DNA of 64,000 bases from Candidatus Latescibacterota bacterium (GCA_965223905.1 CBDCXV010000010.1:992001-1056000), one strand, 5' to 3'. Positions 1-64,000 are shown, counted from the stretch's first letter. Made by a program: numbers and translations. The notes: a model not told the origin generated them from the letters alone.

Positions 1-2665
1 AGAGACCCGCGTAGATGGTGATGAACGATCGGAATGTCGTGCGCGCTTCCGTCTCCTTGAAATCCGTGCGCTCGAGGGCGACTCCCGCAAGTGCGTTGAT
101 CTCGTAGCCCACATAGTGTGACCGATTGGAGAGCTGGAGGGCCACGGTCGCCGAATCGAAGTCGTTCCCCTTCACATCGAAGTCGTTGAACAAGGCATAC
201 TCGATGCCGGCCTGAAGGCGACTCGATCGGAGGACGGGTGTCTCAGCGAGGCCCGAAAACAGTTCCATCAGACTCTCACGAGTGTCGAGCGAGAAGAGGC
301 CGCGGGTCTGCCGCCGATACTCGCTTTTCCAGCGCGGCTCCACGGTCCAGCGTCCGAGCTGATAGCGGTAGCTGGCTTTGTTGACGATTCCGAAAAAGTA
401 GTCGGATGCATCCAGTCCGAATTCCTCGCGCCGGGACTTTTTCATCAGTTGGTGATAGAGCACCCAGTTGAGTTTCGATTGGATAAGCAGCGACCGCCCC
501 TGCAGATTGTGACCGAGGAAGATCTGGTTCACCCATGTCTCCCGTGCGAGGAGGGGGTCTTCCACCCTGGTGAGCTCCCCACCCGACAAGGTGTTGTCCG
601 GCGCCCACTGCAGCAGCGGGTCAGCTATGTCGTCCTCGACCAGTTTGGTCATTTCGAACATCCGCACGCGGCCGAGCTGCGGCAGGTCCTTCGTCATCGA
701 CACCATGGCGTACGACGCGCGGTTCTCCTCGTGCCCGGAGATCAACGCTTGCCGCAAAACCCCCACGGTCAGGCGCAACTCCGGCGTCAGCTCGGCCCCG
801 CCGTATAGGTTGAACCCCTCGTGGCCCCGCTTATAGGGATAGTCCGGTTCCTCGTCGTTCTCGTACTGGTCGACCCAGAAATTGTTGTTCATGTCCATGC
901 CGAACAGGAATTCTGGCCGGTCGGCGTGAAACCGCAGGAAGGGTTCGTCGTGGTCGGGAACTGTGTTGGAGCTGACCACATTGTCATTCTGGTTGATGTC
1001 GGGGACGAAGTCTCCGTTCTGATCCCATCCGGGGAAGACCCTCAAGTCCCCGGCACGCCAGTCAAAGCGGATGTTGTCCGGCCGCGAATCGAGATCGTCG
1101 TTGTCGTCCACCAGCTCCACCCGGCCCTCACGCGCGCTTTCGTAGTCGATACTCCCCGTCGACGACGTCACGAAGGTGCTCGTGTTGTAGGCCGGATCCA
1201 TATGAAAGACCTCGCCGAAGACGAACCACGGATGATTCTTTTTCGAGACGTTGATCATCCAGGCCGGTGCGCTCCGCTGACTTGCGATGCCCGACGATGT
1301 CTTGTGGGTCTCCTTTGCCGCGTTGGGGTATTTCCGGTAACTCCAGCTTCTGTCATATTCGCCGTACAGGTCGAACCCGCGCGCATCGCGCACCTCGATG
1401 CTCGCCCCGAGGACATTCGTGGCCGTGGGCAGGCCATAGGCGAAGCGCACGGTCCGCAGGTTGGTGACGTCCTGCACATTCCCCTTCGCCTGGGTCACCA
1501 GCAGAAGCACCGACCGCTCGTCTTTGTTCGTCTGTCGGTTGGATGTCATCCATACCTGGTAGTCGTTCGCAAGGACCAGCTCGAACTCTACCTTGACGAT
1601 GTCTTCCTTCTGGAACTGCGCCGCATCCACGAATGAAGGACTGTCGAAATCGTAGAGCAGCCGGATCTCCTCTGTCCCGTTAGCGGCGATGAACCCCTGT
1701 TCGACGAATCCGCCCTCTATGATCGGCTCGAATTGAAAGTCCTTTCCCCGTTGCACACTACCGTCCCGATAGGTGATGATGATGTCCGAGTCGGCGGGGA
1801 AGTAGGCAGCGCCACCGACGCCGTCCTCAGGGGAGTCATCCCGCAGGGCGACTTCGACGAGTGAGATGGTCCTGTTCTGCTGCACCGTCATCAGCCCCGA
1901 AAAGGGGTTCCCGGCGAGCTTGTCGGTCAACGTGTTCGATTGGTGGGCGTTGACCATGTGGACCCCGAGCTCGACGAAGTCGCTCACCTGAGCCGTCAGA
2001 CGTCCACCGAAAAGAGCGGTGCTGTTCGTGTGCTGTGACTCGAGATCACGGGTCGAAAGGCCGCCCGGGCTGCTGATCCTTGAGTAGATGAGGGTTCCTT
2101 CATAGCGGTCGGCGGCGAAGTCGAACTGCACACCGTCCCAGCGCGGTTTGGAAAAGACCATAGGGGTCAGCACCGTGCGCAGCCGATTGCTGAGCGTCAG
2201 GGCGAAGGAGTACTGGCCGCCGGCGTCGGCGGCCACGACCACTCCTGAAAACCACTGGGAGAACTTATCCGATTTGAATAGCGTGTTACCGAACTGGAGC
2301 GGCCGGGTCTGGGCGTTGTTGTAGATGAGCCAACCCCGGGTCACCAGGTTGCCGTACAGATCGTAGAAGGTGTCCCCCTCAAGGCTGATATCGACATACC
2401 GCTGGTAGTGGTCTCTGGCGTAGTTGGTGTATTCCCACTGACGCCAGCGGTAGTCCGTGAACAGCTCCTGCGGCACGTACCACTTGCGCACTGCCGGGTC
2501 CATGACTGCCAACAGGACCCCGGGACCCTGTGGTACGAAACTGGCCTCTGGCCCCCGCTGCAGACCGAGGCGCGTAGCGTAGTCCTCTTGACCGTACGCC
2601 GGCTGTGCGCTCAGGCCCTCCAGGACGATGACGAGACCGGCCAAGAATAGAACCCTTGGTCTCAC
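1..2665 (-). CDS. Large exported hypothetical protein, partial (runs off left edge); Asp/Asn-rich Ca-binding-like motifs, possible outer-membrane beta-rich protein
   Basis: GTG at 2665 after GGAGGG; translates VRPRVLFLAGLVIVLEGLSAQPAYGQEDY (signal-peptide-like); internal DDNDDLDSRPD, WDQNGDFVPD, DMNNN motifs; absent from the ORF track, consistent with no stop inside the window (segments translated by hand, not every codon). Confidence 0.75.
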   Translation of the reverse strand, partial: MRPRVLFLAGLVIVLEGLSAQPAYGQEDYATRLGLQRGPEASFVPQGPGVLLAVMDPAVRKWYVPQELFTDYRWRQWEYTNYARDHYQRYVDISLEGDTFYDLYGNLVTRGWLIYNNAQTRPLQFGNTLFKSDKFSQWFSGVVVAADAGGQYSFALTLSNRLRTVLTPMVFSKPRWDGVQFDFAADRYEGTLIYSRISSPGGLSTRDLESQHTNSTALFGGRLTAQVSDFVELGVHMVNAHQSNTLTDKLAGNPFSGLMTVQQNRTISLVEVALRDDSPEDGVGGAAYFPADSDIIITYRDGSVQRGKDFQFEPIIEGGFVEQGFIAANGTEEIRLLYDFDSPSFVDAAQFQKEDIVKVEFELVLANDYQVWMTSNRQTNKDERSVLLLVTQAKGNVQDVTNLRTVRFAYGLPTATNVLGASIEVRDARGFDLYGEYDRSWSYRKYPNAAKETHKTSSGIASQRSAPAWMINVSKKNHPWFVFGEVFHMDPAYNTSTFVTSSTGSIDYESAREGRVELVDDNDDLDSRPDNIRFDWRAGDLRVFPGWDQNGDFVPDINQNDNVVSSNTVPDHDEPFLRFHADRPEFLFGMDMNNNFWVDQYENDEEPDYPYKRGHEGFNLYGGAELTPELRLTVGVLRQALISGHEENRASYAMVSMTKDLPQLGRVRMFEMTKLVEDDIADPLLQWAPDNTLSGGELTRVEDPLLARETWVNQIFLGHNLQGRSLLIQSKLNWVLYHQLMKKSRREEFGLDASDYFFGIVNKASYRYQLGRWTVEPRWKSEYRRQTRGLFSLDTRESLMELFSGLAETPVLRSSRLQAGIEYALFNDFDVKGNDFDSATVALQLSNRSHYVGYEINALAGVALERTDFKETEARTTFRSFITIYAGL

Positions 2666-2705
2666 TGTTCCCTCCCTTCCTCGGCCAGCCGGGTACGGCC
2701 CCGGC

Positions 2706-2755
2706 TGATCCGGGCACTCATGATCCAGGTACTCAGCTCATGATCCAGGTACTCA
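2706..2755. repeat. Three copies of a 15-bp direct repeat TGATCC(A/G)GG(T/C)ACTCA
   Basis: Copies at 2706-2720, 2721-2735 and 2741-2755; the last overlaps the stop codon of the 2753..6013 gene. Confidence 0.85.
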
Positions 2756-5700
2756 ATACACGAGGGCGACGACGTGCGTGCGTTTTTCGCTGGCGGCGTC
2801 CGCCTCGATGTCGATCTGACAGGCGTAGAGGCCGGGCGGCAGCAAGCGCCCGCTGTCGTCCTCTCCGTTCCAGTCGAAGGTCTGCGGGCCTGCCAATGCC
2901 CGCCGCTCGGGGAGAGTGCGCACCAGCCGTCCGTCCAGGGAGAAAATCCAGACTGTCACAGGCCGTAGCGCCTGTACCCTGAACACGGAAAACCCGATGT
3001 GGACGACATCGTTTACGCCGTCCCCGTTCGGCGTAAACGGATTCGGGGTGATCGCCACATCCTCGATGACCTCGTCGGCGCCCGATACGCCGATGGACAG
3101 CCTCTGTCCCGGCGTCAGATTCGTCGCGTCTCCCGAATCGGCCGGCAGCCAGGGCGACGCCGTGCCGCCCTCCCGAACCGCCACTTCGAGCTCAGTCCCG
3201 TGTCGGTACACGGTGCCGGAGAGGCGTACGCGGACCAGCCTGCCCCGCCCCACTCTCCATCCCCTGTCCCCTCGCCGAAGCCTGGTGTACTCGCTCGCGC
3301 TGAGTGAATCACCCTGGTCGTTGAAGGCGGCTTGCTCACCTGCCGCGGTGACTCTGCGAAAATAACGGATGGGCCCCTTTTCTTTTTCAGACAGCTCCCC
3401 GTACTCGTCGGCGTCGACTTTCTCCAGTCGGGCTTCCTCCCCCTCGCCTGATATGCGGAAATAGCGCGTCGCCCCGAGCTGGTCTGGAGACTCTTCAGCC
3501 AAGCGCGCATAGGAGGTGGCCGTCAGGATCCGGCCGTCCGTTCCCACCGGCACCTGTAACGTGTCTGTGTCACTGGGTGAGACGTCCCGGTAGTAGATCT
3601 GTGGCAGCACATCGGCCGATGCGGCCTCGACGAGCACCGGGAAGCGCAGCAACAGCGAGTCGCCCCCGTCCCCCGCGACGGCGAGGACACTGCCCGCCGA
3701 GCTCGCGAGCCCGTCGGCGTGAGCCAGGTCGAACAGCTGCTCCGGCTCCCCGCGCGCCAGCTCCTCCTCGGTGCCCACCGCCACCTCGACTATGGACAGG
3801 TCGATGTGCGGTTGCGACGAGACCAGCACCTCGTCGAACCCCGGGGTCTTCACATCATCGGGTTCCTCGATGAACGTGGGCGCCAGATAGACCGCGAAGG
3901 TGTCGAGCAACCCCGCGCGGGTCTGCTCGGGCCAGATCTCTGCGGCCAGGCTCCGGACCACGGGAGTGTGAAACTGCACCTCGAGGCGCTCCAGCGCCGG
4001 CACGGCATCCGGCCCGGGGAGGAGACGCGCCTGGACCATCATGTACTTTCGCAGACCTGGCGAACTCGCCTGCTGCCCGGAGACGGTGTGCTTCCTGCTC
4101 CACGGGCTCCACCCCGCTCCCGTCACGAGCGAGGTGTCGATGGGCCCCTTCTGGAAGCTCTTCTTGTACGCCGCAGCGCTTCCCAGGTCGAGTCCGGCTT
4201 TGGAGTAGTAGGTCACGACCTGCCTGATCTGATCACCTGTGCGCGTGCGGATCTCGACCGCCGACGCGCCCGGCGTCTGCGCCTCCCAGCTCACCTCTCC
4301 CAGAGTGACCGCTCCAGGCAGCTCGATCAGATCCGACTCGAGCACGACCTCGGCCGGGGCCCGCGTGGAGAAGGCCATGATCTCCTGTATTCCTACCTTG
4401 AAGAAGTATGCGCTCTCCGGGCTCCCGGGGTTGTTCATAAGCGTCACCAGCTGCAAAAACCTCAATTGACGCGCCGGTGTGACCGGGTCCATGATATAAG
4501 GAGGCAAGAATCCGCCCTCCTGTTGCGCGCATATGGCCTGCGGCGGACACACTCCTGCCGTTCCCCCGCCGAGCCGATCCAGAGAGCTGATCTGCTCCCA
4601 CACCAATTCGCCGCTCACGTCCCGCGCACCGGAGGATCCCCGGAGGCTGTATCCACGCAACCGGGACCCGCATTCCGGTGGGCACTCCGTCGTTACACCA
4701 GCGGTCAGGCGGATGTGATCCACCCAGACATCGGCACCCAGATCGATTTCCACCACCCCTCGATCCGGGTCCCTGCTGTACTGCGATAGATGTTCGTAAT
4801 GAGTACTCAGGTTGCCGTCAAAAGCCTCCTCAGGCTTGCCACGGGATTCGTCATCTGGGTCGGCGAAGCCGACAGATCCCCCCCCCTTCGCCAGATTCAT
4901 GGCCACATTGTCTCCCCAGCCCCAGGCCTCGACCTCGGCCAATCGGGGTAACTCCCGCCGATAATACTCCCGCCGTCCTTTGCGCTCATCGTCGAGGTCC
5001 GCCCACGCGTCCGCCGGGCTCGCCTCCCCGTCCGCCGGGATGGGCTCCTCTCGACCAGCGATATCCCTGACGAAATAGACGATGTCACCCCGGTCGGCGA
5101 CGACGATGTCATCCCGCTTATCGGGAAGGGCCTCCCATTCCTCCTGGGAGATGCGCTCGGCCCGACCGGCGCGCGTGTCCGTGACGACGATGCGGATCGT
5201 CTCGATCACCTTGCCTGTCCAGTCCTCGTTCGACTCCTGCTGAACGAGCCGCTCTTCCTCTGGCTGCGTGGTCCCCTCAAAGCTCGCCGACTGCCGTTCA
5301 CTGACGAATTCGAACTCCCGTTGCGCCGTGTTGGGTGCGTCCAGCGGCGCCAATGTCTCGAATGCCAGCCCCTCTCTCCGAAAAAGCTTGACCGCCGGCG
5401 CCTCCGTAGCTGCCTGAGCTCCCGACAGCCGCAGGATGTAGTTGTAAAAGGGGTCGCCGAGCGCCGCGTCCACGAACTGGAGCCGCAGCCGTTCGACCGG
5501 TACCGGACGACCCAGGTCCACCTCGACCCACCAGCTGCTCAGCGGATCGCTCGGGTCCGGCTCCCAGAACGTGTCGGGATCATCATCCACCAGGTATTTC
5601 GCCAGATGCGGATTGGAGCCGGCTCGGCTCGCACCCGGTCTGACGAAGTAGTCGTAGCCCACGAGGATGCCCTTCAGCAACTTCTCGGTGCTGTCGACGT

Positions 5701-6013
5701 TCATGATGCGCGGGCTCTCGCCCGAGATATCGACCCGGCGCTCGATGCTCGTGTCCGAAAAAATCTCGTACACGCCCCGCAGTTTCCGAGGCCGAACCAC
5801 TATCCGGGACGCATCCTCCTCGGTCTCGCCGATGCTGACGAAGTTCGCCGGATAGGTCCACTGCTCCCAGGCGCGCCCCTCCACAACAACTTTGGTGCGA
5901 CTCACGTCGTGGCCCTTCTGCGCGGCCGCGGGACCCACATCCGTCGCACACCACAACCAGCAACAGGCCGACATCAACGCAACCCGAGAATCGTCTATCT
6001 TCAGCCTCGCCAT
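2753..6013 (-). CDS. Secreted 1086-aa protein with discoidin-like segments and C-terminal FlgD-Ig/T9SS-like domain
   Basis: Signal peptide; LVDDDPDTFW...WVEVDLGRPVPVERLRL discoidin-like motif; C-terminal PNPFTPNGDGVND...IFSLDGRLVRTL...WNGEDDSGRLLPPGLY. Confidence 0.8.
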   Translation of the reverse strand: MARLKIDDSRVALMSACCWLWCATDVGPAAAQKGHDVSRTKVVVEGRAWEQWTYPANFVSIGETEEDASRIVVRPRKLRGVYEIFSDTSIERRVDISGESPRIMNVDSTEKLLKGILVGYDYFVRPGASRAGSNPHLAKYLVDDDPDTFWEPDPSDPLSSWWVEVDLGRPVPVERLRLQFVDAALGDPFYNYILRLSGAQAATEAPAVKLFRREGLAFETLAPLDAPNTAQREFEFVSERQSASFEGTTQPEEERLVQQESNEDWTGKVIETIRIVVTDTRAGRAERISQEEWEALPDKRDDIVVADRGDIVYFVRDIAGREEPIPADGEASPADAWADLDDERKGRREYYRRELPRLAEVEAWGWGDNVAMNLAKGGGSVGFADPDDESRGKPEEAFDGNLSTHYEHLSQYSRDPDRGVVEIDLGADVWVDHIRLTAGVTTECPPECGSRLRGYSLRGSSGARDVSGELVWEQISSLDRLGGGTAGVCPPQAICAQQEGGFLPPYIMDPVTPARQLRFLQLVTLMNNPGSPESAYFFKVGIQEIMAFSTRAPAEVVLESDLIELPGAVTLGEVSWEAQTPGASAVEIRTRTGDQIRQVVTYYSKAGLDLGSAAAYKKSFQKGPIDTSLVTGAGWSPWSRKHTVSGQQASSPGLRKYMMVQARLLPGPDAVPALERLEVQFHTPVVRSLAAEIWPEQTRAGLLDTFAVYLAPTFIEEPDDVKTPGFDEVLVSSQPHIDLSIVEVAVGTEEELARGEPEQLFDLAHADGLASSAGSVLAVAGDGGDSLLLRFPVLVEAASADVLPQIYYRDVSPSDTDTLQVPVGTDGRILTATSYARLAEESPDQLGATRYFRISGEGEEARLEKVDADEYGELSEKEKGPIRYFRRVTAAGEQAAFNDQGDSLSASEYTRLRRGDRGWRVGRGRLVRVRLSGTVYRHGTELEVAVREGGTASPWLPADSGDATNLTPGQRLSIGVSGADEVIEDVAITPNPFTPNGDGVNDVVHIGFSVFRVQALRPVTVWIFSLDGRLVRTLPERRALAGPQTFDWNGEDDSGRLLPPGLYACQIDIEADAASEKRTHVVALVY

Positions 6014-6025
6014 GGCGTTACCTCC

Positions 6026-7678
6026 TTACCCGAGACGGTCGGCGTAGAGCACGACCTCCTCTTCGTATTTTTCGCGCAGTCCCTTTATGAGTTCGCTGAT
6101 GAGCTCGGTCTCGCGCCGCTGCCGCAGCATCCCTGCGGCCCGCCTGCGGACCTGCTCGAACGGCTGAAGTTCCCCTCCCTCGCGCCTGAGCAGGCGAAAG
6201 ACGGCGTATCCATCATAGCTCTTGATCGGACCGATGAGCTCGCCCTCTTGCGCCTCGAATGCGGCCTCTACGAGCTGCGGATGACGGGCGCGCAGGAGGC
6301 GTATCACCTGCATCTCTCCGGTCTCGTGGTCTCCGTGAGTCCTGACGCCGTCGCGGCGCAGGAGCTCCGGGATGTCGACGCCCCGCTCGATCTCTGAGCG
6401 CAACCCCTCGGCCTCTCCTTCGCTGCCGGCCACGACCTCGCGAATATACACCTTTTCCTGGCTCACGAAACGGTGCTTGTTCGCGAGATAGTACTCCCGG
6501 ACCTCTTCCTCGGAGGGACTGGTATGTCCGGCAGTCTCCATTTTCGTGAGATTCGTGAGAATGACCTGCGTCCTCTTGAGCTCGTACCACTCGGTGAACG
6601 CGGGTTCCCGGTCCCATCCCCTCTCCTTGGCGGCCAGGGAAAATACGAGTGGATGGAGGAGTAAGCTCTCGGCAGTCTCCACGAGATAGGCGCTGTCTGT
6701 GAACGCTATCCCTCCGAGCCCCTCGTCGTGCAGGTTCGCCACCAGATCGCCCACTGTGGTTTCGCCGCCGGCGAGACTGTACACCATCCGGTCGGCATCA
6801 TCAGCCGACAGCTCGAGCTCGCGAAGCGGACCGGTCTGGGTCAACAACACCCCTAGCCCCTCTTCGTGCAAACGCAGGTCATACCGGTGGCTCAGCAGTT
6901 CGAATTCCTCGACCACCGCTGCATGCCCCTTCTCCTGTCCGAGCAACCGCCGGATGTCCTTTTCGTATCTCTCCAGCTCGGCGGCCCGGCTGTCGAGGAA
7001 GCGATATACCTGCCAGGCACCTGGGTGCCGTACAGGCTCTGCCCGTTCACCATCTGCGAGTGAGAGGAAAACCCACTTCGGTATCTGGAAGTTCCTCTGG
7101 GCCGCAGGAAGCCCGATCCATCCCACGAGGCCGGATTTGTCGGCAAACAGGTCGTTGTCATCGTAGTGCTCGGCGATCGCCTCGAATGCGTCCCCCTCGT
7201 CGAGCCGTCGCAAAACATCATCGAGCTCGTCACGTCGACGGACCACGATGCGACTGAACAGTCGCTCGCGGTTGAATCCTTTCTCTATGAAGGCGCGCTC
7301 GACCTCTTGCTGAGTAGCCTGCGTTCGGGGCGCGATCATTTCGTCGCGGTAGCGGCCCGTCAGACGCTCCCTGACCAACCTCTCGAGCTTCCGCCTCACG
7401 GTGGAGCTGGTGTCCACCCCCCGGGCCCGTGCCTCCAACAGCATCAACTCCTGGTCCACCGCGGACCGCAGGTGCTCCAGGTCGGCCTCCCGTCCCTCCT
7501 TGCCACTGAGAAGTCCGGAAGGCAATCGATCAACGAAACGCTTGAACTCCGATGCCGTGATGGCGGCGTCTCCGACCTTCGCCACGATTTGCTCTCGGGG
7601 CTCGCATCCGGACGACACCAAGAGACCTGCCGCTAGACACAGTAGGAGCGTATTCAAAAGGGAGGAATTTGAACGCAA
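6026..7678 (-). CDS. Parvulin/SurA-type peptidyl-prolyl isomerase lipoprotein (two rotamase-like regions); 5' end disturbed
   Basis: Lipobox-like LLVSSGC; IVAKVGDAAIT; SEEEVREYY...GPIKSYDGYAVFRL; the ORF-track N-terminal extension comes from IS256 sequence; the surviving in-frame start is TTG 7678. Confidence 0.75.
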   Translation of the reverse strand: MRSNSSLLNTLLLCLAAGLLVSSGCEPREQIVAKVGDAAITASEFKRFVDRLPSGLLSGKEGREADLEHLRSAVDQELMLLEARARGVDTSSTVRRKLERLVRERLTGRYRDEMIAPRTQATQQEVERAFIEKGFNRERLFSRIVVRRRDELDDVLRRLDEGDAFEAIAEHYDDNDLFADKSGLVGWIGLPAAQRNFQIPKWVFLSLADGERAEPVRHPGAWQVYRFLDSRAAELERYEKDIRRLLGQEKGHAAVVEEFELLSHRYDLRLHEEGLGVLLTQTGPLRELELSADDADRMVYSLAGGETTVGDLVANLHDEGLGGIAFTDSAYLVETAESLLLHPLVFSLAAKERGWDREPAFTEWYELKRTQVILTNLTKMETAGHTSPSEEEVREYYLANKHRFVSQEKVYIREVVAGSEGEAEGLRSEIERGVDIPELLRRDGVRTHGDHETGEMQVIRLLRARHPQLVEAAFEAQEGELIGPIKSYDGYAVFRLLRREGGELQPFEQVRRRAAGMLRQRRETELISELIKGLREKYEEEVVLYADRLG

Positions 7679-7701
7679 TGCGAGGAATTTGAACGCAATG
7701 C
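7662..7701. repeat. Perfect 20-bp tandem duplication GAGGAATTTGAACGCAATGC x2
   Basis: 7662-7681 equals 7682-7701; puts ATG 7704 out of frame with the PPIase gene. Confidence 0.9.
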
Positions 7702-7712
7702 CATGAGTGGGA

Positions 7713-8198
7713 GAGGTATTGTCAAATGTTGTGGATGAGGTGGATTCATTCCCAGGCTGACGGGGCCGCGGAAAGGGAGCGTCGGTAACCTTGGGATCAT
7801 TCAGGCCGCCTCTTTGAGGATCCGCTCTCCCTCGCTGAAGGTTTCCCCCTGCAGCAAGTGGGTGGTCAGCGGATAGCCGATGAGACGGCGCCAGTGTTTC
7901 TCCGTCTCGGTAGCCAGCTTGAAGACCATCGTCAGGGTCGTGATTCGGGATCCACAACCCTTGGTCTGACTAGTGCGGTGGCGCACCGGGGCAAAAAGGC
8001 CGACTCGATCGGGTTGGTAGTGCACAGGTGCCGCCACTGGGCGGCCGGGAAGTCGTAAAACGTGAACAACACCTCCTCGTCCTTCTCCCCCTCCAGGGGG
8101 TTGTTGGGTTATGGGTTACCTGAGGATACGCTCCTTTCCTTTGTATCGTCTACCCGGAATTCTTCGACCTCGCGATCCACAACTTTCTAAAATAGCTC
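7713..8198 (-). mobile_element. Internally deleted IS256-family element (MITE-like, 486 bp)
   Basis: Terminal IRs GAGGTATTGTCAAATGTTGTGGA and rc GAGCTATTTTAGAAAGTTGTGGA; transposase C-terminus KGCGSR..TMVFKLA..EKHWRRL at 7801-8037; degenerate 9-bp flanks TGAGTGGGA/CAAGTGGGA. Confidence 0.75.
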
Positions 8199-8260
8199 CA
8201 AGTGGGAACAGCTTGCGGTCCAGCGACACCATCTATCCCACGCGCTGCAGAGATCCTGCA

Positions 8261-8280
8261 ATATAATGTATACAATATAT
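8261..8280. promoter_or_regulatory. AT-rich near-palindrome ATATAATGTATACAATATAT, candidate operator/promoter of the envelope operon
   Basis: 18 of 20 positions self-complementary with a TGTATACA core, about 30 bp upstream of the reconstructed PPIase start at 8232. Confidence 0.45.
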
Positions 8281-8490
8281 AGCCATATAGCCTGAATTAT
8301 TCATAAAATAAGGTGTACCCCGTCAACTGGGGCAGAAAATGGGGTGAAAAAAGGTACATTTCTCATGTTTCCTGGATCGGGGTTGTTCCCCGTACCGAAG
8401 TACCGGTACGGGCGGGAGGATCGTCCTTCTCCAGAGTGGCCTTTTTGGCCTGACTGAGAAGGCGAGTACGAGCATGGATGTGCGACCCCA

Positions 8491-8586
8491 TCAGGCCGAC
8501 CGGTAGACTTGGGCCGGCGTGGCATACCCCAACCCCAGGTGAAAGCGGGCCTGGGTATAAAACTCGAAATAACGATCCACCTCATG
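8491..8586 (-). pseudogene. IS3-family transposase C-terminal fragment
   Basis: Translates EVDRYFEFYTQARFHLGLGYATPAQVYRSA*, typical of the integrase-core tail; cut by the IS1380 left end. Confidence 0.55.
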
Positions 8587-10968
8587 CCGGATTTCGGTAA
8601 CCCTCTCGTAGCTTTCAATTCATTTGGGTGTAGCCTCCATCCAATCCGTTTGGAGGTGAAAGATTGAGACTGGTTTCGTGTCAAACTACGCAGGGCGAAA
8701 AAGCGCTGACTTCGCATTCGGGGTTGGCCTTGATCGGCGCCTTGATGGGACGCACGCGCTTGGCAGCGCGGGTTGGTGAAATCACCTTGCCGGAGGGACC
8801 CCAGCCCGACATCCCTCACGGCGACGTGATGACGTCGATGATCGGCTTGCTGGCGCTGGGCAAGCCGGATTTCGAAGCGGCGGAAGCGTTTCGCACCGAT
8901 CCCTTCTTCGCCCGGGCGCTGGGCCTGAATGCGGTGCCGTCGGCGGCCACCCTGCCGGCAGCGGCTCGAATGGCTTGGCCGGACAGGTGGAAAGCGCGAT
9001 TCGAGAGGAGTCGGCCGACCTGGTGGCCCGTCGCGCACGGCCGATCACGCCCTGTTACGAAGTCGCCGACGGGCGCTACGGTCCCTGGATGGCGCTCGAT
9101 ATCGACGTGTCGGTGTTCGACAATTCGGACACCCAGAAACAAGGGGTGTCGTGGACCTACAAGAAGGTCGGCGGCTTTGCCCCGATCTTCGCCTACCTGG
9201 GTCAGGAAGTGTATCTGCTCAACGGCCAGTTGCGCGAAGGCAGCCGGCATTCCCAGGAAGGGACCCCGGACTTTATTCGAGACACGCTGCGGCTGGCGCG
9301 CATGGACAGCGTTCATGACGACATCGCCACCGTACGGCGGTTGCGCCGCACGCCCAAGACCGACTTTATCGTCGAGCGCAACCTGCGCATCGAATCGAAG
9401 CAGACCTGGCTCGAGGAGGCCCTCGAAGAGCGCGGGCAGCGACCCGACGAGCTGGTCGCCGACACCGCCTTCGGCTCCGGCGACAATGCCATCAACGCCG
9501 AACGCCTGGGCACCGAGTTGGTCAGCCCGGTCAAAGGCCCCCAGGTCGACGTCGAGGAGCGGCCCGATACGGTGACCGAGGCCGACTTCCTCGTCGATGC
9601 CCGTCTCCGGGATCCGGCCATCTGCCCGGCCGGATACTTGGCCCGGGAGCAGACGCCGTGTGAAGGCAGGTCCCATCATGTGGCCCTGACCTTCGAGCGC
9701 GCCGGCTGTGAGAGCTGCGCCCTGCTTGCGGTTTGTCCGGTGCGGTTGAACCAGGACGGGGACGGCTACGCCGTGACCGTGGACCTGAAAGCCGTCAACC
9801 TCGAACGCCGCCGCCGCGCCATGGCCAGCGGCGCCTTCCGGGAGCGCTATCGTATTCGCGCCGGCATCGAGGCCACGGTTTCGGAGCTGAAACGAAGACA
9901 CGGGCTGGGCGCCCTGCGCGTGCGCGGGCGTTGGCGCGTGGAGTTGGCCGTCTACCTGAAAGCGCTGGCCTGCAATATCAAGAGAATGGTGCGGGCGCTT
10001 GCGCCCAAATCCGGAGCCTGGAACCCGGCAAGGGGCTGAAAAGGGGCGGGGGACGCATTCGGCGCCGAAAAAAGGCCCTGCAAGCCCCGATTCGGGCTAA
10101 CGCGCCGATAGAGCGCTGAGGCCGCTTCAACGCAGCGCATCCCCGATTCTTTTCATAGTGGTGAAACTTAAGTTTCAAGCAAAATCTCTGTCTGTGAAAG
10201 CGGGGTTTTTACGGGGGAGTCAAGGAAATCTTCACCGGCTCGCGGGTAGAGGAACGAAAGGAAGTCTTCGAACGGATCGTTTCCGAGGTCGTGCTGCGCA
10301 GGATCAGCGCCGAGGGGCAGGCGCTGCGTGATCCCCGAGATCGAGTACGGACCTGGTGGACGAACCTGGGCAGCGCCCCCCGAGGACGTGATCCGCCTCT
10401 ACCGCGAGCACAGCACCTGCGAGAAATTCCACTCCGAGTTGAAGACGGACATGGATCTGGAACGCCTGCCCTCGGTCAAGTTCGCCACCAATGCCCCGGT
10501 GCTGCTGCTGGGCATGATGGCCTACAACGGCCTGCGCCTGTGCGACCAGGCGAGCCTGCCCCAAGAGCGCCATCTGCCCCCCCGAAATGGTGGCTCTTCG
10601 TAAAAGGCCGGCCGTCCGCCGTCTCCGCACCGTCATTCTGGATCTCATGTACCAAGTCGCCCGCTGGGTCCGCCATGAGCGCGGTTTCGGGCTGAGCTTC
10701 GGGTATTTCAACCCCTGGTTCGATGTCTGGAGGCGGACCTACCTTTGGGTGTGTGCATATGAAGGGAGCGATCTCACCGGCGCCCTCGAATTTCGTGCCT
10801 GCGTAGGGATCGGTATGCCTGCTGTGACAATTCCTGCCAACCTGAAGAGGGCGGAAGTTTCAACGGTGACGGCCTCTTGGAAACGCCCCGAATCATGGGT
10901 TGACAAATACAGGATTAGCATAAATATCAAACTTGACCATTTGCTATAGGAACGTTAACGGACTCAGG
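8587..10968 (+). mobile_element. IS1380-family element, frameshifted and interrupted by an IS1182-like fragment
   Basis: IRs CCGGATTTCGGTAAC (8587) and rc CCTGAGTCCGTTAAC (10968); LTSHSGLALIG, LDIDVSVFDNS..KQGVSWTYKK, LYREHSTCEKFHSELKTDMDLERLPS, RRLRTVILDLMY. Confidence 0.8.
9421..10221 (+). mobile_element. 3' half of an IS1182/IS5-like element
   Basis: ELVADTAFGSGDN, CPAG..C..CALLAVC, YRIRAGIEATVSELKRRHGL, ACNIKR; end-like sequence GGGTTTTTACGGGGGAGTC near 10203-10221; left junction approximate. Confidence 0.65.
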
Positions 10969-10974
10969 CGTTAA

Positions 10975-11901
10975 GTCACCCTGCAGTTGTAGTTTGAGCA
11001 TATAAAGAAATACCCTGCAGGTTTTCGGGTTCGTTGGTATCTTGGGATTGGTTGTGTGTTGCAGATTTCTCTAGATTCTGGCGACCCCATGAAAAGAAAC
11101 CCATCAGGCTCCGATATCCGACAGCGACTTGCGCAAGCGCATTGTCCAGCTTGAGCAGATCGTGGAACAACAGGAGGCGCGCATCGTCGAGCTGAACCAG
11201 GAATTTGCCCGCCGCAAGGGAGAGCAAGCGCAACATCCAGGCGCTGTTTTCCCACGCCTTCGGCCTCGAGGTGTCGCTGGTGCCGTAAGCCGACTGGAAC
11301 AGGAGGTGGCCGCGGCCCTGGCGGGTCCGGGCGAGGAGGCGCGCGCCTTCGTTCGCCGACGGGCCCATAGTCAACGTCGACAAGACCGCTGTCGGCAGCG
11401 CCGCGCCAGGGCCTGTTTGTGGACCGCGGTGACGGAGGGCCTCTCGGTGTTCGCCATTCGAAAAATCCGGGGACGGGGTCGATGAGGTGCTGGGTGCGGA
11501 TAACCGGGCGGTGGTCGGCTCCGATCACTATTCGGCCTACGGGCATCTGCCGCTTCGACGCCGGCAAGTGTGCTGGGCTCATCTGGGGCGCACCTTCCAG
11601 GTCTACGTCAGCGGCTTGCGTTGGCGGTTTCATAATTACTTGGGGAATGGGCATCAGTTCGACGACGCCCGCACGGTGGCCACCTGCGCTAACCTCCTCG
11701 ACCTCGGGCCGGCCTTGCGGACCTTCGTGCGCAGAGAAGGCGTCGAGCCGACCAACAACGACCCCGAACGAGCCCTTCGTCATCGGGTGTTGTGGCGTCA
11801 CACCAAGCTTCGGCACCCACAGTGCCCAAGGCAGGCGCTTCCTAGAGCGCTGCTCACGGTGCGCGATACCCTGCGCCAGCAACAGCGGAACTTCCTCACC
11901 T
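10975..11901 (+). mobile_element. IS66-family element, 5' part (pseudogene)
   Basis: IR GTCACCCTGCAG; SDHYSAYGHL..RQVCWAHL and VEPTNNDPERALRHRVLWR motifs; several frameshifts. Confidence 0.75.
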
Positions 11902-12079
11902 CAGTAGTGTCCCGTTGTTGTCTGAAGATTTTTCCGTAAAGCATTAATTTCGTTGATGTTACAGCATTTTGTGAGTTGAATCGACCTGAAATCGTCTCGT
12001 TATTTGGGCCCTCCCCTTGCCCGCCTTTCGACAATGCGTTCAGCGGTACCGGGGCCATTACAAGGTGCAACGGTTCTCC
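11902..12079 (+). mobile_element. IS4-family (DUF4372-type) left end and N-terminal fragment
   Basis: IR CAGTAGTGTCCCGT; LPLPAFRQCVQRYRGHYKVQRFSC; preceded by target site TCCTCACCT (11893-11901). Confidence 0.75.
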
Positions 12080-12396
12080 TGTACAGAATAGTCCGGCAAC
12101 ATGGTGTACAGTTTCCGGCGAGCGGCTTTACCCAAAGCGTCGGTGATGGTGAGCTGTCGTTCGTCCATGCGACCCCGTCTAAGGGGACCGAACCACACCT
12201 CCCAGACTCCGTCGTCAATGGGTTCCAAGCCGATGGGTTGTTGACGCAAGGCGTTACTGACGGCTACTCGATGGGTCTTCCATCGGATGCCTCCGTTAGT
12301 ACTGACCCGCCGAACTTCCCAGTGCGCAGGGTAGTTGGAGTTGACCCGATTTCGTGGACACTTCATTTCTTGGAGAAAGAAAGGAGATGTCCGACC

Positions 12397-12711
12397 ATGC
12401 CCAAATCACATGGCCCGTATCCGCCGGAATTCCGACAACAGATGGTGGAGCTCGTACGGGCGGGTCGTAGCCCGGAGGCGCTGGCCAAGGAATTCGAGCC
12501 GTCCGGGCAGACGATCCGCAACTGGGTGATCCAGGCCGAACGCGATGAGGGGGTGCGCCGCGACGGGCCGAGCCGCCCGGAGCAGGAGGAGCTGCGGCGG
12601 CTCCGCCGTGAGAACAAGCAACTGCGTATCGAACGGGGGATCCTGGCAAAAGCCACGGCCTGGTTCGCTCGCGAGGCCGAGTCGGGGTCCGGCCCGTCTA
12701 CGAGTTCATGA
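12397..12711 (+). CDS. IS3 transposase OrfA (HTH plus leucine zipper)
   Basis: MPKSHGPYPPEFRQQMVELVRAG..TIRNWV..ELRRLRRENKQLRIER. Confidence 0.9.
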   Translation: MPKSHGPYPPEFRQQMVELVRAGRSPEALAKEFEPSGQTIRNWVIQAERDEGVRRDGPSRPEQEELRRLRRENKQLRIERGILAKATAWFAREAESGSGPSTSS

Positions 12712-13592
12712 GAGCGCACCAGGCCGACTTTCCGGTGTTCACGATGTGCCGCGTGCTGAAGGTGTCCCCCAGCGGCTACTACGCCTGGTTGAAGCGCCCG
12801 CCGTCGGGTCGCACTCGGGCCGATGCGGTGCTCAAGGCGCGCGTCGAGCAGATCCACCAACGCTCCCGAGGCACTTACGGGGCGCCGAGGATCCGGGCCG
12901 AACTGGCCGAGGAGGGGCGCGGCGTCAGTCGCAAGCGCATCGCCCGATTGATGCTCGAGCTCGGCGTGCGTGGGGTATGCGGGCGGCGCCGGATCTCCAC
13001 GACCCGCCGCAGCCGGCAGGGCCGGGTCGCCTCCGACCTGGTCAACCGGGTGTTTTCGGCCTCGGGCCCGAATCTGCTGTGGGTTGCCGACATCACCTAC
13101 CTGCCCACCGCTTCGGGTTTTTTGTATCTGAGCGTGGTGGTCGACGCCTGGAGCCGCCGGGTGGTGGGCTGGGCCATGGCGAGCCATCTGCGTACGCAGC
13201 TGGTGCTCGACGCCCTTGACATGGCCCTGTACCGGCGTCGCCCCCACTCGGTAATCCACCACTCCGATCACGGCAGTCAGTATACGGCCCTGGCCTTCGG
13301 GCAACGCTGTCGCCAGGCCGGGGTGCGCCCGTCGATGGGATCGGTCGGTGACTGCTACGACAATGCCCTGTGCGAAAGCTTTTTCGCCACGCTGGAAAGG
13401 GAGTTGTTGGATCGTCATCGGTTTGCTACTCATGCCGAGGCCCGGCTAGCTGTTTTCGAGTACCTGGAAGGCGGGTACAATCGCCAGCGGCGGCATTCCG
13501 CCCTGGGACAACGGTCTCCCGTCAACTACGAGAGATATCACCAATCAGAGAGTGTAGATCCAAACGCAAAACTGTCCGTGAAATCGGGGTAA
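12708..13592 (+). CDS. IS3 transposase OrfB (DDE integrase core)
   Basis: WVADITY, HHSDHGSQY, DNALCESFF; ATGA overlap with OrfA. Confidence 0.92.
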   Translation: MRAHQADFPVFTMCRVLKVSPSGYYAWLKRPPSGRTRADAVLKARVEQIHQRSRGTYGAPRIRAELAEEGRGVSRKRIARLMLELGVRGVCGRRRISTTRRSRQGRVASDLVNRVFSASGPNLLWVADITYLPTASGFLYLSVVVDAWSRRVVGWAMASHLRTQLVLDALDMALYRRRPHSVIHHSDHGSQYTALAFGQRCRQAGVRPSMGSVGDCYDNALCESFFATLERELLDRHRFATHAEARLAVFEYLEGGYNRQRRHSALGQRSPVNYERYHQSESVDPNAKLSVKSG

Positions 13593-14639
13593 GCCCAAGT
13601 GTAGGGGCGGCAGCTTTCTGGGAAAAGGACGTGGCGAAGGCTGGTAGAACTCGACCGGAGGTCTTTGTCCCAAGGCCTCGTGGGGTCGTTCCTGGTTGTA
13701 TTCGTGACGGAAGCGGGTAAAGCGGTATTGCTGTCCGAAGCGGGACGCGGCGGGGGGAATCGTCGCCTCCCGCTTGAGCGTGCCATGCATGCGTTCGTGG
13801 CGCCCATTCTGCTGCGGGCAGCCGGGCTGGATGCGCTCGGGCAAGATGCCGAGCCGGATCCACCAGACCGACAGTTGGGAGAGCCGTCCCAGCGCCTGGG
13901 AGGAGGCGAAGGGGGCGCCGTTGTCGGTGCGGAGGATGCGGGGCAGGCCGTAGGTGCGGAAGAGCCGGTGGAAGACCGGCCGGCTCAGTTGCCCCTGGGG
14001 CGCGTCGAGGGCTTGGCACCCCAGCAGGAAGCGGCTGTAGCCGTCGCGACGGTCAGCGGGTAGCAGTAGCGGCCATCCAGGGTCTTGAACTGCCCCTTGA
14101 AGTCGGCGGTCCAGACGTGATTGGGCGCGCTCAGGGGGGTCTGGGGTGGCCCCGCAGAGCCCGGCCGGCGCCGCGTCCGCGGCGTCGGCACCAGGCCATG
14201 GCGTTTGAGGATGTCGCAGACGGTGTGCGTGCCGGCCAGGGGCGATGCGGCTGCGATCGCCAGAGGAGAGCCAGCAGCTTCTTGGCCCCCCACGTCGGGT
14301 GTGTGCGGCGCGCCCGAGAATCGCCTCTACGAGGTCGGAAGACGTAGCGTGCGGGCAACGGACCGGTCTACGCGACTGCGCCATCAAGCCGGCAGCGCCT
14401 GTGTCGACATACCGCTGCACCCACTTGTAGCCGGTGGGACGGCTGATGCCGTAGCGACGGCACAGCTCGGAAAAGGGGAAGTAGTCCTCGAGGTAATCGG
14501 CGATGAAATGCATTCGTTGGTCCATGGCTGAGGTTTCGTTCCAGGGCATGTGAGCACCTCCTTGAGGTGCCCAAAGGTGGGCGAAACTGTAAACCATGTA
14601 CCTGGACTGATCTGTAAAACCATGTACCTGGACCGTACC

Positions 14640-14745
14640 CTCGCTGAGCGAATCGGCCTAAGGAGCAGCAGATACAGCGTTACGAGGCCACCGACAACGC
14701 TTCGGCCAGTCTGTCCCGGATCAGAGAGGTCGATAGTGGGTTGAG
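14640..14745 (+). pseudogene. XRE-type HTH regulator fragment truncated by IS481
   Basis: LAERIGL then frameshift to KEQQIQRYEATDNASASLSRIREV. Confidence 0.5.
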
Positions 14746-15068
14746 CGCGGAGACCGTCCAGCAGGACAAGGATTAGAGTGTCAGGGCCCTGCCGACCCAC
14801 CTCGAGGCCGTGCAAACGGTGATCCGCGACGCAAGGCTCTAAAATGTACAGGGCCCAGAAATTGGGAAAGCTCGATCTGGGACCCAAGCGACCTCAGCAC
14901 GCTATTCCGCCCTTACCTGGGAGGTGCCACTAGGAGGCAAACGCAGGCGGTCATCGCGGACACTGTGTTGTTTTTTCGATTAGGTTAGTTAGGATACAAT
15001 CGCATGTTTTCCTCAGATCAAGGACATTTCCGCGATATGGAAATGCATGCATCAAGGCAGGAAGGAAT

Positions 15069-15330
15069 GTGTGGAGGAGCATTGGCTTCGTTCATTTATC
15101 GGACATTCACTTCGGGCAAGAAAGGGGCGGAAGGATCCGAATCCACCAGGACGTCAAGGACCGTCTTATCGAGGAGTGAGATGAGTTGTAAAAACTTTGG
15201 AGTCCGGCCATTCCGCAGGCATCATTTTTACAGGTGACATCGCATTTGGAGGACGTGAATGCGAATCCAGGGCAGCGGCTGATTGGCTCGACAAGGTTGC
15301 AGACGCAGCCGGTTGTTCTATACAGTACTC
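15069..15330 (+). pseudogene. Calcineurin-like metallophosphoesterase N-terminal relic
   Basis: FVHLSDIHFGQE (motif I), then after a stop and frameshift IIFTGDIAFGG (motif II); no GNHD motif follows. Confidence 0.6.
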
Positions 15331-15648
15331 TTCTCGAATTCGATCTGGCGCGGGTGATCTGTCGTCAGGAGGAAGATCCGCTCGCAGTCCCTGGCAGCAT
15401 CGGCGGGCGAAGCAGGCTGCGAAAAGTCGCCCACAACGAGTTCAGATCGAGGTCGGTGAACAGGCGGCGCGCACGTTCGACATTGCGAACCATCACCCGA
15501 ACGGGGAAACGGCCACGGCGGTCAGCGAGAATGGAAGCAGGTAGCGGCCCCCAGTGCCTGTGGCGTCGGTGACAAGTACGGTTGCACTCATTTATCACAA
15601 GATAGCGGCCTCGGCGTGGTCAACTCACACCGGCTGGCCCGATGACAC

Positions 15649-17691
15649 CTACTCTAAGATACTGCCGATCTCGAACTGGATGCGCTCTTCAATCTCTCCC
15701 CTGCGCTTCTGCCTATGGTACGTGGCGAGGGCTCTCCTCGCCTCATCTTCCCGGCCCAGCTCGCCGTACAATTTGCTGAGGAACAGGTGCACGCGCGGCC
15801 CGATCAACTCGATTTCGCGCAGCGGCTCGACGTAGGCGAGCGCCTCCTCGTGTCGGCCCATGCGGTACAAAACGGCTCCCAGCTGCCACCTGACGGGATC
15901 TGATTCCGTATCCATGGCGATGGCCTCTCGCAGTAAATCCTCCGCATCGTCGAGCCGACCCTGTTCCTTCAGAATCCGGGCCAGCCGCCACCTCGACTCT
16001 ACGTACCACGTCGAGTCAGTCAGGAGCAGTTCGTATTCCTCCTGGGCAGCATCGTCCAGTCCCTGGATATCGTACATCTGCGCCAGTTGGAACCGCACGC
16101 TGCTGTTGCGGGGTTGCATCTGCAGAGCCTGCCGGTAGGCGTCTATGGCGCCCCGCACGTCACCCGAGAAAAAGCGCGCTTCTCCCAGTCGGGTCAGCAA
16201 ATCCCTTCGCTCATCCTCTTCCTCGCCACCTGCCGCGAGCAGCTGTTCATAGGTCCTGGCCGCCGCTCGCGGTCGCTCCGCCCGCATGAAGTGATGGGCG
16301 AGCGCCCTGTGCGCGGAGCGCAGATCCGGTTCCCGAGATGTGAGTCTCTGTAATAGTCCAATGGATTTCTCGTAGTTCTCCACCTGCTCGTAAAGCGATA
16401 CTAGGGTGAAGTACGTCTCGTTAGATGCCGGTCCCGACTCGACGGCGCGCTCGTATTCGCGAATTGCGTTGGCCCTCATGCCCAAGTTCTGGTAGCCTTT
16501 TCCCAGTACGCGGTGGTGCCGGACTACCGCTTGCGCCCCCAACTCCTTCGCATCCCAGTTGACGACTGCCAGCAGTACGGCGATGAGGCACCCCACAGCC
16601 ACTCCCTGCCTGTCGAACCGCAGTCGAGTGAGTGCGCTCAGACTGACTGCCGCGAACAGGAGCAGCATCGCCACGGCAGGCAGACGTGAGTTTCCGGACA
16701 CCCCGATCCACAGAGCTCCCGCCATCCAGCTCGCGACGAACAGGAGAAGCAGGGTGACCGGTTGACCGCGCTGGGACGAGCGCAGGGTGATGATTACTCC
16801 CAGCACTGCCAGTGGAGCTACGATGCCGAAGGGAAAGGCCACGCCTCGAACCCACATCGACACTGCCAACAACGCGGAACTGCCGCGCGCCTGATACGGA
16901 TCGAGCGTCTCCGTGAACTCAGTACCGTGCCAGAAGCGATAGAATCGGTGGCTGAGCTCCGTGAGGGGCGAGACGCCCTCCGATCCGACCCACGGTGACG
17001 GCATCAGGGCCTGCCAACCCACCCCGGCCGCTGCTGCCAGGAGCACGACACCGCAGCCCACGCCCATCAACCGTGCACCGTGCCCCGCTCCTTTGCCTTT
17101 GTTCATCCACATCCACGCGATAGCGACTACCGCGAAGACCCAATTGCGAGTATCCGCCGCGATCGCCAACCCGAGGACTAACCCGGCCAACCCGAATCGC
17201 ACCCAGTCCTTTCCAACAGCGGCGGCGTTCTTAACGCCGTCGTTGACGCCCGACAGGAGCCACAGGGCGAGCATTCCCAGAAAGACGGTCAGGGCGGCTG
17301 GCAGCAACTCCGTGTCGAAGTAAATGAACGGGCCGTACAGAGCCGCAGCGAATGCCGCGATGATTGCGACTCGGTTGGAGAATACAGTTCGGCCTATATG
17401 CCAGATCAGGACACAGCTGGCGGCGCCCAGCAAGGCCTGCACGAGTCGGGCTGCGGTGTGGCCGTCGCTGAAAAGCTTGAATAAGCCGGCCAGAAGCAGC
17501 GGGTACAATACTGAATCCCCGCTCGCTGCCATTCCCACCGGCCCAGGCGACCCTCCGAATTCGACGACCTGACTCGCATAGCCCCCGCTCGCCAGCATCT
17601 CCGCTTCCACGCCTGGTCCCCTGCTCGTCTGCCAGATGTGGACCAGGCGGGTCCCCAGGGCCAGTAGGCCGAATCCGAGTCCCCACCTCAT
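15649..17691 (-). CDS. GT-C (PMT/GT39-like) membrane glycosyltransferase fused to TPR repeats
   Basis: LYPLLLAGLF..RLVQALLGAASCVLIWHIGR..ALYGPFIYF multi-TM region; C-terminal TPR helices (LGEARFFSGDVRGAIDAYRQALQMQP); ATG 17691 after GGAAGG. Confidence 0.8.
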   Translation of the reverse strand: MRWGLGFGLLALGTRLVHIWQTSRGPGVEAEMLASGGYASQVVEFGGSPGPVGMAASGDSVLYPLLLAGLFKLFSDGHTAARLVQALLGAASCVLIWHIGRTVFSNRVAIIAAFAAALYGPFIYFDTELLPAALTVFLGMLALWLLSGVNDGVKNAAAVGKDWVRFGLAGLVLGLAIAADTRNWVFAVVAIAWMWMNKGKGAGHGARLMGVGCGVVLLAAAAGVGWQALMPSPWVGSEGVSPLTELSHRFYRFWHGTEFTETLDPYQARGSSALLAVSMWVRGVAFPFGIVAPLAVLGVIITLRSSQRGQPVTLLLLFVASWMAGALWIGVSGNSRLPAVAMLLLFAAVSLSALTRLRFDRQGVAVGCLIAVLLAVVNWDAKELGAQAVVRHHRVLGKGYQNLGMRANAIREYERAVESGPASNETYFTLVSLYEQVENYEKSIGLLQRLTSREPDLRSAHRALAHHFMRAERPRAAARTYEQLLAAGGEEEDERRDLLTRLGEARFFSGDVRGAIDAYRQALQMQPRNSSVRFQLAQMYDIQGLDDAAQEEYELLLTDSTWYVESRWRLARILKEQGRLDDAEDLLREAIAMDTESDPVRWQLGAVLYRMGRHEEALAYVEPLREIELIGPRVHLFLSKLYGELGREDEARRALATYHRQKRRGEIEERIQFEIGSILE

Positions 17692-17743
17692 TCTCTGCCT
17701 TCCGATGCCCGGGATTGGCCGCCACCAGCGAATTAAAATTTCA

Positions 17744-19182
17744 GGCTCGTCAGTAGAATTGGTGGGTGAATTGTGGCTCGGGTAAATCGCCAAGCTGATG
17801 AAATGAAGCGATTTGGAGTGCCTTGAAGGTGCGGAATCCGAATGCTTTTCTCACCGTCAGATTCCATTTCAGGTTCAAGCCCTCGACCATGCCGTTGTTG
17901 CTGCTTCCTGGCCCTGAACCAATTGAGGATGAGCTCTTGATGACGCCGCAGCATCCTGGCGATGTCTTTCATCGGTTCGATGTTGCTTCTCATCGTACGG
18001 ACAACACCAGCGCTGGAGAAACTTCTCTGCCCACGCGGGGTAGGTGTAGTTCCAGAAGCGCTGGAAGTCCTCCTTGAGCAGGTAGGCTTTGACCGTCCGC
18101 AGGTTCATCTTCAATAGCTCGGACAGCTTCAAGCCCTGGGGGTCGCTGAGGTTCTCCTTGCGCTTCAGGAAGCACCAGCGGCTCTTGCTCAGGACCGGAT
18201 CCTGGCCCTGTTCTTTGAGTCTGCGGGCCTCTTCGGCACGGACGTTGTCGAGAGCCTTGCTGAAGTGCTGCATGATGTGAAAGCGGTCGAGAATAGGTAC
18301 CGCGCTGGGGAGCCGCTTGCTGATAACGTTGAGGTAGGCTTTCCAGATATCAGAGCAGATGACGGTAATCTGGTCGAGGAAACGGGTCGGCTCCTGCTCG
18401 CCGGCCGCTTCCTGCTTGCGCCGGTGCTCTTGCTCCCGTTCGGTAAAGCCGTCGTTCAAGGCCTTCTTCGTCCGCTTCTCGCCCATCCACAACAGGCGGC
18501 GGCGGTGGGGGTCGATCTGATACAGCAACGTCAGATAATGATGCCCCTTACGATACTGGATTTCATCCACGCCGAGGGCCGTGACCTGGTCGAGGCGGCG
18601 ATGAGCGAGCCCATAGTCCACCACATACTGGACGGAGTGGTACCTTGTCCCAACGGGTCCGGAAGGAACGCGCCACCTCGAGCCACGACAGCTTTTTGGC
18701 CCACTGGGCCAGGAAGCAGCGGTAGAGGTCGGTCAGGTGGTGCTTGCCCGTGCTCCAGGGGACCTTCTCGACGACCACCCGGCCGCAGGCTTTGCAGGCA
18801 ACCCGGCGCATGCCATACACCAGAAAGACCGGGAAACCCCAGAGGGGAACAAACTCGAACAGCCGGGCTTCGGTGGCCGTGTCATAGGTGGGGGCCAAGT
18901 GACCGCAGCCGCGGCACGCGCCCCGGGAATTTTTCCGTGGTCTGATCCGCACCATCACCCTTCCGTGCCGGTCAAAATGACTGCCCTCAAACACAAACCG
19001 CTTGAACGTCGTGCACCGGTTGAGTACCGTGATCAGGCGCATCATTCCCTCCACAGGTAGTTGGGATCGGTCTTGGTGGACTGTCCCAACATACCGGGGA
19101 TGATGCGCCTGTGCTACCTTGGCCTCCTCTATGCCCATCGCCGCAGCGTCCCCTCCTCACCCACAGATTCTCCAGAGGAGCC
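17744..19182 (-). mobile_element. ISL3-family element (1439 bp) with perfect 8-bp target duplication; transposase frameshifted
   Basis: GGCTC...GAGCC ends; AAATTTCA at 17736-17743 and 19183-19190; CxxC zinc finger, GVDEI, CSDIWKAY, LDRFHI, AYLLKEDF; at least 3 frameshifts. Confidence 0.92.
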
Positions 19183-19430
19183 AAATTTCAGCATTAGAGG
19201 AGTCGTTACGGAGATAATATTACCCTCCCAACAGTGAGGCAAGGTCGCTTACCCCGAACGGCGACCGCAGCTGGTGGGACAAGCGCTTCATGCGCGAAGA
19301 ATCGAATTAACAGGGCGACAGGAGTTCAAACCAAGATGAGCTTTCTTGTTACAATGGATCCGGTCTAATTGGATGCCGAGATCTTCCCACACCTGCCCCC
19401 AAACCGGGTCGGGGAGGCGGAAGGCGCTAT

Positions 19431-19560
19431 ATGAATGAGGTCCTGGAGGATGGCTTCGGTAACCGGGCGTCTGCCGATATGCTCGGGCGCTTCGAACTGG
19501 CGTTCGCGGACAAGTTCGGCGTGCCATTCGCCAGCTCACGCAGCTCGGGCTCCGAGACGA
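19431..19560 (+). pseudogene. DegT/DnrJ-like aminotransferase N-terminal fragment
   Basis: EVLEDGF..MLGRFELAFADKFGVPFA..SSGS resembles the family N-terminus; the remainder is absent. Confidence 0.4.
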
Positions 19561-19718
19561 TGTTGTCCTGTCTCCTAGCGATCCGCACAATGGTGACGGA
19601 GATCTTTTGCAAGAACAGAAAGTACCTGCCACAGTTCAAGGTGTGAGGTGTGAGTGACCGCAGCGACAATCTCCGCGACGTTGTCGTTGCTATTGGACAG
19701 CGGCTGCGTAGCACCATA

Positions 19719-20693
19719 TCACGGCCTGAAGTTCTTGACATACGAGTCCAGTTTGTAGAGCTCGCGGTACCCCAGCGACTCGTAGAGCGATACGGCGGCT
19801 GCATTGCCGCTATCGGTCGACAGAATTGCCGCGTCATTCCCGTGTCGTTTCAGTCGATGCAGTGCCTCGACGATGAGAGCCCTTGCCAGGCCCTTCCGTC
19901 GGTGCTCTTCTCGGGTCCCAATCGGGTCGGTCCACCCTTCCTTGAGACCGTTCCACTTCGGCTCCGTCTTGTCGAAAGCGCACCAACAGTACGCCGCATA
20001 AGATCCATCATCGTGTACGGCGGCAAGGTCGAACTCTCTGACATATTCTGTTGCCAGTGTGCGGCTGCGGTAATTTTCAGCGGTCATGGAGTTGCTTCCC
20101 GAGACGTCGTTCGCCATTCCAGCATACGTCTCTGGATCATGTGGTCCGTGCACGATAAAGTACCCCGGCGGGATTGGTGCAGAGGGAATCGCCTCATCGA
20201 GGGGCCGGATCATGCGGAGAGTGGGCGGATTTGTCCTCTCGAAGCCAGACGTCTCCAGGAGCTTGCCGAGATCCGGGTTATCGCGGCGGATTTTCGTGCA
20301 CGCGAGGGTGACCCGTTCGCCTCTTTCATGAGCGATTTCTGCAGCCCGGGCGCTGGCCCAGGCGATTATGTCGTCATACAGGGGTTTTTCTTCCCGATGG
20401 GGATGGACGTAGAACAACAGGCCCCATTTGGACAGAGCGACAAAGGCCACCGCGGTAGGGCGATCACATGCGTCCAACCAGATGCGGCTGTCGCGCTCTA
20501 TGTCCAGTTCCGCCGGCGCCAGATATGATCCCGGTGTGAGGGCCCGCGACAGATGAAAGGGAAGAAACCTGTCCGCTGTTTCGGCTTTACGGCAGCCGAG
20601 AAGCAAACTGACCGCGACCTGCCGGTCAGATGCGGTAGCGCACGGCCTGAATCTATAGGATGCTCGTGTCAAAGGGTGTGGGGCGAGGACCAT
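19719..20693 (-). CDS. GNAT family acetyltransferase (tandem-GNAT type)
   Basis: GWTDPIGTREEHRRKGLARALI...NAAAVSLYESLGY acetyl-CoA binding motif; start uncertain. Confidence 0.8.
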   Translation of the reverse strand: MVLAPHPLTRASYRFRPCATASDRQVAVSLLLGCRKAETADRFLPFHLSRALTPGSYLAPAELDIERDSRIWLDACDRPTAVAFVALSKWGLLFYVHPHREEKPLYDDIIAWASARAAEIAHERGERVTLACTKIRRDNPDLGKLLETSGFERTNPPTLRMIRPLDEAIPSAPIPPGYFIVHGPHDPETYAGMANDVSGSNSMTAENYRSRTLATEYVREFDLAAVHDDGSYAAYCWCAFDKTEPKWNGLKEGWTDPIGTREEHRRKGLARALIVEALHRLKRHGNDAAILSTDSGNAAAVSLYESLGYRELYKLDSYVKNFRP

Positions 20694-20722
20694 ATCGAGT
20701 TCAGCACTACCGAAATTTGGAT

Positions 20723-20872
20723 GTAACCCTTCAGTTCCTTGGCAGCTTGGGGCCGGGGGCGGAATGGTCCCAGGTTGAATTTAACGAATGGCGGAGTGGG
20801 TTGAAGGCGACAGCGAGGGCGCCGGCTGCTGACACACGGCGGCGTGACAGGCCATCCTGAGATAGGTGAGGA
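20723..20872 (-). mobile_element. IS66 3' end, displaced and inverted relative to its 5' part
   Basis: Continues the IS66 frame from 11901 as ..NFLT|YLRMACHAAVCQQPAPSLSP..*; IR GTAACCCTTCAG at 20723 matches 10975 at 10 of 12; rc target site AGGTGAGGA at 20864-20872. Confidence 0.8.
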
Positions 20873-21064
20873 CAGTAGTGTCCCGTCATAAGTCGAATAA
20901 ATTCAATTGGTTACAAGGATGCTCTGATCGTTTTGGAGATGGGCTTCTGTAAGTACCTGTAAAATATCGACTTTCTCGAAAAGCGAAACGGTGAGAATTT
21001 GCAGGATTTCGGAGAGACTGCGGTCGACTTGCAGCTGCTTCTTCACGATGGCCACGAGCACGTA
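20873..21064 (-). mobile_element. IS4-family right end and C-terminal fragment (inverted)
   Basis: IR CAGTAGTGTCCCGT; YVLVAIVKKQLQVDRSLSEILQILTVSLFEK..QLNLFDL*. Confidence 0.8.
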
Positions 21065-22328
21065 CAGTTTCGCCCACCTTTGGGCACCTCAAGGAGGTGC
21101 CCACATGCCCTGGAACGAAACCTCAGCCATGGACCAACGAATGCATTTCATCGCCGATTACCTCGAGGACTACTTCCCCTTTTCCGAGCTGTGCCGTCGC
21201 TACGGCATCAGCCGTCCCACCGGCTACAAGTGGGTGCAGCGGTATGTCGACACAGGCGCTGCCGGCTTGATGGCGCAGTCGCGTAGACCGGTCCGTTGCC
21301 CGCACGCTACGTCTTCCGACCTCGTAGAGGCGATTCTCGGGCGCGCCGCACACACCCGACGTGGGGGGCCAAGAAGCTGCTGGCTCTCCTCTGGCGATCG
21401 CAGCCGCATCGCCCCTGGCCGGCACGCACACCGTCTGCGACATCCTCAAACGCCATGGCCTGGTGCCGACGCCGCGGACGCGGCGCCGGCCGGGCTCTGC
21501 GGGGCCACCCCAGACCCCCCTGAGCGCGCCCAATCACGTCTGGACCGCCGACTTCAAGGGGCAGTTCAAGACCCTGGATGGCCGCTACTGCTACCCGCTG
21601 ACCGTCGCGACGGCTACAGCCGCTTCCTGCTGGGGTGCCAAGCCCTCGACGCGCCCCAGGGGCAACTGAGCCGGCCGGTCTTCCACCGGCTCTTCCGCAC
21701 CTACGGCCTGCCCCGCATCCTCCGCACCGACAACGGCGCCCCCTTCGCCTCCTCCCAGGCGCTGGGACGGCTCTCCCAACTGTCGGTCTGGTGGATCCGG
21801 CTCGGCATCTTGCCCGAGCGCATCCAGCCCGGCTGCCCGCCGCAGAATGGGCGCCACGAACGCATGCATGGCACGCTCAAGCGGGAGGCGACGATTCCCC
21901 CCGCCGCGTCCCGCTTCGGACAGCAATACCGCTTTACCCGCTTCCGTCACGAATACAACCAGGAACGACCCCACGAGGCCTTGGGACAAAGACCTCCGGT
22001 CGAGTTCTACCAGCCTTCGCCACGTCCTTTTCCCAGAAAGCTGCCGCCCCTACACTACCCTGCGCACTGGGAAGTTCGGCGGGTCAGTACTAACGGAGGC
22101 ATCCGATGGAAGACCCATCGAGTAGCCGTCAGTAACGCCTTGCGTCAACAACCCATCGGCTTGGAACCCATTGACGACGGGGTCTGGGAGGTGTGGTTCG
22201 GTCCCCTCAGACTGGGTCGCATGGACGAACGACAGCTCACCATCACCGACGCTTTGGGTAAAGCCGCTCGCCGGAAACTGTACACCATGTTGCCGGACTA
22301 TTCTGTACAGGATGTACCCGACCGCTCG
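21062..22328 (+). mobile_element. IS481-family element copy B (left end truncated)
   Basis: Near-identical to copy A in inverted orientation; ORF from ATG 21105 with the same three single-base deletions. Confidence 0.9.
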
Positions 22329-22374
22329 CGTTGCCTGCCGCCTTCCATCCTCCAACCGGGTTAAAAGAGAAGGA

Positions 22375-24249
22375 TCAGTCTTTCCTCACGGGAAGCTCGA
22401 CGAAGCTGGCCGCCCCGCGGTCGTGGTGGATGGCGTGGGTCGCCTTGCGGAAGTCCCCCGGCCGTGCCCAGGCGATCTCCTCCACGAAGGTCTGCGGGTT
22501 GCGGTCGTAGACCGGGAACCACGAGCTCTGCACCTGCACGAGGATGCGGTGCCCGGGCAGGAAGGTGTGGTTCACGTGGGGCATGGTTATGCGGTAGGGC
22601 AGCACCTGCCCGGGCGGGATCGGCCCCGCCTTCTCGAAGCTCTCGCGGTAGCGGCCGCGCAGGATGTCGCCGGAGATCATCAGCTGGTAGCCGCCCATTG
22701 CCGGCTCTGCCGGGACCTCGTCGGGGTAGAGGTCGATGAGCTTGACGACCCAGTCGGCGTCGGTGCCGGTGGTCGAGGCGAAGAGCGTCGCCGACGGCTC
22801 GCCGCTCAGGGTGAGGGGCTCCCGCAGGCGCGCGCCGGCGAAGACGAGCACGTCGGTGCGGTCGGAGAAGGGCCGCTGATCGTCGACCAGCCACCGGGAC
22901 CAGGTCGACTCCCCGCCGAAAGCCGTGGGGATCGGGCGCACCCGGTAGGGCACCGGCTTGGCCGGGTCCGAGACGTACTCGGTGCGGCTGTCCCCGGCCC
23001 GGGGGGCCTTGAAGGAGAGGTCCCCCTCAGGCTGCAGGTAGAGCCGGCGGGATTCCGTCTCCTTCACCGGCGGCCAGCTCGAGTACTGCCGCCAGCGGTT
23101 GGCGCCGGTCTCGAAGGCGAGCACCCGCGGCAGCGGCTCGGCCGGCCTCCTTCTCTTGAGGTGGTGGTCCCAGAAGGGCTTGAGCATCTCGCGGCGGAAG
23201 CGCAGGGAGGTGTCCTCCCCCCACTTCAGGCTCCCGAGCTCCGATCCTTCCTTGCTCATCTGTCCGTGGGCCCAGGGCCCGATTGCCAGGTGCGTGCGCG
23301 TGCCCCTGCGGTCGCTGCGGGCCATGGCCTCGTGGCTGAGCACGGGGCCGTAGAGGTCCTCGGCGTCGAACAGGCTGTGCACGGTGAGCACGGGGACCCG
23401 CCGTGGCGCCCGGGCCAGCTGCTCCTGCAGGGCCTGGTCCTTCCAGTAGTCGTCGTAGGCAGGATGCGCCAGGAGGCGCTTCCAGGCCGGCAGCCGGTCG
23501 GCCCCGTAGCGGCGCCCCAGCTCGCCGATGGAACCGGCCTCGAGCACGGCCTGGTAGTTGTCGTAGCAGCCCCATGGGACGGAGCGGCTGGCCTCGCGGG
23601 ACGAGGTCTGCCGGTATACGTACTGCAGCATGACGGTGCGAAAGGCCCCGTGCCGGTAGAAGTCGTCCCCGAGCCAGGAGTCGACCATGGCGTTGACGGG
23701 GACCGCGGCCTTCAGCGCCGGGTGCGGGTCGAGGAGCGCCATCAGGGTGAGCAGGCCGTCGTAGGAAGCGCCGGTGATGCCGACGCGGCCGTTGTTCCCC
23801 TCGACGTTCTCCACCAGCCACTCGACGGTGTCCCAGGCGTCGGTGACCTGGTCGATCCCGCTCTCGTTGAAGGGTCCGCGCACCGGCATGGTCATGGTGT
23901 ATCGGCCCCTGGAGCCGAAGCGGCCGCGCACGTCCTGGTAGACGCGGATGTAACCGTCGCGCACGAGGGCCTCGTCGGCGGCGGGCAGGACCATGGCAAT
24001 GTCGGGGCTGTGGCTGCGCGAGGCGCGGTTCTTGGCGTTGTAGGGGGTCCGCGTCAGCACGACCGGCATCTTCCCCGCCGCGCCCTCCGGAATCAGGATC
24101 AGCGTGAACAGTTTCACGCCGTCGCGCATGGGCACCATCGACTCGAGGCGCTTGTAGTTGAAGGCCCCGGTCCTCGACTCGAAGGTGCGGGGAACGTCTC
24201 CCCCGCGGGTCACGTCACGCGACCCGGACCTGCTCTTGCGTTTGGCCAT
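22375..24249 (-). CDS. CocE/NonD family serine hydrolase (alpha-amino acid ester hydrolase-like)
   Basis: VPMRDGVKL, LTRTPY, QDVRGRFGS, GASYDG nucleophile elbow, GPWAHG, HRILVQVQSSWFP. Confidence 0.92.
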   Translation of the reverse strand: MAKRKSRSGSRDVTRGGDVPRTFESRTGAFNYKRLESMVPMRDGVKLFTLILIPEGAAGKMPVVLTRTPYNAKNRASRSHSPDIAMVLPAADEALVRDGYIRVYQDVRGRFGSRGRYTMTMPVRGPFNESGIDQVTDAWDTVEWLVENVEGNNGRVGITGASYDGLLTLMALLDPHPALKAAVPVNAMVDSWLGDDFYRHGAFRTVMLQYVYRQTSSREASRSVPWGCYDNYQAVLEAGSIGELGRRYGADRLPAWKRLLAHPAYDDYWKDQALQEQLARAPRRVPVLTVHSLFDAEDLYGPVLSHEAMARSDRRGTRTHLAIGPWAHGQMSKEGSELGSLKWGEDTSLRFRREMLKPFWDHHLKRRRPAEPLPRVLAFETGANRWRQYSSWPPVKETESRRLYLQPEGDLSFKAPRAGDSRTEYVSDPAKPVPYRVRPIPTAFGGESTWSRWLVDDQRPFSDRTDVLVFAGARLREPLTLSGEPSATLFASTTGTDADWVVKLIDLYPDEVPAEPAMGGYQLMISGDILRGRYRESFEKAGPIPPGQVLPYRITMPHVNHTFLPGHRILVQVQSSWFPVYDRNPQTFVEEIAWARPGDFRKATHAIHHDRGAASFVELPVRKD

Positions 24250-24571
24250 GGAGTTTCCTGGGCGTTTGCAGCGAAAGGTTCTGGTTATTGGCTGAAAGAC
24301 TGACGCAGCGCTAATCCGGGCTCTGGAACGGAGGGATTCGCAATGCCCCCATCTTTCCACAGTCCATCGCTTCATGCCGACAGTCCGTGCGCTTCCGGTT
24401 GAAAGATACGGGTGCAGGGTCCGGTTTCATCGCGGGGTCCTTATTTTGCAGAGTGATTCCGTTGCACCCGGGCTCTTGCTGGACCGGGGCGACTTCCCCC
24501 AGACCCCAGATGCCAAGGCCTGGTAACGGAGCCGATTCCCTGTTTGGAAAACGGATGGATGGAGGTGCGCT

Positions 24572-25093
24572 ATGCCGATAGATGTCCCCCGCGGACCCGG
24601 GGGTGCGGACCGCGGAAAGACCCCTGTTCCCGGCGACCCCTGCTACCTGTGCCAGGTCATCGAAGGACGCGCGGACAAGGGTGTCGTCGAAGAGACCGAG
24701 CTGACGCTGACCCTGGTGAACTGGGCCCAGTTCGAGCTCGGGCAGGTCTACGTCCTCCCCAGGCGTCACGCTCCCACCCTGTTCGACCTGATGGACGCAG
24801 AGGCCGAGGCGGTTATCCATGCTGTCCGCAGGACCGCCGATGCCCTGGTCCGGGCTTACGAGCCCGACGGACTCAACCTGATCCAGAACAACGGTGTTGT
24901 CGCCGGCCAGAGCGTGCCCCACTTCCATATGCACGTTGTTCCGCGCCGCAGGTCCGGCAGCGACTGGGGAAACGGCCCACCCCATATCGCCGTGCTCGAG
25001 GGAAAGACGCCGACGAGGCCTGGCCGCGACGTCAAATTCAGCCTGGAGCAGGAGCACGAGATCGCCGGCCATATCAGGCAGTTCCTTCAGTGA
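24572..25093 (+). CDS. HIT family hydrolase
   Basis: CYLC, QNNG..AGQSVPHFHMHVVPR histidine triad. Confidence 0.92.
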   Translation: MPIDVPRGPGGADRGKTPVPGDPCYLCQVIEGRADKGVVEETELTLTLVNWAQFELGQVYVLPRRHAPTLFDLMDAEAEAVIHAVRRTADALVRAYEPDGLNLIQNNGVVAGQSVPHFHMHVVPRRRSGSDWGNGPPHIAVLEGKTPTRPGRDVKFSLEQEHEIAGHIRQFLQ

Positions 25094-25224
25094 GACTGAC
25101 GGGCTGCACTCCCGCCGCGTCTTCCTGATCCACGTCACCACCTGTTTCCGACTGCAGCCGGGCCAGAAATCACGACAACAGGTTTGGGCTATCGCTGAAT
25201 CGGTACGGACGCTAACCGAGGGCC

Positions 25225-25998
25225 ATGCAATTGAGCGAATCCGTTAAACAGTTTTACGATGATCTGGCTGCGGAATACCATCACGTGTATGCAGACTGGG
25301 AAGCGGCAATCGAACGGCAGTCGTCCGCGCTGGATCAGTTGATCAGACGCGAGTCTTCAGCGAGCGGACCGGTTGTCCTGGACTGTTCATGCGGAACAGG
25401 AACCCAGGCAATCGGCCTGGCACAGCGAGGGTACGAAGTTTTCGCCTCCGACCTCAGTCCCAAGGCGGTCGCGAGGGCGCAATCGGAAGCAGCCAGGCGG
25501 GACCCGAACATTCGATTCGCCGTTGCGGATGTTCGCGAGTTGGAAAGCGCATTCGGCCAGGGGTTCGATGTTGTGATCAGCTGTGACAATTCCCTGCCGC
25601 ATCTATTGACTGACGAAGACCTGACTCTCGCTCTCCGAAACATCCGGAACCTCCTTACTGACAATGGCCTGTTCATTGCCAGCATTCGCGATTACGACCG
25701 GCTGCTCCTCGAGAGGCCGTCCTCAATGGCTCCGATTCTCAGCGGTGCACCGGGGGAAGAAACCATAACCTTTCAGATCTGGGACTGGTCCGAGGACTCG
25801 GACACCTATCTGTTGCGGCTTTTCATATTGGGTCAGGCCTCGGGTGGATGGCGAGTGAAGGAGATCAGGACTGGTTACAGGGCAGTAAGGCGCCAGGAGC
25901 TTGCTTCGGCCCTGGGGTCGGCCGGATTTACAGGAATCGCTTGGCATGCACCTGAGCAGTCCGGCTATCATCAACCCATTATGACGGCGCGGGCCTGA
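25225..25998 (+). CDS. Class I SAM-dependent methyltransferase (glycine/sarcosine N-methyltransferase-like)
   Basis: VLDCSCGTG motif I; DNSLPHL. Confidence 0.88.
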   Translation: MQLSESVKQFYDDLAAEYHHVYADWEAAIERQSSALDQLIRRESSASGPVVLDCSCGTGTQAIGLAQRGYEVFASDLSPKAVARAQSEAARRDPNIRFAVADVRELESAFGQGFDVVISCDNSLPHLLTDEDLTLALRNIRNLLTDNGLFIASIRDYDRLLLERPSSMAPILSGAPGEETITFQIWDWSEDSDTYLLRLFILGQASGGWRVKEIRTGYRAVRRQELASALGSAGFTGIAWHAPEQSGYHQPIMTARA

Positions 25999-26452
25999 CA
26001 TCGAAATGACCAACGGGCAGGGATTATCCCGCCGACCTCGCTGCCTACCTTCGAAAATTGATTTTTATCAATCGATACATCACCGGCATCCGCCGGTTCG
26101 GCTGGAGATTCGATGCGCGACCTCGACACGAACAGTGACAACCTGCTTCCCGACGGTGCGGAACCCGCCCGAACGTGGGCCGACTATCGCGGCATCCTGA
26201 CTGCAAGCGGGGCGGGGCAGGTAGAGCTGGAGCAGTTCGACCGGGTCACGCGGCGGGGCTTCCTGACCCCCCTCGGCAAGGGCGCCCTCGCCCTGGGCGT
26301 GTTCGGCGCCGGGCCATTGCCAACGGCACCGATTCCCGCAGTGATCATTCCCGATCTCCGGGGCCGCCTCGAGGGAGGCCACGAAAGGCCCTCCCCCCCG
26401 TGACCACCATCGCCGCGGTCATTCTCCCCTGCTCTTCGCGCTCGGATGGCTC

Positions 26453-26680
26453 GTGCTGATTCGCGCCGGGGCCGTGGAGCTGACCATCCCCTCTCCGACC
26501 ATTCTCGACATCGTCTACTTCTCCGGGTCGGTCTTCACCTCCCTCGGCTTCGGCGACGTCGTGCCCCGGCGCGGCGGCCAGCTCCTGGTGGTGCTGGAGG
26601 TCGTGCTGATCGCCTGGACCGCGTCCTTCACGCTCTTCCAGATGCGCGAGCGCTGGGGTGACGGTGACACCGAGATTTGA
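26453..26680 (+). pseudogene. Potassium-channel-family pore fragment
   Basis: VYFSGSVFTSLGFGDVVP pore signature; short, with N-terminal helix apparently missing. Confidence 0.55.
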
Positions 26681-26721
26681 AGGGGAATCCCCTGATTTCC
26701 CGATGGTTTCCCGCTCACCTT

Positions 26722-27507
26722 CTACCCCCGCTGCTTCCGCGCCTCGAACAGGCCGGTCTCCTTGGTGATGGCAAACCGGCCGTTCCTGGCTATCTCATCC
26801 TCCACGAGCTCCGCCAACCTGGATGCCCTGTCTCCCGACAGGTCGCGGTCGGTCGACAGCCCGTAAGCGACCACCGGCCCGGCCTCCGTTACCTCCAGGG
26901 AGTCGTCCCGCGGCGTCATGGCAACCTCGGTGAACCACTCCCCGAGCAGGTCGGCGCCGTTCTGCAGGCTGAACCTTCCCTCGACTGCGACGAGCCTGCT
27001 TTTGGTGCCGGGACTCACCCGGTCCAGCATTTGAAACAGCTCCCGCATGTGGGACAGGCCGTTAGTGGCCGCCATCAACCTGCCTCCCGGTTTCAGCACC
27101 CTCCATATCTCTCCCAGCCCGCGCCGGCGGTCCGCAACGTGGTAGAGCATGTGGTTGGCCACAACCAGGTCGAGGGTCTCTTCCGGGAACGGCAGTGCCT
27201 GCGCGTCGCACACGCAGGTCATGAACCGCGGGTCCGCCGCCAGTCTGTCACGCGCCTCGGTCGCCATGCCGGGGGACAGGTCCGACAGCACGACCTCGCA
27301 TCCCGGCGGCACATCCGGCAGATTGCGCTTCCAGAGCTCCCCGGTCCCGCACCCCAACTCCAGAACACGGCTGTCCGCTTTCAGGCCGAGGCGCTCGAAG
27401 ACCCACCTCGGCCAGTCGAGCTTGTTGGTGCTGAATCGGACGTGGAGGCTGAGGCGCGCCCTCAGGTTCCTGGAATCCTTGTACTGGCGGGACACGTCCG
27501 TGGTCAT
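26722..27507 (-). CDS. Class I SAM-dependent methyltransferase
   Basis: VLELGCGTG, DLSPGM, ANHMLYHV; start MTTDVSRQY at 27507. Confidence 0.88.
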   Translation of the reverse strand: MTTDVSRQYKDSRNLRARLSLHVRFSTNKLDWPRWVFERLGLKADSRVLELGCGTGELWKRNLPDVPPGCEVVLSDLSPGMATEARDRLAADPRFMTCVCDAQALPFPEETLDLVVANHMLYHVADRRRGLGEIWRVLKPGGRLMAATNGLSHMRELFQMLDRVSPGTKSRLVAVEGRFSLQNGADLLGEWFTEVAMTPRDDSLEVTEAGPVVAYGLSTDRDLSGDRASRLAELVEDEIARNGRFAITKETGLFEARKQRG

Positions 27508-27621
27508 TTCCCAACCCGCCGCTCCCGGTGTTCCGGGATTCTTCCGTTTTGGGTGGAGATGGCCCGGGAGCGGCGACCTGCACGGATTGCCCCGGGAAAC
27601 CCGTTCCAATGCAAAACGATG

Positions 27622-29117
27622 CTATTCAATGGGCCAGATTGCCCCCATCTTCCATACGTCCAGGGAACGCACACTCGCCTTTCCCCTCGCGCAAAAAGCT
27701 GTACGCCGAGACTGTCCGGGCGGGCGGGATATATGCGCTTCGCCAGATAATGGCGGTCATCGGCGAAGACCTCCACCACGCTCCGGTCCACGAACACCCG
27801 CAGTTCCATCGGCTTGCCGTAAGGGTGGTCGAATGCGCACCGCTGTGATTCGCGATTGCTCACCTCCGGACTGATGCTGGAGCGGCTTACGTCCAGAATC
27901 AACTCCCTGAGCGGCCTGATCTCTTGCGGCGCACGGTTGGCAGACCATGGATTGAGGTTTAAACGAATCAGGGTTTGCTCTTCGCCGCCGGGAGAACAGC
28001 AGACTTTCAGACCGAATTCCTCGGCGCTCTCCCATTCGAGCAACGCTCGGATTTCCAGCCGGTTTCCACCGATTCCATCAAGCCGGCAATCTTCCTCCGC
28101 GTTCAACTGGATGTCGGAAAAGTGCGTGTGCTCACCGCGCAACGCCTCCAGTTCCGGGACCGGTTCCATGAGCAGATCGCCGTCGTCGGACAACGACAGC
28201 ACCATCGGGAGGGCGAATATCCCCGCCCAGCCGGAGGCGCGTTGGACGTAACTGTAGCGCCCTTCGTGCAGGCGCCCGAACAGAATGCGCCGGCCCTTGT
28301 CGTCCAGCAGCGTCAGACCCTCGTTGTAGACACCGGGGCGGCCTGTCTCGCCGAGGGCCAATCGTTTGTGACGTTCAGGAGTGAACCTGCGGTCGGCGTA
28401 GGTTCCGATGTAGAATTGCGCCCCGCGCGGGTGACTGGTGAAGGACAGCACATGCTTGTCCCCCAGACCGAAGAAGTCGGGACAGCCGCAATCCTCCCCC
28501 CACTCGGTGAAACGGCCTCCCTCGTAGAAGGAATGCAGATACTCCCAGTGAGCGAGGTCCTTCGAGGCAAATAAGTACGCCGCGTCCGGAGGAGCGTCGC
28601 CGCTGTTTCCGGTCAGCGCGTAGCAGGTATCCCCTTCGACCCAGGCGCACGGGGCGCCGCCGATCCGGTATTCATCCCCGGCCTGCGGATTGGGTATGAC
28701 CGGGTTCGCCGGATGCTTCACCCAATGGACAAGCAAATCGTCGTCGCTCGTGGCGAGACAGATGCCGTCCGGCAAGCCGTGATAGATGAACGTGGGCACT
28801 CCCTCCTTGTTGATGAACGCCGCACCGCTGTAGCACTGGTCCCGGTCTGCCCCCTCCGGACCGGGAGGCAGCGCAATCGGGTGGTCGGTCCAGTGAACCA
28901 GATCCTCACTGGAGGCGTGGCCCCAATGTATGGTCCCGTGGAAAGCCCCATTTGGATTGTACTGGTAAAAGATGTGGTACCTGCCTTTCCAGAAGAGGGT
29001 TCCGTTCGGATCGTTCATCCAGTTGACCGGTGCCAGAAAATGGTATGCCGGACGGTACGGGTCGGACGCCATTTTGAGGCGTCGTGGATCAATGGCGCTA
29101 TTCTTGGATTCATTCAT
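27622..29117 (-). CDS. GH32 beta-fructofuranosidase-like glycoside hydrolase; probable 1-bp frameshift near the C-terminus
   Basis: WMNDPNG, WGHASSEDLVHW, VFVDRSVVEVF; one extra G in the GGGG run near 27685 gives ..GKASVRSLDVWKMGAIWPIE*. Confidence 0.85.
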
Positions 29118-29163
29118 CAATTTGTCCCCGCATTGAATTGCTTTGAGAACAGGGAGAACAGTT

Positions 29164-30630
29164 TTGGAAGATCGAGCTGACATCACCCTGACAGACCGGC
29201 GAACCGGCACCATAGCACCCGAGCTGTTCGGATGCCTGATCGAGAACTACGGAGCCCTCCTCGACGGCATCTGGGTAGGAGAAGACCCGTCGATTCCGAA
29301 CGACGAGGGACTGCGGCTCGACACCATTGCCGCCCTGCGCGAGCTCGGGATCGGCGCGATCCGTTTCCCCGGCGGCACCCCCGCCGACTACTACCGCTGG
29401 CGGGACGGCGTAAGCCCGGACAGGACACGGACGTGGAATTTCTTCTTCGGCGGCGAAGAGACCAACGAGTTCGGCACCCACGAGTTCGTCCGGCTGTGCA
29501 GGAAGGTGGGAGCCGCACCCTCCATAAAGCTCAACCCGATCAGCGGCACGCTGCACGAAGCGCTCGAGTGGATGCAGTACTGCAACCACGACGGCGACAC
29601 CTACCTCACCGCGGAACGGCGCGCCAACGGCGAACCGGAACCCCTGGGAGTGCGCTCGTGGATCATCGGAAACGAAACCGCCGACGCCTGGTCCCCCGAA
29701 GGGTACGCCGAGCTGGTGTTCAGGTGGACGTTCTTCATGCGCCAGGTCGACCCGGCCTCCCGCATCGTCGCCGAGGGCTGGAATGCCGACTGGAACGAGC
29801 GTTTCCTGAAGCGGTTCTCGACGCTTTCGAAAGCGGGGGGCGTCATCAGCAACGACGTCGCCTCGGCGTCGGAACAGGGAATGGATATCGAACCCGGGGG
29901 CAAGCTGCACATGCTGGGTCTCAAATACCCCAAGGAGCAGGACCTGCGCGATACGATCGCCATGATCGACGAGCACTTCGACGGCGGTCTCGAGCTGTGT
30001 GTCGAGGAATGGGAGGGACAGACGCGGTTCACCTGCGGATGGCCGCAGGAATGGCGCGACACCATGTCGGTTTTCGAGATCGTCCTGCACCAGGGCCGCG
30101 CCAATCTGACATACGAAAACGAGGCCCGGCTCGACGGCGGGCTCAAGGTCGCCGAGCGCATGCACTGGTGGATGCGGCATGCCGATCGCGTGAAGATGGC
30201 GACCTACCTGTATCCGACCAACACCTGGGCGCCTCTGCTCAAAACCAGCGGCGGGGAGCTCCTGCGCACCCCGCAATACCACGCCATGTCGATGCTGGCC
30301 GCGCACAGGAACGCGGAGAGTGTGGGCGTGGAAACCGCAGGTGACCGGATCGATGCCGTAGCCTCGGTCGACGGCGGCAAGCTGACAGTATCCCTGCTCA
30401 ACAAGGAGGAGCGCCCTGTCCGGACAGCGGTACGTGCCGGCGCCGTCGGGCACCCGCGGGTCACTGCCGCGACCGCGCTGACGGGGGATCCCGGCGACGA
30501 GAACTCCTTCGAGGCCCCCGACCGTATCCTTCCGCGCGGCGCGGAGATCTCGTCCGAAGAAGATGGTACGCTCACCGTCTCCTGCGAGCCGCACTCGTTG
30601 ACGGTGATCCAGTGTGAGCTGAAGCCGTGA
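29164..30630 (+). CDS. GH51 alpha-L-arabinofuranosidase-like
   Basis: IRFPGG..DYYRWRDGV, NEFGTHEF, WIIGNE; TTG 29164 preceded by GGGAG (ORF track starts at 29143). Confidence 0.88.
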   Translation: MEDRADITLTDRRTGTIAPELFGCLIENYGALLDGIWVGEDPSIPNDEGLRLDTIAALRELGIGAIRFPGGTPADYYRWRDGVSPDRTRTWNFFFGGEETNEFGTHEFVRLCRKVGAAPSIKLNPISGTLHEALEWMQYCNHDGDTYLTAERRANGEPEPLGVRSWIIGNETADAWSPEGYAELVFRWTFFMRQVDPASRIVAEGWNADWNERFLKRFSTLSKAGGVISNDVASASEQGMDIEPGGKLHMLGLKYPKEQDLRDTIAMIDEHFDGGLELCVEEWEGQTRFTCGWPQEWRDTMSVFEIVLHQGRANLTYENEARLDGGLKVAERMHWWMRHADRVKMATYLYPTNTWAPLLKTSGGELLRTPQYHAMSMLAAHRNAESVGVETAGDRIDAVASVDGGKLTVSLLNKEERPVRTAVRAGAVGHPRVTAATALTGDPGDENSFEAPDRILPRGAEISSEEDGTLTVSCEPHSLTVIQCELKP

Positions 30631-30686
30631 CGGCCGGGTGCTTGCGAACCTTCCCTCGGACCCGGTTCGCAGCGATCCCGCCGCTG

Positions 30687-30948
30687 CCTGTCGCGGGATA
30701 CCGGCGCGGCCTTCGAACTGAACCGGCCATAGGGGAAATCCTGGGTTGCCGGCTGAGTCCTGCGCTCCGCGGCCCTACTAAGACAGCTCCTCCGCTGCAC
30801 AAGCCCGCGCCACTACCTGTCGCGAGAACCCGCCGCGGTCTTCGAACTGAAATACTTCCCTGACGGGGGAATCCCCCGAACTGCCGGGTCGAGCCTGTGC
30901 GCTCCGCGGCAGTACTAAGACAGCTCCTCCGCTGCATAGGCCCGCGCC
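30687..30948. repeat. Imperfect tandem repeat (about 130-bp unit) including a duplicate of the oxidoreductase 3' end
   Basis: Exact 24-mer TACTAAGACAGCTCCTCCGCTGCA at 30776 and 30913; shared CCTGTCGCG, CTTCGAACTGAA and TGCGCTCCGCGGC. Confidence 0.8.
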
Positions 30949-32006
30949 GCGGACAGGAACCCCTGCACATCGACAGGGCCTCCGGTCCGGCAGCTCTCGA
31001 TGGCGGCGAAGATCATCGCCACCGACTGCAGGTTGGCCTCGACGTGGGTCTCCATCGGCTCCCCGCCGTCGAGCCATTGCGCGAACTGCTCCACCAGCCA
31101 GGCGTCCCTCCACTTGCGCTGCTGCAACAGGGGAACGGCTTCTCCGGCGCCGTGGCGGGTGTGAACCGAACCTGCCTCGCGGTCGTGGCCGAACCGCTCT
31201 ATCTCGCGGTGGTCCATGATCAGGGTAGCCGACTCGCACTCGGCGCGCAGGTACTCGTGCCCCCAGCCGTTGAGCCCGACGGCGTTGGTTTTCGCCCCCT
31301 CGTAGAAGGCGCGGACGCCGTTGTCGAGCTGCATCGTCACCAGCGCCTGCGAGTCGCCGCCGTACACGCCCCACCCCGGATTCCATGTCTGGGCGTAGAT
31401 GGTGCGACAGTCGGCCCCACCCATGTCGGCGAGGATATCGAGGTGATGGACTGATCCTTCGATCATCAGCGGGTCCTTCATCTCGTTGCGAAACGCCGCC
31501 CCCCAGTCGCCGCGCTCGCGCATGTCGCAGGTGAAGCGCATGACCAGGTAGTCGACGGCGCCGCAGCGGCCCGACCTGAGGGCCTGGCGGAGGGTCGTCT
31601 TGTCCTGGTCGAAGCGGTGGCTCATGGTGACGCCCATCTTCTTTCCCGCCCGCCGCACCTTTTCGGCGATGCGGCAGGACGCAAGGAGCGTGTCGGCGAT
31701 CGGTTTCTCCGACAGGACGTGCATGCCGTGTGCCAGGGCCGCGTCGACGACGTCCTCGTGAAAAGCCGGCGGCACGACGACCGTGCAGAAGTCGGAGTCG
31801 TTTTCGGCGAATGCTCGCCGAAGGTCGGTGTAGCACCTCTCGCGAGGCAGGCCGAGATACGTCTGGGCGTTCACCAGCACGTCCGGGTTGGTGTCCACCG
31901 CGGCGACCACCTCGATCAGCCCGTCCTCCATGTTGGGAGGCAGTATGCGCTCGCACCAGGCGCGGCCCCGTCCGCCGGTTCCCACCTGGATCATCCTGTA
32001 AGTCAT
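30915..32006 (-). CDS. Gfo/Idh/MocA family oxidoreductase
   Basis: VGTGGRG Rossmann motif, HVLSEKP, EGSVHHLD. Confidence 0.92.
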   Translation of the reverse strand: MTYRMIQVGTGGRGRAWCERILPPNMEDGLIEVVAAVDTNPDVLVNAQTYLGLPRERCYTDLRRAFAENDSDFCTVVVPPAFHEDVVDAALAHGMHVLSEKPIADTLLASCRIAEKVRRAGKKMGVTMSHRFDQDKTTLRQALRSGRCGAVDYLVMRFTCDMRERGDWGAAFRNEMKDPLMIEGSVHHLDILADMGGADCRTIYAQTWNPGWGVYGGDSQALVTMQLDNGVRAFYEGAKTNAVGLNGWGHEYLRAECESATLIMDHREIERFGHDREAGSVHTRHGAGEAVPLLQQRKWRDAWLVEQFAQWLDGGEPMETHVEANLQSVAMIFAAIESCRTGGPVDVQGFLSAARAYAAEELS

Positions 32007-32135
32007 GGTTCTCCTTTACACGGGACAGGTCGCCCAACCAGCGTTGCCGGCCGCTTGCCCGTACCCTCGATAATGGGCTTTGTACAACCCACTCAACCCG
32101 CTGCATACACTATCAAATCCCGCCTCAGAAGCCCG

Positions 32136-33290
32136 ATGAAAATCACCGATATCCGCACGCTCTCGCTCTCGCGCGCCCACGAGCCGGAACGCCAGTGGTA
32201 CAGCGCCACCTTCCACGTGCCCAAGGCCGACTGCTCGATCTGCATCATCGAGACCGACGAGGGTTTGCAGGGAATCGCCGAGCCTTGCGCGTACGGAATG
32301 CCGCCCGAAATCGCCGCTCGCATCGACGAACTCAAGCCCGGTCTCATCGGCCGCGACCCTCGCGGCGAGGACCTTACACCGCACAACGAAGCGGTGCGCG
32401 CCAACGACATCGCCAACGCCGGCCTCAACTGCGCGCTGTGGGATTTGCGCGGCAAGATCGCCGGCAAACCGACCGCCGACCTGCTCTGCGCTCCCGGGCA
32501 GGACCCCCTGCGCCGCCTCCGCCTCTACGCCTCCTCGGGCGTGCGCTACGACTGGGACGACCGCCCCGAGTCCGTGATCGAAGAGGCGATCGGCTACGCC
32601 GAAGAGGGCTTCACCGCCTACAAGATGCGCCTCGGCACCCACTGGGCCTGGTCGGGCGTCACTGTCGACCGCTTCCTGAAAATAGCGCGCCAGGTTCACG
32701 AGGCCGTGGGTGCGCGCATGGACCTGGCCCTCGACGGCAACTGCCGCCTCTCGATGGAGGAGGCGCTGCCCATCGCCGAGGTTCTCGACGGGATGGGCTG
32801 GGCCTGGTTCGAAGAGCCGGTCGAACGCGTGCCCGCGGACTACGCCCGGCTAAACGAGGCCGTCTCCATCCCCATCACCGGCGGCGAACCTTTTACCACC
32901 TGGGAGCAGTTCGAGCCGTTCATGGAGGCGGGGGGCTTCGGCATCGTCCAGCCCGACGCCGGCGTCTGCGGCATCGACCTCTGCATGGAGGTCGGCGGCA
33001 AGGCTTACTTCGACTACGGCGGCATACCCCTGATTCCGCACAACTGGCACAACGGCCTGATGACGATGGCCAACGCCCACATGGTCGCGGCGCTGCCCGA
33101 TCCGCGCCTGGTCGAGCTGAACATGAAGCAGGGTCCCCTGCAGTGGAAGATCCTGCGCGAGAAACCGCCGATCGAAGACGGCCATCTGGTTCTGCCCGAC
33201 GCCCCGGGCTTCGGCGTCGAACTGGCCGACGATCTCGAGGCGCGCTTTCCGTACATCGAAGGCTCCTGGGGCGATCCCGTAGAACGCTGA
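32136..33290 (+). CDS. Mandelate racemase/muconate lactonizing (enolase superfamily) enzyme
   Basis: ALWDLRGK, YKMR, LDGN, WFEEP, TGGE, QPD, IPHNW. Confidence 0.9.
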   Translation: MKITDIRTLSLSRAHEPERQWYSATFHVPKADCSICIIETDEGLQGIAEPCAYGMPPEIAARIDELKPGLIGRDPRGEDLTPHNEAVRANDIANAGLNCALWDLRGKIAGKPTADLLCAPGQDPLRRLRLYASSGVRYDWDDRPESVIEEAIGYAEEGFTAYKMRLGTHWAWSGVTVDRFLKIARQVHEAVGARMDLALDGNCRLSMEEALPIAEVLDGMGWAWFEEPVERVPADYARLNEAVSIPITGGEPFTTWEQFEPFMEAGGFGIVQPDAGVCGIDLCMEVGGKAYFDYGGIPLIPHNWHNGLMTMANAHMVAALPDPRLVELNMKQGPLQWKILREKPPIEDGHLVLPDAPGFGVELADDLEARFPYIEGSWGDPVER

Positions 33291-33296
33291 GGACTC

Positions 33297-34142
33297 ATGG
33301 TCACCGACCTCGAAAACTATCTCTTCGACCTGCGCGGCTACCTGCACCTGGAGGGAGCGCTGACCGGCGGCGAGGTCAAGGATCTCAACGACTGCCTCGA
33401 CGCCATCCCGCCCCTGGAGCCGGGCGACTGGTACGGCCACGTCCACGCCCATTCCTATCGCACGGTCGACGGCCTCAACCTGCAGCAGATCTACGAGGCG
33501 GGCGAACCCTTCGAGCGCATGATCGACCATCCCGCCTGGATAGAGAAAGTGAAGTGCTTCGTCGGCGGCGAGGGCACCTTCGACTACGCGCACGGGCCGC
33601 TGTTCATCGACGAAAACTTTGCCAACTTCCGCCAGCCCGGGGAGGCCATCGGCCTGCACTCCGGCGGCTACCCGCCCAACATGCGCAACCAGTTCCGCTA
33701 CCACGGCGGACGCTACATGTGCGGCCAGATCAACATCCTCGTGGCGCTCACCGACATCGGCCCGGGGGACGGCGGCACCATGCTGATCCCCGGCAGCCAC
33801 AAGTCCAACTTCTCGCATCCCCACCTGGACCGGCACCGCATGCGGCCCGAAGGCGCCACGGTCGAGGGCATCGCCGGTGCCATCGAGTGCCACATGGCCA
33901 AGGGCGACGCCCTGCTCTTCGTCGACGGCCTCTCGCACGGCTCCGCCCGGCGCGCGAACGAGGGCACCCGCCGGATCTTCGTCTATCGCTACGGGCCCTC
34001 CTGGGGAAACTTCCGCCACGGCTACCATCCTTCGGACGAGCTGCTGGCGCGCCTGACGCCCGATCGGCGGCAGATCGTCTGGCCGCAGAAGCCCCGTCCT
34101 GAAGGACCGCAGAAAAAAGCCGGCAAGCAGGTTCCACAATAG
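33297..34142 (+). CDS. Phytanoyl-CoA dioxygenase (PhyH) family protein
   Basis: FDLRGYL, LHSG, IPGSHK, GDALLF..LSHG. Confidence 0.88.
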   Translation: MVTDLENYLFDLRGYLHLEGALTGGEVKDLNDCLDAIPPLEPGDWYGHVHAHSYRTVDGLNLQQIYEAGEPFERMIDHPAWIEKVKCFVGGEGTFDYAHGPLFIDENFANFRQPGEAIGLHSGGYPPNMRNQFRYHGGRYMCGQINILVALTDIGPGDGGTMLIPGSHKSNFSHPHLDRHRMRPEGATVEGIAGAIECHMAKGDALLFVDGLSHGSARRANEGTRRIFVYRYGPSWGNFRHGYHPSDELLARLTPDRRQIVWPQKPRPEGPQKKAGKQVPQ

Positions 34143-34342
34143 CATCATTTTCGCCGACTCCTTCGGCCGCAGGCGGGCCGCCATCGTTCCGGCGCAGTCC
34201 TTACCCGGGTGCGACTTCGCCGCCGAAGGCGGTGAGTCCTGCGACCCGCTGTGGTTCCGTTCTGACCTGATTCGTGCGTTTTCAGGCTGGTGAACCTTTT
34301 GCCGCCGGACTGCGCCCTGTTAGATGAAGCTCGACAGGCCCG

Positions 34343-35761
34343 ATGGAATCCCTCAGCGATCAGACTCTTTCCCGGCTGGTCCGGAGCGGCGACATGGAAG
34401 CCTTCGCCGCACTGATCCGGCGCTACGAACGATCCCTGGGTGCGCTGATCCGCGATCGCCTGGGGCCATGCGACGCGGTCGAGGACGTGCTCCAGGAGAC
34501 GCTCATGCATGCATGGGCGGGACTGCGGGTTCAAGAGCCGCGGAACGCGCGCGCCTGGCTCTACCAGGTAGCGCGCAACCGCTGCAGCGACTACCTGCGT
34601 TCCACCCAACGGCGGGAGCGCGTCGTCGAGTCCGAGGAGCTCACGATGAGGGCAAACCGCCTGGGGGTGGCCGAGGCGCGCCAGCGCCGGTCCGCGGAGG
34701 ACGTGATCGAAGCGTTCGAGGTCGTGCCCGAAAAGGAACGGCGAGCGCTGATAGCGTTCTACCTGGACGGACTAAGCATTGCGGAGATAGCCGCCCGCCA
34801 TCGCTGTCCGCCCGGAACGGTCAAGCGGCGGCTGTCCCACGGCCGCGACCGGGTGCGCAGAGAATTGGGCATCAACAAGACGAGGAGGGGCACTGCAATG
34901 AGCGTCTACGACAGGGAAGCCGCGAAGCGGCCGTTTCCGGAGCGTCGTCCGGAGATCACGGTCTCCAGGAGCACGGGGCAACCGTTCACCATCGACCTTC
35001 GCGAGATGGCATGGTGGTTCATCGTTCCCGAAATCGGTGACCGTGTGCGGTGGGGGGAGTACGAGCAGACCCGCGACGGTTCGGTGCCGAAGTTGACCGA
35101 GGCTGTCTCGATGGCAGCCCGGCGCCCGGCCATCGTCCACGGACGGGAGTGCGTGGAGATCGAGGTCCACGAGCAGTGGTATCCCGACCGGTCCGGGCTC
35201 GTTCCGAACCAGCATGCGCCGGAGGAGGATGAGTCCCGCACCAGGGTCTGGGGCCGGCTGGACGATGCCGAGGTGCAGTGGGTGGCCGTCGAGTCTGCCC
35301 GGAGGGACGACGGCACGAGTGAGCTCCGGACCTTCCTCGACGAAGGCTGGGAGGATGACTTTGCGGCGTCCCCTCGGCTTGTCGAGGACAAGGGCTGCCT
35401 GACCGAGCGGCCGGACGGAACGATTGATCGGAGAACGAACGCTCCGCAGATATTCTCCCACGGCCTGTTCGACGTCCGCATCGGCGGCCGGGAGTTCGAG
35501 TGCATGCGCGTCTTCGACATCGAGACGGATTCATCCGATTCGGAGGTAATCGTCGTGGCGTACATCAGCCGTGAGGACCGCACCGTCCTGTTCCGGAGGT
35601 ACAACGGCAACCGCTGGGGCAAGCGGGACAAGCCGCCCCATAATTGGGGTGCCGCAATGACATGGGAAGAGGACCTGCCGCACGCCCACCGGCTGGTGAT
35701 CGACGGCGTGACGTACGTGCACCAGTGGGACTACCTGAGGGACGAGGCCTGCGGCCTGTGA
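34343..35761 (+). CDS. ECF sigma factor with long C-terminal extension
   Basis: Sigma2 EDVLQET..AWLYQVARN; sigma4 LSIAEIA..GTVKRRL; about 285-aa extra domain. Confidence 0.88.
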   Translation: MESLSDQTLSRLVRSGDMEAFAALIRRYERSLGALIRDRLGPCDAVEDVLQETLMHAWAGLRVQEPRNARAWLYQVARNRCSDYLRSTQRRERVVESEELTMRANRLGVAEARQRRSAEDVIEAFEVVPEKERRALIAFYLDGLSIAEIAARHRCPPGTVKRRLSHGRDRVRRELGINKTRRGTAMSVYDREAAKRPFPERRPEITVSRSTGQPFTIDLREMAWWFIVPEIGDRVRWGEYEQTRDGSVPKLTEAVSMAARRPAIVHGRECVEIEVHEQWYPDRSGLVPNQHAPEEDESRTRVWGRLDDAEVQWVAVESARRDDGTSELRTFLDEGWEDDFAASPRLVEDKGCLTERPDGTIDRRTNAPQIFSHGLFDVRIGGREFECMRVFDIETDSSDSEVIVVAYISREDRTVLFRRYNGNRWGKRDKPPHNWGAAMTWEEDLPHAHRLVIDGVTYVHQWDYLRDEACGL

Positions 35762-35767
35762 CGCCCG

Positions 35768-36568
35768 ATGAACCTCGCTGCACTCACCGGACCAAAGGCG
35801 TTCGGCAGAGCATATCGACGCATGCTCGAAAACGACGCTCATGCCCCGGGGAGCGTCGATCGCGAGCTTTTTGGGAGCATGACAAGACTCTGCGGTGAAA
35901 CTGTGTCCTACCTGTACGGCAGTTTCACAAACCATTCTGTCGGCTATGCACCAGGATCTCGCCCGGACTTGGAGCGCTTCCTTGCCGAGGCTGAATCGTC
36001 GGGAGACGATCCGGTGGATCGGGTCGCCGCCATAGCCGGGCTCACGCGTGGATTGTCTGAGAAGAAGCCGGGCGGCGGACTGTCGGAGATGAGCTTTGGA
36101 GGAACGGAAGAACAGATCATCGAGCGGGGCTCCGATTGGTGCGCGGACGTGGCCCGGGTGGCGTGTGTTCTCTATCAGGTTTCCGGCTTTCCGTGTCGCA
36201 TGGTGTATCTGTTCAATCTCGACGCCGCCTACAGTGGGCACGTGATCGTCGAGGTCCATCGTTCCGGGAAGTGGGGTGCGGTCGACACGAGCTCGGGCGT
36301 TGTCTATCAAAAAGAGGATGGGGTTCCCGCGAGCACCTGGGAGCTCATGAACGATGCCCATCTGGTGAAGCGGCACGCAGGTCCGGAAGCGTGGTATACG
36401 AACCCCGAGCAGTTCATGGCGGCGGGTATTGCCAACTACAACGCGAGCGATTCCGATCTGTATGATTACGAGGTGACTGGATTGAACGACTACACGCGTG
36501 CCGTACTGTCCATGGCCGACCGGGGATGGCCGGGGGGCCTTCGCTGGCTGCACGGCGAACTCAGATAG
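35768..36568 (+). CDS. Transglutaminase-like domain protein
   Basis: Cys-His-Asp pattern WCADVARV...GHVIVEV...WGAVD. Confidence 0.78.
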   Translation: MNLAALTGPKAFGRAYRRMLENDAHAPGSVDRELFGSMTRLCGETVSYLYGSFTNHSVGYAPGSRPDLERFLAEAESSGDDPVDRVAAIAGLTRGLSEKKPGGGLSEMSFGGTEEQIIERGSDWCADVARVACVLYQVSGFPCRMVYLFNLDAAYSGHVIVEVHRSGKWGAVDTSSGVVYQKEDGVPASTWELMNDAHLVKRHAGPEAWYTNPEQFMAAGIANYNASDSDLYDYEVTGLNDYTRAVLSMADRGWPGGLRWLHGELR

Positions 36569-36572
36569 GGGC

Positions 36573-37112
36573 ATGTTACCGAGCACATGGTCGGAGGGGC
36601 AGATCGTCATACGGGCGGTCGAGGCAGCGCATACACCGGCGCTGCATGCGGCGTTTCTGGAATGTTCGGACGCCGCCGCGGTCGATCCCACGTTTTCCGA
36701 GGTGCCCGAGAGCGAGATCCGCGAGCTGGTGGAGCGCTCGGCAGCGGCCGAGTCGCAGGAGCGCGGCATCCGCATGCGGAGCATCCACGTCGGTCCGGCC
36801 GGCGAGCTGGCCGGCTATTTCCACCTTACCGAAGACGTTCCCTCCGCGGGGGATGTCTGGCTCTCGATCCTCGCTATCCGGCCGCGATTCCGGCGCAGCG
36901 GCGTCGGCAGGGCAACCATCGAAAGCCTCAAGAGGGTGCTGTCCGCCGAGGGCTTCCGCTTCGCCCTGGGGCGCGTCTATATGGCCAACGTCCCGGCCTT
37001 GCGGTTCTGGGCTCGCCTGGGGTTCACCGAGATCGTTTCCCATCGGGGGGACTACGTCGGCTTCGAGTTGGAAAAACCCTGTATTGTCCTGCGGGCATCG
37101 CTCGACCAGTAG
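36573..37112 (+). CDS. GNAT acetyltransferase
   Basis: AIRPRFRRSGVG, NVPALRFWARLGF. Confidence 0.85.
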   Translation: MLPSTWSEGQIVIRAVEAAHTPALHAAFLECSDAAAVDPTFSEVPESEIRELVERSAAAESQERGIRMRSIHVGPAGELAGYFHLTEDVPSAGDVWLSILAIRPRFRRSGVGRATIESLKRVLSAEGFRFALGRVYMANVPALRFWARLGFTEIVSHRGDYVGFELEKPCIVLRASLDQ

Positions 37113-37124
37113 GCGATCCCGCAC

Positions 37125-38238
37125 GGGGCGCGCGCCACTCAGACGATTCCCCAGCTCACCCGCCCCAGCTCGCGCGAACGCTCCCCCTCGTACGCCGGAT
37201 CGATGTCGAACTCGCGATCAAGCCACAGCACCCCGTTGCCCGGGACTCAGCGAATCGAGGGCAGGTGATCCCGCCGTTCCGGCTCTGGTGGGCTATCCGG
37301 GTAGACGCTGGGGGGCGCGATGGCGGAACGGGGGCGTTCAGGCCCGTCTGCGAACCGGCTGCAGGGTTGCCTGCCGTGGGGTTTTCCGGGTCCTCTTTGG
37401 CTCTTTGTGGGGACACGGTGTCGAGCTGGTCTCGGGGCAACCGAGCGAAGGAGGGCACGGGAAAGGTCTGCGTGAGGACCCGGTGCCTCAGTTCGTGCCA
37501 GCGCCCGCACTTGAAGGCGGCGCGCAAATGCATCAGGTCGGCGACGGTTTCGGTGGCCCAGAACGTGCTGGGGGCTTTGAAGCGCAGGTTGATGACCCGG
37601 CGGATGGCGCTCTCCACAGGCCCCGATCCCACCGGCACCTTCCGACGAGTCAGCTTGACGTAGGCCATGCGATGCGTGGTGTCGTTCGAAGTAGTCGATG
37701 GCCGTGTTCATCTTCCGACCCCGCCGGCCGCGCGCTTCGGCTTGGAGGGCTTCGATGACCTTGTGGACGCCGTCCGCATCGCGACGCAGCACGTGACGCA
37801 GCCTTTCGTACTGCTGCCGGCGCTCCGAGGCGTTGCGATCCCGACCCAACTCGATGGCGTCGTGCAGGTGCTCGCTGGCGTGGTAGAAGTCGACCCCCTC
37901 GACCCAGCGCCGGGTGGGGATCTCGGCTTCCTGACGGATCTGGTCGCTGCGCTCCCAGATCCACTCCGCGCCGTCGGCGATGAACACCCCCCTCTGGGCG
38001 TGGGCGGCGCCCAGCAGGCGCAGATAGCCGATGATCAGCGCCCTGGTCGCCTCGGCATCCTCCAGCAGGGTGTCGTACAGAGGCCGCCGTAGCGGGTCGG
38101 CCTGGCCGTTGCGGTCGAGCACGTCGATCAACAGCACGCGCGGTTCCCGCCAGGGCGTGTCGAACCGGTGGCGTCCCTTCTTCGTCCTGCGACCCGGGCG
38201 CGGCGACCGGGTGCGCACCCGCCCTCCGTCGATGCTGA
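37125..38238 (-). mobile_element. ISKra4/ISLre2-like transposase 3' part (pseudogene)
   Basis: SIDGGRVR, FIADGAEWIW, VDFYHASEHL, VGSGPVESAIRRVINLRFK; frameshift near 37670; 5' part absent. Confidence 0.75.
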
Positions 38239-39212
38239 CCCGGCGCAGGAGATCAAGGCCCTACGGGCCTATTTGCGGCACCGAGAGCGCCTGGTGGAGT
38301 ATGCCGCCGCCCACATTCAGCATATGCAAAAAGCGCTGATGCAAATGAACATTCAGGTGCACCACGTCCTATCCGACATCACCGGTGCGACCGGGATGGC
38401 CATTCTTCGTGCCCTCGTGGCCGGGAATCACGACCCGAAAAAGGTGGCCCTGTTTCGCGATGTCCGCTGCAAGGCTTCCGCCGAGACCGTCCAGGCAGCG
38501 CTGACGGGTCACTACCGACCGGAACATCTGTTTGCTCTGCGCCAGGCCCTTGAGCGGTACGACAGCTACCAGGCGAAGGTGAAAGAGTGTGATCACGCCA
38601 TCGAGGCTGCCTTACTCGCTCTCCATCAAGACACTGGAGAAGAAGAGTTGCCTCCTGCTCGACATAAGACGCGTCAGGCGAACGAGCCCAACTTCAATGT
38701 GAGAGCAGCCTTGTTTGGCGTGCTGGGCACCGACTTGACCCAGCTGCATGGATTCGGACCCAACACCGCACTCAAGCTCGTGGGTGAGTGTGGCACGGAT
38801 ATGACCCGGTGGCCCACGGCCAAGCATTTCACCTCATGGCTCACCTTGTCACCCGGAAGTAAGAAATCTGGGGGCAAGGTCCTCAGCTCCAAAACCTGCC
38901 CGTCATCAAGCCGCGCGGCCAAAATACTCCGCCTGGCTGCGGTCAATGTGGGCAAGACGAGTACTGCTCTTGGGGCGTTTTATCGCCGATTGGCATCTCG
39001 AATCGGTGAAGCCAAGGCGGTAACCGCGACAGCACGTAAACTGGCCGTACTCTATTACAACGCGCTACGATACGGCATGGCGTACCAGGACCCTGGGGTT
39101 TCGTACTACGAGGAACAGTATCGCCAACGTGTGATCAAGGGGCTCCGCAGACGCGCCAAACAGATGGGATATGAGCTCTCTCAGGTCCACGCTACAGAGG
39201 GAGTTTCTTAGG
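38239..39212 (+). mobile_element. IS110-family transposase, 5'-truncated
   Basis: QKALMQMNIQ..VLSDITGATG, FTSWLTLSP..SGGK, ATARKLAVLYY; the DEDD N-terminus is absent. Confidence 0.85.
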
Positions 39213-40322
39213 AAAGCCTCCGAGATCCTGGGGATCCCCCTGAACCGGCCCGCCAACGGCGACGACGCATGAGCGCGGCAGTCGAACAGTTGGCGGGTAC
39301 CGTCGGGGTAGTCCCGGCGTGCCGCGCCCTGGGGGTGGCCCGCGCTTCGGTCTATCGGCACCGCACCCCCCCGCGGCCACGCCGGGACGCGGCGCGGCGC
39401 CGTTCGCCTCGCGCCTTGGCCCCGGAAGAGCGCGCCCAAGTGCTGGCTACCCTGCACGAAGACCGTTTCGTCGACCAAGCCCCGGCCGCCGTATACGCGA
39501 ATCTCCTGGAGGAAGGACGCTACCTGTGCTCCCAACGCACGATGTATCGTCTGCTTCACGGCGCCGGCGAGGTGCGGGAACGCCGTCGCCAGCGCCGCCA
39601 CCCTCGGGCCGAACCGCCACGGCTGGTGGCCAGGGCCCCCAACCAGGTCTGGACGTGGGACATCACCCGTCTGGCGGGTCCGCGTAAATGGGGGACGTAT
39701 CCGCTCTACGTGGTGCTCGACCTGTTTTCCCGCTACGTCGTCGCCTGGATGGTGGCCACCCGGGAAAGCGCCGGCGGCGCACAGCGCCTGATCCAGGCCG
39801 CCTGCCGCAAGCAAGCCATCGAGCCGGGGCAGCTGACCCTGCACCAGGACCGGGGCGCGCCGATGACGGCCAAGACCTTCTCGCAGCTGCTGGTCGATCT
39901 CGAGATCCTGGCCAGCTACAGCCGGCCGCGAACCGCCGACGACAACCCCTATTCGGAAAGCCAGTTCAAAACCGTCAAATACGCGCCGACGTACCCGGGC
40001 CGCTTTGCCGACCCGGAGCAGGCGCGAACCTATTTGCGCTCGTTCTTTCTGTGGTACAACACCCAGCATCGCCATAGTGGACTGGGACTGCTGACCCCGG
40101 AAGCAGTACATCAGGGGCGCGCCGAGGAGTTCCAGGCTGCGCGTCAACGCATCCTCGAGGATGCCTGCACACGACATCCCGAACGCTTTGTAAAGGGTCC
40201 TCCTGAGGCGCCGAAAATACCGGCCGAAGTGTGGATCAACCCACCTCCGAAAACCGTCGAATGTGCACGGATAAGACAGTAAACTTTCACGCGAAGTGTC
40301 TCATTTACATTGACACGTTCCG
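39213..40322 (+). mobile_element. IS3-family element with truncated OrfA and intact OrfB (39269..40282)
   Basis: OrfA tail KASEILGIPL; WTWDIT, LHQDRG, DNPYSESQFKT; end-like sequence TGTCTCATTTACATTGACA. Confidence 0.85.
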
Positions 40323-40376
40323 TTTGCCTTGCCCACGCGGTTCCATGTCCCTTGGTCCCCTGACTCTGTTCGCCGG

Positions 40377-40781
40377 CTAATGCCGCTTCCCCCCGTGATG
40401 CCGGCCCGCACCGCGTCTCACCATCCGCTTGTGCCGTTCGAGGTGGCGCCTGAGCCGCCGCCGCTGATCCTCCGTCAGCAGCGGCTCCAACGCGGACTTT
40501 ACTGAATCGAGCTGCGCCCGCCGCTCCTGGTTCCTGGCGATCCGGTTGGCCCGCATGCGCTCGTCGATGCGGCGCAGGACGGCGGCTATTTCCGCGCGCC
40601 GGGTCTCGTCGATCGGGGCGATGGCCCGGCGGATGCCGGCGGTGAAGTGGGCGGGCCGCGCCAGGCTCAGGGCGTCGCGGAAGCGATGGCGCTGGTAGGC
40701 GCCGAATCCCAGCGCCCCCAGCACCATTCCGATCACGAGGGTGGCGATGAGGATGGCGGCGCTCCTGGTTCCGGAGGACAC
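40377..40781 (-). CDS. Small exported helical protein (Spy/CpxP-like)
   Basis: N-terminal TM helix, LLTEDQRRRL motif; third gene of the ECF operon. Confidence 0.6.
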   Translation of the reverse strand: MSSGTRSAAILIATLVIGMVLGALGFGAYQRHRFRDALSLARPAHFTAGIRRAIAPIDETRRAEIAAVLRRIDERMRANRIARNQERRAQLDSVKSALEPLLTEDQRRRLRRHLERHKRMVRRGAGRHHGGKRH

Positions 40782-40784
40782 GGC

Positions 40785-41204
40785 TCACATCTCCATGATT
40801 TCGGCGGTTTCCACCGAAACCGGCGGCACGGCGAAGGTGATCTCGAGGAAGGAGGACCCGTCGGACATCAGGTCGCGGTCGCGCCAGTTCAGGACCGCCA
40901 GGAAAACAGCCGCGGCAAGGGTGACCGGGACCAGGGGGCGGAAGGCGCGCATCAGGGCGTCGGCGAAGCTGCCCGCCTCGCTGCGCTCGCCGCGGAGGCG
41001 CGCCATGACGCGGGTGGAGAAGAACGGGTCGAAGCTCTCGGCCCGCGTCTCGGAAACCAGGTCCCCGACTTGGCGCATCCGCTCCCACTCGGCCCGGAAG
41101 ATTTCGTCCGACGACAACAGGGCCTCGAAACGCGCCTTCCCGGTTTCATCGAGCTCGCCACCGAGGGCGAGCGCCAGCAGGCGTTCGCGTTCACTCTTCT
41201 TCAT
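40785..41204 (-). CDS. Putative anti-sigma factor
   Basis: GELDE..FEALL N-terminus, PFFSTRVMARL, one TM helix; overlaps the sigma gene. Confidence 0.7.
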   Translation of the reverse strand: MKKSERERLLALALGGELDETGKARFEALLSSDEIFRAEWERMRQVGDLVSETRAESFDPFFSTRVMARLRGERSEAGSFADALMRAFRPLVPVTLAAAVFLAVLNWRDRDLMSDGSSFLEITFAVPPVSVETAEIMEM

Positions 41205-41766
41205 GGTCCAATCTCCGCTGCAAAATCCGCTTCAAGTTCGCCATGCCGCGCGACAGGCGCGACAGCACGGTTCCTTCGGGTATGTTCAGGGCCTCCGCGG
41301 TCTCCCGGGTCGAGTACTCCTGGATCATGCGCAGCACCACGACGGCGCGATGACCCGGGTTGAGCTGTTGCAGCGCCCTCTGCACTTCCGCCCTGGTGTC
41401 GGCCCGGTCCCGGAGCGCCGCTCCGTCCGTCGACGGGGCGGGAGCCGGGTCTTCGTCGCTGTCCAGGCTCCAGAATCGCCACCGGGACCGCTGCCGGCTC
41501 TTCGAGGCGTTGAGCGAAAGGTTGATGGCGATCCGGGTAAGATAGGTGCCGAGGGCGGACTCGCCGCGGAAGCGGCCGAGAGCGGCGTGAAAACGGATGA
41601 ACGTCTCCTGGCCCACGTCTTCGGCGTCCGGCCCCGGTCCCAGCATGCCGACCGCGGTCGCGGCGACCAGCGATTCGTAGCGCTCGACCAACATGCGAAA
41701 GGCCTCGTCGTCGCCGTCGCGTGCACGCCTCGTCAGCTCGAGGTCAGACGGCAGTCCCACACCCAT
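41191..41766 (-). CDS. ECF RNA polymerase sigma factor
   Basis: DAEDVGQETF..TYLTRIAIN; STRETAEAL..GTVLSRLSRG. Confidence 0.92.
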   Translation of the reverse strand: MGVGLPSDLELTRRARDGDDEAFRMLVERYESLVAATAVGMLGPGPDAEDVGQETFIRFHAALGRFRGESALGTYLTRIAINLSLNASKSRQRSRWRFWSLDSDEDPAPAPSTDGAALRDRADTRAEVQRALQQLNPGHRAVVVLRMIQEYSTRETAEALNIPEGTVLSRLSRGMANLKRILQRRLDHEEE

Positions 41767-41956
41767 TGGACAACCGCAGTTCCCGCTTCATTCCGTTTTT
41801 TTTCGTTGGGTGGCAAGTGTCCGGTAATTCAACGGCTTAGGGGGCAATTCCGTGTCCGAAACGCCCGGGCGGTGAAGGAAGGGAGATGGAATTTCGGCCC
41901 CCTCCCCGGCGTGCGGAAGATCACCGGAGGACCTGCCAAGGCCCCGCACCGGACCA

Positions 41957-42916
41957 TCACCCCACCGATTCCTGAATTTTCCGGACCGCCGCGAGGAGGT
42001 CGCCGGGCAGCGGCCCTTTGAGGCCGGCCCGGTAGTTGGCCTCCACTTCCCCGGGGCTCTGCGCCCCGGGAATGACGGTGTGGATGGCGGGATTGGAGAG
42101 GATGTAGCGCAGGCTGAGTTCGTTCATCGGGATGCCGGTCTCCTCGCTGAGCCGGTAGAACCGGCCGATCAGCTCCAGGGCGCGCGAGTCGAGCAGGCTG
42201 CCGGGGACTCCCGGGCTCTTCTTCAGCTCTTCCAGGCGGCCGCGCTGCACCGCGGACAGCATGCCGTTGCAGAAGGGGCCGCCGGCGACGATGCCGATGT
42301 CGTGGGCGCGCGCCGCGGGCAGCAGCCGCTCGGCTATCGGCTGCTGCAGCAGGGTGTAGCCGTTGGCGATCTCGACGACGTCGAAGCGGCCGGTCTCGGC
42401 GAGGCGCGCGGGAAACGGCGCCCGGTTGCTGCCGAGGCCGATGGCGCCGATGACCCCTTCCTCCCGGAGATCCTCCAGCACCCGGAGCACGGGGGCCTCG
42501 AGGTTGTCGTCCCACCCCCAGGACTCCTCCTCCGGCTCGTGGATGAACAGCATGTCGAGGCGGTCCCTGCGTAGCAGCCAGAGGGTGTGGTCGACGACGC
42601 GGCGGATGCAGTCCTCGCTGCGGTACGCCTCGGCCCCGAGGTAGGGGACGATCGACCGCTGCAGCTGCCCGATCTTCGAGCTGATGAAGACCCGGCTTTC
42701 CGGGCGGCGGGCGAGCACCCGGCCGATCAGCTCCTCGCTTTCGCCGCAGCCGTACGACGGGGCGGTGTCGATGTAGTTGATGCCGAGGGCGACGGCGCGG
42801 TCGAGCAGGGCCAGGGCGTCGGCGCGCGGGACGCCGAACTCGCTGGTGAACCGGTAGGTTCCCAGGGCGATGCGCGTGACCTCGTACCCGGTGCGTCCCA
42901 GAATCCGTTTTTCCAT
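41957..42916 (-). CDS. Aldo/keto reductase
   Basis: LGRTG..IDTAPSYG..SEELIG, SSKIG, IHEP. Confidence 0.92.
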   Translation of the reverse strand: MEKRILGRTGYEVTRIALGTYRFTSEFGVPRADALALLDRAVALGINYIDTAPSYGCGESEELIGRVLARRPESRVFISSKIGQLQRSIVPYLGAEAYRSEDCIRRVVDHTLWLLRRDRLDMLFIHEPEEESWGWDDNLEAPVLRVLEDLREEGVIGAIGLGSNRAPFPARLAETGRFDVVEIANGYTLLQQPIAERLLPAARAHDIGIVAGGPFCNGMLSAVQRGRLEELKKSPGVPGSLLDSRALELIGRFYRLSEETGIPMNELSLRYILSNPAIHTVIPGAQSPGEVEANYRAGLKGPLPGDLLAAVRKIQESVG

Positions 42917-43176
42917 CTCTTCTTTTCAGCCTCGGGTCGGCCGGCTCGCGTCTCCAGTGCGGGATTACCAGGAGACAATCATGCAAGAAGATACTGCGGT
43001 TCCCCGGCAAAACCGCCGCAGCTTCCCCACCGGCCGGTCAGCTTCTGACACCAGGGATGACCTGCCCTGCGCTCTTGCGGTCGCTCACATCGACCCCCCG
43101 GACCGCGGCCACCCGCGCACCAGCCTCCGGTGAACGGCAGCATTGCCAGAGTAGCCTGGATGCATCTCCACGAGTT

Positions 43177-43198
43177 GTGTATTATATATGTAATACAC
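43177..43198. promoter_or_regulatory. YtrA-type operator palindrome GTGTATTA-N6-TAATACAC
   Basis: Perfect 8-bp inverted repeat 11 bp upstream of the GntR start. Confidence 0.75.
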
Positions 43199-43209
43199 TA
43201 ATTCACCTT

Positions 43210-43608
43210 ATGCTGATCGCCATCGACCATCACAGCGGCGTCCCGGTGTTCAGGCAGATCATGGACCAGGTCAAATTCCACATCGCCAGCGGTCTGATCG
43301 GTCCGGATGACGAGTTGCCGTCGACACGCGCCCTGTCCACCGAGCTCGGGCTGAACCCGATGACGGTCAGCAAGGCGTACAGCCTGCTGGAGGCGGAAGG
43401 GGTGGTGGAGCGTCGGCGCGGACGGCCTCTCACCGTGAGGGCCCGGCCCGAGCCGGAAATGAAGGCGAGCAGGATCGAACAGCTGCAGCCCCAACTCAAG
43501 GCCCTGGCAACCAGGGCGCGTCAGTTGGGTCTGAGCAGGAAGCAGGTTATCGAGCTGCTGCGCGACGCCATGCGTGACGCGGAGCAAAAGGAAGGAGAGA
43601 CGGAATGA
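43210..43608 (+). CDS. GntR/YtrA-family regulator, copy 1
   Basis: PVFRQI..LPSTRALS..NPMTVSKAY..LEAEG. Confidence 0.92.
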   Translation: MLIAIDHHSGVPVFRQIMDQVKFHIASGLIGPDDELPSTRALSTELGLNPMTVSKAYSLLEAEGVVERRRGRPLTVRARPEPEMKASRIEQLQPQLKALATRARQLGLSRKQVIELLRDAMRDAEQKEGETE

Positions 43609-44495
43609 ATGCGGTCGTTGAAACGGACGGACTCACCAAGACGTTCTCCGGGGCAAGGGCCCTCGATGGCGTTGACCTGTCGCTTCCCCGCCATTCGATC
43701 ATCGGCCTCATCGGCCGCAACGGCAGCGGCAAGACCACGCTCGTCCGTCATATCGTCGGACTCTACCTGCCGACGGCGGGCACCTGCTCGACCCTGGGCA
43801 CGCCCAGCCATCGGCTGGGTCCTTCCGAGTTGTCACGAATCGGCGTGGTGCACCAGGAGAGCCGTCTGCTGGAGTGGATGAAGGTCGGCCAGCACCTGCG
43901 CTACGTCGGCTCCTTCTACGAGCGCTGGGACCGAGAACTCGAGCGGCGCCTGCTAGACGAGCTCGAGCTCGATGCCAGGCAGCGCGTCCGCCATCTGTCC
44001 GGCGGGGACCTGCAGAAGCTGGCCATCATTCTGGCCGTGTGTCATCGGCCGCAGCTGCTCCTGCTCGACGAACCGCTATCCGGCCTCGACCCGATCGTGC
44101 GTGAACAGGTGCTCAACTACCTGGTGGAAACACTGGATGAGAAGACCCATACCATCGTCGTTTCCTCCCACATCCTGCGCGACATCGAGAGGATCGTCGA
44201 CCGCGTCGTCTGTCTCGACCGGGGCAGGTTGAAAGCCCACGCAGCGCTCGATCAGCTGCAGGAGTCGTACGCCGAATGGGAGGTCAGGCCGTCCGAAGGG
44301 GCGCTGCCGGAGCGTTTCGCCGAACCCTACGTGCTCTCCCAGGACTGCAGCCCCCGGCTGGCCCGCCTCGTGGTGCGCCAGCCCTCCTCAAGGGATCTGC
44401 AGGCGTTCGAAGCAAAGCATTCCGCCGAGGTCAGCCGCAAACCCCTCAACCTGGAAGCGCTGTTTCCCCTGCTGTTGGCGGAGGATGAACGATGA
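43605..44495 (+). CDS. ABC transporter ATP-binding protein, copy 1
   Basis: GRNGSGKTT, LSGG, LLLDEP, SSH. Confidence 0.95.
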   Translation: MNAVVETDGLTKTFSGARALDGVDLSLPRHSIIGLIGRNGSGKTTLVRHIVGLYLPTAGTCSTLGTPSHRLGPSELSRIGVVHQESRLLEWMKVGQHLRYVGSFYERWDRELERRLLDELELDARQRVRHLSGGDLQKLAIILAVCHRPQLLLLDEPLSGLDPIVREQVLNYLVETLDEKTHTIVVSSHILRDIERIVDRVVCLDRGRLKAHAALDQLQESYAEWEVRPSEGALPERFAEPYVLSQDCSPRLARLVVRQPSSRDLQAFEAKHSAEVSRKPLNLEALFPLLLAEDER

Positions 44496-45880
44496 GCTTC
44501 CTGACCAGCTTCTACCTGTTACTGGCAAAGTCCCCCTCGCTCTTATTCCTAGGGATATCCTGCCTCGCATTTGCTTTGCTGGTATTCTCCTCGCATGGCG
44601 AGTTCCCCCCTGGATGGACGTTTTGGTTTTCGTTTTTAATCGGCACTTTTGTGGCGAATGTGTTCTTGGATAAGATGCATTGCTTCTTCACCTGGACGCT
44701 GCCCGGCTGGCGCCGTCGTCTGGCCGGGTGGGTATTGGTCAGCGGAATCGCTGTCGCGTTGCTATCGACGACAGTGGCTACCGGGTTGGGTCTGCCCTGG
44801 ATCCTGTCACCATTGATGCTCCTCTCCTACTTATTAGGTGTCTACCAATACTTAGGTGTCTACCAATTGCCCCGCAACCACCTAAGCAGGCTAGTTTTAT
44901 TTTTTCTTTTCTTACTGATTGTCCTGTTCATTGCAGATGAAGTCGTGGCCTTTTGCCTCCATCACCCTGCTCTGACTCTGGCCGGGACGGTCATCGCCTG
45001 CTCTGCCAATCTGTACTCTGCTCTGAATGTGCGGTCTGCGCCACAGTGGCTTTTCGAGCCGATTGGCCAGGAGCGGCAACGCCGTTGGCGAATGCCGTGG
45101 GGGCGGGATGTCGGCGATGTCTGGAAGGATGAGTTCCTCGGAGAGGGGATCGCGAACTGGCTCAGAGCCGGTCGCTACGAGACGTCCGGTCAGGTGGATA
45201 GGAGGTGGCCGATGGCGAGCTTATTCCTCTCCATGTTCACCATGTTTTTTACCCTCGTGGTTGGCTACATCCTGAGTTCGAAGAGAGGGGATGGCTCATG
45301 GGTCCACAGCCACTTCGCAGTAACGTTGACCGGCTCACCGCCCATGGAGACCGCTCTGCTGATAACGGTATCCTTCATTGTGTGTATGTGCTTCTTCCCA
45401 GGCACAATGTCGTCGTTCTCGCTCCGCCAGGGCTGGCTTTACCCCCTGTCGCGAGTACAGCTGGCCCATCTCACCTACTTTGGCAGCCTGTTACAAGCTC
45501 TGAGCTTCACCCTCATACTGGGGGCCTGTTTCGTCGTTGCAGGAGCGCTGGTCGGCCATCTGATCGGGCGGGGCTATTCTCTGGCCGACTCCAGTAGAAT
45601 ACTGGGCCTGACCGCCTGGGGTCCCGTCTATGCTCCTTTGATGCAATGGGCCCATCACACCATGATGGATTCGAAGCTCCGGCCGAAATCCGGATTGCCG
45701 CTGGCCGTCTATGGTTTGTTCGTCCTCTTGCCCTGGGGTTTTGCCGGCCTCTGCCATCAGTACCTGCTCGCGGCGATCGGGGCCTACACCTTCGCCCTGC
45801 TCGGCGTTCTGTTCGCGGCGCTGCAGGCATGCTATTTCTTCGGCCTGAGGAGATATTACGCACGGGCAGATCTCATCTGA
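44492..45880 (+). CDS. Multi-pass membrane protein (ABC permease), copy 1
   Basis: Many hydrophobic helices; ATGA-coupled to the ATPase. Confidence 0.8.
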   Translation: MSFLTSFYLLLAKSPSLLFLGISCLAFALLVFSSHGEFPPGWTFWFSFLIGTFVANVFLDKMHCFFTWTLPGWRRRLAGWVLVSGIAVALLSTTVATGLGLPWILSPLMLLSYLLGVYQYLGVYQLPRNHLSRLVLFFLFLLIVLFIADEVVAFCLHHPALTLAGTVIACSANLYSALNVRSAPQWLFEPIGQERQRRWRMPWGRDVGDVWKDEFLGEGIANWLRAGRYETSGQVDRRWPMASLFLSMFTMFFTLVVGYILSSKRGDGSWVHSHFAVTLTGSPPMETALLITVSFIVCMCFFPGTMSSFSLRQGWLYPLSRVQLAHLTYFGSLLQALSFTLILGACFVVAGALVGHLIGRGYSLADSSRILGLTAWGPVYAPLMQWAHHTMMDSKLRPKSGLPLAVYGLFVLLPWGFAGLCHQYLLAAIGAYTFALLGVLFAALQACYFFGLRRYYARADLI

Positions 45881-46065
45881 TTTCCCGAGGTGTTGCACGA
45901 ACGTCGTTACAATTCGCGGATCCTTCACGTGAGTGCATTGCGGGGGTTCCCATCGCTGCTCGGCAGGGTGAGTCGGAGAGGATGGAAATCGGTCTTCCGA
46001 CCACAGAAGTTCATCCCCATGATAGATGAGAACCGAAGCACAGCTTCCGCGCTTTCCGAAGCGGC

Positions 46066-46413
46066 GTGCCGGTGTTCAGGCAGATCATGGACCAGGTCAA
46101 ATTCCACATCGCCAGCGGCTTGATCGGTCCGGATGACGAGTTGCCGTCGACGCGCGCCCTGTCCACCGAGCTCGGGCTGAACCCGATGACGGTCAGCAAG
46201 GCGTACAGCCTGCTGGAGGCGGAAGGGGTGGTGGAGCGTCGGCGCGGACGGCCTCTCACCGTGAGGGCCCGGCCCGAGCCGGAAATGAAGGCGAGCAGGA
46301 TCGAACAGCTGCAGCCCCAGCTCAAGGCCCTGGCAACCAGGGCGCGACAGCTGGGTCTGAGCAGGAAGCAGGTCATCGAGCTGCTGCGCGACGCCATGCG
46401 TGACGCGGAGTAA
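46066..46413 (+). CDS. GntR/YtrA regulator copy 2, lacking the first codons and the operator
   Basis: Near-identical to copy 1 from 43234 onward. Confidence 0.75.
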   Translation: MPVFRQIMDQVKFHIASGLIGPDDELPSTRALSTELGLNPMTVSKAYSLLEAEGVVERRRGRPLTVRARPEPEMKASRIEQLQPQLKALATRARQLGLSRKQVIELLRDAMRDAE

Positions 46414-46439
46414 GGAGTAGTAAAGGAAGGAGTGACGGA

Positions 46440-47330
46440 ATGGATGCGGTCGTTGAAACGGACGGACTCACCAAGACGTTCTCCGGGGTCAGGGCCCTGG
46501 ATGAAGTGGACCTGTCGCTTCCCCGCCATTCGATCATCGGCCTCATCGGCCGCAACGGCAGCGGAAAAACCACGCTCGTGCGTCATATCGTCGGACTCTA
46601 CCTGCCGACCGCGGGCACCTGCTCGACCCTGGGCACCCCCAGCCATCGACTGGGGCCTTCCGAGTTGTCACGGATCGGAATGGTGCACCAGGAGAGCCGT
46701 CTGATGGAGTGGATGAAGGTCGGCCAGCACCTGCGTTTTGTCGGCTCCTTCTACGAGCGCTGGGACCGGGATCTCGAGCGGCGCCTGCTCGACGAGCTCG
46801 AGCTTGATGCCGGCAAGCGCGTCGGCCATCTGTCCGGCGGCGACCTGCAGAAGCTGGCCGTCATTCTGGCCGTGTGCCATCGGCCGCAGCTTCTCCTGCT
46901 CGACGAACCGCTCGCCGGCCTCGATCCGATCGCGCGCGAACAGGTGCTCGATTACCTGGTGGAAACACTGGATGAGGAGACCCATACCATCGTGATCTCC
47001 TCCCACATCCTGCGCGACATCGAGAGGATCGTCGACCGCGTCGTCTGTCTCGACCGGGGAAGGTTGAAAGCCCACGCAGCGCTCGATCAGCTGCAGGAGT
47101 CGTACGCGGAATGGGAGGTCCGGGCGTCAAAGGGCGCGCTGCCGGAGCGATTCGCCGAACCCTACGTGCTCTCCCAGGACTGCAGCCCCCGGATGGCGCG
47201 CCTGGTGGTTCGCCGGCCCTCCCGGAGCGACCAGGCGGCGTTCGAAGCGGAGCATTCCGCCGAGGTCAGTCGCAAACCCCTGAACCTGGAAGCGCTCTTT
47301 CCCCTGCTGCTGACGGAGGATGAACGATGA
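46440..47330 (+). CDS. ABC transporter ATP-binding protein, copy 2
   Basis: Close paralog of 43605..44495. Confidence 0.95.
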   Translation: MDAVVETDGLTKTFSGVRALDEVDLSLPRHSIIGLIGRNGSGKTTLVRHIVGLYLPTAGTCSTLGTPSHRLGPSELSRIGMVHQESRLMEWMKVGQHLRFVGSFYERWDRDLERRLLDELELDAGKRVGHLSGGDLQKLAVILAVCHRPQLLLLDEPLAGLDPIAREQVLDYLVETLDEETHTIVISSHILRDIERIVDRVVCLDRGRLKAHAALDQLQESYAEWEVRASKGALPERFAEPYVLSQDCSPRMARLVVRRPSRSDQAAFEAEHSAEVSRKPLNLEALFPLLLTEDER

Positions 47331-48771
47331 GCTTCCTGGCATGCTTCTATCTGTTCCTGGGAGTTCGCCCACTCCTGATAGGGGTAATCTGCGGCGCCAT
47401 TCTGTGGCTCCATTTCCCCTTCATGGATGGTGAGTTCGGTTTCGTTGGATTTGCCCTGCATTTTCCGTGGGCGGTCGGCCTGCTGGTGGGAATCGGGGCG
47501 TGGACGATTCAGCCTGGGTGGACGATGCAGCCTGTGTTCATCTGGACGCTGCCCGGCTGGCGCCGTCGGCTGGGCACGGGTGTATTGGTCAGCGGCATCG
47601 CCGTCGCGTCGCTATCCACGGCAGCGGTGCCCTGGTTGGGTCCGCCATGGATCCTGTTTCCGCTTATGATCCTCTTCTACTTCGCAGGCTTCTATCTGGG
47701 CACCCGACAAATTGCGCCGGGAAGGGGGTTCCTCATCGCAGTGGTTTATCTTCTTTTCCCCCTGATTTTCATGGTCTTCGGCGATGAAATCGTGGCCTTC
47801 TGCTTAAATCACCCTGCTCACACCCTGGCCGCGACAGTCGTTGTCTGCCCTGCCATCCTGTACTCTGTCCTGAATGCGGGCTCTGCGCGGAAGCGGCTGT
47901 CCGCTCCGGTCTACAAGCCCGGCCAGGGGGGGCAACGCAGGTTGCGAATGCCGTGGACGCGAAATGTCGGGGATGCCTGGAAGGAGGAGTTCCTCGGAGA
48001 CGGTATCGCGAACTGGCTCAGAGCCGGTGACTACGAGAGGTCCGGAATGGTGGGTGGAGGGTGGCCGAAGGTGAGCTTTACCGTCTCCCTGTTCCTCGTG
48101 CTTGCCGTCTTCCTGCTCGGCTGCTTCATGGATTATATGAGAGGGGATGGCACACTGGCCTGCAGCCACTTCGCACTGACGTTGACCGGTTCACCGCTGA
48201 TGGAGACCGCGGAGACAGCGACGGAGACAGCGGAGGCTCTGTTTCTGTTGATAGTGGTATCCTTCATGGTTTGGTTGGGCTTCTTGGTCTGTTTAATGCC
48301 GTTGTTCTGGCTGCGCAGGGGCGCCCTCTACCCCCTGTCGCGATTGCAGCTTGCTCGCCTCACCTACGCAGGGAGCCTGTTTCAGGCTCTGAGCTTCACC
48401 CTCCTGCTCGGGGCATGCTTCGTCGCGCGGCTGGCGCGCTGGTCGGCCTTTTTTCTGGCGAGGGCTACTCTTTGGAGGACTCGAGCGGGATACTCGGTCT
48501 GATCGCCTGGGGCCCTGTCTATGTTCCGTTGATGCAGTGGTTCTATCACACCATGGTCGACTCGAAGAACCAGTTCAAATCCGGATGGCTGCTCGCCGTT
48601 TATTTCCTGCTCGTCGTTTTACCTTGGGCTTTTGCGGGGATCTACCATCAACATCTGACCGCGGCCATCGGCGCCTACACCTTCGTCCTGCTCGGCGCCC
48701 TGTTCGCAGCTCTGCAGGCCGCATACTACTTCGGCCTGAAGCGATATTACGCACGGGCAGATCTCATCTGA
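47327..48771 (+). CDS. ABC permease copy 2 with a frameshift near 48430 (pseudogene or sequencing error)
   Basis: Homologous to 44492..45880; the C-terminus (..RYYARADLI*) lies in another frame. Confidence 0.75.
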
Positions 48772-49129
48772 TTCCCGGAGATGTTGCGCCCTCTTCAATT
48801 CGCGGATCCTGCGGGTGACGGCGTTGCCGCATTTTTCGAGTCAGATGGCGCACCGGCACCAGGCGCACCCCGCCTTCGGTGTACCCGATCATCCAAGGCA
48901 GGAGAGCCTACCGCGAGGCACGAGCTCTGGGCGCCAAGATTAAGAGTGACCTCCGGCTGAAAGCGGCGGTTCTGGGTTGCCCATCGGTGGCCGGGCGAGC
49001 GAGTCGAACAAGGATGGACATCGACCTCCCGATCACGGAAGTTGAGACCGACGAATCGATAGATGAGAAACTTAAGAACAACACTGCCCCTTTCTGCACC
49101 CGTTTCCGCAACCGACCCGGAGGCCGACC

Positions 49130-49966
49130 ATGCCGAAGCTCCTCAGTGAAGAGGCGATCGCCCAGTACAGGCGAGACGGGTATTTCTTTCCCGTGCGTAT
49201 GCTCGACGACGGCGAAGTCGCCGCCAACCGGCAGAAGCTCGAGGCCTTCGAGGCTTCCCAGGGTCATCCGATCGAAGGGCCACAGCGCAGCAAGTCCCAT
49301 CTCTTGTTCACCTGGATCGACGACCTGATGCGGCACGATCGCATCCTCGATGCAGTCGAGGACCTGATCGGTCCCGACATCCTGTGCTGGAATACCTTCT
49401 TCTGGATCAAGGAACCCTGGAGCGAAACTTTCGTCTCGTGGCATCAGGACCTCCGCTACTGGGGCCTCGACAGCGGCGACCTGGTGACCGTCTGGTTGGC
49501 TCTTTCGCCGGCGACACCCGAAACCGGCTGCATGCGCGTCCTGCCCGGCAGTCACGTCGGCGACCTCCTGCCCCACAGCGACGAGTACCAGCAGAACAAC
49601 ATGCTCACCCGGGGTCAGGAGATTTCCGTCGACGTGGACGAAGCCAAGGCGGTGGACATGCCGCTGCAACCGGGTGAAATCTCACTCCACAACGTGCGCC
49701 TCGCGCACGCATCGAGCCCCAACCAGTCGCCAGATCGCCGCATCGGCCTGTCGCTGCATTTCATGCCGACGAGCACCAGGCAGATCGTCGGCGAATGGGA
49801 CAGCGCCGCGCTCGTTCGCGGCACCGACCGATACGGTCACTTCAAACATACCCCGCGGCCCGGGACCGACTACGATCCGGCCGCTGTCGAGTTTCACGAG
49901 CAGGCGACCAACGCGGTGCGCGAAATCCTGTTCAAGGACGCCGAGAAGGTCCGTCAGACCCTCTGA
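49130..49966 (+). CDS. Phytanoyl-CoA dioxygenase (PhyH) family protein
   Basis: WHQD (HxD), VWLAL, LPGSH, HAS..N.S..RR. Confidence 0.93.
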   Translation: MPKLLSEEAIAQYRRDGYFFPVRMLDDGEVAANRQKLEAFEASQGHPIEGPQRSKSHLLFTWIDDLMRHDRILDAVEDLIGPDILCWNTFFWIKEPWSETFVSWHQDLRYWGLDSGDLVTVWLALSPATPETGCMRVLPGSHVGDLLPHSDEYQQNNMLTRGQEISVDVDEAKAVDMPLQPGEISLHNVRLAHASSPNQSPDRRIGLSLHFMPTSTRQIVGEWDSAALVRGTDRYGHFKHTPRPGTDYDPAAVEFHEQATNAVREILFKDAEKVRQTL

Positions 49967-50364
49967 TCCCGGTTGGCATGCGGAAGGGCGTTCGAGAACG
50001 GGTGCAGGGTCTCACCGGGATCGCGTTACACGATCCCGCAAGTTCGCCGACCCCGATTTCGTCTCCACTAACCAGGGCCTCCTTGTCCTCGGCCGTGCCT
50101 CCGTTGCAGACCGGGGCATTGCCAAGCCTACATAGTGTCCCGTCGCAGAGATAGATTGATAAAATTGGGACGCCGTGAGCCGGGATGCAGCGGCGACTGA
50201 ATTCAGGCGGAATTGCGCAAGCAGGCACAAGTTTCCCCTGATGCCCATCTGATCGATCCCGGGGTCGAACGCAAACTTTCCCCTCTCCAGACAGTCGACG
50301 GCGAGTGATGTCACCGAGCCGGCGAAGATTGTCAGCGGCCGGACAGGCTCAGGCAGGCAGCGGG

Positions 50365-52911
50365 TCACAGCCTCGGGTCGACCGGCTCGCTCTCCAGTGC
50401 CAGCACTCCGAAGACGCACTCGTGCACGCGGTAGAGCGGCTCCCCCTCGACGAAGCGGTGCAGGGCCTCCATGCCGAGGGCGAACTCCCGCAGCGCCAGC
50501 GAGCGCTTGACCGACAGGCGGCGCTGGCGCAGGCGCTCGATCTGCCCGGGGAGGGTGTACTCGGGGCCGTAGATGATGCGCAGGTACTCCCGCCCCCGGC
50601 ACTTGAGCGCCGGCTGCGCCGGCCCCCGCCGGCCCCGGGCGAGCCAGTCCAGGGGCTTGACCACCATGCCCTCGCCGCCGCTTTCGGTGAGCTCCAGCCA
50701 CCAGCGGGTTCCCTGCTCCTCGCTGTCCGGATCCCCCGTGTCGACGAGGCGATACCGCGTCTCGAGCAGCAGCTCCGCGTCCGCCCGGCACAGCCCGGCG
50801 AGGGTCTCCATGTGCCAGAGGTGGTCCTGGTCGACGTGGACGCGGCCCTCGGTCGCCAGCAGGTGGAAAGGGGCGACCCGGAGATCCGAGAGGCTGTTGA
50901 CCGGCCAGCAGTAGCGACGGTAGGCGTCGACGTAGCGGGAGATGCAGCCCTGCCGCTGCCGCAGGTGGGCCTCCAACTCTTCGTTGCCGCCTCCTCTTTC
51001 CGCGGCCTGCCCCAGGGCGGCGAGGGCGGCCTCGAAGGCGGCCCCTGCCGCGGACCCCGCCGGGGCGTACTGGCTGCGCAGCAGCTCCTGCGCCTTTTCC
51101 GACCAGGGCATGATCTCGGCGTCGAGGCAGACCCAGTCGCTGTCGAACCGCTGCCAGAGTCCGGCGCCTTCCACCGCCGCGCGCAGTCTCGCCACGACCT
51201 CCGAGCCGCGCTCCGGGTCGCTGAAGAAGGGGCGCCCGGTGCGGGTGAACACCACCCCGGCCTCGCCGCCGCCGGCTCCGAATCTGCGCTGCGCCGCGGC
51301 TTCGTCCCGGCAGAGCAGGATTACGGCCCGCGACCCCATGTGCTTCTCCTGGCAGATCACCCGGGAAATCCCCTGGCCCCGGTAGTGGGCGAAGCTCTCG
51401 CGCGGATGCTCGAGGTATTCCCCTTCCGCGGCGGTGTCGGACGGGGCCATGGTCGGCGGCAGGTAGACGAGCCAGCGCGGGTCGACGGCGAAGCGGCTCA
51501 TCACCTCGAGAGCGGCCGCGGCGTTCTCCTTGCGGATGGCGACGCCGCGGTTCAGTCGCGTGGGGATGAGCCGCTTTCCGAGCACGTCGCCGATGTCGAG
51601 CAGGTCGCCGTAGGGCCGTGACTCTTCCGCCTCTCCGGAGGACGGGAGCGGCCGCACCGGCTCGCAGTAAACCTGCCGCGCCGGGACCTGGACGATCTCC
51701 CTTTCCGGGTAGCGCAGCGCCGTCAGCCTGCCCCCGAAGACGCACCCGGTGTCGATGTTGACGGTGCGGTTCACCCACTCCGGCTCCGGCACCGGGGTGT
51801 GGCCGTACACCACCGTCGCCCTGCCGCGGTAGGCCGCGGCCCAGTCGCAGCGCACCGGCAGCCCGAACTCGTCGGTCTCGCCGGTGGTCTCGCCGTATAG
51901 GGCGAACTCGCGCACCCGGCCGGAGGCCCGTCCCTGGAGGGCCTCCTCGAGGCCGGCGTGGGCGACGACGAGCTCGCCGCCGTCGAGCACGTAATGGCTG
52001 ACCAGGCGGCCGATGAAGGCCGCGGCCTCGGCGGCGAATTCCGCCGGCTCGCGCTCGAGCTGTTCCAGGGTCTCGGCGAGGCCGTGGGAGACCTTCACGT
52101 CCCGCCCCTGCAGCTTGCGCAGCAGCTTGACGTCGTGGTTGCCCGGAATGCAGAGAGCCGTTCCCGCCTCGACCATCCCCATGACCAGGCGCAGCACCTC
52201 CGGAGAGCGGGGGCCGCGGTCGACGAGATCCCCGAGGAAGACGGCCTTGCGCCCTTCCGGGTGGCGCGCCTCCGGCCCCGCGGAACCGGAGCCGACCTCC
52301 CAGCCGAGGGCGAGGAGCAGTTCGGTCAGCTCGTCGTAGCAGCCGTGGACGTCGCCGACGATGTCGAAGGGGCCGCGCTCGCCGCGCCGGTCCGGCCACA
52401 GCGGCTGGCGCTCGATGAAGGCGGCATCCGCTTCTTCCGGGCTGCCGAACACGGTGACGGAGTGGAAGCCCTCCCGCCTGAGGCCGCGCAGGGAGCGGCG
52501 CAGGGAGCGGCTCTGCCGGCGCACCACGTGGAGGTCGATGTCGCGGTCGGCGCGCTCCTCGTTGCGCCGCTGGCAGAGCTGCGGCGGCAGGTCGAAGACG
52601 ATGGCTGCGGCGAGGAGGTGGAACTCGCGGGCCAGGGCGATCAGCCTGGCGCGGTCCTCCGGCTTCACGCTCGTCGCGTCGATCACGGTGAGCCTGCGGC
52701 CGGCGAGCCGTTTGCCGGCGATGTAGTGAAGGAGTTCGAAGGCGTCGCCGGTGGCGGACAGGTCGTTCTCGTCGTCGGCGACGAGGCCGCGGCAGTAGTC
52801 GGAGGAGATCACCTCGGTGGGCCGGAAGTGCCGGCGCGCAAAGGTCGTCTTGCCGCTCCCCGAAGGGCCGGCGAGCACGACCAGCGAGGGCTCGGGAACG
52901 GTCAGCTTCAT
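50365..52911 (-). CDS. pnkp: Polynucleotide kinase-phosphatase-ligase Pnkp
   Basis: Kinase GPSGSGKT; phosphoesterase GDVHG, GDLVDRG, GNHD; ligase QEKHMGSR, EGMVVKP, LKCRG, ESEPVDPRL; start MKLTVPE overlaps the hen1 stop. Confidence 0.95.
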   Translation of the reverse strand: MKLTVPEPSLVVLAGPSGSGKTTFARRHFRPTEVISSDYCRGLVADDENDLSATGDAFELLHYIAGKRLAGRRLTVIDATSVKPEDRARLIALAREFHLLAAAIVFDLPPQLCQRRNEERADRDIDLHVVRRQSRSLRRSLRGLRREGFHSVTVFGSPEEADAAFIERQPLWPDRRGERGPFDIVGDVHGCYDELTELLLALGWEVGSGSAGPEARHPEGRKAVFLGDLVDRGPRSPEVLRLVMGMVEAGTALCIPGNHDVKLLRKLQGRDVKVSHGLAETLEQLEREPAEFAAEAAAFIGRLVSHYVLDGGELVVAHAGLEEALQGRASGRVREFALYGETTGETDEFGLPVRCDWAAAYRGRATVVYGHTPVPEPEWVNRTVNIDTGCVFGGRLTALRYPEREIVQVPARQVYCEPVRPLPSSGEAEESRPYGDLLDIGDVLGKRLIPTRLNRGVAIRKENAAAALEVMSRFAVDPRWLVYLPPTMAPSDTAAEGEYLEHPRESFAHYRGQGISRVICQEKHMGSRAVILLCRDEAAAQRRFGAGGGEAGVVFTRTGRPFFSDPERGSEVVARLRAAVEGAGLWQRFDSDWVCLDAEIMPWSEKAQELLRSQYAPAGSAAGAAFEAALAALGQAAERGGGNEELEAHLRQRQGCISRYVDAYRRYCWPVNSLSDLRVAPFHLLATEGRVHVDQDHLWHMETLAGLCRADAELLLETRYRLVDTGDPDSEEQGTRWWLELTESGGEGMVVKPLDWLARGRRGPAQPALKCRGREYLRIIYGPEYTLPGQIERLRQRRLSVKRSLALREFALGMEALHRFVEGEPLYRVHECVFGVLALESEPVDPRL

Positions 52912-54308
52912 AACGAGAACACTGCCATCTGCGTCGGCGGGCCGAGCTCCGGGTCCTCTTCGCCGACCGGCAGGAAGCGGACCGAGTACCCGAAGCGGCC
53001 GGCCGCGGCCTGCGCCCAGTCCCGGAACTGCTTCCGCGTCCATTCGAAGCGGTGGTCGCGGTGGCGGAAGCGGCCCGCGGGAAGGGACTCGAAGCGGCTG
53101 TTGTAGTCGGCGTTCGGCGTGGTCGCGATCACCGTCGCCGGCCGCGCGAACTCGAAGAGGACGCGCTCGAACGCCGGCAGCCGCGGCGGATCGATATGCT
53201 CGATCACCTCCACGGCGCAGGCGGCGGCGTACCCGGAGAGGCGCTCGTCCCGGTAGGTGAGGGAGCCTTGGAAAAGCTCGAGGCGCTGCCGCCGTCCGGC
53301 CGGGAGGCGCTCGAGGCCGAGGCGCTCCCCGGCGATCTCGAGGGCGCGGTGGGAGACGTCCATGCCGGCGATGCGGCCGCACTCCCCGTCGTCGAGCAGG
53401 GCCTTGAGAAGCTTGCCCTCGCCGCAGCCGAGATCGATGACGCTGCGCGCGCCCGCCTCCCGGAGCGCCCCCCTGACCGCTGCGAGGCGCTGGTCGTTCA
53501 GGCTGAGCGCGCGCTCGAGACCCTCCTCCTCCTGCTCATGCGCCGGTTGGCCATCGGCGTCCGGGTCTTCCTCGGCGACGAGCCGGGCCAGCGCCTCGCG
53601 TGCCAGGTAGCGCTGGTGCTTGAGGTAGCGGCGGGCGATCTGCTCCCGCTCAGGGTGCGAAGAAAGCCAGCCTTCCCCCCGGGCCAGCAGCTTGTCGAGC
53701 TCCTCCTGCCCGACCCAGTAATGCTTGTCGTCGTCGAGCACCGGAAGCAGGACGTAGAGGTGGGAGAGGAGGTCGCGGAGCCGGCAGGTTCCGGCCAGCC
53801 GCACCCGGTAGTACGGGCTCTTCCCCCATTCGGGGAAGTTGCTGTCGAGAGGGAGGCGCCGGGCCTCGACCGCGTACCCGAGCGGCTCGAAGAGGCGGCG
53901 CAGGAACGGCTCGCCCCCGCGGCAGGGGAGCACGGCGATCTCTGCCTCTAGGGGAAGCGGCGTGTCTGCGAGCTCGGGCCGGTCCTTGCTGCTGCCCTTT
54001 AGAGCCGAACCGAAGATGCGGGCGATGGCGACGCTGAGGAAGGAGGAGGCGACGTAGGGGCGGTCGTTGACGTACTGCTTCAGAGCCCCGCCGTCGCCGG
54101 GGTTGGCGCCCCGGGGGCCGCGCACCAGACCGACCGGATCGAGGTCGAGCAGCAGCGCCGCTTCGCAGCGGTCCTCGCGCGCCACCGGGTAGAAGACGTG
54201 CGCCTGTCCGAACGGCAGGGGAAACGACTGGCAGCGGGCCGGGTTCTTCACCAGCAGGTACCCGAGGTCGGTCGCCGGCTTTGAAGTGGTCGCGATCGTC
54301 AGCAGCAT
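52908..54308 (-). CDS. hen1: 3' terminal RNA ribose 2'-O-methyltransferase Hen1
   Basis: MLLTI..ATDLGYLL.KNP, YVNDRPY, DLGCGEG, EVIEH, TTPN.DYN, FRHRDHRFEW. Confidence 0.96.
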   Translation of the reverse strand: MLLTIATTSKPATDLGYLLVKNPARCQSFPLPFGQAHVFYPVAREDRCEAALLLDLDPVGLVRGPRGANPGDGGALKQYVNDRPYVASSFLSVAIARIFGSALKGSSKDRPELADTPLPLEAEIAVLPCRGGEPFLRRLFEPLGYAVEARRLPLDSNFPEWGKSPYYRVRLAGTCRLRDLLSHLYVLLPVLDDDKHYWVGQEELDKLLARGEGWLSSHPEREQIARRYLKHQRYLAREALARLVAEEDPDADGQPAHEQEEEGLERALSLNDQRLAAVRGALREAGARSVIDLGCGEGKLLKALLDDGECGRIAGMDVSHRALEIAGERLGLERLPAGRRQRLELFQGSLTYRDERLSGYAAACAVEVIEHIDPPRLPAFERVLFEFARPATVIATTPNADYNSRFESLPAGRFRHRDHRFEWTRKQFRDWAQAAAGRFGYSVRFLPVGEEDPELGPPTQMAVFSL

Positions 54309-54324
54309 GGGTCACAGCTTCCGA

Positions 54325-54353
54325 TTGACTTAGCTATCATAGAATGATATCAT
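54325..54353 (+). promoter_or_regulatory. Sigma70-like promoter TTGACT-N17-TATCAT with overlapping palindrome TATCAT-N3-ATGATA (candidate HicB operator)
   Basis: -35 at 54325-54330, -10 at 54348-54353, inverted repeat 54335-54349; hicA ATG 6 nt after the -10, likely leaderless. Confidence 0.7.
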
Positions 54354-54359
54354 CAGCGA

Positions 54360-54611
54360 ATGAACCGGCGCCATCGCAGGACGCTCGAGGCGATCTTCGC
54401 CCATCCGCCCGGCGCCGTTCGTTGGCGGGATGTGGAGTTCATGCTCAAGGGGCTTGGCGGGATCGTAAGCGAACGAGCGGGCTCCAGAGTGGCGATTCTG
54501 CTGAACGATCGAGTCGCGGTCTTCCACCGGCCCCATCCGGGCCCCGAGATGAGCAGGGGGGCGGTGAGGGACCTGCGCCGATTCCTGGAGAATGCGGGGG
54601 TTATACCATGA
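54360..54611 (+). CDS. hicA: HicA toxin (type II TA, mRNA interferase)
   Basis: RTLEAIF..RWRDVE..GSRV..FHRPHP..VRDLRRFL. Confidence 0.9.
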   Translation: MNRRHRRTLEAIFAHPPGAVRWRDVEFMLKGLGGIVSERAGSRVAILLNDRVAVFHRPHPGPEMSRGAVRDLRRFLENAGVIP

Positions 54612-54937
54612 TCGAGTACAAGGGCTTTCTCGGTGTCTTCGATTTCGAGCCCGATACCAGTTCGTTTCACGGGACCGTGGTCAACACGAACGACGTCATC
54701 TCCTTCTACGGCTCTTCGGTGGTCGAGTTGCGCCGGGAGATGCGTCGATCAGTCGAGGAGTACCTGGCTTTCTGCCGGGAGCAGGATCGTCCGCCGGAGA
54801 AGCCTTTTTCCGGGAAGTTGATGCTGCGCACGACGCACGACCTCCATCGGAGGGTCGCCCTGCAGGCCGCCCGCCATCGGTTGAGCATGAACGCCTATCT
54901 CCAGAGGGTCCTGGAGAGGGCCGTGGCCGAAGACTGA
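54608..54937 (+). CDS. hicB: HicB antitoxin (RNase H-like fold plus RHH)
   Basis: MIEYKGF..FHG.V..DVISFYG..SVEEYL..KPFSGKLMLR..LHRR..SMN. Confidence 0.92.
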   Translation: MIEYKGFLGVFDFEPDTSSFHGTVVNTNDVISFYGSSVVELRREMRRSVEEYLAFCREQDRPPEKPFSGKLMLRTTHDLHRRVALQAARHRLSMNAYLQRVLERAVAED

Positions 54938-54992
54938 CTCTCACCCGAGGTGCGCCGCCTGGCCCGGGCCGCCCATCCCTTCCCTGGAAGAC

Positions 54993-57212
54993 ATGAATCA
55001 GATGAAACAGCCCCGAATATTCAATGTCGCCTTCTTGTTGGCCTGTGTCCTGTTGGTGCGGGATGGCCTCGCCCAGGAATATACCCGCTGGAATCTGCCC
55101 GAAGGGGCTCTCGCCCGTCTGGGCAAAGGCCGCATCGGTAGTGGGGACCGAGCGGTGGCCTATTCCCCCGATGGCACACGGCTGGCCGTGGCAAGTGGCA
55201 TCGGTATCTGGCTCTACAATGCTGGCACCGGTGCTGAAATCGCCTTGTTCACGGGGCATACAAGGTATGTCCGTGCGGTGGCGTTCTCCCCGGATGGGAC
55301 CACTCTGGCCAGTGGTAGTTTCGACTCCACAGTTGTGCTGTGGGATGTGGCCAGCGGACAAAAGAAGGCAGCCCTCCAAGCGCATACGGATGGGGTCCTT
55401 TCGGTGGCGTTTTCGCCGGATGGGGCCACCCTGGCCAGTGGGAGTCGGGACGGCACGGTTGTGTTGTGGGATGTGGCCAGCGGGCAGGAGAAGGCCACTC
55501 TCCGGTATACGGGGAGGGTCCTTCATACGGGGAGGGTCCTTTCGGTGGCGTTCTCCCCGGATGGGACCACTCTGGCCAGTAGTGTAGGTTGGCCGGACTA
55601 TGCGGTTGTGTTGTGGGATGCGGCCAGCGGGCAGGAGAAGGCCACCCTCCAAGAGCATAAGTATAAGTATGAGGTCTATTCGGTGGCGTTCTCGCCGGAC
55701 GGGACCATCTTGGCCAGTGGGAGTCCGGACGGCACGGTTGTGTTGTGGGAGGTGGGCAGCGGGCAGAAGAAGGCCACCCTCCAAGGGAATACGGATGGGG
55801 CCCGTTCGGGGGTGTTCTCGCCGGATGGGACCCGTTCGGTGGCGTTCTCGCCGGATGGGACCACCCTGGCCAGTGGAAGTTGGGACAATACGGTTCGGTT
55901 GTGGGATGTGGCCAGCGGGCAGGAGAAGGCCACCCTCCGAGGGCATACGGGGAGGGTCCACTCGGTGGCGTTCTCGCCGGATGGGATCACCCTGGCCAGT
56001 GCCAGTCGGGGAGGAGAGGTTGTGTTGTGGGAGGTGGCCAGCGGGCAGGAGACGGTCACCCTCCGGCATACGGATCTGGTCTGGTCGGGGGCGTTCTCGC
56101 CGGAGGGCACCACCCTGGCGGGTGCCAAGGCGGACAGCACTGTTGTGTTGTGGGAGGTGCCCAACGGGCAGGAGAAGGCCACCCTCCGGCATACGTCTTG
56201 GGTCAATTCGGTGGCTTTCTCGCCGGATGGGACCACTCTGGCCAGTGCCAGTGACGACAGAACTGTTGTGTTGTGGGAGGTGGCTAGCGGGCAGGAGAAG
56301 GCCGCCCTACAAGGGCATACGTCGTCTGTCGAGTCGGTGGCTTTCTCGCCGGACGGGACCACCCTGGCCAGTGGGAGTCAGGACGGCACTGTTGTGTTGT
56401 GGGAGGTGGCCAGCGGGCAGGAGAAAGCCACCTTCCAAGGGCATACCCATGCGGTCATTTCGGTGGCGTTTTCGCCGGATGGGACCACCTTGGCCAGTGG
56501 AAGTTGGGACGGCACCGTTCTACTGTGGGATATGTCGCCGTACATCACAGATCCACAGGTGCCTACCCCCGATTCGATGCTCCTTGCCCCCACGGAGGTG
56601 GAAGCCAGAGTCCTGGGCGACGCGGTCTCGAGCTTGACGGTCGAGTTTTCCCGCGCCATCGCTGGTCGCCGACCCGACTACGCCTGGAACGCGGTCACCG
56701 ACTCGGCCGGCCGCCTGGCCCTGACCATCACCAGCCCGGTTCGGCCCGGTGTCAGCGGCTTCTACCGCGCCCGGGCCCGCAACGAGGCCGGTGAGATCGT
56801 GACCCAATGGAACAGCATCCCCCTCAACCGCAACCGGCGCCAGATCCTGGAACTGACCTTGGGAGGCGGGGTGCGGATGGTTGCCGTCGAACGGCTGGAC
56901 CCGGCCAAAGAAGTGGCCCCGTCGGAGGAACCAGCCGTCAGTGGCCTGTCGCCCAATTTTCCCAACCCCTTCAACAGCACAACTCAGATCGCCTACCGCC
57001 TGGCCGCTCCCGGCCCGGTGCGGCTGGAGATCTACAATGCCTTGGGCCAGCCTGTGCGCACGCTGATAGATCAAGTCCAGGCCGCTGGCTTCTACCAGGT
57101 CCACTGGGACGCCCTTGACCAGCGGGGGGCCGCGGTGGCGGCAGGGGTCTACCTGATGCGTCTGTACTACCCCGATGGAGTGCAGTCCCGGAAGCTGCTC
57201 TTTCTCAAATAG
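54993..57212 (+). CDS. Secreted WD40-repeat protein with C-terminal FlgD/T9SS-like domain
   Basis: Signal peptide, LPEGALARLGKG cap, about 11 (F/Y)SP(D/E)G..LAS..LW(D/E) repeats, NFPNPFNSTT..IYNALGQPVRTL..GVYLMRL. Confidence 0.92.
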   Translation: MNQMKQPRIFNVAFLLACVLLVRDGLAQEYTRWNLPEGALARLGKGRIGSGDRAVAYSPDGTRLAVASGIGIWLYNAGTGAEIALFTGHTRYVRAVAFSPDGTTLASGSFDSTVVLWDVASGQKKAALQAHTDGVLSVAFSPDGATLASGSRDGTVVLWDVASGQEKATLRYTGRVLHTGRVLSVAFSPDGTTLASSVGWPDYAVVLWDAASGQEKATLQEHKYKYEVYSVAFSPDGTILASGSPDGTVVLWEVGSGQKKATLQGNTDGARSGVFSPDGTRSVAFSPDGTTLASGSWDNTVRLWDVASGQEKATLRGHTGRVHSVAFSPDGITLASASRGGEVVLWEVASGQETVTLRHTDLVWSGAFSPEGTTLAGAKADSTVVLWEVPNGQEKATLRHTSWVNSVAFSPDGTTLASASDDRTVVLWEVASGQEKAALQGHTSSVESVAFSPDGTTLASGSQDGTVVLWEVASGQEKATFQGHTHAVISVAFSPDGTTLASGSWDGTVLLWDMSPYITDPQVPTPDSMLLAPTEVEARVLGDAVSSLTVEFSRAIAGRRPDYAWNAVTDSAGRLALTITSPVRPGVSGFYRARARNEAGEIVTQWNSIPLNRNRRQILELTLGGGVRMVAVERLDPAKEVAPSEEPAVSGLSPNFPNPFNSTTQIAYRLAAPGPVRLEIYNALGQPVRTLIDQVQAAGFYQVHWDALDQRGAAVAAGVYLMRLYYPDGVQSRKLLFLK

Positions 57213-57570
57213 GAGGAAAATGCCAGCGCCGCCCAACGGGGCGGTCGCGATCATCGCTGCGGGGGGTTGCAATGGGGGTACCCCAGGTACCTTCATGCCC
57301 GGGAAAAGCACCGGCTCATCCCTGCCCCTTCTGTTCCGTCTTTCCAGCGCCCCTTCGGGCCCTCACCGCTCATCGGTCCCGGTCAGCCACTCCAGGTTGA
57401 ACCGTGCAAACGCTGATCCGGTCCCGGCCCTTTTCTCGCCGTTGGTGTAAAGGCAGAAGATGGTCCCCCGGGGAATCTCCGGGTGCTCTCCATGCTCGAC
57501 GGGGTCTTACCACCGGGAACGAACCGGGTATTCCCACGCTTCCCCGAGGTTTTGGGACCGCTTCGCCGCA

Positions 57571-60500
57571 TCAGTGATACAGCAGCTCCGCCATAATCGG
57601 CTGCCGCTCGATTTCGGGGCCTGCGATCTCGAGTTCCGGAACCTCCCCGGTCCAGTAGCGCTCGATCAGCCCCGGGACGTTGACGCCGTCGTACTCGAAC
57701 TGCATGTATTCGAGGTACCCCCCGGGGCGGATGTCGGCGAAATAGATCTCGATCGGGTGATACCCCTTCCTCAGGTAGATCGACCAGTTGCCGAGGGCGT
57801 GCCGCCGCGTGCCCGGATACCACTGCTGCAGGGGCGACCCCGGCCCGACCGCGGCCTTTGAACCACCCTCCCACCTGTTCTCGTACCCGAGGCGGACGTC
57901 GAGATCGTACCCGGCCAGCGGCGCGTACCTGATGAACTCCTCCGGGGCGAACAGGGTGTAGATCCCCTCTTCGGGGGCCCTGAAGAACCCCTCGTAGCGA
58001 AAGGCGAAGGCCTGCTTCTCCCTGCCTGAGAGGGGGCTCGTGTCGAATGCGGAAGCAACCGTCCCGGTTTTCGCTGCCTCGGTCAGCGGCGCCCCGAACA
58101 GCAGCTTCGGCCACTTGTCTTCGTAGTAGCTGTACTCGAGGCCGGGTTCGAGTCCGGCCGCAAGTGAATCGGGCAGGGGCTCGTGAGGGGATTCCCTGAC
58201 GTAGACCGCGCGGTAAACGCGGCTCGTCAAGGTGTTTCCCGCCCGGTTCGCCGGCATCTCCGTCAGCCAGTTTCTGAATGCGCGGGCCTTCAGGGTTACG
58301 GATTCCGAAAAGGTGAATCCTCCCGTGTACAGGTCGGACGCGAGGGTGGGGTCGCTGCCGTCGGTGGTGTAGCGGATGTCGACGTTCTCGTCCGGGCAGG
58401 CGATGGTAACGGTCACTTCCTCGGCGAAGGCGGATATGTCCGGGCCTATCGCCAGCTCGCCGATGGCGCGAAGGATGGGGAACCGTTCCTCGGCATGGCC
58501 GTCCCGCGCGAACTCGTAGCTCTCCGCTTCCCCGAGCACCAGGCCGCGTTCGGTTTCCTCCCCCGCCTTGCGCACCGTCAGGCTGGACTCGAGGCCATCG
58601 GCGACGAAATCGATGCGGTCGCCGTTCTCCAATACCACGGAGACTCCCCTGCCGCTGCGGCTCCGCTCGACCCGCAGCTCCTTTTCGGACTGCCCCTGCC
58701 GCCGCGGGTGGATGACGGTGATGAGCTGACTCCTGCCGGGCCCGCTCTCCCAGTCCGCGGCGAGGTGGAGGAACTCCCCTCCCGGCCTGCGGTCGGCGCG
58801 GTACCCCTTGTACCACTCCTCCTGCAGGGTGTAGGTCTTCACCGGGTTGTAGCTCAGGGCCTGCTTCTCGCCGGTTTCCAGCAGCACGGGGCCGGCGTGG
58901 TACATCGACAGGTTCGGTTTTTCTCCGGCATGGGAATGGAACATGCCTCTGCCGGGATCGGCGGAGACCCACTCCTTCTCGTACCCCTCCGGATCCTTCT
59001 CCGTCAGTTTCGGCATCCACCATTGCTGCCGGTAGCTCTGCGCCCGGTCCGCCTCCATGATGTCGAGGAGGAACCAGACCCCCTGTTCCTTCGCGAACTG
59101 GACGACGCGGTGATGGGAGATCTCCCCTTCGAGGGCGCCGGCGAGGATTTGCAGGTTGACGTCGTAGTGGTAGAGCATGGGCTCGTGATCGGGAGAGTCG
59201 CTGTACATCCCGTCGTACTTCCCCTCGGCGAGGTCGAAGGCGGCGCTGTGATGGGTGCGCCAGGGGGAGAGAGGCGCCAGCCCGGGCTGGTGCTCTCCCT
59301 TGCGTCCGTGTCCGGTGATGCCGGCGCGGGCGAACTGGTCCTGGCCGTCGACCTGAATCGGGCTGCGCACGTAGTGGTAGGCGTAGGGGATGCCCTGGAC
59401 GAGCAGCGTCTGGTCGAAGGCGCTGAGGGTGAGGGAGTTGCAGTTCTTGGCCCGCAGGAACAGGCCGCCGTCGAGGCCGCGGCCGCTCGAGTGCAGGAAC
59501 AAGCCGGCCTGGTCTTGGCGCGCGTCCCACCCGGAGCGCATGATGCTGATGTGGTTGTAGGGAAAGCTGATCGAGGTGTAGGGGGGAGGCCCTGAGGCGA
59601 ACAGCCCCCCTTTCAGCAGGGGGTTGTCCGCATCGGTCCAGGTGATTCCGCGCCAGTCGGGAGCGGTCTGGTTACGGAGAATTGTTGCGGCGACGGCCTG
59701 CAGGGAAGGATCCATCAGGGCCCTGGGCTGAAACCGGGCGACGAGGTTCACCCGGGTGCTGAAGCCGGCGTTGCGGCGGTCGGTCGATACGCCGTTCAGC
59801 ACCTCGCCCCCGGCTTCGAAGAGGTTGAGGTACCAGAACACGCGTTCGGCGAGGCGGTCCTCGTACTCCAGCTCCCGGCTGGGGGTGAGCCACTCGGGAT
59901 CGGCTTCCCTGATCCTGTCGAGGTAGACGGAGTTCTCGGTGAGCTCGTGGCGGCTGTACCCGGCCATGCGTCCGTACATCGAGCCGTCCGGCAGGTCGAC
60001 GAGGGCGTTGTAGATTTCGAACTGCCGGCGCGACTCGTTCTCCAGCAGCCTGGCGATCCTGAAGTCGTAGAAGAAATAGCTGAGGAACTGCTGCACGTGG
60101 ACGGCGCCGCAGGAGTGGTTGCCGCTCTGCTCGCGGTTGTAGTAGAGCGACTGCGGCAGCAGGACGGTCAGCTGCCGGACCAGTATGCGCGCCAGGGTCG
60201 TCGAGGGGAAACCCTCCCCTCCGGGAGGCAGCACGCGGGCGATTTCCGAGAGCGCGTGGATGAAATGCTCGCAGTTTCCGTGTCCCTGCTTGCCGTAGTC
60301 GAGGTTGAGGGGGTTGAGGTTTTCCTGGACGCGGCAGTTCATCGTGTAGTCGTCGTAGTACTCGAGGTACTTGTCGAGATACCTGCGGTCCCCGGTGTCG
60401 ACGAACTTCCACCAGAGCGTGCGGAAGTTGTGCTCCGAGGCGAAGTACTCGAACACCAGCGGCGTGTACCAGGGGTTCTGCAGACCCTCGGGCTGCCAGT

Positions 60501-61053
60501 CCCAGCGCAGGGCCCCCATCTCACCGAGGTCCACCGTCTCCTTGGTGGTGCGCGCCTGGTAGGTGTTCTCCATCAGCAGGGTGACGTTGTCCTCGTAGTT
60601 CCGGGTGGCCCAGTCGCGGGCGAAACGCATTTCGAAATCCCTCGAAACCAGGCCCTTCTCGTCGTTCCACAGCAGCAGCACCTTGGCGAAGAAGCAGGCG
60701 CGGAAGGCGTCGAGGGCTTCGCGATACTTCCCTTCCTCGTACAGCTCGACGACCGCGGCCTTGCGCTTGTCGAGGCGCCGCGTAACCGGCAGGGGGCTGC
60801 TGCGCCGCTGCTCCCGGTCCCAGAGCGCGAACAGCCGGTGGGCGAGCTGCTCCGCCTGGTCGGGGGAGTGGCGCCGCGCGAACGCCTCCCTGCGCGCCCC
60901 GGCGTCCTCGGGAGGCGGCAGCCGCGTCACCGGGGCATCGAGATGAACCGTCATCATCTCGAGGTAGGTATTGCCGCCGGCGTTCGACGGTAGGGCGGCG
61001 ATTGCGGAGAGCGCGACAGCGAGCAGGAAGCGGCAGCGGAAGAATGGCGTCAT
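57571..61053 (-). CDS. Large secreted protein: heparinase II/III-like, FN3-associated and PA14-like domains
   Basis: Signal peptide; SISFPY..IMRSGW..NSLTLSAF..VDGQDQ; IRYTTDGSDPT..VTLKARAF; GLEYSYYE..RYEGFF..GIYT..KGYHPI. Confidence 0.7.
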   Translation of the reverse strand: MTPFFRCRFLLAVALSAIAALPSNAGGNTYLEMMTVHLDAPVTRLPPPEDAGARREAFARRHSPDQAEQLAHRLFALWDREQRRSSPLPVTRRLDKRKAAVVELYEEGKYREALDAFRACFFAKVLLLWNDEKGLVSRDFEMRFARDWATRNYEDNVTLLMENTYQARTTKETVDLGEMGALRWDWQPEGLQNPWYTPLVFEYFASEHNFRTLWWKFVDTGDRRYLDKYLEYYDDYTMNCRVQENLNPLNLDYGKQGHGNCEHFIHALSEIARVLPPGGEGFPSTTLARILVRQLTVLLPQSLYYNREQSGNHSCGAVHVQQFLSYFFYDFRIARLLENESRRQFEIYNALVDLPDGSMYGRMAGYSRHELTENSVYLDRIREADPEWLTPSRELEYEDRLAERVFWYLNLFEAGGEVLNGVSTDRRNAGFSTRVNLVARFQPRALMDPSLQAVAATILRNQTAPDWRGITWTDADNPLLKGGLFASGPPPYTSISFPYNHISIMRSGWDARQDQAGLFLHSSGRGLDGGLFLRAKNCNSLTLSAFDQTLLVQGIPYAYHYVRSPIQVDGQDQFARAGITGHGRKGEHQPGLAPLSPWRTHHSAAFDLAEGKYDGMYSDSPDHEPMLYHYDVNLQILAGALEGEISHHRVVQFAKEQGVWFLLDIMEADRAQSYRQQWWMPKLTEKDPEGYEKEWVSADPGRGMFHSHAGEKPNLSMYHAGPVLLETGEKQALSYNPVKTYTLQEEWYKGYRADRRPGGEFLHLAADWESGPGRSQLITVIHPRRQGQSEKELRVERSRSGRGVSVVLENGDRIDFVADGLESSLTVRKAGEETERGLVLGEAESYEFARDGHAEERFPILRAIGELAIGPDISAFAEEVTVTIACPDENVDIRYTTDGSDPTLASDLYTGGFTFSESVTLKARAFRNWLTEMPANRAGNTLTSRVYRAVYVRESPHEPLPDSLAAGLEPGLEYSYYEDKWPKLLFGAPLTEAAKTGTVASAFDTSPLSGREKQAFAFRYEGFFRAPEEGIYTLFAPEEFIRYAPLAGYDLDVRLGYENRWEGGSKAAVGPGSPLQQWYPGTRRHALGNWSIYLRKGYHPIEIYFADIRPGGYLEYMQFEYDGVNVPGLIERYWTGEVPELEIAGPEIERQPIMAELLYH

Positions 61054-61536
61054 GGCAGGGATTCCTGTGGTAACGGGAGGCTGTGCAGGGCCGTCGGGAA
61101 TCTCGAGGACCGCGTTTGGCGGTCGAAGTGACCGGGCGAAGGTACTGTAGAGGGAAACCGCCTTCGAGGCGATAACTCGCATCGCGCCGCGGGTGTGCGG
61201 TCCGCTGCTCTGTTCATCGGACAACCTCCGGCCATCTCACCGCGAACCTTCGCCAAGCCGGGCTTCCATGCCGACCGTAGACCTCTACGGAGCCTTTTTC
61301 GGCAGGCTTGACTGCTCCAAGGACCGCCGGCCTGTGCAGGCGCCACGATCGGCTGCTCATCGCCGATGGGGTGGCCGGTTCCCTGCTCTCCGCGACGGAA
61401 CGAACCTCTTCGCAGCCGCGGTTTCCGCAGGTACTGCGGTCCCATCGGTCCGCAAAACCAGCCCCATCCGGGTTTGACGGCTCGCCACGGTGCCCGATAT
61501 TTCACCATTCTGTCACACGCCGCGACACCCCCCTCC

Positions 61537-62970
61537 ATGGCCGTCACCTCGACCGAGTCATCCCCCAAGGCGATCTGTCTGCGCATCAACGAAAGCTCTC
61601 CGCGCGGGGGGCTTTTCGAGGGCGACCGGTCGAAGCTCCATCCCGACAGCAGGCTGCCGTGGCGTATCTCGCCGGAGCCGTTCTGGCTCACCCGCGGCCA
61701 GCACGAGTTTCTCGAGTCCCTCGGCCCCCAGCTCCTGAAGTTTCAGAAAGCCTGCAACCTGCTGTATCACCAGAGCGTCAAGGGGCTGCAGCCGTCCTGG
61801 CTGCACCGCTACCTCGACCGCGGCAAGCCGGAGCGCGTCGTCGACTTCGGCCGCATGAACCGTTCGCGAACGCAGCTGCCTGTCGTCATCCGCCCGGACC
61901 TCGTCCTCACTGCGGACGGGGTGCGCATAACCGAACTCGACTCCGTTCCCGGCGGAATCGGCTTCACCGGGCAGATCCACGCCCTCTACGCCGGGGAAGG
62001 GTACAATCTCATCGGCGGCCCCGACGGTCTGATCGAGGGATTCTACGAGGCGGTCGCGGCGATGTCGGAACGGGAGGATCCCACCATCGCCGTCGTCGTG
62101 TCGGACGAGTCGGAGGAGTACCGCGAGGAGATGTGCTTTCTCGCCGAGTTCCTGGAGCGCTCCGGCAGGCCGGTGTACTGCTGCCATCCGAGGGAGCTTT
62201 CCGTCGACGACGAGGGGCTGCTGCTCCCCCGTGACGGCGGCGACCGCCGCATCGACGTCATCTACCGGTTTTTCGAGCTGTTCGACCTGCCCAACATCCC
62301 CAAGGCCGAGTTGATCACCTATCACGGCAAGAAGAACGCCGTGCGCATCACTCCGCCCCTGAAGGCCTTCCTCGAAGAGAAGATGTGGATGGCCTTCCTC
62401 CACTATCCCGGCCTCGAGGGGTTCTGGACCCGCGAGCTCGGGGGCGGCGACCACGACACCCTGCGCGAGCTGGTTCCGCGCACCTGGATACTCGACCCGG
62501 CGCCGGTACCTCCGCACGCCTCCGTCTCCGGCATGCAGATCGGGGGCCGCCAGGTCGGCAGCTGGGAGGAGTTGAAGTCGCTGACGAAGAAGGAGCGCGA
62601 GCTGGTCGTGAAACCATCCGGGTTTTCCCCCGACGCCTACGGCAGCCGCGGCGTTTCCATCGGTCACGACCTGCCCGAGGAGGAGTGGTCGGCAGCGGTG
62701 GCCGCGGCGCTCGATCGTTTCGATACGAACCCGTGCATCCTGCAGGAGTTCCACAAGGGGGGGCGGCTCGAGGCGAGCTACTACGACTTCTCAGCCGGCG
62801 AGATCCGCCGCATGCACGGCCGCGTGCTGCTGCGCCCCTACTACTTCGTCACGGGCGTCGAGGAGACGAAGCTGGCCGGCATCCAGGCCCTGGTCTGTCC
62901 CGCCGACAAGAAGGTCCTGCACGGCATGGTCGACGCGGTGCTGGTGCCGTGCGCCGTGCGCGAGGGCTAG
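61537..62970 (+). CDS. Glutathionylspermidine-synthase-like / circularly permuted ATP-grasp protein
   Basis: IRPDLVL..ITELDSVPGG, VIYRFFE, LVVKPSG..GSRGV, ILQEF. Confidence 0.7.
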   Translation: MAVTSTESSPKAICLRINESSPRGGLFEGDRSKLHPDSRLPWRISPEPFWLTRGQHEFLESLGPQLLKFQKACNLLYHQSVKGLQPSWLHRYLDRGKPERVVDFGRMNRSRTQLPVVIRPDLVLTADGVRITELDSVPGGIGFTGQIHALYAGEGYNLIGGPDGLIEGFYEAVAAMSEREDPTIAVVVSDESEEYREEMCFLAEFLERSGRPVYCCHPRELSVDDEGLLLPRDGGDRRIDVIYRFFELFDLPNIPKAELITYHGKKNAVRITPPLKAFLEEKMWMAFLHYPGLEGFWTRELGGGDHDTLRELVPRTWILDPAPVPPHASVSGMQIGGRQVGSWEELKSLTKKERELVVKPSGFSPDAYGSRGVSIGHDLPEEEWSAAVAAALDRFDTNPCILQEFHKGGRLEASYYDFSAGEIRRMHGRVLLRPYYFVTGVEETKLAGIQALVCPADKKVLHGMVDAVLVPCAVREG

Positions 62971-63082
62971 CCGTGGAAGTCCACACGGGCCCGCATCGCC
63001 GCCGGTCGCATTGCCCGTCCGCGGCGGCAAGGCGACCTTTCACACCTTGCACAGCCACCGCCGACGATCGGCTGCTTCCGAC

Positions 63083-64000
63083 ATGATCGAGATAGAAAAC
63101 GCCCGCACCATCGAGCAGAAGCAGGAGGCGCTGGAAGCCGTTCTGCGGCCCCTCGGCCGGGTGCTGGTCGGCTATTCCGGCGGCGTCGACAGCGCCGTTC
63201 TCGCCGTCGCCGCGCACCGCGTCCTGGGCGAGAACGCCATCGCGGTGACCGCCGATTCCGAGAGCTACGCCAGCGGAGAGCTCGAGGCCGCCAGCGAGCT
63301 GATGCGCGACCTCGGCATCCGTCACGAGGTGGTGCGCACCGGCGAGCTGCAGAACCCCGACTACGCGAGCAACCCGGTCAACCGCTGCTACTTCTGCAAG
63401 CAGGAGCTCTTCATCCACATGCGGCGCATGGCCGCAGAGCTCGAGGCCGACGCCATTCTCTACGGGCAGAACAGGGACGACGTCGGCGACTTCCGCCCCG
63501 GCGCGCAGGCGGCCCGGGAGTACGGAGTGCGGGCCCCCCTGCAGGAGGCGGGCCTCGGCAAGCAGGACGTCCGCGACCTCGCCAGGGCCTGGGGGCTGCC
63601 GGTCTGGAACCGGCCGGCCATGGCCTGCCTTTCCTCCCGCTTTCCCTACGGCACCCCGGTAACCGCGGAGGGACTGCGCATGGTCGACCGCGCCGAGGCC
63701 TTTCTGCGCGGGCTCGGTTTCGAGCAGCTGCGGGTGCGCCACCACACCGACGTCGCCCGCATCGAGCTGCCCGCGGCCGACCTCGACCGGCTGCTCGCCG
63801 ACGCACAGCTGCGCGGCAGGATTCATGGTTCCCTCACCGGGATCGGCTACCGGTTCGCCGCGGCGGACCTGCGCGGCTTCCGCTCCGGCAGCCTCAACGA
63901 GGTGTTGAAGAAGAAGCCGAACGACCCCGCTGACGGAGAAGGCGGCCTGGCCGAAGCGGCGCAAACGGTCCTGGCGCAGGCCGGTATCGAGGCGGGGCAG
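63083..64000 (+). CDS. larE: ATP-dependent sacrificial sulfur transferase LarE (partial at right edge)
   Basis: PP-loop YSGGVDS, NRCYFCK, DFRPG, ACLSSRFPYG, QLRVRHH, GFRSGSLN. Confidence 0.92.
   Translation, partial: MIEIENARTIEQKQEALEAVLRPLGRVLVGYSGGVDSAVLAVAAHRVLGENAIAVTADSESYASGELEAASELMRDLGIRHEVVRTGELQNPDYASNPVNRCYFCKQELFIHMRRMAAELEADAILYGQNRDDVGDFRPGAQAAREYGVRAPLQEAGLGKQDVRDLARAWGLPVWNRPAMACLSSRFPYGTPVTAEGLRMVDRAEAFLRGLGFEQLRVRHHTDVARIELPAADLDRLLADAQLRGRIHGSLTGIGYRFAAADLRGFRSGSLNEVLKKKPNDPADGEGGLAEAAQTVLAQAGIEAGQ

Follow-up and report, generated by a model that had tools for sequence, protein, structure and literature searches.

An inverted segment of about 9 kb among decayed mobile elements, bounded by two inverted copies of an IS481 core

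Intramolecular replicative transposition of the IS26/Tn3 type creates an inverted second copy of the element together with an inversion, and splits the target duplication into reverse-complement halves, while in FoSTeS/MMBIR template switching or break-induced replication is mediated by microhomology. In Bordetella pertussis almost all rearrangements were inversions flanked by inverted repeats, mostly IS481, according to the part of the paper drawn on here (PMC4888882). Inversions flanked by inverted duplications in Drosophila are traced to staggered breaks in the portion of the study used here (Ranz et al. 2007, PMC1885836). Here we analyse a stretch of 64,000 nucleotides from a Candidatus Latescibacterota bacterium (the window), in which a group of decayed mobile elements includes about 9 kb of flipped DNA. 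The arrangement is probably an inversion scar, in which illegitimate, microhomology-mediated joining would have duplicated the core of one dead IS481 element in inverted orientation; we hold this reading with reasonable, not high, confidence.

The flip is recorded at the two ends of an IS4-family element (Table 1). Direct reading gives TCCTCACCT at 11893-11901, followed by CAGTAGTGTCCCGT from 11902, and gives AGGTGAGGA, the reverse complement of TCCTCACCT, at 20864-20872, followed from 20873 by the 14-mer CAGTAGTGTCCCGT again, likewise on the plus strand. Exact matches to the 14-mer number two in the whole window and are the two IS4 ends (11902 and 20873); at up to two mismatches a third match appears, with two mismatches (0.27 matches expected in the whole window). 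The 9-mer has two matches in the window, one per strand and both at IS4 ends (0.59 expected), and chance is not a credible source of this pattern because every 9-mer directly abuts a 14-mer. A target duplication of 9 bp is typical of IS4-family members. Direct reading and match counts in the window thus confirm the split and flipped 9-bp duplication that an earlier note on this DNA had placed at the IS4 ends.

The same note had the IS66 transposase frame broken at 11901 and resuming on the minus strand at 20863, and tblastn with two annotated transposases from cyanobacterial plasmids bears this out. Residues 213-280 map to 11279-11458 and residues 283 to about 476 to 11442/11463-11901; in full, with the two queries, residues 283-483/485 align to 11463/11442-11918/11912 on the plus strand and residues 475/476-497/504 to 20873-20805/20787 on the minus strand, the Chroococcidiopsis transposase contributing residues 475-497 at 20873-20805. 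The fragment scores 33 bits with Pfam DDE_Tnp_IS66 and 60.8 bits with the NCBIfam IS66 model, below its whole-protein cut-off of 180. After 14592-21062 had been flipped by script, the 9-mers were direct repeats, and once the insert and one 9-mer had been taken out, a single IS66 match covered residues 283-497 with 102 bits, compared with 91.7 before the flip. The in silico inversion therefore does part of what had been expected of it: IS66 becomes collinear and the IS4 ends return to inverted-repeat order, but IS4 is still not whole. In rebuilding the IS66 frame, the order of the IS4 ends and one full-length IS481 element, the flip upholds the claim that the segment is inverted relative to the ancestral order.

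Table 1. Features at the rearranged locus (positions counted from the first nucleotide of the window)
Feature	Position	Strand	Basis
3' part of an IS66-family transposase gene, reaching the IS4 insertion site; the gene is frameshifted upstream of this part	11279-11901	+	Pfam, NCBIfam, tblastn
First copy of the 9-bp IS4 target duplication (TCCTCACCT)	11893-11901	+	
IS4-family left end: 14-bp terminal repeat and transposase start, through residue 36	11902-12076	+	
IS481 core, left copy, right-hand part; ends at junction J1 with IS4	12077-12335	-	repeat I2
IS3-family insertion sequence, 1,262 bp, TG...CA ends, within the left IS481 copy	12336-13597	+	
IS481 core, left copy, left-hand part; N-terminal two thirds of the transposase	13598-14591	-	repeat I1; Pfam LZ_Tnp_IS481, rve_3, HTH
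Sole true IS481 left terminus, 48 nt, tandem units of about 25 nt, on the left copy	14592-14639	-	
Unique DNA of the inverted segment	14640-20863	.	Pfam, NCBIfam
Uncharacterised DNA	14640-15648		
PMT_2/TPR glycosyltransferase-like gene	15649-17793	-	Pfam
ISL3 transposase, frameshifted	17875-19138	-	Pfam/NCBIfam
GNAT gene	19719-20693	-	Pfam
IS66 transposase gene, last 27 codons and stop	20781-20863	-	tblastn; one segment after in silico restoration
Second copy of the 9-bp IS4 target duplication (AGGTGAGGA on the plus strand)	20864-20872	-	
IS4-family right end: terminal repeat (20873-20886) and last ~58 transposase codons	20873-21062	-	
IS481 core, right copy, 1,250 nt; transposase ATG at 21105	21063-22312	+	
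Sole true IS481 right terminus, 16 nt, on the right copy	22313-22328	+	alignment to right ends of relatives

The broken element encodes a DDE transposase of IS4 type, its terminal inverted repeats are identical at 14 of 14 bases, and its 9-bp target duplication is direct once the segment is flipped in silico. Database relatives number 71 at E ≤ 0.01, many of them 389 residues long with PF01609 and PF14294; the encoded tail shares 81-96% identity with proteins 233-389 residues long that carry PF01609, the 389-residue ones also having PF14294, and on NF033592 (IS4; cut-off 115) the relatives P0009 and P0010 reach 252 and 279 bits. Pfam, NCBIfam and relatives agree with the family labels IS4, IS66 and IS481 given before. 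Residues 16-40 of P0009 and P0011 (389 residues) align by tblastn to 12014-12088, with identity only through residue 38 (12082); residues 331-375 map to 21064-20930 and residues 378-389, in a different frame, to 20924-20889, with one frameshift near 20925. Only residues 16-38 and 331-389 of the 389-residue relatives are present; residues 39-330 are missing, and tblastn with these relatives gave no further match in the window at E ≤ 0.05. Measured on 389-residue relatives in the correct frame, about 876 nt of the IS4 interior are lost. P0001, which implied 786 nt, was rejected as a size guide, since it reads an IS4 relative in the wrong frame and has no Pfam family.

The inverted repeat that bounds the segment has two parts: I1 (994 nt) pairs 13598-14591 with 21063-22056 and I2 (259 nt) pairs 12077-12335 with 22054-22312, the arms overlapping by 3 nt in the right IS481 copy. 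Over 1,250 nt the copies differ by 5 mismatches (99.6% identity), three of which lie within 12077-12335. Both encode an IS481-type rve transposase with an N-terminal HTH/leucine zipper (Pfam LZ_Tnp_IS481 at 29.8-30.1 bits, cut-off 22.2; rve_3; HTH_23/28). The best NCBIfam model is IS481, whose 153.7 bits in two stretches fall under the cut-off of 224 because of frameshifts. These lie near 21343, 21430 and 21606, and all three are common to both copies; the first catalytic Asp motif falls in an out-of-frame stretch, and relatives align in three frames rather than along one open transposase frame. An intact relative, P0074, has 393 residues, and another, P0079, has a different set of frameshifts.

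Each IS481 terminal piece occurs once in the window. The true termini (14592-14639 against 22267-22328) pair at 45 of 64 columns and the core's own ends at 29 of 65. Neither copy has terminal inverted repeats at both ends, and its other end abuts the broken IS4; with one left and one right terminus in the window, two complete IS481 copies were rejected. The two inverted IS481 copies of the earlier note accordingly stand as an inverted repeat bounding the segment, but they are neither complete nor two transposed elements.

Because only distant relatives were found in the genome_contigs collection, of which the window's own genome is not part, we took the IS481 ends from the architecture of those relatives. 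A search with the IS481 transposase gave best relatives of 37-61% protein identity (best segment), none of them an outgroup that preserves the ancestral order, and no further copy from the window's genome; 563 of the 573 scanned stretches were relatives, and one of the 120 database proteins listed was named IS481 family transposase by its source. Nine pairwise comparisons between multi-copy relatives gave common blocks of 1,319 bp (L001/L002), 1,318 bp three times (L055 set), 1,328 and 1,297 bp (L058 set), 1,488 and 1,474 bp (L026/27 and L065/68) and 1,258 bp at 86% (L023/24). The relatives are mostly about 1,300-1,330 bp long, or closer to 1,480 bp in two families, and a tandem pair of units of about 25 nt stands at each end. 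Among the six loci compared, L001, L002 and L058 carry a GGTAC-type unit twice in tandem at each end, and L055, L056 and L026 have two tandem units of different sequence; 14592-14639 and 22267-22328 show the tandem-unit architecture of the ends of L001, L002 and L058. The final residues (DYSVQDVP...) were rejected as a case of coding conservation: in L001 they follow a stop, and what is conserved is therefore the DNA of the terminal units. Two relatives have 3-bp target duplications (GAC in L001, CCG in L002); inspection by eye around the restored element and around the core in IS4 found no convincing match.

These ends bear on the cause assigned to the inversion in the earlier note, recombination between two IS481 insertions. 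Had two copies transposed independently and in opposite orientation, one into IS4 and one beside the peptidase gene, RecA-type recombination could have inverted the segment between them; this accords with the 99.6% identity of the bounding inverted repeats (994 and 259 nt), with the restoration of IS66 and the IS4 ends by the flip, and with the precedent of B. pertussis in the part of PMC4888882 drawn on here. Yet there is one set of termini, both transposase copies are frameshifted, and the copy at IS4, short of 48 nt at its left and 16 nt at its right end, would call for two extra deletions, each taking an IS end and IS4 DNA. Since that copy lacks those 48 and 16 nt, has no recognised target duplication around it and replaces about 876 nt of IS4, absent exactly where the core sits, it would not have been brought there by transposition. 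Two complete, independent copies with exchanged target duplications are not what the locus contains, and the termini, the lost IS4 interior and the lack of a recognised duplication disfavour this cause, which we judge improbable. Intramolecular replicative transposition of IS481 into IS4 would leave an inverted duplicate with an inversion between, and its topology fits, each copy having one original and one new flank; but the new junctions fall short of the true termini by 48 and 16 nt and cut the terminal units at places that do not correspond, no inverted target duplication was recognised, IS4 has lost its interior and the transposase gene is disrupted. The mechanism ascribed to IS3- and IS481-type enzymes is copy-out-paste-in and not cointegrate formation, and we consider a replicative origin of this kind very improbable. 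Transposase cutting at subterminal units was likewise rejected as the origin of the core limits, which fall at non-equivalent positions in different units.

The joins themselves point to illegitimate joining. Both IS4/IS481 joins appear to lie at short microhomologies and show no recognised target duplication: TCCTGT (12077-12082) corresponds both to IS481 core bases and to the Ser-Cys codons (IS4 residues 37-38) found in the relatives P0009 and P0011, and 21063-21064 (up to 21066) completes an IS4 Tyr codon and also starts the IS481 core. We infer the microhomology at both joins from protein relatives of IS4.

The anatomy of the locus, its one set of IS481 termini, the loss of the IS4 interior and the frameshifts common to both copies are seen in the sequence; from these we also infer the ancestral state, the order of events and their enzymology. 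The ancestral order would have been IS66 with IS4 in its transposase gene (with the 9-bp duplication), followed by the GNAT gene, ISL3, the glycosyltransferase-like gene and IS481, the last about 1,314 bp long, beside the peptidase gene and already dead with three frameshifts. An illegitimate event may then have linked two sites within IS4 to two sites a little inward of the IS481 ends, either by template switching while DNA was replicated or a break repaired, or through staggered breaks followed by end joining, costing about 0.88 kb of IS4 and leaving the 1,250-nt IS481 core twice, in inverted orientation. The intervening DNA could have been inverted by that same event, or the inverted core could first have been placed in IS4 and homologous recombination between the cores have followed later. 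The sequence is compatible with a flip in one step or later by homologous recombination and cannot separate the two; homologous recombination would not be required, because one illegitimate event gives the present order directly. Given the deduced microhomology and the reconstructed ancestral state, the locus falls among inversions with inverted duplication by staggered break or template switch. Afterwards the copies would have diverged at 5 positions and an IS3-family element would have entered the left copy. A stricter version, in which the inversion of about 7.7 kb, the second copy of 1.25 kb of a dead IS481 and the loss of 0.88 kb of IS4 all came from one microhomology-mediated fold-back or template switch, leaving a repeat that now permits flip-flop in the population by homologous recombination, is tentative and in our view rather doubtful.

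The IS3 insertion helps to order these events. It is flanked by a 3-bp duplication, AGT, at 12333-12335 and 13598-13600, and its orfB scores 336 bits with NCBIfam IS3; Pfam gives HTH_Tnp_1 and rve for the element. A 408-residue database protein, P0073, is 99% identical to the left copy with 4 amino-acid differences, has the length expected of the left-copy product without IS3, and ends (...SVQENRCTL) in the same reading from IS481 into IS4. Because P0073 carries the junction without IS3, the junction is real, is present in an independent contig and is older than the IS3 insertion. The pattern of mismatches between the two copies and P0073 is compatible with a crossover or with none.

Inverted repeats that exceed short-read length are a classic source of false orientation, and the restored order is the tidier one, so the present orientation might be an assembly artefact across the 1.25-kb inverted repeat in a genome that really has the restored order. 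We think this hardly probable: the copies are distinguishable by 5 positions and the IS3 insertion, the window is contiguous for 64 kb across several repeats, and both IS4/IS481 junctions exist in either orientation, one of them independently in P0073. The same protein could also come from a second IS4::IS481 copy elsewhere, as would be expected if a chimera of IS4 ends and IS481 core had formed elsewhere, moved as a non-autonomous IS4 into IS66 with the 9-bp duplication and then recombined with a nearby IS481. Both 14-bp IS4 terminal repeats are kept and databases hold intact IS4 relatives, as this would need; yet the chimera would have had to land by chance 6.5 kb from an IS481 with the same three frameshifts and 99.6% identity, the frameshift set of P0079 differs, and P0073 may represent the same locus in a related strain. 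We regard a mobile chimera as unlikely, and continue with a local, illegitimate duplication of the IS481 core.

The earlier note had suggested that the segment, with its GT/TPR glycosyltransferase-like and GNAT genes, may still be invertible; Pfam confirms both genes. A programmed invertible switch is not supported, as there is no site-specific recombinase domain nearby and the intact genes keep their own upstream DNA: Pfam on 26 reading frames between 8664 and 24375 detected no invertase- or integrase-type recombinase within the segment, and the PMT_2/TPR and GNAT genes lie well inside it, with their upstream DNA retained in either orientation. The locus looks like the scar of an ordinary rearrangement rather than a switch for genes; nothing suggests regulated switching, and the sequence gives no sign that the flip controls the glycosyltransferase-like or the GNAT gene.

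For annotation, the locus is a caution that inverted "IS copies" bounding an inversion need not have caused it; here they would be partly its product. It also holds a datable series, from IS4 entering IS66 through IS481 decay and the rearrangement to 5 substitutions and the IS3 insertion, and it is a possible natural bacterial example of microhomology-mediated inverted duplication. A literature search found no bacterial case of the latter and returned work on Drosophila, human and yeast as well as unrelated bacterial in vitro transposition. To our knowledge, there is little documentation in bacteria of templated insertions or inversions at microhomology on such a scale.

With rearrangements of the IS26/Tn3 type the locus shares an inverted second copy, an inversion and duplication halves that are reverse complements; the flipped 9-bp duplication, however, belongs to IS4, whose ends took no part, and the IS481 joins lie away from IS termini and show no recognised duplication. 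As in FoSTeS/MMBIR, there are two joins at 2-6 nt of apparent microhomology, an inverted copied stretch and sequence loss at the break, although the locus bears no direct sign of a replication route over end joining, and its scale (1.25 kb copied, 7.7 kb if in one step) is large against bacterial quasipalindrome switches. As in the IS481 inversions of B. pertussis, so far as the part of PMC4888882 drawn on here describes them, a chromosomal segment lies between inverted, near-identical IS481-family sequences, and these are long enough for RecA-type exchange, so that flipping back is physically possible. Unlike there, the repeats do not represent two elements that each transposed: they divide a single set of termini between them, and their other ends appear to be illegitimate joins to a broken IS4. 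As in the Drosophila inversions, within the portion of PMC1885836 used here, a breakpoint sequence that would ancestrally have been single now stands inverted on both sides, each copy keeping one original neighbour; in distinction from them, the chromosome is bacterial, what is present twice comes from inside a dead IS, and at the other breakpoint about 0.88 kb has been deleted and nothing duplicated, with microhomology deduced at both joins. If the single-event reading is true, the locus would be a bacterial counterpart of the Drosophila inversions with inverted duplications.

The inversion is recorded twice at the locus, in the continuity of an IS66-family transposase gene and in the target duplication of an IS4-family element. 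The 9-mer TCCTCACCT (11893–11901) is followed from 11902 by the IS4 end 14-mer CAGTAGTGTCCCGT; the identical 14-mer, again on this strand, begins at 20873 directly after the 9-mer AGGTGAGGA (20864–20872). Within the window, the 14-mer has two exact matches, both at IS4 ends, and a third with two mismatches; the 9-mer has only two, one per strand. The alignment with two annotated IS66 transposases from cyanobacterial plasmids runs on the plus strand to about aa 476, at 11901, and is taken up from aa 475 on the minus strand, at 20873–20805. After 14592–21062 was flipped by script, the two 9-mers were direct repeats and, with the insert and one 9-mer taken out, the IS66 match formed one segment in one frame (aa 283–497; 102 bits vs. 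91.7 bits before). These observations bear out the earlier note, which described a split, flipped 9-bp duplication at the IS4 ends, an IS66 frame broken at 11901 and resumed on the minus strand, and a flip that restores its collinearity.

The family labels assigned there, IS4 and IS481, are likewise correct. At E ≤ 0.01 the IS4 tail (last 52 codons, minus strand from 21061) matches 71 database relatives; many are 389 aa long with PF01609 and PF14294, and two of the relatives score 252 and 279 bits against a cut-off of 115 in the NCBIfam IS4 model. The repeated element has IS481 leucine-zipper and rve domains and matches the IS481 model best in NCBIfam. The 389-aa IS4 relatives map to the window at aa 16–38 (12014–12082), aa 331–375 (21064–20930) and, in another frame, aa 378–389 (20924–20889), with no further match elsewhere in the window at E ≤ 0.05; residues 39–330 (~876 nt) are missing from it. 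A frameshift in the remnant (20889–20930) leaves the last 12 codons out of frame with the preceding 45. Both IS4/IS481 joins overlap: TCC TGT at 12077–12082 encodes the Ser-Cys found after ...RF in two IS4 relatives (P0009, P0011) and is also the start of the IS481 core, while 21063–21064 complete an IS4 Tyr codon and start the core, an overlap reaching 21066 if the IS4 had Met before Tyr, as in its closest relatives (P0002, P0010, P0011). From these overlaps and the protein relatives we infer microhomology of ~6 nt and 2–4 nt. No target duplication was found in the sequence flanking the IS481 core. Replicative transposition and a chimera formed elsewhere and mobilised by the IS4 transposase are both rated below the favoured explanation, i.e., microhomology-mediated illegitimate joining that duplicated the core of one dead IS481 in inverted orientation.

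The repeat is 1,250 nt long (21063–22312 vs. 14591–13598 plus 12335–12077), and its left and right copies differ at five positions, none an indel; the arms, separated by an IS3-family element in the left copy, measure 994 nt with two mismatches and 256 nt with three. True element ends were sought by comparing loci of multi-copy IS481 relatives (nine pairwise comparisons), which share blocks of 1,319 bp (L001/L002), 1,318 bp in three cases (L055 set), 1,328 and 1,297 bp (L058 set), 1,488 and 1,474 bp (L026/27, L065/68) and 1,258 bp at 86% (L023/24). Among six loci whose ends were inspected, L001, L002 and L058 carry two tandem ~25-nt units like GGTCCGGGTACATGGTTTACA at both ends, and L055, L056 and L026 carry two tandem units of different sequence; paired units of this kind mark the element ends in this branch of the IS481 family and are presumably transposase binding sites. 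The GGTAC-type unit is kept at the DNA level in L001, L002, L058 and the window element, with transposases only 41–48% identical, and the end units of L055–L059 and L026 differ from it in sequence. The window shows the same architecture (14592–14639 / 22267–22328), but with one terminus per side only, so that a genuine terminus is found at one end of each present copy; at the opposite end the outermost 48 or 16 nt are missing and IS4 sequence follows directly. Combined, the two termini give an element of ~1,314 bp with ends pairing at 45/64 columns; the repeated core's own ends pair at only 29/65. With this single set of termini, the repeats are not two IS481 insertions, and independent transposition of two IS481 copies is rated lower.

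Intact relatives align to the IS481 element in three frames, with shifts near 21343, 21430 and 21606. As none of the five mismatches is an indel, all three shifts are common to both copies, and by its sequence the element appears to have been dead before its core was duplicated. Databases hold an intact relative of 393 aa (P0074) and a decayed one with a different set of frameshifts (P0079). The transposase gene (21105–22364, likewise in the left copy) stays open for 419 codons despite its frameshifts because the wrong frames are stop-free in G+C-rich DNA, and it runs past the element's end into flanking DNA; a gene caller would thus report a plausible, non-functional protein. Another database protein, P0073 (408 aa, 99% identical), has the C-terminus ...DYSVQENRCTL, the product of reading from the IS481 core over the join into IS4, and the left copy without IS3 would encode the same 408-aa product with four residues differing. 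The junction thus occurs outside this assembly as well and is older than the IS3 insertion, which is recent, since IS3 is absent from this near-identical sequence. A misassembled orientation of the segment is rated lower.

Mobile-element remains are clustered at 8.6–22.4 kb of the window, which has a G+C content of 64%.

Features of the rearranged locus and its neighbours
Feature	Coordinates	Strand	Remarks
IS1380-like transposase, frameshifted	8664–10039		NCBIfam IS1380 in two overlapping frames; just upstream of IS66 remnant
IS66-family transposase gene	to 11901
IS4-family element			two ends only, in the cluster
IS481-family sequence			repeated, in the cluster
IS3-family element, seemingly intact	12336–13597		orfA/orfB; 1,262 bp, TG...CA ends, 3-bp duplication AGT; in left copy
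Left terminus of IS481 element	14592–14639		adjoins left copy; tandem-unit architecture, one occurrence
PMT_2/TPR glycosyltransferase-like protein	15649–17793	-	gene looks whole
ISL3-family transposase, frameshifted	17875–19138		split over two frames, without C-terminal part of domain
GNAT acetyltransferase	19719–20693	-	gene looks whole
Right terminus of IS481 element	22313–22328		adjoins right copy; tandem-unit architecture, one occurrence
S15 peptidase	22375–24375	-	gene looks whole; just outside segment

The ISL3-family remnant lies between the glycosyltransferase-like and GNAT genes. Elsewhere the window encodes a type IX secretion sorting domain protein, glycoside hydrolases, an ECF sigma factor, a Pnkp/Hen1 RNA repair pair (50365–54308, minus strand; PNKP ligase domain 595 bits, Hen1_L 380 bits) and a WD40 repeat protein (54993–57212, 739 aa), a content that points to an environmental bacterium. 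The ~126-nt repeats of the WD40 protein appear in the DNA as direct-repeat families. Two tandem units of ~2.85 kb each (43234–48827) are 75–98% identical block by block, and their long reading frames (44492–45880, 47327–48502) have no Pfam match. Two adjoining transposase genes at 38168–40282, IS110-type (Transposase_20) and rve-type integrase, are unrelated in sequence to the IS elements of the inversion locus.

Repeats of this length and identity (994-nt and 256-nt arms) are an adequate substrate for RecA-type exchange, and the segment could in principle flip. No invertase was found at the locus. The glycosyltransferase-like and GNAT genes are internal to the segment and keep their own upstream DNA, so their neighbours are unchanged within at least 80–170 bp in either orientation. 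We read the locus as an ordinary rearrangement scar with instructive anatomy, not a switch.

Illegitimate joining would involve four break points, joined pairwise at microhomology: one pair lies in IS4, with 876 nt between its points, and the other in IS481, with 1,250 nt between them. The one-step route would start from a 3' end in IS4, broken or stalled, that anneals to the opposite IS481 strand at TCCTGT. Synthesis in the reverse direction would then cover the core, the left terminus and ~6.3 kb of unique DNA as far as the second IS4 break, switch at TACA back to IS481 and continue there; equivalently, staggered breaks at IS481 would be filled in and then end-joined. This route, which would give the present order directly, is a tentative reading within the favoured explanation. 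In two steps, the 3' end would copy only the 1,250-nt core and return across the IS4 gap, placing an inverted core inside IS4, and homologous recombination between the new core and the parent element would then flip the segment; this route is an equally tentative reading within the favoured explanation. The flip by recombination between the copies, as the earlier note had it, survives as a possible second step, but the one-step route predicts the identical sequence. The one-step version with staggered breaks follows the same scheme as the staggered-break, end-joining model outlined for Drosophila inversions in PMC1885836, and the second step of the two-step route is the same recombination as that described, in the account given by PMC4888882, for IS481-bounded inversions in B. 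pertussis.
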